55,962 nucleotides of DNA from Chrysochromulina tobinii (lineage: Eukaryota). The stretch is from assembly GCA_001275005.1 (NCBI GenBank), contig JWZX01002833.1:1-55962 (forward strand), given 5' to 3'. Under the pieces are notes generated by a model that was not told the DNA's origin, made no database searches, and saw nothing but the letters and a program-made list of their open reading frames with translations. This document shows positions 1-55,962 of the stretch, one piece after another. Numbering within the stretch: position 1 is the stretch's first letter; every line of letters begins with the position of its first letter. A program made the position numbers and the translations under genes.

Positions 1-3000
1 AGGCCGACCTCTACCAGATCAAGTACATGGGCAAGGAGTCGGTGGAGATCAACCTCGCCGCCAACATTTTTGTCGAGGCGCACAAGCACGTGCAGACGTA
101 CGTCTCGAGGGCAGAGGACGCTGGGTCGGACAGGCGATATGCGATGAATTTTGCACATTACGTTCACAACCACTGCTCGGTGGAGCTCGCCGCCACCCAA
201 GCAGCGTCCATGATCATCGACCAGCCCTCAAGCCGGCATTCGCACAACATGGTCTTCCACTACCCGTGGGATCACGTCGCCGAAGCACGGCGCGCCCATG
301 ACGGCGGCATGCGCACTGATGGCGACGGTCTCGTTGCCGATGCGACAGGTGCGGCCAGTGGCAAGAGCGACGGCGGCGACGACAACGAGGGCGTGCGCGG
401 CGACGACGAGATGCACTGTGACGTTGGCGCGCGGTACGACGCCGACGACGAAGAGATGCACTGTGATGAGGGCGCGCGTGGTGCTCATCACGTCGACGTA
501 CACGGCGACGTACAGGCCGAAGGAGGCAGTGATGACGAGATGCACGTTGGCCTTCAACCGGGCCACCCTCTGTATGAATCGCACGTGCTCACGAAGAAGG
601 CCAAGTTGGGAATCCCTGCACATTGTGGTGTACCAACGCCTGAGATGGGCGCGGGGGTCTCGGCGCGTGAACGGCACGAGTTTGCCAGCTACCACCTGTC
701 CAATTTTGTGCCGTGGGCGCACGATGATCCCATCGACGTCGACGCACAGGCCGAAGGAGGCAGTGATGACGAGATGCACGTTGAAGAGCACGGCGCCATT
801 GTGGGGGGTGGGCGACCGGCCATCGATGGCGGTTGCGATGAAGAGTATCTGTCCGAGGGCGACTCACTTGATGAGATGGGCATGGGACGCAAGGCGCCGG
901 CGGGCTTGGCAGAGGACAGCGACTTTGATCTGGAGAATGACAGGCTTGAAAGCTTGGCTGGCGCGGACGGTGACGGCGGCGGCTTGGTCATGGGCAACAG
1001 CGCATCGGCCGCAGCAGCGGCGGTGGCCCTAAAGGGCCAGACTGTTGACCTTGACCCACAGAGCGTGTGCGCTGGACGAAAGTTTGGCACCGCGGGCATC
1101 TACAAGGACGTCAACGGCGTGCCCACCCCAGTCGCCGATTCTGTGACGTACGCGTACCGTGATCGGCGCCTCTACAAGTTCAACGCGGTTGAGTTCCACC
1201 AGCTGTTCGTCCTTGAGCGCGTCAACCAAAAGGAGCTGAAAGAGTTTCACGTCGAGTGCGAGAGGCTCGATTCCGACGGTGAGGCACGGCCTCGTGGCCG
1301 TGGGCGCCCAAAGCACTGGTATCGCCTTCAACCCGGCCACCCTCTGTATGAATCGCACGTGCTCACGAAGAAGGCCAAGTGGGGAATCCCTGCGCATTGC
1401 GGTGCAGCACCGCCTGAGATGGGCGCGCGAGCTTCGGCGCGTGAACGGCACGAGTTTGCCAGCTACTACCTGTCCAATTTTGTCCCGTGGGCGCACGATG
1501 AGCCCATCGACGAATTCAGTGTCGAGCGGTGGGACGCGTTCCTAGCCACGCTGCGTCAGACGGCGCTGGGCCCAACCGACATGCCCTTGAGGCGGCGGGC
1601 GGCGAGCTGGTCCGAGGCGGAGCGCGTCGCGGCTCGCATCGCCCATCACCGCCTCTTTGTCATCCAGAATACGATGCGAGGGTTCCGCGTCCATCGGCCA
1701 TCGGCCCGAATGTCGACGAAGAATCGCGCGCGTGCCAGCACGTACTGGGCTTCAACGGGGCCGGATGCCATGCCAACGGGCGGCCCAGGAGCCGCCGACG
1801 ACGCCGAGCGTCGGGCCGCAAGGGCACTCGAACGCGTGCGCGAGAGGGCGGAGCTGTTGCGAGGCAGTAACATGCATACGCGCATCGCCGCTGCCACGAA
1901 GCTGAGCAAGTGGGCTGAGCGACTCGCGTCCTGTGCGCCATCGGCGCGCATCAGTTCAAGCGCATTGGCAAACGCTGGCCTGCGAACGCTCTGGCCCACG
2001 GCCGCGCAGCCCACGCATCGCACGCTCACTGGCGTCGAGGGTGGCTGCACGCGCGTCGACGACGTGTGCGTGGCTAACGCCGCGCCCATGCCGATGCGGG
2101 CACCGCTCGAGGCGATGGGCGAGGGCAACATGGCCGATGGTGGCAACGGAGCCGACGGCGGTGGCGGCATGGATGGCGACGTCTGCTTTGCCGAAATTGA
2201 GGGTGGGCAAGCGGGCTACGTTCAGCTCTACGACCAATGGGTCATCCTCTCCGCGGCGGCTAAGCAGGCCAGAGCCGTACCGCCGCCTGCGCCGTTCAAC
2301 GTCGAGCAGCGCGAGTTTGGTCGTAAAGTCATGGCTGCCGTACACGCACGCCATGTTGGGCGGCTCAACGATCGGGCGGGCGTCGAAGAGGCGCGAGCCT
2401 CAGGCATCAGGCCCGTGCAGCTCCTCTACGGGCCGGGCGGCGTGGGCAAGTCAGCTGTGATCACCAAAGTGGTCGAGCTCGTGCTTAAGCGGCAGGGCTG
2501 GGGGCGCGCGCTGGTGACTGCATTCACGGGCGTGGCCGCGGCGCCTTTTGCGGGCCCCATGCTCCTCTCGCTCTTCAACCTCAATATGACCACAAAATCC
2601 GCAAAGACCTGCCAACCGGTGCAGCCGCCACAGTTGCTGCTGATGCGCGAAAAGTTTGCGTTGGAGGCGGGCTTTCCGGTGGACGAGCTCTCCCTGCTCA
2701 TCATTGACGAGTGCTCGTTCAATGAGGCCTCGCTCTATGGCATCATCGACCACCGCCTCAGGCTGCTCACAGGACGGCCAGACGTGATGTTTGGGGGCAT
2801 CATCGTCGTTCTTGCGGGTGACAACATGCAGAAGGCTCCTCCAGGTGGTACTGAGTGGTTCCTTTCGCTCATTGAGCACGCCGCAGGCGCGCCCGACATT
2901 GTTGACGCCGCGGCCAAGGAGCAGTCGACGCTGGGCAAGGGGTTGTTGGCTCTGGGAGCGGCAAACAGGACGGTCCTATGGCGCATCATGCGCGCCAAGG

Positions 3001-5945
3001 ACGATGCACAATTTGCCGAGGCGCAGCGCGCCATGCGGCGGCTCGACGGCGCCGCTCCCATCACAAAGGAGCTACTCGCGCCAATCAAGAAGCTCTCCAA
3101 AGATGATGGTGAGGAGTGGCGCTTTGCGCCCATCGCCTGCCTCTCGCATTGTGAGCGAGATAACTTCAACTATTTGCAGATTGTCGCCTTCGCCAAGGCC
3201 TTCAACCTCCCGCTCATCAGATGGCGACTGCAACTCGCGCCGTCGTGTGCGCATCTCCTCTCTGAGGACGAGATGGGTAGCGCATTGGAGGAGGAGCCGG
3301 CGGCCTACGGCTACTTTTGCGAGGGCGTGCCGATCCTCTTTGCGCACTCCATTCGCTCGACGCGGAAGCTTGTCAACGGCACGCCCGGGCTCCTGGACTC
3401 GCTCGTGTACAAGAATGGGATGCCCGACGGGGTGAGGCAAGCCTTTGCGCGCGGAGGCTTTTCGGTGACTGACTCGGAGGCGCCGTATGCGGTCAATGCA
3501 CGCGTGAGCGGCGGCCTGTGGCACGGCGTCGAGCTCGACGACCTCTCCTCCCTCGTCGAGTCGGTCGCAAGCGATGCAACCGTCGTTTCGCTGCTCCTCC
3601 ACTCAAAGGAGACCTTGGAAATCACGCTGTACTCGATCAAGTCGGCGCAGTTTGGTCTGCCAGCCAAGCTCGACGTGCACGATCACGGGTTCATCCTTGC
3701 TTTTGCGCTCACGGACTTCAAGCTGCAGGGGCGCACGCTTCCGCGCCTCCTCATCAGCCTCGGCCCACGGCCTTCGCCTCCGTATGTGGACATCAACTCC
3801 TTTTACGTCATCGTGTCGCGGGTGTGCGGCTACGACGGCCTGCGCTGGCTTGACTGCGACCCACACGAGATGGAGAAGCTCTTTTCTCTCCGATGGAAGG
3901 TGCAGCTTGCGGCGTGGGAGCAAGGCTTTGACGAGCATGGCGCGTGGTGCCCGACAAGAGCGTGCTCGTGGCTCGAGACGCAAAAGGAGGTGATCGCCGC
4001 GGCCAGGGAGGAGGCTGCAAAGGCGAAGGAGGCGGCGCGGCCGCTCGATCAGCTGCGGCACCCGAAGCTCAAGGAGCGCTGCGTCGCTTTGGGCCTCGAT
4101 GCTGCTGGAACGAGGGCGATGCTCATCGAGCGGCTAAAACGCGCCCAGTCAGTGGATTCCATTCCGGCGGCGCAGAAGGCGCAGATGAGGCCGCCCGCGC
4201 CCAAGGCGGCAACGCCGGCACCTCCAAAACCAGCGCCATCCCGGCCCCAGGCGGCAGCGCTCAGGACAGCGCCTGCAAGGCCAGCGCCTCCAGGGCCGTC
4301 GACGGCCCAGACGGCCCAGCAGCTTGCCGAGCCGTTCATCGCCCATGCTCTTGCGCGTTTCGCCGTGCTCCGCGAATCGCTCACAACGAACTCAAGCGCT
4401 CTGGTGGAGGTAGCTGGTGATCCAGCCAAGCGGCAGCACTTTCTGGGCGTTGGCCTCGCGCGTGCCCAGTGGACGGACAGGTGGCCCGCCAATGGCAACG
4501 CTGCTCGCGAGCATTTTGTCGCAGCAGTGCAGCGTGAGCTGGACTCCTTGGAGGTGCGCTTCCCAGGGCGAGTCTTCTACTCGGCAAAGCTCTGTCGGGA
4601 AGATGCGTCTCCCACGCATTTTCTCATCTGGGCGGCCAATCACGGTAACTGGCATGGCCAAGCCGGCGTCGCCATCCACGGTGGTGGCATGGCAAATGAC
4701 ATGAAGTCTCACTGGCCAGGCGTGCTCTTTGGCATCATTACAACCCCTGTGGCGGGCATCCCTGCACTGGTTAGGGCCCCTGCTCAAATGCTTCCCGGGA
4801 ATGAGCTGCCGGCGCCTCACGCGCACTCTTCACAGTGCATCTCGTTGTTGTCATCGCCGCTGCCCTCGCCCCAGCTCTCCAAATCACCCGGGCGCTCGCC
4901 GCGCTTGCCGGTGGCATCGCCGATAGTGCGGGAGGCTGCTCCCCTTCGCCGCGCGGCGCTGCAGGCATCATTTGAGTCTGAGTCCGAATCGCTTGAGGCC
5001 GTAGGCGTTCTCGATCGACGGTTCTTCCCGGAGCGCGCCCGGCAGCACCTGTCGGACCGTGCGTACGCCGAGTGTCCGCAGCTCCAGGCCATGGCGGTCC
5101 ATTTTGGCGTGGACATCGTTGCCCTCGAAGGCCGCCGCTTCTACGACGGCTGCAACGTCTACGCCGCCGACGCGGCGCGGATGACTGAGCGATCAGTGTC
5201 GTGGCGGGAAACGCTGGTCCCGCGCCTCCAGCGCCAGCAAGCAGGTCAGCGCTTGCCGACCGAGCGCCCGTTGATCGTCATCGTCTGGAATGGTGTGAAC
5301 CACTTTGATGCGGCCGTGCCTGCAATCGGACGGCACGGGCGTGGCGCCCGCAAGCGTGTTCGAGATGCGGCCGAAGAGGCCGACCTGCCAGCGCATCATC
5401 GCGCGAGGCGAGGTGCAGCAGACGTGGAGTCTGAGCAGCCGTCGAGCAGCCCTGGGTTTGAGTTAGTCGGGGCGAATGACAACGACCCTGCATGGCGGCC
5501 AAATCTGTGGCCCTCTGTCACGGCGATGCTCGACGCTGCCGGCCTGGAGTTGCTCAAGGTGCCGGGTGATGGTGCGTGCGCCTACTGGTCTGTGCTCTCG
5601 TCAATCGACGACGGTCTTCCGCGGGCCTTTTTTGCTGACGGACGCCAGCCGCTCTTGGAGCGACAGCAGGCAGATCGCGACGCGTGCACTTGGATGCGTA
5701 GTCTGCGCGCGGCTGTCGTTGCCTGGCTCGTGGCACCCGAGCAGCGCCGTATGCTCTGCTCGGAGCCCAAACTGACGCTCACGTTTGAGGAGTATGCAGC
5801 TGAGCGCTTCACGCTCTGCAGAAAATGCGTGCGCAATGTCCTGCGGGCCCAGGCGGGGATCCCGATTCCACTCCCTAAAACGCGCGACGTCGTTCAGCCA
5901 TTTGAGGCTCGAAAGATGCTGGACGTGTGCGGCCTGCTTCGCTGA
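1..5945 (+). mobile_element. Helitron/Helentron-like rolling-circle transposon (5' part outside window; 3' terminus not identified)
   Basis: The reading frame is open from base 3 (ADLYQIKYMGKE, matching HUH Rep motif 3 YxxKYxxK). It continues into a PIF1-family helicase, SAP and OTU modules, the architecture of Helitron-superfamily RepHel proteins. Confidence 0.8.
3..5945 (+). CDS. RepHel protein, 5'-partial: Rep C-terminal part + PIF1 helicase + SAP + permuted OTU
   Basis: YQIKYMGK; ELAATQAASMII; Walker A YGPGGVGKS; Walker B LLIIDECSF; FGGIIVVLAGDNMQKAP; TDFKLQGRTL; YVIVSRV; SAP LRHPKLKERCVALGLDAAGTRAMLIERL; OTU boxes WNGVNHFDA and VPGDGACAYWS. Confidence 0.85.
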   Translation, partial: ADLYQIKYMGKESVEINLAANIFVEAHKHVQTYVSRAEDAGSDRRYAMNFAHYVHNHCSVELAATQAASMIIDQPSSRHSHNMVFHYPWDHVAEARRAHDGGMRTDGDGLVADATGAASGKSDGGDDNEGVRGDDEMHCDVGARYDADDEEMHCDEGARGAHHVDVHGDVQAEGGSDDEMHVGLQPGHPLYESHVLTKKAKLGIPAHCGVPTPEMGAGVSARERHEFASYHLSNFVPWAHDDPIDVDAQAEGGSDDEMHVEEHGAIVGGGRPAIDGGCDEEYLSEGDSLDEMGMGRKAPAGLAEDSDFDLENDRLESLAGADGDGGGLVMGNSASAAAAAVALKGQTVDLDPQSVCAGRKFGTAGIYKDVNGVPTPVADSVTYAYRDRRLYKFNAVEFHQLFVLERVNQKELKEFHVECERLDSDGEARPRGRGRPKHWYRLQPGHPLYESHVLTKKAKWGIPAHCGAAPPEMGARASARERHEFASYYLSNFVPWAHDEPIDEFSVERWDAFLATLRQTALGPTDMPLRRRAASWSEAERVAARIAHHRLFVIQNTMRGFRVHRPSARMSTKNRARASTYWASTGPDAMPTGGPGAADDAERRAARALERVRERAELLRGSNMHTRIAAATKLSKWAERLASCAPSARISSSALANAGLRTLWPTAAQPTHRTLTGVEGGCTRVDDVCVANAAPMPMRAPLEAMGEGNMADGGNGADGGGGMDGDVCFAEIEGGQAGYVQLYDQWVILSAAAKQARAVPPPAPFNVEQREFGRKVMAAVHARHVGRLNDRAGVEEARASGIRPVQLLYGPGGVGKSAVITKVVELVLKRQGWGRALVTAFTGVAAAPFAGPMLLSLFNLNMTTKSAKTCQPVQPPQLLLMREKFALEAGFPVDELSLLIIDECSFNEASLYGIIDHRLRLLTGRPDVMFGGIIVVLAGDNMQKAPPGGTEWFLSLIEHAAGAPDIVDAAAKEQSTLGKGLLALGAANRTVLWRIMRAKDDAQFAEAQRAMRRLDGAAPITKELLAPIKKLSKDDGEEWRFAPIACLSHCERDNFNYLQIVAFAKAFNLPLIRWRLQLAPSCAHLLSEDEMGSALEEEPAAYGYFCEGVPILFAHSIRSTRKLVNGTPGLLDSLVYKNGMPDGVRQAFARGGFSVTDSEAPYAVNARVSGGLWHGVELDDLSSLVESVASDATVVSLLLHSKETLEITLYSIKSAQFGLPAKLDVHDHGFILAFALTDFKLQGRTLPRLLISLGPRPSPPYVDINSFYVIVSRVCGYDGLRWLDCDPHEMEKLFSLRWKVQLAAWEQGFDEHGAWCPTRACSWLETQKEVIAAAREEAAKAKEAARPLDQLRHPKLKERCVALGLDAAGTRAMLIERLKRAQSVDSIPAAQKAQMRPPAPKAATPAPPKPAPSRPQAAALRTAPARPAPPGPSTAQTAQQLAEPFIAHALARFAVLRESLTTNSSALVEVAGDPAKRQHFLGVGLARAQWTDRWPANGNAAREHFVAAVQRELDSLEVRFPGRVFYSAKLCREDASPTHFLIWAANHGNWHGQAGVAIHGGGMANDMKSHWPGVLFGIITTPVAGIPALVRAPAQMLPGNELPAPHAHSSQCISLLSSPLPSPQLSKSPGRSPRLPVASPIVREAAPLRRAALQASFESESESLEAVGVLDRRFFPERARQHLSDRAYAECPQLQAMAVHFGVDIVALEGRRFYDGCNVYAADAARMTERSVSWRETLVPRLQRQQAGQRLPTERPLIVIVWNGVNHFDAAVPAIGRHGRGARKRVRDAAEEADLPAHHRARRGAADVESEQPSSSPGFELVGANDNDPAWRPNLWPSVTAMLDAAGLELLKVPGDGACAYWSVLSSIDDGLPRAFFADGRQPLLERQQADRDACTWMRSLRAAVVAWLVAPEQRRMLCSEPKLTLTFEEYAAERFTLCRKCVRNVLRAQAGIPIPLPKTRDVVQPFEARKMLDVCGLLR

Positions 5946-6169
5946 GTGACATGGTCACATGGAGTGACATTGGGATGTCCGTCTGTACGTCAGAAACGTG
6001 TACAGTAGAACAGTACCATATACAACACGTTGTGCTTTAACCCTTCACAGCTCCTTTGGGCCCATAAATGTTACCCACATGAAGACGGAACACCAGCCCT
6101 TGGCCTTGGCCCCCTAATACAAGTAAATTCGCCACTATAATAGTGCGGGCCGTTTTCCGTTTGCGCCGT

Positions 6170-6217
6170 CCGGCGCGTGCTCACTCCGGCGCGTGCTCAC
6201 TCCGGCGCGTGCTCACT
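6170..6217. repeat. 16-bp tandem repeat (ccggcgcgtgctcact) x3
   Basis: Directly visible. Confidence 0.9.
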
Positions 6218-6368
6218 CTCGCCCGGCGCCCCACGCCACTCTGAAGGCGCGCGGTCGATCACATACGACTGGAGCAACGTGGTCATCGACTTCTTGCACA
6301 GCTCCATCCCCTCCTCCGAGACAGAGATGATCGTCTGTACCCCGTTGCAGAGCGTCAGGCGCATTCCG

Positions 6369-9300
6369 TCATACGAAGACAATCTGTGGCGCGGGCCGGC
6401 GCGGTTGCTTGCGGTACGCGCCAGGCTTCGCGCCAGGCTTGATGAGCCTGACACCCACGAGTTGCGGATCGAGCTGGTCGGCGGATCGATGAGATCTGAT
6501 TGGCGGCGCGCGCTGTGGGCTTTTGGCCGGACGCGCCACCCGTCGCGGCGGCGCCATCCAAAGCTGCAGGTATTCCGGAGGCTGTTGGTGGGCGCCGAAG
6601 ACCACAGCGGGCCCCATGGGGGCGGCTCGGTACTGAACGCCCCCTGCGTGCATCATCCCCGCGCCGATCTCGTACGGCGCGGGTACCGTGAGAGACAGAT
6701 GGCTGCAGCTCGCGCTCGAGCCCCCGGTGGGATAACTCATCGAGTCGGCGGCTAGCCTGTACGAGCCGGTACAGCGCGTCGGGGTCTTGGTGCGCTTCGA
6801 GCTCGAGCTTGCGGCAGACGAGGGGCGACTGCGCCGCGCGGGCCGCACGATCATCATCGGTGGTGCCGCGTAGGCGCCCGGGGCGGCGCCCGACGAGGCT
6901 CCCACAGCCTCGGCGCCGAGGGCGCTCAGCGCGTAATTGTACGCAGCCGCCTGCGGAGGCGGCGCGGGCGGCTGCCGGTGCCCGAGCATGCCCAGGGAGC
7001 CCGAGGCTGTGGGGACCGAGGCATACACGGAGGACGCGACGCCCGAGCTTTGGCCGAGCGAGGCGCACGAGTTGGTCGGCACAGTGGGCGCAGCGAGCTC
7101 AACGGCGTGCCCCAGTGGCAGCGAGGCCAACCGCTCCTGCTGAAGCCGCAGCTCGAGCTCGAGCTCGCGCCGGCGCAACGCTTCCTGCCGCTCGAACTCG
7201 CGCCTTGTGGATTCGAATTGCTCAGCAAAGGCGCGCCGCTCTGCTTCGCGCCGCTCGCGCTCCATCTCGTCCCACTGCTTGCGCTCCGCCTCGCGCCGAG
7301 TCGCCTCGCGCTGTTCATAGGAGAGCCGCTCTGCCTCGCGCCGCTCCTTCTCGTCGAGTGGCTCGCCCTCTGCGGCGGGGGCCGGCGCGTGCGGTGTCGG
7401 CGCGAGCGGCGTCGGCGCGTGCGGTGGTGGCGCTTGTATCAGGCTGCTAGTCGAGGCCGTCTGCAACTTCATCTGCTGCTGCGCCACGGCCTGCGCGATC
7501 GACTCGGCGTGGCGTCGCGCGGCCTCTTGCACCGATGCTGCTGCTACGGCGGCCTGCTGCTCGATCGCCCTCGATTGGAACTCTGTAGCCTGACGAAGCG
7601 CCGCCTGCTGCTCCGTAGCCTGCTGCGCCGCAATCCTTGCAGCGTTGGTCACCGTCGCCTCGGCAGCCTTCATCCGTTCGACAGCCGCCTCCTGCTGCAC
7701 CATCATCAGCTGCGCGGCCGCGATCATCTGCTCCTCAATCGCCTTCATACGCGCCGCGGCTGCCTCCTGCTGCGCCACCATGAGCTTCTCGATCTGGCTC
7801 TGCCGGCTCAGGTCGTCTTCACGCTTGGCCATGGCGCGCTCGCGCTCGCCTATCTCAACCGTCCCCTTAGCGGCCATGCTCGCGGCGATTGAGGCCATGG
7901 CTTCGGCTTGTTCCGCCGACTTCTCGGCCACGACTGCGACGAGCCCCCTACTCTCACGTGCCCATTGCTCCATATGCTCTGCCTTAGCCCTCTGCTCCGC
8001 TAAAAGCATCTCCTGCGCGCGCTCTGCCGCCTTGCGCTCTTCTTCCCTCGCGGCCTGCAGTTCCTTGAGCGTCTCGGCCAGCTTTGCCTCGGCCGCCTCG
8101 GCCGCCTCGCGCTTTGCCTCGGCCGCCTCGGCCTTGACCACCTCGAGCTCGCGCAGCGCCGCCTCCTTGGCGAGGGCCACCTCCGCTTCTCTCTCGAGCG
8201 CCGCCAAGTGCGCCTTTTGGGCGGCCTCCTTAACCGCCTCGGCCTTGGCCAACTCGAGCTCGCGCCGCGCCGCCTCCGCCGCGAGGGCCGCCTCCGCCTT
8301 GACTGCCTCCGCCTCCGCCTTGGCCTTGGTCACGGCAGCGGCCGCTTCTCTTTCGAGCGCCTCAATCTGTGCCTGTTGGGCGGCCTCCTTGGCCTTGATC
8401 AGCTCGAGCTCGGAGCTCATGAGGGCCTCCGATGGCGCCATCTCATGTGGAAGCATCAGCAACGCAGCGAGCCGCTCGGCAGCGAGCCGCTCGGCCTCGA
8501 GCCGCTGCCGCTCCTCCTCCGCCGCCTCCTGCTGCGCCTTAAGTAGCGTGAGCTCCGCTGCTTCCTTCGCCTTGGCCGCAGCCACCTGCGCGTGGTGGGC
8601 GAGATCCGACATCAGTGGTCATCAGTGGTCATCAGTGGCCATCAGTGGTCATCAGAGGCTCGAGCCACCTGAGCGTGATGCTCCATATCCAGTAGGGCGA
8701 GCTCGCGCTGCGTGCGCACGTCGCTCTTGCGCTTCGTCTCGAGCTCTGCCTCCGCGCTCGAGAGCAACCTGAGCTTCGTGCGCGCGATCAGCCCGCCCTC
8801 AAAGGCGCGCTCGTCCGCCTGCGTCGACGAGTCGCGATCAGGGACAGCCCACCATGCGTCCGGCGTCGACTGGGCCACTATGATAGTGACGACCTCATCA
8901 GAGCTCAGACGAAGCCCACTCTCGGCGTCGAAAGCGCGCGTCGTGGCCACCGCCATAAAGTTCTGCAGCTCCACATACGTCGCAGGCACCAGCCCGCGTC
9001 GCCCGCCGCTCTCGCCGATGAGCCAGCTGACTGGTGCGGGCGCCGTGTCGAACACGAGCAGCTCCTGCCCCTTGCGCAAGCCGAGGCCGAGATCCGAGCC
9101 GAGATCGCCGAGATCGCCGAGATCGCCGGGATCGTAGTTGTCGAGCGCGAGCGCGCGCATCGCCGGGTACTGGTGCGCCGCGCTCACCTGAGCTCGCGCA
9201 CTCTCGACCCACTCGGCATCCTCGTTGTCTTTCGCTGGCATGTCTTGCGCTGGTGCCGGTGCGAGCGCCGATGCGGGCGCCGCTGCGGGCGCCGTTGCGG

Positions 9301-10162
9301 GCGGGTCCGCGGCGGCCGGCGCCCACTCGCCCGCAACGGCGCCCGCGATGTGGCCAGGAGTTGTCGGACTCCAGCCAGGCTCGGCCACGGGCTTGGGCGG
9401 CTCAATCTCCCACAGGATGTACGTCTCGGGCGCCTGCCCGCGCACGCCGCTCCGCAGCACGACGTCCACCCATCCTTTAAAACTCCCGCCCTCGCGATCG
9501 ATCTTCCAGACCTCGTCACCCGCTTTGGCCGCGGGCAGCTCGCCGAGCGTCTCGCCGGTGAAGTCGGCCTGGAAGACGCCGTCGCGTGGCGGCTCCAGAA
9601 GATACGAGGCCGGCACGAACGCCGCCGCCGCCTCGAGCTCGAAGGCGCCGATCGGCGCCACCTTCGCCCATCCCCCTATAGCGGTTTCGTCTGGCTTCAT
9701 CAGGAGCACGTAGTCGCCCTGCTTGACCGTGAGCTCGCCCTCGTTCGTGCCGACAAAGTCGGCCAGCACCACGCGCGGCGGACGCTCGATGATCACCGGC
9801 GCCACGTACGTCTCGGGCAAGAAGCCGACGTCGTCGCCGCAGGCCACGAGCACCCATCCATTCGGTACCTCCTCATGGGCTGTGAGCAGCGTGACGACCG
9901 CGCCCTTCGCCGCGGAGAGCTCGCCCTTGTTCTCGCCCTCAAAACTCGCGAGCAGAGTCGACTGTGGACCCTCGACTGCGATCGGGGCCGACATGGGCAC
10001 GATGCCCTCCCGCCCGGTTGCCTCAATCTTGACGCTCATGAAGCCTTCGGGCAACGGTTTTGTGAGATCGATGATGAGCCGGTCGCCTCCCTTGAAGCTG
10101 ACCTGGCCCAAGCCGGGCACGGCCTGGAAGTCGGCCAACGCGCGAGCGTGCGCCTGCGCCAT
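6369..10162 (-). CDS. Multi-SH3-domain protein with long coiled coil and Pro-rich tail; predicted join 10162..8669, 8585..6369 (3' end uncertain)
   Basis: Repeated SH3 signatures (ALADF...GEL...GD...GW...G.VP..Y), about 5-6 copies. A GT-AG intron at 8668..8586 (83 nt) joins ORF 8642..10411 in frame to the EAK-rich ORF 6369..8612. Confidence 0.75.
8586..8668 (-). other. Predicted GT-AG intron with duplicated exon junction and internal 10-bp satellite (GATGACCACT)n
   Basis: CAG|GTGGCT occurs at both ends (HHAQVA is encoded twice). Removing it restores the frame. Confidence 0.8.
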
Positions 10163-10547
10163 GCCCTGGCTTCTTGGCCCCGACCGTCCACCTAGTAAGG
10201 AAGGGAGGGAGGCACCGTCGAACCGTATAAGAGTTCCGCAGGTCGCGATGTAATTGTGAATGCAATCAAGCCAGCCCACCGGTGTGAACATAAGCTCAAA
10301 TATGTGTTGCGCATCGCCCGCAAATAAGCAACGGCGGAAACCCTTCACTGCTCGCTCGAGGCAGGTGATCTGGCTCCTGGAGCTGGACGGAGCTGTTTCG
10401 ACGAGAAGCAAATTTTGCTAAATCCCGAGGTCGATAATAGAGTCACTCTTGATACATGTAGAGGTACGTCAAACACACTTGTTACCGAAGCTCGGGCGGG
10501 GGAAGAAATACATGTTTCGTGACGAATGTTGGACAAGTCAATTCAAG

Positions 10548-11747
10548 TCAAGGACCGAGGGGGTTAACAGCCCGGACTGCGCTGACCATTGACTGCATGG
10601 CGGTGGCGCTGTAGACGTTGAAGGCCACAGAAACTCGCTGTCCAGCCTCAACGTGGTCCGGGTTACATGTACCTCGGGTTGCCTCGGGCTGGCCCTCTTC
10701 CGCCACCGCTGCCATCATGCCGAGCCTGCGCGGCAAGACGCAGTGCGGAACAAACCCAGGGAAGGCCCACAGCTCCCCCGGTCGTGGCCGCACCGGCACG
10801 ACGAAACAGCACGCTTGGCCGTGCTCGCCCAATCCAGCTGCAAATTTGAGAAGCAACGAGCCCCCGACGACACTCTTCTCGACTGTCTGCCCTGACGTTG
10901 CCTTCTGTTCAGCCGCCCCGCCCAAAGGAGGCCACGCCTGCCCCACGCCCTCGTGAGCGCCCTCGTGAGCGCCCTCGTGAGCGCCCTCGTGAGCCTCTCC
11001 AGTCGCCACGAAGAGCACGAGACTCCACTGCACCTCGCGACCGTGATCGTGCACAGCATTGAAGGCGGCCGCCCCGCTCGAATTGAGCCAGCCCGAGACC
11101 ACCTGATGCTCCCCACTTGGCCCGTGGTGCGACACGCAGGTGAGAGAGACGAGCGCCGCACGTATCATGGGTAGCAGGGACTCGTGCCATGGGTCCGTAC
11201 TGCAATCGAAGAAGCACTCGGATGAGTGCCACCCACCCACGTTCGAGACTTCCACACCGGCGAACTCGCGCCGCTGCCGTGATGCTTCTGTGCGCAGCGA
11301 TGGCAGTAGTGATGCGCACAGGGCCTCTTGGAGCTGGAAACGGTGGATGGTAGTCTCGGGGTTCGCGCCGTCTGCGTTGCAGTCAGGTATAACATACAGC
11401 TCGTGCCTGCTGAACATGGGATCGCCCAAAAGTTTGGGATCGCCCAAAAGTTTGGCTTGTCGCAGGCTGGCGATTGAGAGCCAGGTCAGCTGCTCGACGT
11501 GCGTTTCCCATTCTTGCGAAGCACCGTAATTGGACGTCAGGAGCAGAGTTGCCGCTGCTTCCATGCATGAAGAATTCGTAAAGAGCTCTTCTCGTGAAGA
11601 CCTGTCAGGGGTCAAAGTGCTCGAGGCTGCACCAGCTGCTCCAGCAATAAAGCTGCATGCCTGCACGAGCTCAGCGCGCATCCGCGACAATATCAATCTT
11701 TCTGCATCATCCTCTTCGAAATCGTCAGTGAGATGCTCGTCCATCAT
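10548..11747 (-). CDS. Putative 2OG-Fe(II) oxygenase (TIGR02466-like)
   Basis: SNVGGWHS; WLN...FNAVHDH; WSLVLFV; PRPGELWAFPGFVPHCV; RVSVAFNV. Confidence 0.75.
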   Translation of the reverse strand: MMDEHLTDDFEEDDAERLILSRMRAELVQACSFIAGAAGAASSTLTPDRSSREELFTNSSCMEAAATLLLTSNYGASQEWETHVEQLTWLSIASLRQAKLLGDPKLLGDPMFSRHELYVIPDCNADGANPETTIHRFQLQEALCASLLPSLRTEASRQRREFAGVEVSNVGGWHSSECFFDCSTDPWHESLLPMIRAALVSLTCVSHHGPSGEHQVVSGWLNSSGAAAFNAVHDHGREVQWSLVLFVATGEAHEGAHEGAHEGAHEGVGQAWPPLGGAAEQKATSGQTVEKSVVGGSLLLKFAAGLGEHGQACCFVVPVRPRPGELWAFPGFVPHCVLPRRLGMMAAVAEEGQPEATRGTCNPDHVEAGQRVSVAFNVYSATAMQSMVSAVRAVNPLGP

Positions 11748-11904
11748 CTTCAGAGAACACGAGACGCGCGCACGCCGCCGCGAGTAGGGTGACGTTGAGG
11801 GACGTCATCACCTGCATCAGAGATCAGACGGACGAACCAAACTGTGAACGTTCACGCGACACACGAAAGAGTTTGATTCAAGTCTAAACTCATCCGGTCT
11901 CCTC

Positions 11905-13539
11905 TCAATGCTTCTCGGGGAACAGGGAGTTGAAGTCTTCGGTCAGAAAGCGGCGCTCTGCATTCTCCGCACGCATACCCGCCAACGTGCCGATCTGCAG
12001 CGACGGTGGCTGGAGCGTGAACCTGTAGCCAAAGCCACACAGATTGAGCACGAAGCCCAGGCTGAAGGCGAGCCCTGCCGCCTGAATGGCCGCTGACCAA
12101 GCAAGAAATAGCGCGTCACCCAGCAGCGCCACGGCCCGCTTGGCCAGTGGCAGGGCGACGCTGTCCTCTTCGTCTGTCTCCTCGTCTGGGAGGCTCATGG
12201 TCAGACGTGCCCGGCTGCCTTGGCCTCCGCGCGCACGCTGCACCATCGCCAGTGCCGTCTCCGCCGATGCGCCCGCCTGCGCCTCGTCTGCAGCCGGGAG
12301 GGCGAGGGGCGTACCCGGGCACTCGGGGCCCTCGCACAGGCTCACAGCGTCGCGCGGGCACACCCCCGAGCACCCAACGCTCCTCACAGCCACGCGAGCA
12401 CCCGACGCCCTCTCGCAAGCGGCGCCCAGCAATCTGCCAGCGCCGTTGCGCCAGCACCGATTGCCCGTGCAAATCGTGAGAGCGTCTGCGGCTTCTGCGG
12501 CGTCTGCGGCGTCTGCAGCGTCTGCGGCGGCGGCCTCTTCACCGTCTGCCTCGCTGTCTCCCTTCGTGCTCAAGCACGGCTTCGGTGGCGGCGGTGGCAG
12601 AAAAGGTTGGAGCAGTATAGCCCGAGACGAGCCCAAGGGAAAGACGCCGCGCAACGCCGCAGCGCCCTCGGTCGAGGAGGCCCACGACCAGCTGTGCGAG
12701 GTGAGGCGGCTGCCGCTGCCGCCGTGCTCCACAGGCGGCGCCAGAGTCTCGAGGAGGGCCTGCCGGACGAGTCTCCAACGGTCGACCGTTTCGGAGGTGA
12801 TCACTCGGTCCTCCTTGGCATCGGGTGCGAAGGCAATGCTGATCATCAAGCTCTCTTCCGGTTCTGCGGAGCCGCCGCTATGGAATGTGAGCGCCGGGAT
12901 GAAGATGGCATCGCCGGGTGACATGCAGTGATCGATGGACACCTCGGAACCAAGCGTGCGCCCGGCGACGCAAAATCGCTTTCGGCCACGCAGCATGATG
13001 AGAAGCACGTCGATGTCGTCAATGTGCCAGCCAAGCGATGCGGACGTCTTGGCGTGCGTCGGGGCGCTCGTCAAGTAAGCATCCACATCGAGCAAGCGCC
13101 GACCCGACCTTGTCTCCAACGCGGCCAGCCACGCCCTCAGGCTTTCTGTGCAGCACTCACCTCCCGCTTTAGACACTTTGGCAGAGATTGGCGCACCAGA
13201 CAGCTGAGCAGCCTCATGCAACGTTGGATCGGTCGGAAAGATCCGAGTGCATGAGTGTCGCTCGCAAGCCCACTTGACGAGCGGCGTGGGCACCACGAAC
13301 GCATCAGCATCGTTGCGAGAGTCAAACGCTTTGACCAGTGCGGCCGTAGAAATTGGCAAACCAGCAATGTCGGCCGCGAGTCCAGCAATGCCGTCAGAAC
13401 TGAACGCAGCTCTTGCCAACCATGGCCCTCCCGTGCTTGAAGTCCGAGATCGCAGATCGCCAAGGCCGCTGGCAGGCGCAAGTGCGGTCGTGCTGAGCAA
13501 CGCGGAGAGCAGCACGAGCGTTATAAAACGCAACTCCAT
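11905..13539 (-). CDS. Signal-peptide protein: JmjC/cupin domain + thioredoxin-like [2Fe-2S] ferredoxin motif + C-terminal membrane segment
   Basis: N-terminal hydrophobic signal; LGWHIDDIDVLLIMLRGRKRF and PGDAIFIPALTFH (HxD...H); ICTGNRCWRNGA...GCSGVC; hydrophobic C-terminal helix. Confidence 0.65.
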   Translation of the reverse strand: MELRFITLVLLSALLSTTALAPASGLGDLRSRTSSTGGPWLARAAFSSDGIAGLAADIAGLPISTAALVKAFDSRNDADAFVVPTPLVKWACERHSCTRIFPTDPTLHEAAQLSGAPISAKVSKAGGECCTESLRAWLAALETRSGRRLLDVDAYLTSAPTHAKTSASLGWHIDDIDVLLIMLRGRKRFCVAGRTLGSEVSIDHCMSPGDAIFIPALTFHSGGSAEPEESLMISIAFAPDAKEDRVITSETVDRWRLVRQALLETLAPPVEHGGSGSRLTSHSWSWASSTEGAAALRGVFPLGSSRAILLQPFLPPPPPKPCLSTKGDSEADGEEAAAADAADAADAAEAADALTICTGNRCWRNGAGRLLGAACERASGARVAVRSVGCSGVCPRDAVSLCEGPECPGTPLALPAADEAQAGASAETALAMVQRARGGQGSRARLTMSLPDEETDEEDSVALPLAKRAVALLGDALFLAWSAAIQAAGLAFSLGFVLNLCGFGYRFTLQPPSLQIGTLAGMRAENAERRFLTEDFNSLFPEKH

Positions 13540-13692
13540 GGCCGCGTGAATGCGGACAATCTCCGAAACCTCAGGAAACTCAGATTATCTTATACGTTCG
13601 TACATGTACCTCGTACACAACTCGATCGAGTTTTGGAAGCTTGCCGTACTGTACGCTCTGAAAGTCATGCACGAGTTTCATGTTCATGTTTC

Positions 13693-14907
13693 ATGTTTCA
13701 ATGTTCGCGTCCAGGATTAGCGGGTTCGCAGGGCGACTGCAGTCAGCTGGCACCTAGGCTGTTCTGCGGGAGTGCTGTGTCGGCTGCGGACTCCGTACTG
13801 CTGCGTCACCTTGGCGTGACACTTGTGGTAAACGTAGCAGACGACCTGGTGCACTCGGGGCATAAGGCACTCGCTCAGACCTACGAAGATGAATGGTGGC
13901 GCGAGTTTGGCGCGCTGATCGGCAGCGAGTGGTGGCGGCGAATGTGGCGAGGTACTCATAATGGTGGCGTGCGCCGGCTCTCATATCCGCTCAAGGACTC
14001 GCCCTCGAGCTCCGAGGGCGAAGCTCTTGGGAGTGAACTCGCTCGACGCGAAATGTGGATGCTTGAAGAGGTGGTGCGCGCGATGCAGGATGGAAGTGGC
14101 GGTGCCGTGCTGGTGCACTGCGTCGCAGGTATCAATCGGTCTGCGACGATATCGTGCGCCGCGCTGATGCTCTGCTATCGCTGTACCTATCTCGCCGCGA
14201 TCACCTGGGTACAACAAGCACGTCCGATCTGCAAGCCGTGCCCCGAGTACGTGTGCGCTCTCTTGGCGCTCGATACGGCGCTTCGTGCCCAAGGGACACC
14301 TCTGCTCGAGCGCATCGAGCTTCCTGTACCATCTGGCGCTGGCGCGATCGGGGTGTTCCACGAGGAGCCAGCCGGCGTTGGCGCCGAGGAGACGGACGCT
14401 GTACAGGTGAAGGCGTGGCCACCGCCAGCCCCGGACACCGAGCCGGCGAAGGAAAGGCCAGGCTCGCCGGGTTCGCCGGGTTCGCCGGGTTCGCCGGGTT
14501 CGCCGGGTTCGCCGGGTTCACCGGGCTCGCCGGGCTCGCCGGGCTCGCCGGGCTCGCCTCTCCAGGAGCTGCTCTCCGCGCGCGCACGCGCAGGCCCCAT
14601 CACGTCAGACCGCACCTACTCGAATGCAATGACCTCCATCATTGAAGTGGACTTTCCGCTAGGCACGATAGCCGTTGACGGGGATGACGACGAGTACGAC
14701 TCAGCGCCAGAGCCAGCGCCAGCGCCTGCCACCGCGCGGCCAACTGCGTCAAGCACACCGCTTGCCATGCAGCGCACTGCGAGCCCGACGCCGCGATCAC
14801 CGTGGCGTCACGGGCCTACAGAAGCGTGGCGCCGCGACAAGCCGACAAAGGCCAACAACGTCAAGACTTGCTGCACCGGGTCTCCGGATGATGCTCATAC
14901 GCCCTGA
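13693..14907 (+). CDS. Dual-specificity protein phosphatase with (PGS)n tract (start uncertain)
   Basis: LGVTLVVNV; YPLKD; catalytic VLVHCVAGINRSATI; WVQQARPICKP. Confidence 0.85.
   Translation: MFQCSRPGLAGSQGDCSQLAPRLFCGSAVSAADSVLLRHLGVTLVVNVADDLVHSGHKALAQTYEDEWWREFGALIGSEWWRRMWRGTHNGGVRRLSYPLKDSPSSSEGEALGSELARREMWMLEEVVRAMQDGSGGAVLVHCVAGINRSATISCAALMLCYRCTYLAAITWVQQARPICKPCPEYVCALLALDTALRAQGTPLLERIELPVPSGAGAIGVFHEEPAGVGAEETDAVQVKAWPPPAPDTEPAKERPGSPGSPGSPGSPGSPGSPGSPGSPGSPGSPGSPLQELLSARARAGPITSDRTYSNAMTSIIEVDFPLGTIAVDGDDDEYDSAPEPAPAPATARPTASSTPLAMQRTASPTPRSPWRHGPTEAWRRDKPTKANNVKTCCTGSPDDAHTP
14458..14558 (+). repeat. 9-bp coding microsatellite (ccgggytcg) about 11 copies, encoding PGS
   Basis: Directly visible. 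Confidence 0.9.
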
Positions 14908-15353
14908 AATGTCCCTCGAGTCTAGATGGCAATCCACTAGCAGTCTCATGCGATTGCTACTATACCCATGGACCCGAATAGGACCCGAATTGCGAGAGAA
15001 CTCCCCGTTAACAGGATAACACATAAAAGCGCCACGGTGCGGCCGGAAGGGTGGTGTTCTGTTCACTGTGCTGACTGTCGTGCGGTATTAAAGGCGCTCT
15101 GTCTCTAAAGGGCGCTCTGTAAAAACAGAATCGGACGTAGCCACCGGGGTTCCCCGATCGGATCCGATCCAGTTATGTTGGTTCCTCTTCGGTGTGAATT
15201 CGTTGCGCACACTGTTTCCATAAGAAAGCCCACACACGCACAGGGTCTCGACACGCCGTGCCTTGCCAGGTGTGAACGTGAACGCCGGCGCGCTCGTATC
15301 TTAGTTTGCCTCTCACCGTGCGTGCGTGCCGGGCGCGCGCGTCTCATCGCGTC

Positions 15354-16652
15354 TTATTCCTCATCGAGCACCTTGAGCATGAACGCCGTCTCTCCGCCCA
15401 GCACCCGGCCATTGCATTCGGCCTCGGTCCCACCCCCGGCCGCGTCGCGAAAGGTGGGCTCCTTGCATCCTGCCATGGCTCGTCGCTTTTGGCTCTTGAG
15501 ACTCTCTACGCCGCCATTCTTGAGCTTCTCCTTCACGTTGCCCGCGCCCCGCGCGGCCATCAAGATCTCCTTCTGCGTCATCTGGCCGGCCTTGTCCCAA
15601 GCGTTCTGCACGCCGGAGTACGATTTGGTGCGAGAGCTGTCGGGCACTAACCCTTCGAGCACGGCGCTGGCTGCGCGGGGGCGCCACGGACCGATTGCCG
15701 CGGACAGCACGGCGGTGACTTGGCCGATGAAGCCGCGCCGTTCAACTGCAGTGCTGTCCAGACGCATGAACGCTACGCCTGCCCGTGGCGGTGACCGACT
15801 CCGATCGGCATTGCCACCGCCTGCCTGCAGGCGCTCTTGGTACGCTTGCCAGCACTGCAATCCATCGGGCACAAAAGGCTCTGCTGCCATCATTTCGGCC
15901 AGTGCCGCCGCATCGGTGAAAGTGCCCCAAGCGACTTCCCCGTCGACGTGTCGAACCTCTTCAGACTCGGCCAGCGTGTATTCGAAGCAGTCGACAAAAA
16001 CTCTATTGAGATCTGTTGACACAACTGTGCTCAAGTTCCAGCTGAGCAGGCCACCCCCGCCCACGCCAAGCTCCTCGCCCAGCTCGCGCAGGGCTGTGGT
16101 TTCTGCCGACTCTCCAAAGCTAGCCATGCCGCCCACCCACATATCGAGCATGGACGGAAAGTGCTTTTTGTTGGCGGCACGCCGATGCACGTAGATCTCA
16201 CCCTTGAGATTGCGCACCAGGATCCCGACACCGCGAATCAGAATCCGACGGTCAAGGGCGTAGCTCCGTGGCAGTGCCAAAAGGTCGCGGCCTGTCTCTG
16301 CATCGCAAGCCGCCACCACCTCCTCATCCAGAGCCGGAGCTGGCGGCAGAGGCAGAGGCAGGTGCTCGTCGTCCAAATTGTGAGCAAGCCCAAGTTCATC
16401 GAATCGCGTCAGCAGCAGTGCATTTGTGAAAGCAGCTATCTCATCCGGCACCTCGTTCTGCAGCACTTGAGCTTTGCCGCCTGAGGCAAAGAAGCGGATG
16501 CCACCCTTGACTCCATCAAAGCTCCAAGTTTCGCCGTTAGACTCATGAGAGGTTGCACGGATGGCAACGTCGCCGAAGTGCGCCAGGAATAAGGGTCGGG
16601 ATGTGCTTAACACATAGCAGGTGATAATGTGGGAGGCGATCAGCACGAGCAT
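15354..16652 (-). CDS. Nudix hydrolase (IDI-like subfamily) fused to a C-terminal module preceded by a twin-arginine-like segment
   Basis: VGILVRN..GEIYVHRRA..KKHFPSMLDMWVGG; Nudix box GESAETTALRELGEELGV; downstream RRGFIGQV...PRAASA. The 5' structure is uncertain. Confidence 0.75.
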   Translation of the reverse strand: MLVLIASHIITCYVLSTSRPLFLAHFGDVAIRATSHESNGETWSFDGVKGGIRFFASGGKAQVLQNEVPDEIAAFTNALLLTRFDELGLAHNLDDEHLPLPLPPAPALDEEVVAACDAETGRDLLALPRSYALDRRILIRGVGILVRNLKGEIYVHRRAANKKHFPSMLDMWVGGMASFGESAETTALRELGEELGVGGGGLLSWNLSTVVSTDLNRVFVDCFEYTLAESEEVRHVDGEVAWGTFTDAAALAEMMAAEPFVPDGLQCWQAYQERLQAGGGNADRSRSPPRAGVAFMRLDSTAVERRGFIGQVTAVLSAAIGPWRPRAASAVLEGLVPDSSRTKSYSGVQNAWDKAGQMTQKEILMAARGAGNVKEKLKNGGVESLKSQKRRAMAGCKEPTFRDAAGGGTEAECNGRVLGGETAFMLKVLDEE

Positions 16653-16938
16653 TGAAAGTCTCGAGCCTTGTGGTCCTGTACACAGGCTCTCGTGCCCTGG
16701 CGACGACTTCCGTTAGCTGGAGATGCGCCGACGCTGCCGAGCGGCTCAGGGGAGAAAGTAGGCTAAGCCATACGCGGGAGCGCCAAAAAACGGGGTCTTG
16801 TTGGTGTGAGTGTGAACGTTGTCACGGAGTTTAGCGCACACCTGAGCACACAGTTACAGTGACCCGGTAAGAAAATTTGGCCTCGAGATGAAAGAAGATG
16901 AAGGTCCTCTCGAAAAGAGGTTAGTGCACCCATAGATT

Positions 16939-18747
16939 TCATCTGGATGCCTGCCGTACACGTAAGTGCATGATGGCCATCGCCGTGTTGAACGGGAAGA
17001 GAAAGTACTTTTGCTTCACCTCAGCGAGCCGCGTCTGCATCTGTGCGACCTGTGTAGGCGTGATGGCCCGAAGGACCTGCGGCAGCTGGGCCACCTGGCT
17101 CTGGCGGATTCGCACCGAGAAGCGGCGCCAATCGAGCACATTGCAAAAGGGCAGCGTGATCTCGTCATCGACGATGACAGGGATTGAGCCGAAAAAGATT
17201 GCTTCCGCGAGCCGGAAGGAGTGCAGCCCGTTACCCGCGGGAGCGACCGAGAAGACGGAGGACAGCATGAGCGTCTTGTAGTCCCAGTGCTCCGCTCGTT
17301 GGCGACGGCCGAGCTTGTTGTCGTCGGTGCACAGCATGATGAGATCTCGGCCATTATGCAGCTCAGCGAGCTGCGGTCGGCGCGAGTCGGGCTGACACAC
17401 GCCCTTGAAGGACGCGAGCAAGGTGCGCCGACTTCGCGCCGCCGCGAGCTCCGATGGCGTCACGCGTGCCGCCTCGCCATTGGGCAGCAGGGGCACAGGC
17501 AGGTCGAAGCCGGGCCGGTAGTCGGATAGCCGCATCGAAGTCTTCATGAAGAGCGCATCGTCCGTACGATACTTGATCGTGTGGTGGTCGATGTAGTCCC
17601 AAATCACGTGGTTGCGCCCCTTGCCGTGCCACGACGGCATCGCTCGCAACATCGAGTGCGTTGCAGGGTCGCACACGTCCCACTCACAATTGATGTTGAC
17701 GGTCGGAATCACCAGGCATGCGGCCTCCGCGTCGTCCGTGACGCCCACGCGCAGCGTCTGGCGCATGCACGACGGCCAGCGCTCCATGTCGTGCGTCTTC
17801 GGCTTCGGCGTGTCAATGTACAAGCGCAGCGCCGACGCGGCGGTCTCTGCGCCGCGCGGCCTGCATCTCTCGAGCTCAAAACAATGCGTTATATTGCAAC
17901 GGTCGTCGTGAGGCGGGCGCATGGGCGTGTCGCGGTAGCACCAGTCCTCCTGCGGCAGCCCCAGCCCGTGCCAGCCCACGGGTATGTCGTCGAAGACGAC
18001 CGTTAGCGGAGCGTCGATGGGGACGGGAGCGTTGCCGTTCGCCTCGAAGACGTAGCCCTCGCATGTTGGCGGTGGGAGTGGCATAAAGACCTGCAGCGAC
18101 TTGAGCGTGGCCCAGGTGCGATCGCGGTTGATGTCGACCGAGACACAGTGGCTGAGCGAGCGGCACTTGGCCTCCGCACGATCGCAATTGTGGTCGTTGC
18201 ACCTGATTTGGCATCCGCCGTCGCGCGGCGACTCATCGAAGCCGCATTGGAAGTCGCTGCCTGCGCCGAGACCCGTCTCACGCAACGCTTGCGCCAAGTC
18301 GGACCGCCGGCTCAACGAGCGAAGCAACTGCGTTGTGCTGATCACGCTCAAGCCGAGCGACGTGTTGCTGAGCAGTTCGCGAAAGCGCGGCGCATCCCGC
18401 CGCAAGTAGCTGAGCAGCTCGAGGTGCTTCACGCTGTTGAAGCGCAGGCCCGCGCGCTCGAGAACTTCCCAATCGTACTGGCGCCCGTGCAGCTCGCTGA
18501 TGAGCGCTTCGGTGGTGGCCTGGCGGACAGTCCGAAGCGCACCCGCGGCCATCGGCAGCGGTGGAGGCGGCGGCGGCGCCTGTGCGCTCGAAGGTAGCAG
18601 AGGCGGCGGCGGCGGACCTTGTACTGGTGTGGCAGCGCCCCGTCCAAGTCGCCGCAGTTTCCGAAGGCGACGCGGCCGACGTCCTTCGGAACCTAGTGCT
18701 GCGGGCGCCAGTATGAGGAGCAGCCAGAGGCAGAGACCCAGACTCAT
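16939..18747 (-). CDS. Exostosin-family glycosyltransferase (GT47)
   Basis: N-terminal signal/anchor; W..KGRNHVIW; LLASFKG; SVFSVAPAGNGLHSFRLAEAIFFGSIPVIVDDEITLPF...LDW. Confidence 0.85.
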   Translation of the reverse strand: MSLGLCLWLLLILAPAALGSEGRRPRRLRKLRRLGRGAATPVQGPPPPPLLPSSAQAPPPPPPLPMAAGALRTVRQATTEALISELHGRQYDWEVLERAGLRFNSVKHLELLSYLRRDAPRFRELLSNTSLGLSVISTTQLLRSLSRRSDLAQALRETGLGAGSDFQCGFDESPRDGGCQIRCNDHNCDRAEAKCRSLSHCVSVDINRDRTWATLKSLQVFMPLPPPTCEGYVFEANGNAPVPIDAPLTVVFDDIPVGWHGLGLPQEDWCYRDTPMRPPHDDRCNITHCFELERCRPRGAETAASALRLYIDTPKPKTHDMERWPSCMRQTLRVGVTDDAEAACLVIPTVNINCEWDVCDPATHSMLRAMPSWHGKGRNHVIWDYIDHHTIKYRTDDALFMKTSMRLSDYRPGFDLPVPLLPNGEAARVTPSELAAARSRRTLLASFKGVCQPDSRRPQLAELHNGRDLIMLCTDDNKLGRRQRAEHWDYKTLMLSSVFSVAPAGNGLHSFRLAEAIFFGSIPVIVDDEITLPFCNVLDWRRFSVRIRQSQVAQLPQVLRAITPTQVAQMQTRLAEVKQKYFLFPFNTAMAIMHLRVRQASR

Positions 18748-18944
18748 AGAAAGTGTGAGGTGAGTGTGAACGTTAACACGACACACGCGACACGTGTGTG
18801 TGGGAAGTTAAGAACAGGACCACACAGTTCCGCGTCGCTTTGTCGAATGATAACCATTGGCGGTCCGCGGTGTCTATGGCGAATTATAACCTATTGGCTG
18901 TGAAACGGCACGAGAAATGTGTCCGAAGTGGGGTTCTATTAAAA

Positions 18945-20525
18945 TCAATTGGTGGTAAATTGGCGACGGTATGTATCTACGTCGGATCGGTCGCCTTCCC
19001 CACAAATGCTACTGTCCTCGGGTGCGCACAGCCATACACGCGCGAGCTCCGTGTACTCAGCTGTCGTAGGTGCTCTTGACCCTCTGTCCTGCACCGCTGG
19101 CCGCGGGTCCAGTTTGACAGTGTGCTCGACCGCTTGACCGAGTCGCGCACGCTGCCACGCGGACGAGTAGGCAGGGCGGCTCTCCACAAACTGACGGCCC
19201 ATCGCCTCGAGCTGAGCGAGCGAGCTGATGCGACGGTGGTTGAGGCCGATGACCGGTAGCTTGTCGAAGGTCGGGAGGTGGCGCAGGCCTGAGAGCGCCA
19301 TACTGGCATGCTTCCGCTGGAGAAGCGGGACAGTCTTTCGAGTGTCTAGATCAGCATTAGGGCGCAGCGTGTCACCGACGTTGTCCTCCACCCTGGCGTC
19401 CGTGCCCGAGTGATCGCCGCGCTCCATGTACGTGGTCGCGAATGAGACGCTCCCCCGACGATGGAACACGTCGACTGGCGCCGATGGGTACAGCATGACG
19501 TCGCCGCGCCCATACATGTAGTCGATCAAGAAGCGCTTCCATGAGCGCGGCCACGTCGATGCGCGCGATTCGGGGATGGCCAGCGCAGGATCGCCGAGGA
19601 CCTCGCGCTGCTCGTGCTGTCCATGCTGCAACGCCTCGTGGCTGAAGTTGAAAAAGGGCGCGCGCGTGCGCACTCGATAGAATTGGCCGAAGCGCCGCCA
19701 GTGTGCGCGAAAAAAGAGAGCACCCCACGAGCACGGCAGCTGAAAGAGGTATGCGGGGCTCTGCCCTGCGGCCGATGACGAGCGTGGCCACCACCATTGC
19801 ATCGGGTACTTGATCTCGTTGTGCCTGGGGCTGTACAACGAGACGCCAGCGAGGTGACGGAAGCGGCGCGCGCCCTCGGGGCTGTCAAATGGTCCGTACG
19901 CATCGGCCGCGCGGCGCAGCCACCAATAGAAGAGAGGCGAGACCTCGTTATCGTCCTCGATGGGCAGCACGTGCGCCTCGGGCGGCTCACGCTCAAGCTC
20001 GCGGCTCAGCACCCGCACCCACATGTTGCGTACGCCATTCGGGCTGGGCTCGATGACGATGCGGAAAGGCCCGTGGCGCCACGCGATGGACTCGGCCACT
20101 GCCACTGCCGCCTCAGACGGCTGCGCATCGAAAAGGATGGTGAGAGACAGCGTGGCGCCGCAGTACTCGGCCGCCAACAGCGACGCAAGTGTTCGCCGCA
20201 GTGACCTGACGCGTCGCCATGCGAAGACGAAAATGGCGATGCGCAAGGGAGCGGCGCCAGCGCTGATCTCGCAGAGATTATCGTCGTTGGCTCCGTACAA
20301 TGGCAACGGATAATCTGGAAAGACGGCGGTGTATTCGCGCACGGCCTTTTCAAGGTCCCACCGAGGCTGCGGAGAAGGAGGCGAACGCTCAGCAACGGCG
20401 GCGCCGCTGTGAGTCAGCAGCAGCTGCTGTTGAGTCAGCAGCAGAGCGACCACGATCAGGCACACGACCACGGCCAACTGTCTCGACTGCGCCGACGCAC
20501 GCTTGTTGGCGAAACCCATAGTCAT
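18945..20525 (-). CDS. Type II membrane GT-A-fold glycosyltransferase (GT2-like)
   Basis: N-terminal TM helix; IFVFAWRRVRSLRRTL; LPIEDDNEVSP; YLFQLPCSWGALFF; SWKRFLIDYMY.RG..MLYP. Confidence 0.7.
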   Translation of the reverse strand: MTMGFANKRASAQSRQLAVVVCLIVVALLLTQQQLLLTHSGAAVAERSPPSPQPRWDLEKAVREYTAVFPDYPLPLYGANDDNLCEISAGAAPLRIAIFVFAWRRVRSLRRTLASLLAAEYCGATLSLTILFDAQPSEAAVAVAESIAWRHGPFRIVIEPSPNGVRNMWVRVLSRELEREPPEAHVLPIEDDNEVSPLFYWWLRRAADAYGPFDSPEGARRFRHLAGVSLYSPRHNEIKYPMQWWWPRSSSAAGQSPAYLFQLPCSWGALFFRAHWRRFGQFYRVRTRAPFFNFSHEALQHGQHEQREVLGDPALAIPESRASTWPRSWKRFLIDYMYGRGDVMLYPSAPVDVFHRRGSVSFATTYMERGDHSGTDARVEDNVGDTLRPNADLDTRKTVPLLQRKHASMALSGLRHLPTFDKLPVIGLNHRRISSLAQLEAMGRQFVESRPAYSSAWQRARLGQAVEHTVKLDPRPAVQDRGSRAPTTAEYTELARVWLCAPEDSSICGEGDRSDVDTYRRQFTTN

Positions 20526-20589
20526 CAGATTCACAGCAAAAAATATTGTCTACCGCCGCGCGCGCGCGCAGGGCCGCTGCGTGGCGTTC

Positions 20590-21072
20590 CAGTGCACGGT
20601 ACCGGAAAGCCCTGCCGGAAAGGTACGTGCGTATGTCCCCCGGTGTTTTTGAACCCTGATACTGAACACGGTAGTTGTAAACGTTACGTTACCGGTTCAA
20701 AGACACCGGGGGGAGCCGGGACACACAGGACACACACGGGACACGCGGACGCACGAAGGCACACGGACCGCACAGACGAACCTCACAACCATCGAAACCC
20801 ACCAACAACGTTACCGGTGTGTGTCCCGGCTCCCCCCCCGGTGTCTTTTTACAGGTACCGTAACCGGTCTGTCCATGTGTCCCGTGTGTGTCCCGGCTCC
20901 CCCCGGTGTCTTTATACCGGTACCGGTACCGTGTGTGTCCCGGCTCCCCCCGGTGTCTTTTTACCGGTACCGTACGGTACCGGTACAGTACCGGTACCGG
21001 TACAGTACCGGTACCGGTATCGCACCGCTTCGACGAGCTCTACTACAGTACCCGGTACGGGTAGTACTGTAC
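20590..21072. repeat. Cluster of short dispersed repeats (gtgtgtcccggctccccccggtgtctttt; 3 direct copies, 1 longer inverted copy, 1 partial) embedded in a (GGTACC)n-type microsatellite
   Basis: Direct copies at about 20817, 20884 and 20931; inverted copy at about 20698-20810; another copy at about 27030. Confidence 0.85.
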
Positions 21073-21097
21073 TAGCTTGTATGTCGCGCCAACTCCG

Positions 21098-22601
21098 ATG
21101 CCGATGCCCCAGATGGGGTATGCCGCGACGACTCCCAATTTTGCATCGTCGTCAATATTGCACCAGGGCAACCGCCCGGTCTGCATTCGCAAGTCTGAAG
21201 GCGATGAGAACTGTGTGACATCGAGGTTTGATCGGACGACCGTGCATCCAGTCGCACCGATCGAGTCGCTCGCGCCACTGATGGCCAACCTGTCGGTGGG
21301 CTCTTTGCTTCCGCTCCAACGAGAGGTGATCAGATACAATGAGACGCATGCGGCATTTGCGGTACCTCGGGGCATGCGCTTCCTTGGAGCTCACAACGTC
21401 TTCCACACACAAGCTGATCAACTGAACGAGGAGCTCGGCCGTGACGATGTTTGGCTGCCTGTCTCACACACCATGACGACGCAGCATCCGCTTCAAGTCG
21501 GCCTATGGTTTTTTTATATGCGCGGCTGCTCTGATTTCATGTGGAATGCTGGGCGCACACTACTCGCACTCAACAAGTGTGATGCTGTGATCGAGCTCGA
21601 GAGGCGAGCTCTGCAGGCTACCAGGGCAGCCGCCGTGGAGAGTGTGGCACGTAGGATCGTCGCGGCAGTGAACCAATCTACGTTTGATCAGGCATGGACT
21701 CCCTTTGAGAGGCGTATGTGCCCCACATCAGTGAACCAATCTTCGTTTGGGAGGCGGATGGGAGGCTGCACCCAGCTCCCCTTGAAGGAGGTCATGGACC
21801 TGCTCTCCAGTTGTGGTCGTGGTGACTTTGGAGATTGGCGCAAGAGTTCGAGCTCGCTAGGTACGCTCGAGCGTATTCAGGATGGTCGACAGATAGCCAT
21901 CAGAGTAATGGACTCGAATGCCCTCGACTACGTGAGCGCAGCCATTCTAGTCGACGAACTGAGCGTCCGCAGAGACGAGAGGCCGCTGGACACCATCCAG
22001 TTTGCCAATCGTTGTCAAGCACGAAACCCAAATGACCAACCCTTGATAGGCTACTGCGATGGCCACGTTGAGATATGGGACGGTGCGGCGCTCCCCTCCC
22101 AGCTTGGTTCGTATTGGCTGCGACTGTCGTTGCGGCTCGACGACTATTATCTGACTCTTGCCTCTCTTGTGCGCAGTCCGAAACCTTCGAACAGGTGCTC
22201 GAGAGCACATCGATTGGTTCCAAATGTTGAAGAGAAAGGAGCAGCCTGAGTGGCAATCGCCTGGGTCGCCTGGGTGGCAGCAACCGTATGCACGTCTCGA
22301 CGGCTCACCCTGTCCACTCTCTGAGCCGACATGGGCTTACTGCCTCGCGTGCGCACAGTCTCAGACTGAACGGGCATGTGCGTACAGGTGCGGCATGAAC
22401 GGCCATTTCATCAAAGGGGCGCCCGCGATTTACGGCAATATTCAGAGCAATAGTATGAGATTCTACGAGAGATACGGCGTGCGTGGTTTGACTCTTCGTT
22501 ACCAGGCAACATGGAATAAACTCCTCAACGCCGTGGAAGCGCGCTCTGGAGTCAAGCTCAAGGCTGGAGTGCATCAGAGATCCGTAGGCAAATACGAGTA
22601 G
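21098..22601 (+). CDS. Hypothetical protein; predicted intron 22083..22176 (start uncertain)
   Basis: ORF 21077..22249 joins ORF 22158..22601 in frame through a GTGCG...GCGCAG intron (EIWD-VRNL). No recognised domain. Confidence 0.55.
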
Positions 22602-22802
22602 AGAGTCTGTTCAAGTTCAAGTTAGACAGAGTGCGGAGAGTCTGGTGGCTGAACTGAACTGAACTGAACTGGTGGCTCGCTCCAACATGCACCCCAAACA
22701 TGACCAAAGCACCAAACCTTCAGACCAAAACTTGCTGCTGCCCGCATTCGGCATTGGGCCGCGACCGCAGATCCACCGCAGCGCCACAGCGCGCAGCCGA
22801 GT

Positions 22803-24107
22803 ATGCCTCCCAAGATGAAGGGCGCGGTGAAGCCGCCCAGCGGCACTTTGGACTCGCCGAAGAGCGCGCCCAAGGAATCGCCGAAGAGCGCGCCCAAGGA
22901 ATCTCCCAAGAGCGAAAAGAAAAAGGCCAAATTCAAGAAGGACTCGAAAAAGCAGGTGACAACTGCCGATGAGGGCGAGCGCACCGGTGACGGTCCAGGT
23001 GACACAGCACAGGTGGCACAGGTCGCACAGGTGGCTCTGGAGGCGCAGGAGGATCACATGGCGGCCGAGGCGGTCGAGGACACGGCTGCTGAGGCGGCAC
23101 GGCTCGCGGCCATCGAGGCGGACAAGCTTGCGGAGATCAAGCGCGCGGAGGCGGCCTCACGCGCGAGGCGCGAGGCTGAGATCAGGGCGGAAAAGGCGCG
23201 GCTACAAGGCATCGAAGATGGTAAAAAGTTCGCCAAAGCGCAGATTATCGCAGGGATGAAGATACAAGCGTGCCTCCGTGGCGCCCTAGTGCGCAAGCGC
23301 AACAGGCGCCAGAAGCGGCTGCGCCAGCTGCGAGATCCCGATGGATTCGACTGGTGCTGCGTCAACAAGCAGGGGAAGAATGCGCTCAAGGTGATGCTGG
23401 CGGAGCGCGAGAGGATGGCAGGATGCTCGAAGGCTCAACAAAAACAGCATCTGAAAATGATGCTGAATGATCCCGAGTTCCTCGAGACGAAAGTGACCAA
23501 GTATCTCGAAGAGCGGTACGCCACGGAGGAGCCCCCGGAGATTGCCGAGCTGCGACTGGCGGCGCAGAAGGCGGAGGCGGCCTTCCAGGAGATGCAGCGC
23601 GTGGCGGCCTTTAAGGCTGAGCAGGCGCGCCTGCAGAAAGAAATGAAGGCGGCCATGCCCGCCCGCAAGCGCGCGGATCTCACCTTTTCGTCGGGCAGTG
23701 CGGCCTCACTTGAGGAGGCGCGCGCGAACCTCGCGCATGTGCCGATCGAGCAGAAGCTGTCCACGGTCCCGCGATTGAATCTCGACAAGAGTGCCACGAT
23801 CATTCAATCGCGCAGCCGTGGCCAACTGGCTCGCCAGCAGACGTCGATGCTGATGCTGGAGAAGCGAGGGCCCCCTTCGGCGAGGGCTCCCAAGGTACCG
23901 CCGCCGGTCCCGCGATTGAATCTCGACAAGAGTGCCACGGTCATTCAAGCGCGCAGCCGTGGCAAACTGGCTCGCCAGCAGACGTCGATGCTGATGCTGG
24001 AGAAGCGAGGGCCGCCTTCGGCGAGGGAAAAGGTACCGCGCATCCACCTCAACTTCACGGTCATCGGCGACCACGTGTCGATCGACTGGGTTGTCGCCCT
24101 GGAGTGA
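22803..24107 (+). CDS. IQ-motif (calmodulin-binding) coiled-coil protein
   Basis: IQACLRGALVRK, IQSRSRGQLAR and IQARSRGKLAR. The last two lie in a 141-bp tandem duplication. Confidence 0.7.
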   Translation: MPPKMKGAVKPPSGTLDSPKSAPKESPKSAPKESPKSEKKKAKFKKDSKKQVTTADEGERTGDGPGDTAQVAQVAQVALEAQEDHMAAEAVEDTAAEAARLAAIEADKLAEIKRAEAASRARREAEIRAEKARLQGIEDGKKFAKAQIIAGMKIQACLRGALVRKRNRRQKRLRQLRDPDGFDWCCVNKQGKNALKVMLAERERMAGCSKAQQKQHLKMMLNDPEFLETKVTKYLEERYATEEPPEIAELRLAAQKAEAAFQEMQRVAAFKAEQARLQKEMKAAMPARKRADLTFSSGSAASLEEARANLAHVPIEQKLSTVPRLNLDKSATIIQSRSRGQLARQQTSMLMLEKRGPPSARAPKVPPPVPRLNLDKSATVIQARSRGKLARQQTSMLMLEKRGPPSAREKVPRIHLNFTVIGDHVSIDWVVALE

Positions 24108-24590
24108 ACGTCTCGTTAACGTCTCGTCTTCGTGTGAAATGGAGGTCGAGAGGCGTGTTGAGTGTTGTTCAAGATAGATGAAGAGAAATCATTACATGAA
24201 ATCTCGCGGACCCCTCGGTCCGTTCGTGTACGCCTACTGTGCGCTGGCGTGTGACCGTGGTGTGTGTATAATGCAACCAATTTTATTTTTTCATCCTCCG
24301 AGGCGACGGCCCCGCGACCGTCTCGGTGCGTGCTGGCAAGTCGAATGACGACGGCGGAAAAGCTCCACTTGTGACTTGAACATGCACTTGAAGCGCCAAC
24401 TATATTCGCGCTCACGTTCGTTCCCACCCAGACTTTCCGAATCGAATCCTCGACAAATCCCATATCCTACTCTCCTGGAGGCCCACGCCCCTCCTCAACA
24501 CTTCTAATCCTGCGCGACCTAGGCAGAAGGCGGCACGATAGCAGAACTCCTTTCACAGCCTTGGCCAACCGCACTTAGCAACGTCCCGCC

Positions 24591-25868
24591 ATGGCGCTCG
24601 TGCGACCACCTTCCGCTGCCGCTGCTCGCCCACAAAGCGGATCTCGGCCACAATCACGCTCTGGCACGGAGCTCTGGAAAGGTGCTGGCGATGCTGTCCG
24701 TGCGGTGTCACGCATTCGCACCACGCCCACTGCGGCCATCGTGCCCGTTCCTGGGTCCCAGCTGGTCTCTGATGCTGGCGGCAGTCTGGCCGAAGGCTCG
24801 CAGCTGACAGCACGCGGCAAGGCGTCCTCCGATCGGCGCGTGGCCGTGCTTGCACCGACGGATGCGGCTGCTCGCACCGCCGCCGCCGCCGAGGCCCGCC
24901 AGCTCGCTCTGTGCGCCGAGGCCTGCGCTCACGCTGCAAAGAAGGGCGATTCGGCGACGCTTCAAATGCTCATCCAGCGAGGGCCCAAGGGCGCTCACGA
25001 TTGGACGGACGAGAACATGGTCGCGCCGCTGCACATGGCTGCCTCATACGGCCATATGGCGTGCGCCGAGATCATCTGTAACGCCGGAGCCGCGCTCGAT
25101 CGACCCAACTGTTGGGGCTCGACAGCGCTCATCAACGCGGCGCACAATGCGCACTCGGGCGTCGTGAAACTGCTCATCCTCAATGGCGCCTCGGTCGCGC
25201 TTCGTGACAAGGACGGCACGGCGCTCGATAACGCTCTCCTGCGCATGACCAAGGCAGTGATGCGCATCGATGCGGCCACAGACAAGGACCATCCGAATAA
25301 GAAAGTACTCGAGAGCACCAAGGATGCACTCAACAAGCTCGCCCGCAATGCCAGTCGAGGCCCTCCGTTTTTCACGGCACTCACTGCTGCGATCGCGCCG
25401 CTCAAGCCGATGCTCGTGGCGGCCATCGCCGCCGCCGCCGCCGAGGACGACACCGCGCCGCCTCAAGTGAAGCCTCCGGACAAGAGCGAGGCGAACGGCA
25501 AGGGCGGCAAGGCCGGCAAGAAGGAGGACGCGCCCGAGGCGCCCGAGCCGGGCCGGGTCGCTGCGTACAAGGGATGCCTGAACTTCATCCAGATCATCGA
25601 AATGCTGCGCGACCCTGGGGCCGTGCGCAAGGCGGAGACGCTCGCGACTGGCATCGACCTCTTCAGCAAGGGCAAGGAGAGCACAGAGGCGGCGCAGCTC
25701 GACGGGCTGACGCAGCGCGTGGGGCGCATCCGCTCGGCTCTCGCGCTCGATGGAAGGCTCTCGCTGCCCGACGCCATTCAGGCCGCCAACCGGGCCATGG
25801 GCCTCGAGACCGAGGGCAGCCTACCCGAGCAGGTGCAGCGCCTCGTAGTCGCTCTGGGCGTTCAGTGA
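24591..25868 (+). CDS. Ankyrin-repeat protein
   Basis: APLHMAASYGHMACAEII; GSTALINAAHNAHSGVVKLLILNGA; DKDGTALD. Confidence 0.85.
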   Translation: MALVRPPSAAAARPQSGSRPQSRSGTELWKGAGDAVRAVSRIRTTPTAAIVPVPGSQLVSDAGGSLAEGSQLTARGKASSDRRVAVLAPTDAAARTAAAAEARQLALCAEACAHAAKKGDSATLQMLIQRGPKGAHDWTDENMVAPLHMAASYGHMACAEIICNAGAALDRPNCWGSTALINAAHNAHSGVVKLLILNGASVALRDKDGTALDNALLRMTKAVMRIDAATDKDHPNKKVLESTKDALNKLARNASRGPPFFTALTAAIAPLKPMLVAAIAAAAAEDDTAPPQVKPPDKSEANGKGGKAGKKEDAPEAPEPGRVAAYKGCLNFIQIIEMLRDPGAVRKAETLATGIDLFSKGKESTEAAQLDGLTQRVGRIRSALALDGRLSLPDAIQAANRAMGLETEGSLPEQVQRLVVALGVQ

Positions 25869-26144
25869 AATCGTATGAAATCATAATAATCCGAACGACA
25901 CCCGGGAACTGGCCCAGCGGGCTGGCGATACGTGAAGGCATCGTCATCCTCTCCCAACTGCTCCCACACAATGATCTCTGCTCGGCACATTGGGCAGGCA
26001 TTCTGCGGCACGCGACGTTCTTGCCTCCGGCCATGGGTCATGGAGTCCGAGAAGGCACCAACTCACAGTTGAAAAGGTCGTGCCTGTTTCGCGACGGACG
26101 GACGATCGGCATTGGCGCGTGAACATTGAGACCGTCTGAGGCTC

Positions 26145-26894
26145 ATGAACATGGAGAAGCCGCCAGCGCAGACGGGAGTCCTGCAGGGTGACCGCTTGTC
26201 GTGCCCCCACTGTGGCCGCTCCTTTGCAGTGACGCGATTCGATATGCACGTGCGCGTGTGCGCAAATGCGCTGCCGTTTCGTGAAAGCGTCAAGGCGCTC
26301 GATGAGTGTGGTCCGGCTCCTATGATTGGCGACAAAGGAGCCATCTCGGGCGCGTTTTGTGCCGAGTCTGTCCAGCCTGTGGCACGGACAATTTGCACGT
26401 TGTGCGGGCGACACTTCGCCAACGAGCGGCTGCCGACGCACAGACGGGTGTGCGCTCTTCAGTTGCCAAGCTTTCGTGCGCAGGTGGCCGCCGTTGAGGC
26501 GGTCGAACACGAGGATGAGGTGCTTTCGGCGCTCACGCAGCGGGCACTCTCTGCTGAGCGGCGGCTTGCTGAGGAGAGTGCTCTACGAGCCGAGGCTGAA
26601 CAACGCGCAGAGTTGGCCAAGGCAGCGTCTCGATCGATCGAGGCGGCGTACGACGTCCTCTCCGATGCCCTCGCGGAACGCGAGAAACGAGTTGCCGAAC
26701 TGAGCGGGCGAGCTGAGGCGGCCGAGCAGAAGGCCGAGGAGGCGCGCCGCAAAGCTGAGCTCGCCGAGGCGGGCGCGAAGTCGATCGAGGCGGCGTACGA
26801 CGTGATGGCCGAGGCACTCGCCAACGCGGAGAAGAAGATAGAGAAGCTCAGGGCTGAGCAGCTGCAACTGTCGCGACCGGCGGTTGCGGATTAA
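26145..26894 (+). CDS. C2HC zinc-finger protein with coiled-coil tail
   Basis: CPHCGRSF...MHVRVC and CTLCGRHF...THRRVC; duplicated SIEAAYDV coiled coil. Confidence 0.75.
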   Translation: MNMEKPPAQTGVLQGDRLSCPHCGRSFAVTRFDMHVRVCANALPFRESVKALDECGPAPMIGDKGAISGAFCAESVQPVARTICTLCGRHFANERLPTHRRVCALQLPSFRAQVAAVEAVEHEDEVLSALTQRALSAERRLAEESALRAEAEQRAELAKAASRSIEAAYDVLSDALAEREKRVAELSGRAEAAEQKAEEARRKAELAEAGAKSIEAAYDVMAEALANAEKKIEKLRAEQLQLSRPAVAD

Positions 26895-27028
26895 AGTTTG
26901 CGGAGCTTGTCTGGGTACCGTAGCTCTTACACCTTGCTCCTTGGCGCTACGCTCGGCTCTTCGGTATCGGCACGCACCTAGCAAGGGACGAGCGTCAGAT
27001 CTGACCACTCTTGCTGGACCCTACGTTT

Positions 27029-27078
27029 GTGCCCGTGTGTCCCGTGTGTGTCCCGGCTCCCCCGGTGTCTTTTTACCG
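27029..27078 (+). repeat. Copy of the gtgtgtcccggctcccccggtgtcttttt dispersed repeat
   Basis: Matches the copies at 20.8-20.96 kb, including the T tail followed by accgg. Confidence 0.85.
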
Positions 27079-27216
27079 GGTCTGACGAAACCCGACCGTG
27101 AACAATTCCCCGCCGATTCTTCCTTTTTGGGAAGGTGCCGAGTCTTTGGATTTCGCCCCAGCACACGACACGCGTCTCATCGCTTCTGCTGTCGGGGCGC
27201 GGAACAAAACCTAAGG

Positions 27217-30200
27217 ATGGGTTGCGGAGCGTCGACGAGTGCGGGGCAGAACCTGGGCAGAACGGCGAAAATCTACTCGCATGGCGACGAGGTCATCATT
27301 CAGCGTTTCGAAAGTCACGACCTGGCCGGCAGTAAGCTCAAGATCAGACAAGATAACTACGGCAGCCCCAAAAAGCAGTACGACGTTGAGCGCGCCATCT
27401 TCTGCGCGGAGCTTTGCAACCACGTCTACCTGGGCGATTCCATCTGGGCCTCAGCACGGTCGCAGCGGTTGAAGACGATCCGCGACAGCAAGAATTTCAG
27501 CTTTCCGTGTCGAGTCAATCTCGGGTATTACGCATCTGAAGGAAACAACCTGAAGGGACTGCTCGGGGTCGAGCTCCTCGGACCCGAGTTTGACAGCGGC
27601 GACGTCACCGATGACTGGCAGGCTACCGTCTGTCACGGCTACTTGACCCACGACGGCGTCTCCATGCAGGCCTTTCTGCTGCATGACCCGGTGGAGAAAG
27701 TCTTGTATGTCGTCTTCCGCGGCACCGAGGTGGACGCAAATTTCCAGGACGTCTACACCGACCTCGCTGGTTACACCGTCGCGTACGAAAAGGTCCCCGG
27801 CGCCCGGTGCCATGCCGGCTTCAGCAAATGCTGGGCCGCGCTCAAATCCGTGTGCGTCGAATCCGTCACCAAAGCCATCGACCTGCTTGACATCAAGCGC
27901 GTTACAGTCACAGGCCACTCGTTGGGCGGCTCCATAGCCACCATGTGCGCGCTCAGCCTCGCCCATCGAGTCCCTAAGCTCCAAGATCAGGGCCCAAACG
28001 GCCTCAGTGCGTCCGGCGTCTTCATGAGCGTCTTCACCTTCGGCCAGTGCGTTGTTGGCAACTCCGAATACCAAAAGGCGTACAACAAAGCCGTTCCCGT
28101 GCATTGGCTCCACCAGAACGATAAGGACCTCATCCCCCGGTTGCTGGTTATGACGGGTCTGTCCGGCTACAAGCACGTTGGCACGCGGATCTTCCTCGAC
28201 GAGGACTCAGTCATCATCGGGGCGACCCCAAAAGGTCTGAAGAGCGAGAAGGGCGACGGCGAAGGGGGTGATATGGAGTTCATCACGGATCACTCTATGA
28301 ATAACTATACTTGCCTCCTCCACCACGCCCTGGCCGTGCTCGCGATTCCGCCCGAAACGGTGGAACTGCTGCGAGCGGCTTGGACCCAAGCCGTCGAAGG
28401 GCAAGGCCCCGAGGTGAAGGCGCGCAATCGGCCCTTGTGCTATGTTCGCAAGCTGATGAAGCAACCGGGTGTCGAGTTGGAGCTGCCTGTGGAAGGGCAA
28501 GATGCACACATGCGCGGCGAGACACCCAACTGGAAAGCTCTCCACCAAGGCCTCGAGGCAGCAGGCATTCCCGAGCCGGTCATCAGAATGTGGCCCACGG
28601 ACTGGATGCTGGTGGCCAAGATGCGCGGCCGTAACTTAAACTTCGGCGAGTTCCTCAGCGCCTTGTTCCGGCTGCACTTTGATCCCGAGACGGCGCGGCG
28701 TGACGCGCACTTCGCCATAGCCCACCTATACAGCTGGTTTCTCCAGGCTGATGCCAATCTCGACGGCCTGTTGAGCTTGGCCGAGTGCGAGGCGGCGCTT
28801 TCCGCATCGCTGTCGGCGGCCTCGAATGACGCCAATAAGGGGACCATCACGGCGGCCCAGATCGAAGAGGAGTTCCACAAGTACGACGTCAACGCAGATC
28901 TCGGCCTCTCATTCCAGGAGCTGCTGCTGTGGGTCAAGGAACAGCCCGCATTTGGGGCGTTGCTTCGCTCCACGTCCATCTACGGCAAGAGTAGCATCCC
29001 GCCCCCTAACAACATGACGGCATCCTGCAAGGACCGTCCCAAGTTCAATTGCTACATCGGCCCCTGGATCAGCAAAAGCGGCGCCGTGCTCGCCAAAGAA
29101 GGCATCTACTCATCTAGGGCGACGTTCACGCCCGAAGCGGTCGAGGCCAAGGTGTGGTTTGGCGTCGGCGAGGAGAGCTTCGTGTACCCTGAGATGCGGG
29201 AAGACGAAGATGGGCTTGCCTCTCTAAAGACCAAGCCTGACCTCGCTGTGTGCTTCAGCGGCGGCGGCTTCCGCGCATGCACCAACGCCCTTGGCTGGGC
29301 CCGCGCTCTCCACGAAATGGGCATCATGCCGAAGGCACGCTACCTCTGCAGCAACAGTGGCGGCAGCTGGTTCAACACCGCATTCTCGTATCAGGACTGC
29401 GTGAGCAACAGCACGTTCCTCGGGCCCGCCATCCCGCCCGAGCAGCTTACACTCGCCAGGTGCAAGAACCTCGCCCCCGGCTCGTTTGGGAAGGTCATCG
29501 CCAACGCCCCCTTCAAGAAACTGCTGTTTCTCAAGGCGCTCCAAGACCTCGTTAAAGTGGACATCTTCGGCAAAGAGGACCCTCATGAGATCCGCGCCTG
29601 GTCCAAAAGTGTGGGGGATTGCTTTTTTGAGGCCTACGGCTTGAACGACCATGATGCCACCTATGCGCTCGCCGGCGCCGCTGCAGCCAAAGTCTCGAAG
29701 ATGCTGGGTGCAAAGGTCAAAGTGCACACCGCGTGCGGCAGCCCTGTCATGCCGTTCCCCGTGATCGTCGGCTCCATTGCCGCTCCCAACGACCCCAAAT
29801 GCTTCTACACGTGCGAATTCACGCCGCAGTACTTCGGCGTGCCGACGGCGGACATCGCTGACAGCCCGGCGATGGCACATATCGGGGGCGTGCTGGTAGA
29901 GCCAGTGGGGGCCAATAGCGTACCCAAGGGCCCACCACCGGCGGACACCGTGGCAGGTGGGGCGCCCGTGACGGTGGAGCTCGAGTCCAAAGGCATTGTA
30001 CCGCTTGTACAGGCGGCCGGCATCAGCTCGGGCTACATCGCGCAGATGATGGCCGACCCGTCGAAGAAGCGGATGTGGGAAGCGCTCGGATGTGAAGAAC
30101 TCCACTACTGGGCCGGCAAGGACTTTGTGAGCAAGGGAAGGCCCTTTGCCGACGGCGGCTCCCTCGACAATCTAGCAATCTTCCCGGCGCTGCGCCGCGG

Positions 30201-30738
30201 TACCCGGCTACTACTTGTGTGCCAGTCCGCCTCGTCACCCATCCAGGACGATGCTGCCTCGTGGGCCGCGTGGGCTTACGACGTTGCCGGCTACTTTGGC
30301 GCCATTCCGGAGGGGAAGGGTCCGAAGATGGGCCAGGGGGAGATGGCTGCAGGGTTGGTGAACAAGATTTGCCAGGTTTTCGAGCCGGCTCGCCACACCG
30401 AGCTTCACGCAGCTCTGTTGGCCAAGCAGAAGGCCGGGGATCCCGTGGCGGCGCGGCTGAAAGGCCTCAAGGTGCTCGCAAACCCTACCCAGGGCATCGT
30501 GGGTGGCTACGAAGTGGAGGTACTGTTTGTGGTGACGTGCAAACCCATGGCGTTTGTCAACGCGCTCCCCAAGGAGACGAAGGAGTGGCTCGACGACGAG
30601 AAGCGCTCGGAAAAGTGCCCCTTCGTCTCCACCATGAAGCTTGACTACGACGAGGAGCTCGTCGCAGTACTCTCGCAGATGGCGACACATGTCATGAAGG
30701 CCCTCGAGCCCGAGGTGAAGGCCCTGCTTGCGTCCTGA
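27217..30738 (+). CDS. Acylated lipase class 3 + EF-hand + cPLA2/lysophospholipase-type fusion protein
   Basis: MGCGAS start; YVVFRGT, HAGF, VTGHSLGG, FTFGQ, DLIP, YKHVG, DHSM; EF-hand-like loops DANLDGLLSLAE and DVNADLGLSFQE; FSGGGFRA, SNSGGSW, FADGG. Confidence 0.85.
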   Translation: MGCGASTSAGQNLGRTAKIYSHGDEVIIQRFESHDLAGSKLKIRQDNYGSPKKQYDVERAIFCAELCNHVYLGDSIWASARSQRLKTIRDSKNFSFPCRVNLGYYASEGNNLKGLLGVELLGPEFDSGDVTDDWQATVCHGYLTHDGVSMQAFLLHDPVEKVLYVVFRGTEVDANFQDVYTDLAGYTVAYEKVPGARCHAGFSKCWAALKSVCVESVTKAIDLLDIKRVTVTGHSLGGSIATMCALSLAHRVPKLQDQGPNGLSASGVFMSVFTFGQCVVGNSEYQKAYNKAVPVHWLHQNDKDLIPRLLVMTGLSGYKHVGTRIFLDEDSVIIGATPKGLKSEKGDGEGGDMEFITDHSMNNYTCLLHHALAVLAIPPETVELLRAAWTQAVEGQGPEVKARNRPLCYVRKLMKQPGVELELPVEGQDAHMRGETPNWKALHQGLEAAGIPEPVIRMWPTDWMLVAKMRGRNLNFGEFLSALFRLHFDPETARRDAHFAIAHLYSWFLQADANLDGLLSLAECEAALSASLSAASNDANKGTITAAQIEEEFHKYDVNADLGLSFQELLLWVKEQPAFGALLRSTSIYGKSSIPPPNNMTASCKDRPKFNCYIGPWISKSGAVLAKEGIYSSRATFTPEAVEAKVWFGVGEESFVYPEMREDEDGLASLKTKPDLAVCFSGGGFRACTNALGWARALHEMGIMPKARYLCSNSGGSWFNTAFSYQDCVSNSTFLGPAIPPEQLTLARCKNLAPGSFGKVIANAPFKKLLFLKALQDLVKVDIFGKEDPHEIRAWSKSVGDCFFEAYGLNDHDATYALAGAAAAKVSKMLGAKVKVHTACGSPVMPFPVIVGSIAAPNDPKCFYTCEFTPQYFGVPTADIADSPAMAHIGGVLVEPVGANSVPKGPPPADTVAGGAPVTVELESKGIVPLVQAAGISSGYIAQMMADPSKKRMWEALGCEELHYWAGKDFVSKGRPFADGGSLDNLAIFPALRRGTRLLLVCQSASSPIQDDAASWAAWAYDVAGYFGAIPEGKGPKMGQGEMAAGLVNKICQVFEPARHTELHAALLAKQKAGDPVAARLKGLKVLANPTQGIVGGYEVEVLFVVTCKPMAFVNALPKETKEWLDDEKRSEKCPFVSTMKLDYDEELVAVLSQMATHVMKALEPEVKALLAS

Positions 30739-31016
30739 GTTCAACCCAAGACCTCATGCGGCACGGAAGTGGAGGACCAAACTCATGCAGTGATCTTGTT
30801 GCAAGGGGTTGCGGGCATAGTCACTCAGTTCGGGTGCGGGTCTTGGCCCGGGGGGTGTGCACTAGCAACTATAGGTTCACGCTGCAACCGCTGGACCAGC
30901 ATGTTGGACGCCATGAGGAGGTTAAACGAGCAGCAAAAGTGCGCAGTACCATGCCTTTCACAACCAATTCACACCCGCGTGGATCTCGCCTCTTTCTTTG
31001 GCGCCCTCTTATCGAT

Positions 31017-34000
31017 ATGCTGCGCTCGAACTCGACGGCCGGCAAGCGCAAGGGCTCTCCGCTCGAAAAGGCCGCGGCAACCGTCGACAGCTCCGGCGAG
31101 CAAAAGGTGGAGGACAAGGCGGATTTGGAGCGTGGTACGATCATGTGGGCCTTCAACGATTCAAAGAGACGGCAGCAGCCGCCAGCGGTGCGACCCGGCG
31201 CTGCCAAGTCTGTGCCCGTGCAGAGGCGTGATCCGCGGCCCGGATCGAGCGCAAAGCAGGTCGCTGGACTGCTCGACCTGATGCAGCGCGGCAAGGAGAA
31301 GCAGAAGCAGCGCCACACCGAGCCGGACGCCGTGCTGCTGCAGATGCCCCAGGCACCGACTGCCATGCCCTTCCAAGGTTTCCAGCGACAGCGCAGGGGC
31401 GGCGTCCGCGGAGATGCTGGCTTGGGAGTAGCCGGCGCCGCTGGCAGTAGTTGCAGTGCGGCGGGAAGCAGCAGATCGGTCGAGGGCGCAGCAGAAGCTG
31501 ATCCCATCGCCGAGCTCGTAGAGACGCTCATGGCTGAGGGATGTGCTGGTGGTAGCAGTGGTACCAGCACGGAACGACACCCCGCGCCACTCGCCCAGGC
31601 CGCTGCGCCTGCGCCTGCCCCCACAGCCCCGCCAGCGCCAGCACCCGAACCCGCTCCCGCTCCCATGCATGTCTCGCCGGCACCGTCGCTCGCAAACGCA
31701 GCCGACACGGTGGCTCCGTTCGCATCGGTCCCACGATCTGCGCCCCCGCGGGAAGTGGCGGCGCCGGCGCTCGACGACACGTTGCCAGTCCAGGGTGCTC
31801 CGAAGCCGGACCCACGGCGGGAGACGCTCGAGGGCACTCGGCTGCGCCCGTCTGCGATGGCTCTAGCGGCCCAAGGACCCCTCGCCGCTAGAGCCCTCGC
31901 CACGCCGCTGCCGACCCTCGCCATGCCGCTGCCGCGCCGCCGTCAGTGCATGCCGGCGCCGCCGACGCACCGGCCGCCTGTTACAAGCGGCCTCGTGCTG
32001 CGCACTGGCTTCAAGCAGACTGCCGGCGGCGACGTGCGATGGATCGAGGTTCTTGTGGACCGGCGTCGCTCCGCCGCGGAGACTCAATCTGCGGACTTGG
32101 CGGCAGGGGGCGACGACGGCGCCCACGACGGCGCGGGCGCAACGTCGCGTTTACCGCCTTCGCTCGGCGCGGACCTGCTGGGCGTCGACCAACGGCTTAT
32201 CACGGGATGGTCGCGCGCGGACGTGCTCTACGCCGAGCTACACGACGAGTGGCGACTAACCCCGGTGCTCCCGTCAGATCGGGTCAATCTCGTGGGTGAG
32301 CTTGCACTGACCACTGATAGCAGTGGCGCACGCTGCACCGTGCTCACGCGCTCGGCTGGCCCATGGCTCGTGCTGCGCCCCGAGGTACTCGTCACCGGCA
32401 CGTCGCTCGCGCAGGCATGCTCGTGCACGCGCCGCACCGTCTTCTCCAAGCTGTTCCGCGAAGCGGACCTGGGCAAGAATCTGGTGCTTGGCACGATGAA
32501 GCACGAGCTGTTCGGGCGTGTCCTCGCGCACTGGCGTGAACAGGCGGACGCCGCAGCCGCGGCCGCCGCACGGAGCGAGGGGGGCGCCCCGGACGCCCCG
32601 GATGCCTTGACGAAACTTGGCGCCGCTGCTTCCACGGGGCAGACGAATGCGGAGTTTCGTCAACAGACGAATGCCGAGTTTCGTCAACAGACGCCCACTG
32701 CCCCGCCGAATGCCGCCGCCACCGCCGCTGCCGCTTCGATCCGCACAGACTGGCCGCGTGCGGTCCGTGAGGTGTTGCGTTCACACCTGCCAGAGCTGAT
32801 CGCGCTCCAGCTCGACGAGCGGGATGTGGGTCGTGAGCTTAATGAATCGCTGCCTACGCTATGCCAGTGGGCGAATGACTACCTGCCGCCGCCCGCGGCG
32901 GTGCGCGTGCTGCCAGCTGCGCCGGCGCCTACCGCCCACGTGTCAGCCGCCCCGAGTCCGGCCGTACTGGCCCCCATGTTGCCGCTCGGCGTGCAGCCAC
33001 TCCGATGCGAGATGGCACCGGGTGACGCCACGAGCCTGACGGCGCGCACCTTCCGAGCCTGCGGCTTGGGGACAGGCGAGCTGCGCCTCTCTGGTGTGAT
33101 CGGAGCCGAAGAGTCGCTGATCTCGACAACGTACGGGCTGAAGGGGACGGTGGACGCGATCGTGGCCGTGACGCTTTTGGATGGGCGCGGCGGGCGCATC
33201 GAGCTGCCCATGCCACTCGAGCTCAAGACAGGCCAGCGCACGGCCTACAACACGGCCGATCACAACGCGCAGCTGCTCGTGTACACACTGCTAGTCTCCG
33301 ACTTGTACGAGACGCGCGTGCCCAGCGGGCTGCTCTGGTACCCACAGCTGTCCAAGCAGACGTCCAAGCAGACGCACCAGAGTATGTGGGTCGTGCCTGC
33401 CGAGTCGGGGCTGCTCGCCTCGCTTCTCGTGCAGCGCAACATCCTCGTGGGTGCCGCCGCGCCGCACGCCCTAGCCGACGGGCGCATGCCTCCGCCATTG
33501 GGTGACCCCCACGTATGCCTCCGCTGCCCGATGGCGGCGCCGTGTGCTACCGTGCACGCGGCGCTCGAGCACGGCAACGCCTCCTCCTTTGGCGCACGCG
33601 ACGTCTTCACCGCGCATACGGCCCACCTGCGCGCGCACCACCTCGAGTACGCGCAGCACTGGCTCCGACTGATCGACCTAGAAGAGCGCAGCTCAGCACA
33701 TCTCGCGCGCGAGATGCTTCAGCTCAGTGCCTTCGAGCGCGAGGCCGCCGGCCGCGCGCTTGGATCGCTCGAGCTTGTGCGCGTGGAGCGTGTGCCCACC
33801 GTCGCTGGTGGTGCGACGGACCGCTTTGTGCACATCTTCCGACGCGCACGCAACAGTCGCGGCGTCACAGGAGGCGCATGCAGCAGTGGCAGCGTCGGCG
33901 CCAGCCTCGGCGCCAAGAGCCGCGAGGTGAGCTCCGGCGTTGCGCTGAGTGATGGTCCAGTGGCGATCGGCGATTACGTAACGGTCTCTGTCGCGGCCGA

Positions 34001-36344
34001 CGAGGGTGGTGGCCGCGCACCTCGGTGGGGCCTGTGCAATGGCACAGTCACGGCTTTGAGCACCACCGAGCTTGCACTGATCACGGACGCCAATCTGATC
34101 GATCTCGGCATCGAGGCCATAGGCGCTGCATTGGGCGCCACGACAGGTGTGCGCGCTGGTGTTCCCTCGGCTGCCGCGGCGACCACGCCCGCGCCCACGA
34201 CCACGCCCGCGCCCACGACCACGCCCGCGCCACGGCTTTTGCGCCTGGACAAGGCGGACGTTGCGAGCGGCTTCAGCATCTGCCGGAGCAATGTGCTTGG
34301 GCTACTCGCGCCGCCACGAGCGCCCGACACAGCGTCGATCCCCGTCGTTGCTGCCGCCACCACTGCGGCAGGCGCCGCCGAGGCCGCGCCCGCCGAGGCC
34401 GCACCGCCGGCGATGCCCTCCCGGCTACTTGAGCTACTGGTGGACATGCAGCCGCCGCGCTTCAGCTCAGAGGCGGCGGCGCTGCAGGCGCTGCCAGCGC
34501 CCGAACGCGAGCGCCTCGCGAACACGCCACTCAACGCACAGCAGCGACGCGCGGTCGGCCGCGTGCTGGCGTGCGAGGACTACTGTCTTATACTCGGTAT
34601 GCCCGGTACTGGCAAGTCGACCCTCATCGCGCAGGCAGTACGCGCTCTCGTGGCGGCGGGGCAGCAGGTGTTGCTCACAGCGTACACGCACTCGGCCGTT
34701 GACACGCTGTGCCTCAAGCTACTCGAGGAAGGGGTTGCATTCGTGCGCCTCGGCCCCGTGGGCAAGGTGCACCCAGCCGTGCGCGCGCACTCGCTGCCGG
34801 CCCTGCTCGATGACTCGACGCTCGCCGACCAGGGAATGGTAGAGGCCGAGCTGGCGCGTCGGCCGGTCGTGGCAGCGACCGCGATGGGCGCACAGCACGC
34901 CCTGCTCTGGAAGCGGCAGCTCGACGTGGCGATTGTGGACGAGGCGGGTCAGATCACCGAGCCGGTATGCCTTGGTCCTCTCCGGCTGGCGCGCCGCTTC
35001 GTCCTCGTGGGCGATCAATATCAGCTCCCGCCCCTCGTGGCAGAGGCGGAGGCTGAGCGCGCCGGGATGGGCACAGCCCTCTTCAGCCGACTTGCCGCCG
35101 CGCACCCTCGCGCCATTTGCCAACTTACGACGCAGTACCGCATGAACGCGGAGATTATGGACGTCTCGAACAGGCTCGTGTACGGCGGCCTGCTGCGCTG
35201 CGGCAGCGAGGCGCAGGCCAACGCCTCGCTCTCGCTGCCACTGCCGCATCGGTTGCCGCCGCCCTCGACGGATGCGCAGGCGTGGGCCAAGGCGCGTGAG
35301 TGGGTGGCCGCAGCGCACCCTCACCGGCCGCTCGCCACATCCGACGCGCTCGCCGCCGTGTTGGGCGACGTGTCAGTGGAGACTGACGGTTCCACGAACT
35401 CCTTGGCGCCCTGGCTGGGGGCCACTCGCCACGCGGACTGGCTCGACGAGTGCCTGTCGACCAACCGACGAGTTGTCTTCCTCGACACTGATGCCATGCC
35501 ATCAGCGGAGGAGCGCTCTGAAGGCGCGCGCGGCAACGTGTCCAACGGAGGCGAGGCGCGGCTGGTAGCGCTGCTCGTGCATGCACTTCTCGCAGCGGGT
35601 GTGCCGGCCGCGCACCTCGGCGTCATCTCGGCCTATCGGGCGCAACTTGAGCGCATCCGCGCCGCACTGTCCGCGGCGTTCGCCGGAGGCGCATCTGGCG
35701 GCGTCACGGGCGCTGTATCGGGCGCACCTGGCGGCGTCTCGGACGCTGTATCGGGCGCATCTGGCGGCGACGGCTCCCACGCGTCAGCGCCCGAGACAGC
35801 GCCCGAGACAGCGCCCGAGACAGCGCCCGAGACTTCGTCACCCGCGACGGCTGTGGAACTGATGACGGTGGACAAGTGCCAGGGGCGCGATTTTGAGTGC
35901 GTGGTGCTCTCGCTCGTGCGCTCAAACGGGCAGGGCGACACGGGCTCGCTTCTAGCGGACTTCCGCCGTCTCAACGTCGCCTTCACTCGTGCAAAGAGAA
36001 AGATGATCATCGTTGGCTCAGCCTCGACGGTGGCGCATTCGGCGGTGCTCGCGGCCTTCCTACAGCTCGCCGCGCAACGCCAGTGGATGCTACCGCTGCC
36101 GCCTGGCGCTCTGCACCTATACGCGCCGGTGCCACTCGGTGCCGCGGCGCCTGTGGCACCGGCTGCCGCTACCCCAGGACTCCGGCGCTCGCCGCGCCGG
36201 GCGGCGCTCGCCGTGGCTGCCAACAGGCCAATCACCGCAAACGTGCTGCAGGAGGTTCGTAATCGCCCGCCCACCCTGGTGCAGGCTGGGCGCGAGAATC
36301 GGCCGGCACAGCGCGCGGAGCTCCCGGGGCTGCCTGCATGGTGA
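31017..36344 (+). CDS. DNA2: DNA replication nuclease/helicase DNA2 (start uncertain)
   Basis: Fe-S/nuclease motifs CSCTRR, GTMKHELF, GLKGTVDA, PLELKTG, AQLLVY, CLRCPMAAPC. SF1 helicase motifs GMPGTGKS, DEAGQ, VGDQYQLPP, QYRMN, TVDKCQGRD, RLNVAFTRAK. Confidence 0.92.
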   Translation: MLRSNSTAGKRKGSPLEKAAATVDSSGEQKVEDKADLERGTIMWAFNDSKRRQQPPAVRPGAAKSVPVQRRDPRPGSSAKQVAGLLDLMQRGKEKQKQRHTEPDAVLLQMPQAPTAMPFQGFQRQRRGGVRGDAGLGVAGAAGSSCSAAGSSRSVEGAAEADPIAELVETLMAEGCAGGSSGTSTERHPAPLAQAAAPAPAPTAPPAPAPEPAPAPMHVSPAPSLANAADTVAPFASVPRSAPPREVAAPALDDTLPVQGAPKPDPRRETLEGTRLRPSAMALAAQGPLAARALATPLPTLAMPLPRRRQCMPAPPTHRPPVTSGLVLRTGFKQTAGGDVRWIEVLVDRRRSAAETQSADLAAGGDDGAHDGAGATSRLPPSLGADLLGVDQRLITGWSRADVLYAELHDEWRLTPVLPSDRVNLVGELALTTDSSGARCTVLTRSAGPWLVLRPEVLVTGTSLAQACSCTRRTVFSKLFREADLGKNLVLGTMKHELFGRVLAHWREQADAAAAAAARSEGGAPDAPDALTKLGAAASTGQTNAEFRQQTNAEFRQQTPTAPPNAAATAAAASIRTDWPRAVREVLRSHLPELIALQLDERDVGRELNESLPTLCQWANDYLPPPAAVRVLPAAPAPTAHVSAAPSPAVLAPMLPLGVQPLRCEMAPGDATSLTARTFRACGLGTGELRLSGVIGAEESLISTTYGLKGTVDAIVAVTLLDGRGGRIELPMPLELKTGQRTAYNTADHNAQLLVYTLLVSDLYETRVPSGLLWYPQLSKQTSKQTHQSMWVVPAESGLLASLLVQRNILVGAAAPHALADGRMPPPLGDPHVCLRCPMAAPCATVHAALEHGNASSFGARDVFTAHTAHLRAHHLEYAQHWLRLIDLEERSSAHLAREMLQLSAFEREAAGRALGSLELVRVERVPTVAGGATDRFVHIFRRARNSRGVTGGACSSGSVGASLGAKSREVSSGVALSDGPVAIGDYVTVSVAADEGGGRAPRWGLCNGTVTALSTTELALITDANLIDLGIEAIGAALGATTGVRAGVPSAAAATTPAPTTTPAPTTTPAPRLLRLDKADVASGFSICRSNVLGLLAPPRAPDTASIPVVAAATTAAGAAEAAPAEAAPPAMPSRLLELLVDMQPPRFSSEAAALQALPAPERERLANTPLNAQQRRAVGRVLACEDYCLILGMPGTGKSTLIAQAVRALVAAGQQVLLTAYTHSAVDTLCLKLLEEGVAFVRLGPVGKVHPAVRAHSLPALLDDSTLADQGMVEAELARRPVVAATAMGAQHALLWKRQLDVAIVDEAGQITEPVCLGPLRLARRFVLVGDQYQLPPLVAEAEAERAGMGTALFSRLAAAHPRAICQLTTQYRMNAEIMDVSNRLVYGGLLRCGSEAQANASLSLPLPHRLPPPSTDAQAWAKAREWVAAAHPHRPLATSDALAAVLGDVSVETDGSTNSLAPWLGATRHADWLDECLSTNRRVVFLDTDAMPSAEERSEGARGNVSNGGEARLVALLVHALLAAGVPAAHLGVISAYRAQLERIRAALSAAFAGGASGGVTGAVSGAPGGVSDAVSGASGGDGSHASAPETAPETAPETAPETSSPATAVELMTVDKCQGRDFECVVLSLVRSNGQGDTGSLLADFRRLNVAFTRAKRKMIIVGSASTVAHSAVLAAFLQLAAQRQWMLPLPPGALHLYAPVPLGAAAPVAPAAATPGLRRSPRRAALAVAANRPITANVLQEVRNRPPTLVQAGRENRPAQRAELPGLPAW

Positions 36345-36914
36345 CTTGGTGAGGCGTTGTTCGGCACGCCGTGGACAGCCGGTGATGCTGTCCCTGTCGG
36401 GTCGGGACACCACCGGGATTTTAGATTGAGCCGCCCCCGCCTCGGCCCGCGCTCGACGATCGGAGATGCCGTGTCGGATGATACGGCGGCTTTGTGCTGT
36501 GTTTGATGATACGCGCGGAACTTTGTAGTCGCTCGGACTCTCACTCGCTGTTGAAACGGTTGTAGCGTTAAAATGAACGGTGCGGTGGCCCACCCGGGCT
36601 CCACGTCACACGCGCCCCCCGCCCGTCTAAGCCCTAACGGTAACGCGTAACGCGTTTGGCGTTATTAACCGCGGCGCGTTCTTTGCGCGGTAACGCGATC
36701 CCGCACCGGGCGCAAAACCTACAACGGGCGCCCCCGCGAGGCCAGCACGGCCAGCACGGGCGTGGCTTTTGCCGTTCGACACCTCCACAATGCAGTGCAC
36801 GTGTCCAGGAGTGTTTGGCCTGCCCTCCGAAGCTCGGATCACTGACACGTCACAGCTGTCCGGCGCGGTTCGTGGCACGGCAGCGATTTCGAGTAGTTCG
36901 GGTTTCCCTACTGA

Positions 36915-39243
36915 CTAGTAGCGGGAGCGCTTCTTCCCGCGTCCTCCGCCGCTCCGATCGCCACGGCCATTCCAGCGGCCACGCTTATTGCCCGCTTGGG
37001 GTCTGCCACCAGCACCAACCCCTCGCGGCGTGGCGTCATCCTCGTCGGCCTCCTCCTCGTCGTCGTCGTCGTCGTCCTCGCCCATCAGCCTGTCGAACTC
37101 TGCTTGGGTAATCTTGCCGCGCTTCAGCTTCTTCATGAGCGCGGCCTCCCGAGCCAGCTCCTCCTCCTCCTCGGCCGCCTGCCGAGCCCGCTCGCGGTCG
37201 CGCTCCTGCTGAGACAGACCTGCTCGGGAAGCGGGGGCGGCGGCAGCCGGTGCGGCTGCGGTCGCCCCTTCAGCCACCTGCGCCTCGGCCTCCGCGGCGG
37301 CCGCCTCCGCCTTGATCTTCTTGTTGGTTTGGCGCTGCTTCTCGCGCTGCCGGTCCTTGAACTTGATCGAGTCCAGGTCCACCTGCGCCATCGGGGGCAA
37401 CCCGACGCAATCAGACTCAAGAGGCATGAACTTGGGTGCAATCAAGTCCAGGTCCACCTGCGCACTCAGACGCAATCAGACGCAACCAGACGCATCCAGG
37501 CCGATGGGGCATGCACTCGGATGCAATCGAGTCCAGGTCCACCTGCACGAGTGGCGTCCAGTCGACCCAGCCAGCAGCGCCCTTCCTGCGCTTGGCCTGC
37601 TGGATCTCTTTGAGCTTAGGCAAGCGCAGCACCGCGAGCGTGCGCGCGAGATCGCCGAGATCCAGCTTCTCGAGCTGAAAGATGAACTTGCACTGATGCT
37701 CCTTGTACGCGCGCACGTACGAGACGAAGGCACGGGCGGCACCCTCCACGAGAGCTCGATCGGCCACCAGAAGCTCCGTGAGTTCGGGGCGCAGCGACAC
37801 GAGGTCGTGGGCTGGCTCAATGGGTGTGAGTGGCACCTTACGCAGCTGCAGGAAGCGCACGTACGCATCCTCCGTAGAGCGCAGGAAGAGGAGCGCGCGC
37901 CCCGCACGGCCCATGCGCGCCGTACGGCCCACGCGATGCACAAAGGCATTCGGGTCCTGCGGTGCGTCGAATTGCACAATCCAATCAACGTCTGGAATAT
38001 CGAGGCCCCGCGCCGCCACGTCGGTGCATAGGAGCGCGGCGCCGCCGGTGGTGGACCCCACGAACCATTCGTACGCCTTGGTCCGTGAGCTCGGCGCCAT
38101 CTTGCCGTGCAGGCCGCGCACAGGGAGGCCGCGCATTACCGGTAGCCGTGTGAGCGCACTCGCATAGTAGTCAACACAGGCGCATGTCAAAAAGTAGACC
38201 ATGAGCTTTCGCCCGGCAGCGAGCTCGTCGCAGAGGAAGGCGACCAGCTGCGCCAGCCGCGCTTCGCCATCCACAATCATGTAGTGGTTCGTCAGCGTCG
38301 CGGGCGTCGCCTGCACGCGCCCTAACAAAGGTGCGGCTGGCGAGGCGGCCGCGGTGTTCTGGGCAGCGGCGGCGTCGGCGGCATCGGCGGCATCGGCGGC
38401 ATGAGGCGTACCGTCGTCCGCCTTCACCTTTTGGTTCCGTTCTTTCTCCTTCTTCTTTGTCGTCGCATCGCGGACAAGCGGCGGCGCTGCAAGCGTCGGC
38501 GGCGGCGCTGCTGTGGGCAGCGGCGCTGCGGGCGGCGGCAGAGAACGGACCTTGACCTCTACCTTGACTGGGTTGCGTAGCCCCGCCCTGACGAGATTCA
38601 GGACCTCGGAGGTCTGCGTGGCCGAGAAGAGCCCGGTGCGACGCTGTTTGGGCAGCCGAACGAGGATGGCGTTGAGCGTCGCCTCAAACCCCATATCGAG
38701 CAATCGATCGGCCTCATCAAGCACGAGCAACTCAAGCGTCTTGAGTCGCATCTCGGGCATACGCTCCATCACGTCGTCCAGGCGGCCGGGGGTGCCAATA
38801 ATCACGTTGCCACCATCGGTGCGGTACTGGGTCATTGCCTGCTGAATGTCCGTGCCCCCGATCACAAGCGAGAGCCGCAGGGTTGGAGCGCCGCCCGCGC
38901 CAATCTTTTGTGCGACCGAGTACACTTGCTGCGCCAGCTCGCGTGTGGGTTCGACCACGATAGCCCCAACATCGTGCTTCTTGAGCGGCTCATCGAGGCG
39001 TCCCAGCACCTCGAAGAGCGGCAGCAGAAAGGCGAGCGTCTTTCCCGAGCCGGTCGCTGCTTGCACAACGACATCTTGGTGCCTGAGCAGTCGTGGGATA
39101 GTTGCCTCCTGCACGGGCGTGGCATGAGTGAAGCCATGTTTCGAAAGCGTCTCGATGAGCGCAGCAGAGAGGGGCGGCTGCAGCTGCGAGAACGGCGACG
39201 TGCATTCCCGCGGTGGTATTGCAGCGGCTGCAGGTGTCGTCAT
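36915..39243 (-). CDS. DDX55: DEAD-box RNA helicase DDX55/Spb4; predicted join 39243..37543, 37382..36915
   Basis: TPVQ, ATGSGKTLAF, PTRELA, TPGRL, DEAD, FSATQT, TDVAARGLD, HRVGRTARMG, Spb4-type AFVSYVRAYKEHQCKFIF and IKFKDRQREKQR. Intron 37542..37383 restores the frame. Confidence 0.88.
37383..37542 (-). other. Predicted 160-nt GT-AG intron with triplicated junction CAG|GTGGACCTGGACT
   Basis: The junction sequence occurs at 37542, 37457 and 37382. Removal is frame-consistent. Confidence 0.8.
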
Positions 39244-39465
39244 GATGGACGGAGTTCGTGCGTGAGGAGAGACGCGTGCCACAGGATTCTCTGATGAAAA
39301 CGCAATCATTTGAACTATGTTGCTCCGAGTTTCTGATTCTCGTCGTGCATGTCGATGATTCTCGTCCAGATTGAGCCGAGAATGATTCAAACGTAGGAAA
39401 TTCCTAACATTCTATGTCGCGGATCGTGTCGCCGGGGCCCGACGAGCCAACGCCGCTCACTATCT

Positions 39466-40533
39466 ATGTCGCGGATCGTGTCGCCAGGGCCCGACGAGCC
39501 AACGCCGCTCAACCCTATCTTCGAGCCACTTCCCGAGGACAGTCTCATCTATGAGCCACTTCGAACGATCGTGCATTCGATGCGCGTACTCGGCTACATG
39601 CCCTTTGTCCTTTGGTCGCTCCTCCGTCATCCAAGGCGCACCGTTGGCCTGGCTTCGGCGTACTATTTTCTGCGGAACACGTCTACGACGTGGAATGAAA
39701 GTGTCCGGCGGTTCGTCGCACTAGGCTCGTCGTCAAAGCCGCGGCTCATTCGGGCGCAGTCGAAGCCGTACGACAAATCGAAGCAGTATCTCTTGGCAGC
39801 ACATCCGCACGGCATCCTCAATTTTGGATGGTGGAACTTGATTGCGCGATTTGGCCTCGACCTCGTCGACGGCATCAAGCTTGTCTTCTGCATGGCGCCA
39901 GCCGTGCAATACTATCCGCTGTACGGCGAAATCTTTGGTGATCGTGCCAAGGATCCCAGTGCGGAGACTATTCGCAAAGTACTCCGCACGACATCTTTTT
40001 CTCCTGCCATCCTGCCAGGCGGTAAAAACCTCCTGATTTACGGATTTACCCCCCTCCCTCCCCTTCCCACGCTCCGACCCGGTCACGCGCACCCAACGAT
40101 CGAGTACAATTACATTGCAGACCGGATGGGTTTCGTGCGGCTCGCAATTGAGCACAAGATTGACATCATCCCCGCTTACTCGTTCGGCCTCAACGATATG
40201 TATGTGACTTTCGCTCGATGGCGGCAGTGGCGCGCCATCAAGGCTCAAGCATGGGGTTTGCCGATGGTGTTTTGGACAGGGCCCATGGGCGGCTGGATCA
40301 TGAATAATCCATTCACTGAAGCTGTGACTGTCGTGACCTTTGACCCCTTCCCGGCCTCGTCTTACACGTTGGATCAGGTCGAACAGGCACACGAGGATTA
40401 CCTCGTCTACCTCGAGCGATGCTTCGAGAGCCGCAAGGCTCAATGTGGCGCTTCGCACAAGACAATTGAGTTCATCGGCCGCAAAGGGCCTCGCCCGCCT
40501 GGCAGCAACCTATTGACTCGAGCCAAATTATGA
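39466..40533 (+). CDS. DGAT2/MOGAT-family acyltransferase
   Basis: YLLAAHPHG; ILPGG; RMGFVRLA; IIPAYSFG. Confidence 0.8.
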   Translation: MSRIVSPGPDEPTPLNPIFEPLPEDSLIYEPLRTIVHSMRVLGYMPFVLWSLLRHPRRTVGLASAYYFLRNTSTTWNESVRRFVALGSSSKPRLIRAQSKPYDKSKQYLLAAHPHGILNFGWWNLIARFGLDLVDGIKLVFCMAPAVQYYPLYGEIFGDRAKDPSAETIRKVLRTTSFSPAILPGGKNLLIYGFTPLPPLPTLRPGHAHPTIEYNYIADRMGFVRLAIEHKIDIIPAYSFGLNDMYVTFARWRQWRAIKAQAWGLPMVFWTGPMGGWIMNNPFTEAVTVVTFDPFPASSYTLDQVEQAHEDYLVYLERCFESRKAQCGASHKTIEFIGRKGPRPPGSNLLTRAKL

Positions 40534-40991
40534 CCACGACGCCCTATCGCGTGCCTGGCCTCCTAGTCCTACACACTAGATCACTAGTACTTGGAACTTG
40601 TAAGCCGAGCCCGTTGAGTGCTCGGAAGACTGGGGCCCGCGCTCCCCGCGGGCCGGGACTCGCCCGCATCGCCATTTTTATGAGTGACAGTTTAAAAGTG
40701 TAGGCCGTACCTCAACTGAGCACTCTACTCCACTCGGACTCACCCGCACGGGGGCGTCGCGCTTAACGGGGAGGCAGCCTCCGGGCGGCGTTTCGCGTTA
40801 AAGGCTTAACGAGCGAGCAGCGACGTAGTCCGTAGCCAGATGATCAGCTTTGAGAGGACCACACTAAGTTAGTCATTGCGCTTCAGGCCGTGGCCACTAG
40901 GCCGTGGCGCGTGGGTCGTCACTCCTCAAACCGAATCAACGCCGACTGAAAATCGCGAACAGGTCCTCAGGTCGAAAAGCCGATGAACAGC

Positions 40992-41718
40992 CTAATCGCC
41001 ACTTGCAGCGCCAGTGAAGAGCCTGACCGCTGCTTGCAATGACGCTGCTTTCGATTGGATGAAGGGCCGGAAGTACTTCCAAATCAGCTGCAGCAGCATG
41101 ATCGCGCTCTTGACGAAAAGCGGGTTGCGCATTCTCTTCCAGAAGAGCGTCATTTCTTGCAGCGCCGATGTGAGTCTCGAGATGTCATTGCCTGGGGTTA
41201 GGTCATTCCAGGTTTGAGCGGAGTGAGTTATTAGGGTGGGTAGGGTTAGGATTAGGGTTAGGATTAGGGTCAGGGTTAGTCTAGGGTTAGGATTAGTGTT
41301 AGGATTAGGGTAAGGGTTAGTCATTGCCTTTTGTCGCCGTTATTGCGCCAAAGTGCGCGGCCGCGTTGTAAGTGAAGACTCCATACAGTACATCATTGAC
41401 GAGACCGCCTAGAGCAGCAAGCTTGGCCCACTCGCGCTCGGCACACACGTAGAGGATGGTCTCAAGCGCCTTGACGGACGCGTGCACATAGAAGCCGATG
41501 GCGACCTGTTGCATTGAGACCATCGTGGTATTGAAGAGTTTTTCTTGGCGAGGCCCGAATTCGTACTCCGCGTGGCCCGCTGGCAAATATTGCCTGCGCG
41601 TGGCGACCAGCGACGACGGACGAGTTGTCGAAGGGCTGGTCGGTGATTCGAGCGAGGCGGCTCCTGCGGCGACGGCGAGCAGCGACAGCGCATTCACGAC
41701 ACGATTCAAGGAAACCAT
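40992..41718 (-). CDS. Hypothetical signal-peptide protein; predicted join 41718..41328, 41191..40992
   Basis: Two ORFs join in frame (ATKGND-ISRL) through a GC-AG intron. Hydrophobic N-terminus. Confidence 0.55.
41231..41320 (+). repeat. Degenerate interstitial telomeric repeat (TTAGGG)n, about 15 units, inside predicted intron 41192..41327
   Basis: ttagggtgggtagggttaggattagggttaggattagggtcagggttag... Confidence 0.9.
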
Positions 41719-42056
41719 CGGTGTCCGCCAAAGGCGAGCACCGCGCTTACTTATCCATCCCCCTTGTTTCTCGGATCGGATCGCGACGCGGGCGATTGTG
41801 ATTCCGCAACTTCACGACACCTCGCTGTGTTGCCATTTACATGTTGCCTAACTTTCTCCCTGAGCCGCTCGGCAGCGTCAGTGCCTGTGTACATGTTGGA
41901 CAATCCTTTCCGGCCGCCGACCTACAATCACGACGGCTCCGTCGCCGCAGCAGCCGCAGTACAGTCCTACGGTGGTGAGCAGAATGTCCCGCTGGCGATG
42001 AACCAGCCGGCAGGCGGCGTATTGCCGTCGCCGAATCGCAATGTGCTACCACGTTC

Positions 42057-45014
42057 TCATCTTTTCTTCCCATACAGGCGGTCCGCGTGTTCCTTCGACA
42101 TGTTGACTTCGTCCCCTTGCCCCGTGTTCGCCTCGCAGCAGATCAGGACGGTGTTTGTCTTCAAGTACTCCTTGCTCTTGCGGTCCAGGCGTTCGAGGGA
42201 CACCTGGAACTTGCCTCGCGCATGGCCGTCGAAGGCCATTTGCACGCCCGTGTACTCGCACGCGCCCTCTTGAGCCACGTACCGCTCGAGCACCCATTCG
42301 ACGGTCAGCTCGCTGGGTCTCCGTTGCTTGGCCGCCAAGACTAGGTGGTTCAGCCAGGTAAGCAGCGCGGGGGTCCCTCTGGCCTCCGCGACGGCCGCGG
42401 CCGCCGCGTTGACGCGCTCCGCGCGCGTCTCCGTCCAGCGCGCGCGCGCCTCGACGATCTTCTCGACCTTATCCTGGTCGAGGCCCACGCTACAGTTCCA
42501 GATGAGCGGCACCACGGTGAACGTGCCTACGTCATACGCGCGCGTCGTCCGGGTGGCCAAGTTCAGGTCGATCGAGTAGGAGTACGGCTTGTTCCAGAAC
42601 TTGCCGTCTGGAACGTCGAGGTCGAGCTCTAGGGGCGGCAGCGGCTCCGGCGGGCCCACCGCGGCCGGCCACGTTTTGGCAGCCAGGCGGCGCTCGAGCT
42701 CGCCGCCGCGCCAGGGCGCGCAGCCAGCCTGGTCGCGCACCGCCGCCGCGACGGTGGCCACGCCTCGCCCGCGTTCGTCTTCGTCCTCCTGCGAAGCGGC
42801 TCTCCGCACACAACAACGTGGCGGTGGCAGACGGCCACCCCAGCCCAGCCAATTCCGGCCCAGGTTTGCCTTGATGGCATGGCGCCCGCAGGATTTGAGC
42901 TTCTGCACGAGCGCGGCTCGGCATCGGTGCTTTGGATCGAGGAGCACGGCGTCCAGCCACTCGGCAGCGGGCGCTGGCAGCTGGGCACGGTCGTACGGCA
43001 CGACGGGCAGGCCGCCCTCGAAGCCCGAGTGACTGCGCGTGAGCGTGGCCGCTCGCTCCGCTCCCACGTGCCTCGCGTAGCATAAGGCCGCCTCCTCTGG
43101 CGTTGAGAATGTGCCGAGGTGGATTGTTGTGCGGCCGCCAAACTGATAATGTACATGGTAGTCTCCCCGCAACTTGGTCACCCCCCTGAAGCCCGTCGAG
43201 TTCCTCGAGGAGGGCACCAGCTCGAGCCTCTCGGCAGCGGCGTCCGCCCGGGCCTTGGCAGCGGCGGCCGCCCGGGCCTCGTCCGCCGGCGCGGCGGCCG
43301 GCTCCTCGGACGCGGCAGCCGCATGGGCCTCCACGGTCGCTGCGGGCTCCTCGGCCACCACCGGCGGCGCCGCGCTCCCGCTCAGCCACGTGGCCAATGG
43401 CGCCCAGTCCCATTCGGGGTCGGCGGCGGCGAGGCGGCCGGCGAGGGCGGCGTCGTCGGCCTCGAAACATGCCTCGGATGCGCCGCTGTCGCAGCCGCCA
43501 GCAAATTGGGGGGCTGCGGGCGCGAGGGCCGGGGCGAGCCGCGCCTCGTACTCCTCAACAATGTTGACAGTGTTGAGCACGCCGTCCATAAATACGCGCG
43601 CCCTTGTTGGGTCGTCGGACTCGTACACCCGTCCCCTCTGCCAGGGGCCGTTTTGCCCTTGGCGCAGCTCGACACATGCCCCGACGGCAAAGGCGTGGCC
43701 ATTTTGGGCGCGGGGCCCGAGCGCTTCGCTGATCCATGCGACCACCCGACGCTGAGCCGCGGCAGCGGCCGGCCGCCGCTCGCGGTCCACCATCAGCGGC
43801 GCCGCCTCGTCCGAGGCACGGGCGGCCTTCTTGGCGGAGCGCTCACCACCGACTGGGCACTTTGGATTCTGGCAGCGGTCGGCTCCAGTTGAGAGCAAGG
43901 TTCGCATCCTCCATTGGCATGCTGGGCACCTGTTCTGCGATGGCTCATCGGATCTCCGCTGCTTCCGCTTCGGCACACGGGTCATCGCAGCGCTCGCGCC
44001 GTAATCGAGGCCGGCGTCGTGCGCGCCAGGAGCGGTGGCGGGACGCGGCGGAGGCTGCCTCTCCGAGGGAACCAGCGGGTCGGTAGAGGTCCCGCGTCCG
44101 ATGTTTGCCGCGCATGCGATGAGCAATTCTTCCTGTTCCCGCACGTCGTGCTCGTGATCGCCTTCCAGCCGAGTGCTCACGTAATGGACCTCGGCGAGGT
44201 GGCCCACGTGGAGAGCACACGTCGTGCGCATCTCGACCTCCCACAGATCGGGCGGCTTGATCACGCGGCAGCCAGTCGCGGAAGACGACGAGATCACGCA
44301 GATCTCGACCTGAAAGAGCACCGACAGGGCGAGCAGGGTCGCCTCATCCCCCCACGTCCCCCGCCGCCTCATGTCGGCGAGGTACGCAGGCCAATCGCCA
44401 ACCCCCAACGAATCCTTGAGCATGAAGCGCTTGCCCACCGTGCCATCGTCCATCCATCGAGTGCCATTCGTCTCGAGCCAGTGCACCGCACCAAGACGAA
44501 GCTCGAGAGCATCCCAGTCGCCAAGGCCCACGAGCTTGAGCTGGTCGGCGATCGCGTGAAACTGGCAGTCGCCGTCCTTGGGCACGTCCTTGATCGTCAA
44601 GCCGCGCGCAGCTAGATGCCGTGCGAGGACAGCGCGTGCAACGAGGATGCGTGAGTCCTCTGGCAGGTGCTCCTCGGCTGCCTCGCTGTCCATAGCTGCG
44701 CCACGGATGTGAAGCAGAGAGGCTAGAATGGCTGCGTCGAGGTCACGCTGCTCTTCTGCGTCCTCTGGCAGGTGCTCCTCGGCTTCCTCGTCGGCGGCGT
44801 CGACGCTGTCGTTGAGCAGCGCCTGCAGGAGCTCAGCCGACGGCTCGGCCTCCTCGAGCCCACGCGTCGGCGGCTCGTCGATGAGCGGCCCGTTCTGGGC
44901 GCGGGCGCCGTGCGCGGCGAGGCGAGAGGCTAGAATCGCTGCGTCGAGGTCACTCTGCTCTTCTGCGTCGCCAGCGACGGGAGGGTCTGAGGCATCCATT
45001 GTTGAGGCATCCAT
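42057..45014 (-). CDS. Multidomain protein: 2x UIM - OTU deubiquitinase - Zn ribbon - Tudor-like - AP2 DNA-binding - HNH-like endonuclease (985 aa)
   Basis: EEQSDLDAAILAS and EEQRDLDAAILAS; VPKDGDCQFHAIADQL...WGDEATL...EVHYVS; CPAC...CQNPKC; FAVGACVE...W.RGRV; NSTGFRGV...HLGTFSTPEEAALCY; QEGACEYTGVQM...SLERLD...Y...NTVLICCEAN. Confidence 0.78.
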   Translation of the reverse strand: MDASTMDASDPPVAGDAEEQSDLDAAILASRLAAHGARAQNGPLIDEPPTRGLEEAEPSAELLQALLNDSVDAADEEAEEHLPEDAEEQRDLDAAILASLLHIRGAAMDSEAAEEHLPEDSRILVARAVLARHLAARGLTIKDVPKDGDCQFHAIADQLKLVGLGDWDALELRLGAVHWLETNGTRWMDDGTVGKRFMLKDSLGVGDWPAYLADMRRRGTWGDEATLLALSVLFQVEICVISSSSATGCRVIKPPDLWEVEMRTTCALHVGHLAEVHYVSTRLEGDHEHDVREQEELLIACAANIGRGTSTDPLVPSERQPPPRPATAPGAHDAGLDYGASAAMTRVPKRKQRRSDEPSQNRCPACQWRMRTLLSTGADRCQNPKCPVGGERSAKKAARASDEAAPLMVDRERRPAAAAAQRRVVAWISEALGPRAQNGHAFAVGACVELRQGQNGPWQRGRVYESDDPTRARVFMDGVLNTVNIVEEYEARLAPALAPAAPQFAGGCDSGASEACFEADDAALAGRLAAADPEWDWAPLATWLSGSAAPPVVAEEPAATVEAHAAAASEEPAAAPADEARAAAAAKARADAAAERLELVPSSRNSTGFRGVTKLRGDYHVHYQFGGRTTIHLGTFSTPEEAALCYARHVGAERAATLTRSHSGFEGGLPVVPYDRAQLPAPAAEWLDAVLLDPKHRCRAALVQKLKSCGRHAIKANLGRNWLGWGGRLPPPRCCVRRAASQEDEDERGRGVATVAAAVRDQAGCAPWRGGELERRLAAKTWPAAVGPPEPLPPLELDLDVPDGKFWNKPYSYSIDLNLATRTTRAYDVGTFTVVPLIWNCSVGLDQDKVEKIVEARARWTETRAERVNAAAAAVAEARGTPALLTWLNHLVLAAKQRRPSELTVEWVLERYVAQEGACEYTGVQMAFDGHARGKFQVSLERLDRKSKEYLKTNTVLICCEANTGQGDEVNMSKEHADRLYGKKR

Positions 45015-45191
45015 TGTCTTCGTCCAATCGCTGACACTTTGACGTCTGACTCGATGCGCGCAAAAGTTGATCCCGAAAAAGAAGCCACGACAAGTAAAAG
45101 TCGAAACTTGAAAAGCCACTAAAACTGAACAGCCAAGACAAGTCAAGTTGACACTTGACACGCACAAATAGCAAACCAACGAGTCTCTTAA

Positions 45192-46054
45192 ACAGCTCAA
45201 AATCAGCGCGGGGGAGTCGCTGAGGCGGCCTCAACAACTCAAAATCTGCGCGGGGGAGTCGCTGAGGCGACCTCAACCACTCAAAAATCAGCGCGGGGGA
45301 GTCGCTGAGGCGGCCTCAACAACTCAAAACAGCTCAAAATCAGCGCGGAGGCGTCGTTGAGGCGGCCTCAACAACTCAAAATCAGCGCCGGGGAGTCGTT
45401 GAGGCGGCCTCAACAACTACTCAACAACTCAAAATCAGCGCCGGGGAGTCGCTGAGGCGGCCTCAACAACTCAAAATTAGCACCGGGGAGTCGCTGAGGC
45501 GACCTCAAAATCAGCGCCGGGGAGTCGCTGAGGCGGCCTCAACAACTCAAAATTAGCACCGGGGAGTCGCTGAGGTGACCTCAACAACTCAAAATCAGCG
45601 CGGGGGAGTCGTTGAGGTGACCTCAACAACTCAAAATCAGCGCGGGGGAGTCGCTGAGGCGGCCTCAACCACTCAAAATCAGCGCCGGGGAGTCGTTGAG
45701 GCGGCCTCAACAACTCAAAATCAGCGCGGGGGGGTTGTTGAGGCGGCCTCAACCACTCAAAACAGCTCAAAATCAGCGCGGGGGAGTCGCTGAGGCGGCC
45801 TCAACCACTCAAAATTAGCACCGGGGAGTCGCTGAGGTGACCTCAACAACTCAAAATCAGCGCGGGGGAGTCGCTGAGGCGGCCTCAACCACTCAAAATC
45901 ATTGCAGTGGGAGTCGTTGAGGCGGCCTCAACAACTCAAAATAGCTCAAAAGCAGCGCGGGAACGCGGGGGGGGTTGTTGAGGCGGCCTCAACCACTCAA
46001 AATCAGCGCGGGGGAGTCGTTGAGGCGGCCTCAACAACTCAAAACAGCTCAAAA
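45192..46054. repeat. Array of 42-bp hairpin repeats (ctcaaaatcagcgcgggggagtcgytgaggcggcctcaacaa), about 19 units
   Basis: Counted directly. Each unit contains an imperfect 12-bp inverted repeat with a 3-nt loop. Confidence 0.95.
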
Positions 46055-46225
46055 GCAGTTATCAGCTGCGACGTCAGGAGCGAGGACGCCGTACTCGAGG
46101 CCGCCGTCGTGCGCGCCAGGGGCGGTGGGCAGCACCGGCTTCGCCGGGGCTTTGCTCACCTTGTCCGCATCCTCTACCGTTTCGATGGCAGCGTCGGTGG
46201 CAGCGTCGTTGAGGCGCGCGGCCAT
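46049..46225 (-). CDS. 58-aa ORF or gene fragment sharing the TAPGAHD.GL.YG module with the OTU-HNH protein
   Basis: MAARLNDAATDAAIETVEDADKVSKAPAKPVLPTAPGAHDGGLEYGVLAPDVAADNCF*. The stop codon lies at the array edge. Confidence 0.35.
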   Translation of the reverse strand: MAARLNDAATDAAIETVEDADKVSKAPAKPVLPTAPGAHDGGLEYGVLAPDVAADNCF

Positions 46226-46297
46226 CTCGGTGATTGCTAAGCAATCACCGTAACCTTTACCCGCTTAACGCTTCCCAGAGTTCACTGTGTCCTGTTT

Positions 46298-46447
46298 CAC
46301 TGTTAACAAGTAAGCCCAAAGAAAGTCACTGTTAACAAGTAAACCCAAAGAAAGTCACTGTTAACAAGTAAGCCCAAAGAAAGTTTCACTGTTAACAAGA
46401 AAGCCCAAAGAAAGTCACTGTTAACAAGTAAGCCCAAAGAAAGTCAC
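46298..46447. repeat. 29-bp tandem repeat (cactgttaacaagtaagcccaaagaaagt) x5 with TGTTAACA palindrome core
   Basis: Directly visible. AT-rich, and ends about 10 bp before the ATG at 46458. Confidence 0.92.
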
Positions 46448-46457
46448 GCGACAGAAA

Positions 46458-47702
46458 ATGCTCGGGCGCGACGCCGCCGCCCTTGCCGGCCGCCTCGCGG
46501 CCGGCGACCCTGCGTTTGACTGGCAGCCTTTGGCCACGTTCATGGCGGCGGCGAGCGCGCCGGACGAGACGAGAGAGGCCGCCGCAACGCACGAGGCCAG
46601 GGCGTTTGCCGTGTCCGAGGAGCAGGAGGAGGAGGAGGCCAGGGCGGCCGCGGCGCCGCCTGCGGTGCGCAGCCAGGACGGAGCCCCTGGTAGCAGCACA
46701 GCGAGGCCCATCGAGCTCCATGACGGCGAAGAGGACGCGACGCCCGGGGGCACCGCGCCGCTGCCACCCGCCCCGCCGGTGGCGGGCCATCAGGGGCAGC
46801 CGTCGAGCTCGGCACCGCTGCGCCGCGATCCGGCTGCGGTTCCCGCGGCCAGGCCGGGCACGCGCCCGCCCAGCAGGCTCGACGAGGCGGCGTGGGGCGC
46901 CTACGTCTACAAGAACAACAAGACCGAGACGTGGCGCGCCACGTGGGGCTTCAGCGGCGACACCAAAAAGTACGACTTGAAGGTGAAGAAGGACGAGACG
47001 ATCCTCGCTGCGAAACGTTTGCCCTCGAAGGAGGCGGCGGCGATGATTCGGTTCGAGACTCTCCTCACCTTCGGCGAGCAGGACCGCATCCCGTGGGACC
47101 TGCGCGAGTTCTACAAGAAGCGCAAGGCCCTCGACTCGATCGCGGAGCGGGCGCTGCTGGCTGAGGTGCGGGCCGTCGTGGCGCCCCGTCACGGCGTCCC
47201 GGACCCGTTCGGCGAGTGGGAGATGGTCCAACGGCTCGCCAAGCGGCCGTGCCAGGAGCTCGCCCAGCTCGTGGTGCTCGCGGCGAAGTTGGCGCCCGCG
47301 ATCGAGTCGCAGGAAGGCGGCCAACCGGCGCCGCAGGGGGATCACGGGCAGGGTGCGACGCAAGCGATGACCGCGGCCACCGCGGCCAGCACGCAGCCGG
47401 CCGTCCTCAGCACGCAGGAGGTGGCGCAGCTCGCGCAGCAGCCGGAGTGGGTGGACGAGTGCGCGCGCTACGGCGAGTGCGAGGAAGATGAGGAGGAGGA
47501 TGGCGAGGAGGAAGGAGAGGAGGAGGAGGAGGAGGAGGTCGAGGAAGGGGAAGAAGGGGAGGGGGACTCGGAGCTGGCGGCGGCGGTGGTGGGGGGTGGA
47601 TCCACCGCGGCGGCCTCGACCAGAGAGGGGGCAAGCCTCAACTTCCTCAGCACCGACGACGACCTCCTGCCCCACGTGGCGACGCCGGTCGACGACGCCT
47701 GA
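46458..47702 (+). CDS. Orphan protein with possible divergent AP2-like segment and acidic tail
   Basis: Intact 414-aa ORF. Its N-terminus matches a segment of the OTU-HNH protein. TWRATWG...LPSKEAAAMIR loosely resembles AP2; poly-E tail. Confidence 0.55.
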   Translation: MLGRDAAALAGRLAAGDPAFDWQPLATFMAAASAPDETREAAATHEARAFAVSEEQEEEEARAAAAPPAVRSQDGAPGSSTARPIELHDGEEDATPGGTAPLPPAPPVAGHQGQPSSSAPLRRDPAAVPAARPGTRPPSRLDEAAWGAYVYKNNKTETWRATWGFSGDTKKYDLKVKKDETILAAKRLPSKEAAAMIRFETLLTFGEQDRIPWDLREFYKKRKALDSIAERALLAEVRAVVAPRHGVPDPFGEWEMVQRLAKRPCQELAQLVVLAAKLAPAIESQEGGQPAPQGDHGQGATQAMTAATAASTQPAVLSTQEVAQLAQQPEWVDECARYGECEEDEEEDGEEEGEEEEEEEVEEGEEGEGDSELAAAVVGGGSTAAASTREGASLNFLSTDDDLLPHVATPVDDA

Positions 47703-47876
47703 TGATGGTGTTTTTTTAGTCGCCCGGTGACGGTGGCTTCTGCGCGGGTCGCGCCCGTGTCTTCCCGAGAGTGTGGGGCGCGGCGGTCTCGTAACGGGCG
47801 GCGCACGTGTGGCCAGGGTTTTGGTTCTACCATCTATTACAGCAGGCATTCAGAGCGTGAATGCGAACACCGCACG

Positions 47877-49088
47877 TCAGTGCATGTAGTAAACGTACCG
47901 CCAGAACGGATCGTGCCCCGCGGGTGGCACGGGAAGCGGCCCCGCGAGTAGCCCGGCGAGTGCAGCGGCCTGGGCCGGTGGCAGGTTGGCCAAACCCCCC
48001 GCCGGCGGAGGAGGAGCGTTCCGAAGCCGGAGCACGTGGAGCAGGGCGTCGTGGAAGGGGCTCAGAGCAGGCGCCGGCTGGGCGCCCGCGTGCGCCGGGT
48101 GCGCCATCCCCACCGGCGCGAAGATGCGCATGTGCACGTGCGACTGATAGGCGTTCTCCTCGCAAAAGTGGCCCGGGTCGTACTCGACCGTGTACCTCAG
48201 CGCATTGGCGGCGCCCGCGGCGCACAACAAGGGCGGGAAGCCCTGGGCGCCCACAAAGTTTCGGAGCAGCCCCAGCACCATGCCGGGGGCGCGGTACGCG
48301 TCCGTGCCCACGGCGGGGTAGCCGGCGAGCGTATCCAGCGGGCACTTGCCATTGGAATCCCAGCAGCCATTCCCCGTTTCGGCCACGTTGATGTGGCCGA
48401 CATCCACCCACCCCGAGCCCCCCGAGGCGTGCGTCTGCTGCTGCTGCACGACGCACCGGTGCTGCCACGGGAGCGCGCCCGGCGCAAGTGGCCCCGCCGC
48501 TGCTCCCAATCCTGCCACAGCCGCCGCTGCCGCCGCCATCGCGGCGTGCGCGCCATCCAGCGCCGGCGCCCACGCGACGCAACCCTGCCACGCCGCTGGT
48601 TGAGGGTTCTGCAGGAAGGGGTCGAGCACGCGCACCTGCCAGACGAGCCTCGTCGGGAGCCCCGCAAGCGCCGCAGAGGTCATCGGGGCGTTGGGCGGAA
48701 GAGCCGGCGGCGGGTAGTGGTAGAACCGGAGGACCACCGTCGCCACGTGCTCGCGCCCGAGCAGGTTCAGCTGCTTGAGCGGATGCGCGCCGAACGGCAC
48801 GCCGGTCGGCGGCTGCGTGCCGGTGGAGTTTGCGAGGCCGCCCCCGTAGAGCTCGAGCGGGTTGGCCGCCCCCGGAATGGCGAGCGGCGGCGGGAGGCCC
48901 GGCTGGTAGTAGCCCTCCGGGTTGGGGCCGGCTGCCGGTCCAAAGTTTCCTAGCTTTCGCATGCCCCAGATCCCGTATCCCGCTCGCGCGTCAGGCAGGC
49001 CCGCCGGGTGGCCCGGATTGCCCGGGATGGCGGCTAAGGCCGCGGCGTGGGCAGCGGCCGCAGGCATCGGCGCAGGTGGCGCAGCCAT
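47877..49088 (-). CDS. Orphan Pro/Ala/Gly-rich protein (403 aa) with an HUH-like motif
   Basis: Intact ORF with the same upstream leader as the OTU-HNH gene. CEENAYQSHVHMRIF, and C-terminal FWRYVYYMH. Confidence 0.55.
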   Translation of the reverse strand: MAAPPAPMPAAAAHAAALAAIPGNPGHPAGLPDARAGYGIWGMRKLGNFGPAAGPNPEGYYQPGLPPPLAIPGAANPLELYGGGLANSTGTQPPTGVPFGAHPLKQLNLLGREHVATVVLRFYHYPPPALPPNAPMTSAALAGLPTRLVWQVRVLDPFLQNPQPAAWQGCVAWAPALDGAHAAMAAAAAAVAGLGAAAGPLAPGALPWQHRCVVQQQQTHASGGSGWVDVGHINVAETGNGCWDSNGKCPLDTLAGYPAVGTDAYRAPGMVLGLLRNFVGAQGFPPLLCAAGAANALRYTVEYDPGHFCEENAYQSHVHMRIFAPVGMAHPAHAGAQPAPALSPFHDALLHVLRLRNAPPPPAGGLANLPPAQAAALAGLLAGPLPVPPAGHDPFWRYVYYMH

Positions 49089-49539
49089 GGCGATCGTCCA
49101 ATCGCTGACTCTTTGTCGCCTGACCTGGTGCGCGCAAAAAGTTGCTCCGAATGGGGAAAGTTTGTGCTCCAAGGCAACACAAGACAAGACTAGAACAAGA
49201 TGTGAAGGATCCCCCGTCGACTCGGGTTGTGCGTGTGCTGTTTCTGTGTGTGTCTCAGCTGTCCAACACTTTTGTTGAGGGGACAAACGGTGGGTCACGT
49301 ACGCCCCCAGCCCTTTCCATGAATCTATTTGCAAGAGACGTGGAGTGAGGGACGGGGAGCCGCGACGAAACTGAGCTGATCAGAACTAAGTTTCCCCGCT
49401 TCCACAGAGACAAACTTCTCGAGAATCATGGATGCCACTCGAGAGGCTGACTGCATCGCGTCGCTCGTGGCGCGGCTGGGAGCGGGCGCCGACTCGGAGG
49501 CTGCTCGTGACGCTGCGCGCGCCAAGACCCCAAAACGTC

Positions 49540-51010
49540 CCTATGGCTCGGGCGCGACTGGGGCTGGGGCAGAGGCTCGGGGGCTGAGCGGGAGAGGAGG
49601 GGGGTGGCGCGGGCAGCGGCGGCAAGGGCGGCGCCGAGCGCTGCGGCGGCGGCGGCGAGGGCGGCGGCGGCGAGGGCGATGGCGAGGGCGGTGGCGGCGG
49701 GGGGCGGGGGGATGGCGGCGGCAGCGTGGGCGAGGGTGGCGGCGAGGGCCGGGTGGCAAGGGTGGAGGCAGCGGCGCCCTCATGAGCGGCGGTGAAATTG
49801 GCGGCGGTGGCGAGGGCGGAGCGGCGAGCGCGGCGGCTGTCGGGCGGCAGGGGCGGCGGCGCCGGAATCGAGGAAGGGGGCGGATGGGGGCGCGGGCGGC
49901 GGTTGTTGCACGGAGGGCGGGGGCGGCGGCGGCGGCCGCAGCGGCGAGGGAGGCGGTGGCGCCGAGGGCTTTGGCGGCAACGATGGCGGCGTGGGCGGGG
50001 ACCTGTGGCTGGGGGAGGGTGGCGCGGCGGCGCCAGCGGTGGCTGAGGCGGCGGGAGGGACGCGCCTGTTGCTGGCGGGTGTCAGGCGTGGGCGCAGGCG
50101 ATGGCGTCGGGTAGTGGCGGGGACGGTGGTGGGGACGGCGGCGATGGCGCCGGCAAAGGGTGGTGATGACGTTTGGCTTAGCGGTGCTGACGGTGGTCGC
50201 GACGGCGGTGGGGGGCGACAATGTGAGGACGGCGGCGGCGGAGGTGGAGGAGGTGACGCAACTCGGCGGTGGCGAGGGCGGAGACCGACACGCCGATGCC
50301 GATGCCGGTGGTGTTTGTGGTTGTGGAGACGGTGGTGGTGACGGCAGCGGGGACGGCGGGTGAGGCGATGCACGGAGGCGGCTACGGCGGAGGCGAAGGG
50401 CGGAAGCTTTCAAGGCGATGGCGATGGCGGTGATCGTGGCGCTGATTGGAGCGGGCGGTGGGGATGTCGGCGGACACGAAGGCGGAAGCAATGGCGGCTA
50501 AGGCGGGGGCGGCGAAGGCGGTGGCGGTGGCGGTGGCGTTGGTTGTGGCCTTGGTGGTGGCGGCTGCGATGATGGGGATGGATGGGGTGGTGATGGCGGA
50601 GGCGACAGAGGTGCAGGCCATGCGAAGCGGCTTTCAAAGCGGATGGCGATGGTGATGGTGACGGCCGTGGAGATGGCAATGTGGAAGGGGCGGCCTTGGG
50701 CGCGATGGCGGAGGCGGAGGCGGCGGTAAGAGGGACCCAATTTATGAACTCAGCAGCGTAGGCGATGGCGATCTCAGCGGTGGCGGTCTCGGCGACTGCG
50801 ATCGCAGCGGAGGCATCTTGGGGTGGTGGCGGAGGCGCCAGTGTCAGTGGAGCTGGCAAATGGTCGCTGCACCAACTTGTGAAGATGCGAGCGTCGTGGG
50901 GTTGGAGTCGGTGACGAAGGGACCGGCCATCAAAGATCCCGTCGCTGTTAAGAGAAGGAGCGTTAGTGTGAAGCGCCGCACAGGAACATCCCCCGAAGGC
51001 AACTTCGCGA
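49540..51010 (-). pseudogene. Degenerate Pro/Ser-rich (SPPPP) extensin-like sequence broken across frames
   Basis: Poly-Pro tracts alternate between minus-strand frames, with stops. A signal-like RRFTLTLLLLTATG segment lies upstream. Confidence 0.4.
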
Positions 51011-51121
51011 GCCATGAACGTTCCATCGAGTCTCGCCCTTGTCAAAGTTTGTTTCCTTTTCTGTCACTCATACTTGCTCGTTGGACGCGAGCGGAGTGGC
51101 CTGGCTCTCGATCTTTGGCGC

Positions 51122-52057
51122 ATGGCCGATGCCTCGGCCTCCTCTGACTCGCCGCCGCCGCCGCGGCCGAGCAGGGACGACGGCGACGACGACGACGACG
51201 GCGACGGCGTCGCCCCGCCGGGGACGTCACACTCGAGGAAGCGGCCGCTGCCTGGCCTGTCGCATTCCTCCCAGGAGATGTCATCGCAAGAGTCCCATGA
51301 AGGATATGAAGGCAGCCAGGAGTCGGAGGCCGCTGGCGCCGACCTCGAAACGCCATTTGACCCGGCGGCGGCGAGCAGCCCATCGGCCACGGGAGGCGTC
51401 GGCGCCTCGCCAGCCTCGGGGGCAACCACCGGCGGGCTGCCTGCTGCACCCATCTACCCACCCCCTTCACAGCTGCCGGCTCTGTCGCCTGGCGCGCCGC
51501 CGGGCAGCGCCGACTCGGTGCTGCCAATGGAGGCGGACAGCGCATCGCCCCCGCCGCCGCCCTCGTCTTCGATGTACTCTGACTGCTCACCGATGCCCCC
51601 GCGCATCCTCACCTACGGTGCGGCTGCGGCTAGCACCTCAAGTGAGGAGGAGGTGCGTCCGTACGCGCCGGCGGCGGCGGCAGTGAAGCTGGTGGAGGCG
51701 GACGCGAGCCTCAAGGCGGCCGCGCCGCTGTCCCTCGCGCCAGCTCCGGAGGCGGCGGCGGCGCAGGCAGAGGCTGTGGCGGAGGAGGTGCTCGCTTGCG
51801 TGGCTTGGCTGCTCGATGCGCTGGAGGGCGAGGAGGCGTGGGAGGAGTTGGAGGCGGACGCGTGGGAGGAGGCGGAGGCTGACGCGATGGCGGAGGCCGC
51901 GGCCGTGGCCGTGGCCGTGGCCGTGGCCGTGGCGGTGCCGCCGCCGCTGGGTGCGCACGAGGCGGACCCCTACGCCTCCACGGCGTCGGCCTCCACCTAT
52001 GTCCCGGGTGCCAGAACGGACTCCTCGTACAACGACCTCGAGCTCGATGATGACTGA
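51122..52057 (+). CDS. Low-complexity acidic/Pro-rich orphan protein
   Basis: Open frame from MADASASS, with a short basic motif (RKRP), EEVLACVAWLLDALE and a (VA)n microsatellite. Confidence 0.45.
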   Translation: MADASASSDSPPPPRPSRDDGDDDDDGDGVAPPGTSHSRKRPLPGLSHSSQEMSSQESHEGYEGSQESEAAGADLETPFDPAAASSPSATGGVGASPASGATTGGLPAAPIYPPPSQLPALSPGAPPGSADSVLPMEADSASPPPPPSSSMYSDCSPMPPRILTYGAAAASTSSEEEVRPYAPAAAAVKLVEADASLKAAAPLSLAPAPEAAAAQAEAVAEEVLACVAWLLDALEGEEAWEELEADAWEEAEADAMAEAAAVAVAVAVAVAVPPPLGAHEADPYASTASASTYVPGARTDSSYNDLELDDD

Positions 52058-52230
52058 CTGTGATTCTGTTTGTGTGGATTGCTAGAATTCTTCATGCTTC
52101 CGTGGCTCCCAACTCGCGCGTGCGCTCTAACGCGGACACACGGAGTACACAGGTCGCGTGCAACTGTGACCACAACGTCCGCTTCATGCGCGCGCGCTCG
52201 CATGCAGAGAGCGCCGGGCCAAAGATGTGT

Positions 52231-52775
52231 TTTTGAGTGGTTGAGGCCGCCTCAGCGACTCCCCCGCGCTGATTTTGAGTGGTTGAGGCCGCCTCAGCGA
52301 CTCCCCGGCGCTGATTTTGAGTTGTTGAGGCCGCCTCAGCGACTCCCCCGCGCTGATTTTGAGTGGTTGAGGTCGCCTCAGCGACTCCCCGGCGCTGATT
52401 TTGAGTTGTTGAGGCCGCCTCAACGACTCCCCCGCGCCGATTTTGAGTGGTTGAGGCCGCCTCAGCGACTCCCCGGCGCTGATTTTGAGTTGTTGAGGCC
52501 GCCTCAACGACTCCCCCGCGCTGATTTTGAGTGGTTGAGGCCGCCTCAACGACTCCCCCGCGCTGATTTTGAGTTGTTGAGGCCGCCTCAGCGACTCATC
52601 CGCGCTGATTTTGAGCTGTTTTGAGTTATAGAGGCCGCCTCAACGACTCCCCCGCGCTGATTTTGAGTTGTTGAGTAGTTGTTGAGGCCGCCTCAACGAC
52701 TCCCCGGCGCTGATTTTGAGTTGTTGAGGCCGCCTCAACGACGCCCCGGCGCTGATTTTGAGTCGTTGAGGCCGC
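52231..52775. repeat. Second array of the 42-bp hairpin repeat, about 12.5 units, inverted relative to 45192-46054
   Basis: ttttgagtkgttgaggccgcctcarcgactcccccgcgctga is the reverse complement of the left-array unit. Confidence 0.95.
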
Positions 52776-52993
52776 AGAGCTGCAACTCGCCTGTTGTATG
52801 TTGATGTTGTATGTTGAATCTTGAATGATCAGCGTTCAGCGTTCAGCGTTCCGAGTATCCGAAAGCCGCCGAGTGTTAACACCCGATAGTTCACAGCCGA
52901 GTTGTTAACACCTTCAAAGCCCACCTGGGTTATCCAAGTAGTTCACTCTCAATTGGGTTCTTGGTGTTCTTGGCTCACAGCGGCGCGGCGCTC

Positions 52994-53971
52994 ATGGCAT
53001 CCAACGCTGCCGCCAAAACGTTGGATGTTCCGAAGAAAGTCCCACCGCTACGCGCCTTACCACCAGCGCCGCCATCACCGCCGTTGCTCATCCAGGAGAG
53101 CCCGATAGTCTTCACTGAGCATATGGAAGAGAGTGTGCGAGGGCGGCGCCTCGAGCATCATTTTTTGCCCCGAATTTTCCATATGCTCTTCAAGACACTT
53201 GCGGTCTTCGTGTACCTGGTACAAATGCTGACTGCGCGCGCCGACGCCACGCCGCCGAGGCTGCTGCTGCCTGATCGGCTCACACCAGCGTGGCCGCATA
53301 GCCGCAAGCGCGGTTGCAGCTCTGCGGGCTGCGCGTACGGCCTCTGCATCCTCAGGCGCATTGCTCACGCGCCACCTCTCTCTCGCCGCCCACCGCAGAC
53401 GGCGGGCCTCTGGGGCACCTCGTACGTGCTCACTTTTGTGCTCGTAACGATGCTGATGGCCATGGGTGCGCGCGCCCCGCGTTTCGTCTCAGCGCGGCCG
53501 CTGCCCAGCTCCTTCCTGCGCCTCTGCTGCTGCCTGAGCCACTACTGCTGCCGCTGCCGCGCAGATTTCTGGACAGTCAAAAACATCTCTGGCCGGTTGC
53601 TCGTCGGCCTGCGATGGTGGAACGTCGTCGATGACAAGGGTGAGTCGAAATGGCACTTTCAAAGTTTCGAGGACCAGAGGTTTGTGCATCCGACAGACTC
53701 CAACATCTTTTGGCTCGCGCTCTTCATCTCGCCCATCGTCTGGGGTATTCTCGCCATCGGGGCGCTGCTCTCGTTCAAATTCATGTGGTTCTTGCTCGTC
53801 CAGGTTGCATTTGGCCTCAGCGTGATCAACGCTTACGGATATGTGAAGTGCAAGCGAGACGCCAGCAAAAAGCTGCAAGCGTTCGGCGGCACAGTTTTTA
53901 CGCGAGGGCTGCAGGCGTATGCGTCCATGCGCTCACGATCCGGTGGCGGTGGGGGCAGCGCCCCGATCTGA
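52994..53971 (+). CDS. TVP23: Golgi membrane protein TVP23/FAM18; predicted introns 53219..53398 and 53466..53564
   Basis: FHMLFK; after splicing MDFWTVKNISGRLLVGLRWWN...W.F; D..IFW; N.YGYVKC. Confidence 0.88.
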   Translation: MASNAAAKTLDVPKKVPPLRALPPAPPSPPLLIQESPIVFTEHMEESVRGRRLEHHFLPRIFHMLFKTLAVFVYLVQMLTARADATPPRLLLPDRLTPAWPHSRKRGCSSAGCAYGLCILRRIAHAPPLSRRPPQTAGLWGTSYVLTFVLVTMLMAMGARAPRFVSARPLPSSFLRLCCCLSHYCCRCRADFWTVKNISGRLLVGLRWWNVVDDKGESKWHFQSFEDQRFVHPTDSNIFWLALFISPIVWGILAIGALLSFKFMWFLLVQVAFGLSVINAYGYVKCKRDASKKLQAFGGTVFTRGLQAYASMRSRSGGGGGSAPI

Positions 53972-54394
53972 GCCGGTATGGCACAGCGGCAAGCAGGCCA
54001 TTCCTCCGTAGTGGCCATGTGCTCCGAGGCGTACCGATGTCATAGCTCATACTGTGAAACGCCGCGGAGATTTAGAGATACTGTTCGACGCATAAAAACG
54101 CATCGTGATGTACATATAGCAAGCATATAATACGAAACTGGATAATACGCGGCCAACGCCGTCGAATCATTACAGCCGCCGAGCGCCGACTCAACCGAAG
54201 GTTCCGAACGGGCCGGCAGACCTCAACAAGCCATGCAAGCGCGCCACCCGCGGCGGCCGGCGGGGGCTGGGCGCCCCCCCCCGCCCCCGCAAGCTGACAC
54301 GGAGGATTGTTCACGTACGCTCCGTCTGCACATTCAGTCTGCTATACCTTGCTATGGCGGTTGTGCCGCATTTCTTCCCACGAGGCTTTCGCTC

Positions 54395-55962
54395 TCACGG
54401 ACTGGAGCCGCTGGTCGAGCCACTGCCCGCGGTACTCGGCTCGCTCTGCGGCAAGGCGGAGGACGAAGAGAGGTTGTTCGAGTCCGACGAGTTGGCACCG
54501 GCGGAGCCGACGCTCCCGGCCACCGCAGAGGCGCGCGATACGTCGCTCGCGGAACCCGAGCCCGCATTGGAGTCGGCATTCGAGCCCGCGTTGGAGCCTG
54601 ATTGATCCGAGTGGTGCGAACCGTTGCCGCTCGCATTCGACGGCTGCGAGCCGCCCGAAGCGCCAGAATTGTCGCTGCCCGACTTGTCGCTGCCCGACTT
54701 GTCGCTGCCCGACTTGTCGCTGCCCGACTTATGCGACGAGCGGCCTTCTGAGTCGGAGCGCTCATCCGATTCGCCTCGGCATTGCTTCCGGCGATCGTCC
54801 TCGGAGCCGCTGTCCGCCCCCGTCCGCTCGCGGTCTGAGCCGTCGCGCCCCTCGATAGAGCTGTGGTCGTTGTTGTCGTACGACGAGCGCTCTGAGGGCT
54901 CGGAATCGCGCTCTTCGCCCTCGCGGCTGCCTTCGGGCGACGTATCGCGCTTGCGCTTCAGATCGATCTTCGCCACCGCCTCGTCGGGCAGCAAGCCGGC
55001 GTCCGTCAAGCTCACGGCCGCGGTCAGGTGATCGAGCGTGGGGCGTCCGGAGCCGCAGCCGAAAGCGGAGCTGCCGCGGGCCGAGGCACCGGCCGCAGCA
55101 CCGCCCGGTTGACTTCCGTGCGCAGAGCCGCCGATGGCGTAGGTGCAATCGTTCTCCTCGCCGTCGCTGTGCTTGTCGTGCGCCCCCATATCGTCGTCCT
55201 TGCAGTCCATGTCGTCCTCGTCCTCCATGTCGTTCTCGTAGTCCTGCGCGGCGCGCGGAGCGGGCACGACCGGTGCTGGCCTCGCGTTCAGGATCTCCTG
55301 CACAGCCGCATGCAGCGCCGGGTGCCGATGCGCGACCGCCTGGGAGAGCGCGACGAGTGTATGATCCATCGCGAGGGCGCGATGTCGGAAGCTTTGCTCC
55401 ATCCGCCCGATAGCATCTTCCGACTGCCGGAGCAGCTCCTCGAGCAATTCCATCGGCACCACGAGGCAGCCGTTTTCGGCGGCAGCAGTAGAGCTCCTGC
55501 CCGCCGGGGCGTGGCTGCATGCTGCCATCTGGCTGTCGTTGGCAGGGGCCAGCAAGGCGACGGGACCGCGATCCGACGATGCGTTCGTCGGCGGCAGCTG
55601 TACCCCCGCCTCGTGCGGCACAGACGGCATTGGCAGCCTGGCTAGTGGCGGTGGCGCTCGCAGCGGCTGTGGCGGCTGCGGCGGCTGTGCCGCCGCCGCC
55701 ACCGGCGAGTTGTGCGGCTGTGGCGCGTAGCTCGTATGGACGACTGTGAGCTCTTCGACGAGGTCCTCGACACGGCCACCTGCTGGCCCACGCCGGATTT
55801 TGTGCAGCTCTTCTGGCGCGTCGGGGCGGAAGTGCTCATGCGAGAAGACCATCGCGTCAGGATAATCCGGCTCAGAATAGGAGCGCCGCACAAAGGCGTA
55901 TGTGTGCATTTGCTGCGTGAACGAGCCGAGCTTGTTGTGCTTGAAGTAGCGCGGCAGCAGGT
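54395..55962 (-). CDS. HSF-type DNA-binding transcription factor (5'-partial)
   Basis: The window end translates as LLPRYFKHNKLGSFTQQMHTYAF...FSHEHF...LHKIRR (HSF DNA-binding domain), followed by a coiled coil and a Ser/Gly-rich tail. Confidence 0.85.
   Translation of the reverse strand, partial: LLPRYFKHNKLGSFTQQMHTYAFVRRSYSEPDYPDAMVFSHEHFRPDAPEELHKIRRGPAGGRVEDLVEELTVVHTSYAPQPHNSPVAAAAQPPQPPQPLRAPPPLARLPMPSVPHEAGVQLPPTNASSDRGPVALLAPANDSQMAACSHAPAGRSSTAAAENGCLVVPMELLEELLRQSEDAIGRMEQSFRHRALAMDHTLVALSQAVAHRHPALHAAVQEILNARPAPVVPAPRAAQDYENDMEDEDDMDCKDDDMGAHDKHSDGEENDCTYAIGGSAHGSQPGGAAAGASARGSSAFGCGSGRPTLDHLTAAVSLTDAGLLPDEAVAKIDLKRKRDTSPEGSREGEERDSEPSERSSYDNNDHSSIEGRDGSDRERTGADSGSEDDRRKQCRGESDERSDSEGRSSHKSGSDKSGSDKSGSDKSGSDNSGASGGSQPSNASGNGSHHSDQSGSNAGSNADSNAGSGSASDVSRASAVAGSVGSAGANSSDSNNLSSSSALPQSEPSTAGSGSTSGSSP

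What the first reader, a model, noticed from the sequence alone, without database searches (positions are those of the whole stretch)
42057..52930. Candidate new mobile island: nuclease/deubiquitinase gene plus orphan ORFs organised around two inverted hairpin-repeat arrays
Seen: an ~11 kb block with no recognisable housekeeping gene and no obvious introns, lying between host genes. It holds a UIM-OTU-AP2-HNH gene, two inverted arrays of the same 42-bp hairpin bracketing ~6.2 kb, a second 29-bp palindromic array, and ORFs that share protein modules and a 5' leader. I saw no DDE transposase, RT, recombinase or capsid motif. Known: HNH+AP2 pairing is typical of homing endonucleases, foldback transposons have TIRs built of tandem repeats, and baculovirus hr origins are palindrome arrays. 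Inference: this is a coherent selfish or virus-derived element that does not match a standard class.
Basis: partly seen in the sequence, partly recalled or inferred. Interest (0 to 1): 0.85.

Follow-up and report, generated by a model that had tools for sequence, protein, structure and literature searches.

The report
Algal nuclease cluster with shifting specificity
A freshwater alga carries a single-copy gene cluster, partly bracketed by two inverted repeat arrays, whose main gene joins a plant-type DNA-binding domain to a giant-virus-type predicted DNA cutter; its predicted DNA-reading residues differ strongly among wild relatives, so it likely cuts specific foreign DNA rather than being an active jumping element.

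Summary
The anatomy is real; a mobile family was not shown. The window matches Chrysochromulina tobinii. The two 42-bp arrays were found only at this locus, ORFs A-D are at single-copy depth, and there is no target-site duplication. The 29-bp unit is a dispersed repeat. Relatives 50-85% identical still link the parts, through B-C and D-C fusions and the same upstream motifs. ORF A ends in a tandem His-Me nuclease of the PacI/giant-virus group with the catalytic Glu, Arg, Tyr and Asn kept. Its UIM-OTU front is a local fusion, absent from 7 of 7 wild relatives that reach that far. Among 19 wild relatives, variation clusters in the AP2 strands and the helices before both nuclease domains (p 0.0004-0.014). 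Best reading (0.4): a virus-derived, sequence-specific nuclease under arms-race diversification, likely restricting invading DNA. Rivals: homing/drive island 0.25, foldback relic 0.15, nuclease-dead regulator 0.15. No activity or empty site was tested. The scan had not noted this on other DNA.

The parts
42057..45014 (-). ORF A, 985 aa: UIM-like motifs, OTU, Cys-rich knuckle, Tudor-like stretch (by eye), AP2, tandem His-Me (PacI-like) nuclease
44166..45014 (-). UIM-like + OTU front of ORF A, fused on in this strain; OTU Cys150 and His277 present
   Evidence: 7 of 7 wild relatives that reach this far match only from 44165 onward and P0022 matches only up to 44166; contig 44165-44628 at depth 78.8 vs 39.5; donor-type cluster holds Ctob_016180 on another contig
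43059..43217 (-). AP2 domain (aa 600-652); strands 619-633 hypervariable
   Evidence: permutation p 0.0036
42060..43001 (-). Two His-Me finger domains in tandem (aa 672-985); domain 2 keeps E941, R942, Y950, N963; domain 1 keeps D816, Y827, N841 but has Leu for Arg
42315..42359 (-). Hypervariable helix before nuclease domain 2 (aa 886-900)
   Evidence: p 0.0004; 13 variants in 18 sequences; helix in model
42864..42908 (-). Hypervariable helix before nuclease domain 1 (aa 703-717)
   Evidence: p 0.014; helix in model
45007..45073 (-). 5' leader shared with ORF C
   Evidence: 81% identity to 49081-49148
45191..46058 (+). Left 42-bp array, 19 full-core units (21 in L001, L002, L004)
46049..46225 (-). 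58-aa ORF, a fragment related to the N-terminal part of wild ORF A
   Evidence: a further paralogous piece elsewhere in the culture DNA (record 30)
46228..46250 (.). Perfect 10-bp-stem hairpin
   Evidence: the only such stem outside one simple repeat in the window
46281..46447 (+). 29-bp array (46297-46447); its first 40 bp belong to a repeat dispersed in the genome
   Evidence: summed depth 2575 vs 39.5 and loose ends on both sides, 7 contigs running on unlike behind 46320-46321
46458..47702 (+). ORF B, 414 aa orphan sharing an N-terminal segment with ORF A
   Evidence: no AP2 by HMM
47877..49088 (-). ORF C, 403 aa orphan with relatives down to about 50% identity
   Evidence: fold not resolved (pLDDT 33)
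49081..49200 (-). ORF C leader, recognisable upstream of C relatives at about 51% protein identity
   Evidence: P0275: 0 of 60 shuffles
49600..50900 (+). Degenerate GGC-rich (Gly-repeat) stretch, abundant genome-wide
   Evidence: summed depth above 20,000
51014..52057 (+). ORF D, low-complexity acidic orphan (likely start 51122); a diverged second copy is in the culture DNA
52231..52775 (-). Right 42-bp array, 12 full-core units, inverted; its outer units repeat the variant order of left units 4-6
52874..52910 (.). Two copies of the 8-bp palindrome of the 29-bp unit, 29 bp apart, upstream of TVP23
   Evidence: all 7 window copies lie here or in the 29-bp array

Best explanation
This is a single-copy, fast-rearranging gene cluster of the alga whose core gene encodes a predicted sequence-specific DNA nuclease, likely of viral origin, that likely cuts invading DNA (giant viruses, polinton-like viruses) and likely changes its target specificity in an arms race. 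Shown: domain make-up, kept catalytic residues, single-copy state, local OTU fusion, clustered hypervariation, and linkage of B, C, D and the cis-motifs in relatives. Inferred: the AP2 domain and the two variable helices read the DNA; the two His-Me domains act as a one-chain version of the PacI dimer; self-cutting is avoided, as for PacI, because the long site is absent from the 64% GC host; the 29-bp unit and the leader are promoter modules; the 42-bp palindromes are protein-binding sites, and the inverted pair arose by local duplication and favours inversions and shuffling.
For: Profile of the C-terminal region hits PacI best in PDB (E 8e-4), with PacI D92, R93, Y100, N113 aligning to E941, R942, Y950, N963. 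The model (pLDDT 82) matches giant-virus proteins over 246-390 columns (E 3e-6; 14 hits at E<=0.001, 13 of them to giant viruses or unnamed entries and one to a phage). PMC5714182 (passages) describes this group as mostly giant-viral, Tyr-dependent and without a coupled methyltransferase. Among 19 wild relatives (87-94% identical), variation clusters at aa 886-900, 619-633 and 703-717 (p 0.0004, 0.0036, 0.014; max-window permutation), while no window is significant in B (13 relatives) or C (11). The 13-residue helix has 13 variants in 18 sequences; the 25-residue catalytic stretch has 7, and E, R, Y and N are unchanged in all 18. Relatives at about 45% carry 7 (P0003) or 5 (P0251) AP2 repeats before the same nuclease. 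The related host's giant virus is 25% GC with 13-14 methyltransferases, and its PLVs are 30-39% GC (PMC6459981, passages).
Against: No activity, target or link to infection was tested. Counts are of protein variants without DNA, so there is no dN/dS; the variants may be paralogues, and gene conversion from the many AP2 paralogues could explain the AP2 patch. A fourth window (734-748, p 0.038) lies in a low-confidence linker. B and C controls have fewer sequences. The structural Asn954 is Ser in 15 of 18 sequences, and domain 1 lacks the Arg in this clade. The PDB structural match is weak (VIA Z 4.8, tied with unrelated rows; Foldseek none at E<=0.001). PHROGs also links this fold to non-nuclease anti-sigma families (for relatives). 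The defence reading does not explain the inverted arrays, and a nuclear enzyme may not reach a cytoplasmic virus factory (own knowledge).
Confidence: 0.4

Rival explanations
1. A selfish homing or drive island: the nuclease cuts the homologous chromosome lacking the block (or kills products lacking it) and the A-D block is copied by repair; specificity shifts as resistant targets arise, and B, C or D could be antidote or helper genes.
For: AP2 plus HNH is a homing-endonuclease architecture (PMC5714182 passage; PHROG HNH families match the AP2 at E 6e-8). The parts stay linked in relatives. PacI-like genes occupy a hypervariable, recombining region of Asgard archaeal viruses (PMC11529989, passages).
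Against: No empty allele: the culture DNA shows uniform depth across the block (X5 33.5-39.5 inside, 38.6-45.8 outside) and no joint skipping it among the listed rows (15 of 330 joints shown). The gene is not in an intron or intein. Catalytic residues are intact in all 18 sequences, without the decay expected of homing cycles (own knowledge; broken copies would be under-sampled).
Confidence: 0.25
2. The 7.6 kb between the outer array ends is a non-autonomous foldback (Mutator-like) transposon relic carrying captured genes B, C and D; ORF A is an unrelated neighbour.
For: Inverted arms of tandem repeats around a middle domain fit the foldback layout (PMC4079207, passages). The outer right units repeat the variant order of left units 4-6. 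A 42-bp-like unit lies upstream of a B relative at 80% identity (P0260).
Against: No flanking terminal domain shared by the two ends. No 8-10 bp duplication; longest 4 bp. No other copy. ORF A shares a leader with C and segments with B, so it is not unrelated.
Confidence: 0.15
3. A patchwork of the lineage-expanded AP2 regulator family: the His-Me domains only bind DNA, and variation reflects changing regulatory or silencing targets.
For: AP2 relatives carry RING, PHD, SAP, Tudor, homeobox and OTU domains, and none a transposase domain. The AP2 stretch has summed depth above 13,000. AP2/ERF expansion is known in Emiliania (PMC4827209, passages). Related phage families include anti-sigma proteins.
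Against: Catalytic E, R, Y and N are kept in close relatives and in the 45% relatives.
Confidence: 0.15
4. A fragment of an endogenous giant virus or polinton-like virus.
For: The nuclease fold matches giant-virus proteins, including one from Emiliania huxleyi virus 86 (E 1e-3). The ORFs are uninterrupted.
Against: No capsid, polymerase, ATPase or integrase family hit. GC3 of 0.80-0.89 is at or above that of host genes (0.67-0.80), while this host group's viruses are 25-39% GC. Seven scans of viral contigs found nothing.
Confidence: 0.05

Closest known systems
His-Me finger group 20 (PacI restriction endonuclease and giant-virus homologues; PMC5714182)
   Same: DR/ER motif with Tyr instead of His, metal-binding Asp/Glu and Asn; best PDB profile hit; giant-virus structural neighbours; no methyltransferase seen next to it
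   Different: Nuclear algal gene; two domains in one chain; fused to AP2, and here to UIM-OTU; hypervariable among wild relatives
HNH-AP2 homing endonucleases of phages and PLVs (group 2 in PMC5714182; one Symbiodinium PLV case in PMC12220804); Tetrahymena HNH-AP2 genes (recalled)
   Same: AP2 plus His-Me nuclease in one protein
   Different: Those use HNH_3/I-HmuI-type His domains; this is PacI-type, tandem, with up to 7 AP2 repeats in relatives, and not in an intron, intein or virus
Foldback transposons (FB, Galileo, Tetris, Tm1)
   Same: Inverted arms built of tandem repeats around a middle region
   Different: No terminal domain, no TSD, single locus, intact conserved ORFs in the middle
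PacI-like genes in the hypervariable region of Asgard Opia viruses (PMC11529989)
   Same: PacI-like nuclease variants in a recombining region
   Different: Archaeal virus, small stand-alone proteins, no AP2, no repeat arrays reported in the passages read
Haptophyte AP2/ERF expansion (PMC4827209)
   Same: The AP2 domain belongs to an expanded lineage family with mixed accessory domains
   Different: No nuclease fusion is mentioned in the passages read

Membership tests
PacI-like His-Me finger (group 20) | Acidic metal ligand + Arg in place of the catalytic His, Tyr in the loop, Asn in the helix | tested here: met
   E941, R942, Y950, N963 align with PacI D92, R93, Y100, N113
PacI-like His-Me finger (group 20) | Beta-beta-alpha-metal fold | tested here: met
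   Model pLDDT 82; giant-virus HNH proteins E 3e-6; PacI ranks first in VIA but only Z 4.8, rmsd 4.2, 110 aligned
PacI-like His-Me finger (group 20) | Sequence-specific DNA cleavage | not testable with these tools
   needs a biochemical assay
Homing endonuclease gene | Nuclease joined to a DNA-binding module such as AP2 | tested here: met
Homing endonuclease gene | Empty cognate allele that the enzyme cuts | tested here: inconclusive
   none in culture DNA by depth; wild DNA runs did not cover the locus
Foldback/Mutator-like transposon | Long inverted arms with internal tandem repeats | tested here: met
Foldback/Mutator-like transposon | Shared terminal domain and 8-10 bp target-site duplication | tested here: not met
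   no shared flank beyond the arrays; longest shared word near the ends 4 bp
Foldback/Mutator-like transposon | Dispersed copies | tested here: not met
   6 of 6 loci map to this site (exact 30-bp pattern only); array depth fits two arrays
Endogenous giant virus / polinton-like virus | Capsid, packaging ATPase, polymerase or integrase genes | tested here: not met
   no such Pfam hit for A-D or PHROG hit for parts of A, B, C; the folds of B, C and D are unresolved, so a remote match is not excluded
Helitron / Replitron | HUH Rep (plus helicase) gene and typical termini | tested here: inconclusive
   no Rep or helicase hit in A-D; one hairpin at 46228-46250 without a CTRR end (terminus rule recalled); a non-autonomous copy cannot be excluded
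OTU deubiquitinase | OTU domain with catalytic Cys and His | tested here: met
   PF02338 above cut-off; Cys150 and His277; activity untested

The most novel reading that the evidence does not exclude
The block is a new kind of eukaryotic mobile element that is moved by a PacI-like tyrosine His-Me nuclease acting, like an HUH transposase on REP-type palindromes, at the 42-bp arrays. Its AP2-array nucleases would be natural modular, retargetable cutters that shift specificity between strains.
Probability: 0.1. Interest if true: 0.9.

Novelty: new variant of a known kind. Interest (0 to 1): 0.55.

Why it matters
If the best reading holds, a eukaryote has taken a giant-virus-type restriction nuclease, fused it to its own AP2 DNA-binding repeats and is diversifying its specificity in lakes. 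That would be a testable candidate for restriction-like immunity in a cultured alga with isolated viruses, and would offer a reason for the many methyltransferases of those viruses. Relatives with 5-7 AP2 repeats before a one-chain double nuclease resemble natural zinc-finger-nuclease designs, and the wild variants give ready-made specificity pairs. The repeat arrays themselves look like a one-locus feature and matter less.

Tried and rejected
No whole genome was held and the loci's records could not be searched, so genome-wide copy number rests on contig depth and one metagenome scan. Viral contigs: repeat motifs and proteins gave nothing; alignments A2 and A3 were too divergent to scan. Prokaryotic genomes: no 29-bp motif. 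Rfam: 0 hits in 40000-55962. The ORF C model failed (pLDDT 33) and was not searched; the Atlas gave no usable hit for C and unnamed viral clusters plus HNH/Endonuclease VII families at 0.86-0.93 for the nuclease. My idea that ORF B holds an AP2-like domain was rejected. My idea that the 133-aa gene at 41317-41718 is duplicated was dropped: one contig is long enough to span it. A single-sequence PDB search of the last 122 aa found nothing relevant. Runs X19 and X20 gave only short scattered pieces and say nothing about synteny. RNA-library contigs cover parts of B (X14) and the nuclease end of A (X17) and none of the arrays, but contigs cannot show expression. A wild A (P0031) and a wild C (P0067) both list a longest contig of 4,969 bases; this may be one contig or chance and is not used. 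No C. parva gene model appeared among named members of the A, B or C clusters, but there was no valid control, so absence is not claimed. P0259 (D/C junction) is weak (1 of 60 shuffles reached it), and the P0002 N-terminus match to the 58-aa ORF is not significant alone (4 of 60). Literature searches listed no paper on this locus or on AP2-PacI fusions in haptophytes; the library lacks most subscription papers, and no supplements were opened.
Full report
Source and context. Members of the ORF B and ORF A clusters are named C. tobinii Ctob_001217 and Ctob_001216 on a contig of 55,962 bases, the window's length, so the window is taken as Chrysochromulina tobinii. Flanks are a DEAD helicase, a DGAT and a 133-aa gene on the left and TVP23 (DUF846) on the right. 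No whole genome was held.

Observation. The 42-bp arrays lie at 45191-46058 (+) and 52231-52775 (-), with 19 and 12 full-core units, 6,172 bp apart. The pattern has 29 matches against 0.00 expected. Each unit holds an imperfect palindrome with a variable 3-bp centre; folding z-scores are -2.3 and -3.2. The 29-bp array is at 46297-46447. ORFs A (985 aa, -), B (414, +), C (403, -) and D (347, +) are uninterrupted. A shares segments with B and with a 58-aa ORF, and a leader with C. A lies outside the array pair.

Copy number. An exact 30-bp scan of metagenome contigs returned 6 loci from 5 contigs; all 6 align to this site at 98-100%. In culture DNA contigs, single-copy depth is 33-46 (X5). A's nuclease half (35.5), B-C (39.5) and D (33.5) are single-copy, though a diverged D-like contig exists. 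The array bins sum to 215-432, with pieces at 38.8 and 77.4, which two arrays explain, and no loose end at the array edges is among the 24 of 196 rows shown. The 29-bp bin sums to 2575 and has loose ends on both sides, so that unit is dispersed. The tool warns that summed contig depth is not a copy number; I use it only as a contrast. No shared terminal domain and no duplication longer than 4 bp near the outer array ends were found.

ORF A is a chimera. Seven of seven wild relatives that reach the N-terminal third match only from position 44165 and have a different N-terminus, while the OTU-AP2 protein P0022 matches only up to 44166. The contig 44165-44628 has double depth, and P0022's cluster holds Ctob_016180 on another contig. 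The UIM-OTU front is therefore a local fusion from a second locus (inference).

The nuclease. The last 314 aa hit 473 proteins at E<=0.001; almost all distant hits among the 150 listed have two or more matched stretches. The alignment shows two His-Me-like repeats in A. A 69-sequence profile finds PacI best in PDB (E 8e-4), and PacI D92, R93, Y100, N113 align with E941, R942, Y950, N963. The model has pLDDT 82. Its best viral matches are Yasminevirus, Edafosvirus, Pithovirus, Fadolivirus and Klosneuvirus proteins (E 3e-6 onward). Against solved structures the signal is weak: Foldseek gave no hit at E<=0.001 and VIA ranked PacI first at Z 4.8, tied with unrelated rows. PMC5714182 (passages) defines this group as mostly giant-viral with Tyr replacing His, possibly as nucleophile as in HUH enzymes. 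PMC4081073 (passages) gives Asp and Asn as metal ligands and Tyr as general base. Against activity: Asn954 is Ser in 15 of 18 sequences, and domain 1 has Leu for Arg in this clade.

Hypervariation. I compared A (aa 284-985) with 19 distinct relatives: 12 listed members of its cluster (15 of 27 were listed; three same-strain copies were left out or used as reference), P0002, P0098 and five members of P0098's cluster (the gene model P0319 was left out; P0322 aligned poorly). Of 701 positions, 95 vary. The most variable 15-aa windows are 886-900 (p 0.0004), 619-633 (0.0036), 703-717 (0.014) and 734-748 (0.038) against the maximum window of 5,000 permutations. B (13 relatives, P0057 left out) and C (11 relatives; P0073, P0077, P0079 left out) show none (best p 0.37 and 0.22). 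The first three windows are the helix before domain 2, the AP2 strands and the helix before domain 1. Variable sites 886, 890, 894, 897 fall on one helical face by spacing. That these helices read DNA is inferred from their place beside the catalytic finger and from PacI's N-terminal specificity region (PMC5714182 passage; residue-level contacts recalled, not checked). The helix has 13 variants in 18 sequences; the longer catalytic stretch has 7. Relatives at about 45% identity carry 7 or 5 AP2 repeats before the same nuclease.

Coherence. Mis-called N-terminal extensions in relatives record their upstream DNA. P0260 (B relative, 80%) begins with a translation of the 42-bp unit; P0031 (wild A) with the 29-bp unit; P0275 (C relative, about 51%) with the C leader; P0287 (C relative from a cluster whose representative is 49% identical) with the start of D. 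Each was matched by 0 of 60 whole-window shuffles. P0316 is C fused to the C-terminal half of B. Both fusions are what an inversion inside the window's gene order would give; they may be real or assembly chimeras, but either way suggest proximity. Each is a single record. Whether the unit sits at the same chromosomal site in those strains is unknown.

Mechanism. I favour (0.4) a host-fixed cluster whose core is a virus-derived, sequence-specific nuclease diversifying in an arms race, most likely against invading DNA. PacI needs no methyltransferase because its host lacks the site (PMC5714182). The window is 64% GC, while the giant virus of C. parva is 25% GC with 13-14 methyltransferases and its PLVs are 30-39% GC (PMC6459981, passages). 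This is circumstantial. A homing or drive island (0.25) fits the AP2-HNH layout and has a parallel in Asgard viruses (PMC11529989, passages), but lacks an empty site. A foldback relic (0.15) fits the arms (PMC4079207, passages) but fails on termini, duplication and copies. A nuclease-dead regulator (0.15) fits the AP2 expansion (PMC4827209, passages) but not the kept catalytic residues. An endogenous virus (0.05) fails on gene content, GC3 and seven blank viral scans.

Novelty. PacI-like domains are known in giant viruses and in nematode and oomycete Polinton polymerases (bioRxiv 2023.08.22.554363, figure legends), and an HNH-AP2 fusion in a Symbiodinium PLV (PMC12220804, passages). Searches listed nothing on a nuclear AP2-PacI fusion or this locus; other listed papers were seen only as listings. 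The scan's index holds no look-alike. I rate it a new variant of a known kind, interest 0.55: the mobile-island claim is unproven, but the hypervariable nuclease is unusual and directly testable.

Noticed in passing
window 16730-16763 and 41846-41879: A 34-bp repeat (94%, inverted) shared by two intergenic regions; culture contigs break at the second copy, suggesting a dispersed host repeat at the block's left edge.
   Followed up: partly
window 41241-41322: Telomere-like 6-bp repeat tract at the 3' end of the 133-aa gene, probably inside an intron (intron inferred).
   Followed up: no
window 20821-21019: Short palindromic 6/17-bp repeats and 47-bp tandem copies forming several perfect hairpins.
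   Followed up: no
L001 10027-10929, L004 717-1619: These assemblies have 21 left-array units where the window has 19: length variation or assembly collapse.
   Followed up: partly
window 52780-53370: Culture contigs at 1.5-2x depth differ from the window at several places in the TVP23 5' region, also in one RNA run, although L006 matches the window exactly; a second copy or allele is likely.
   Followed up: no
L006 6407-6580: A second, 97% identical copy of window 55790-55962 just beyond the window's end.
   Followed up: no
window 39411-39511: 52-bp tandem duplication over the start of the DGAT gene.
   Followed up: no
window 43050-43250: The AP2 stretch draws summed depth above 13,000 from about 55 contigs; relatives are tandem-AP2 proteins with RING, PHD, SAP, Tudor, homeobox or C2H2 domains, a large modular family worth its own study.
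   Followed up: partly
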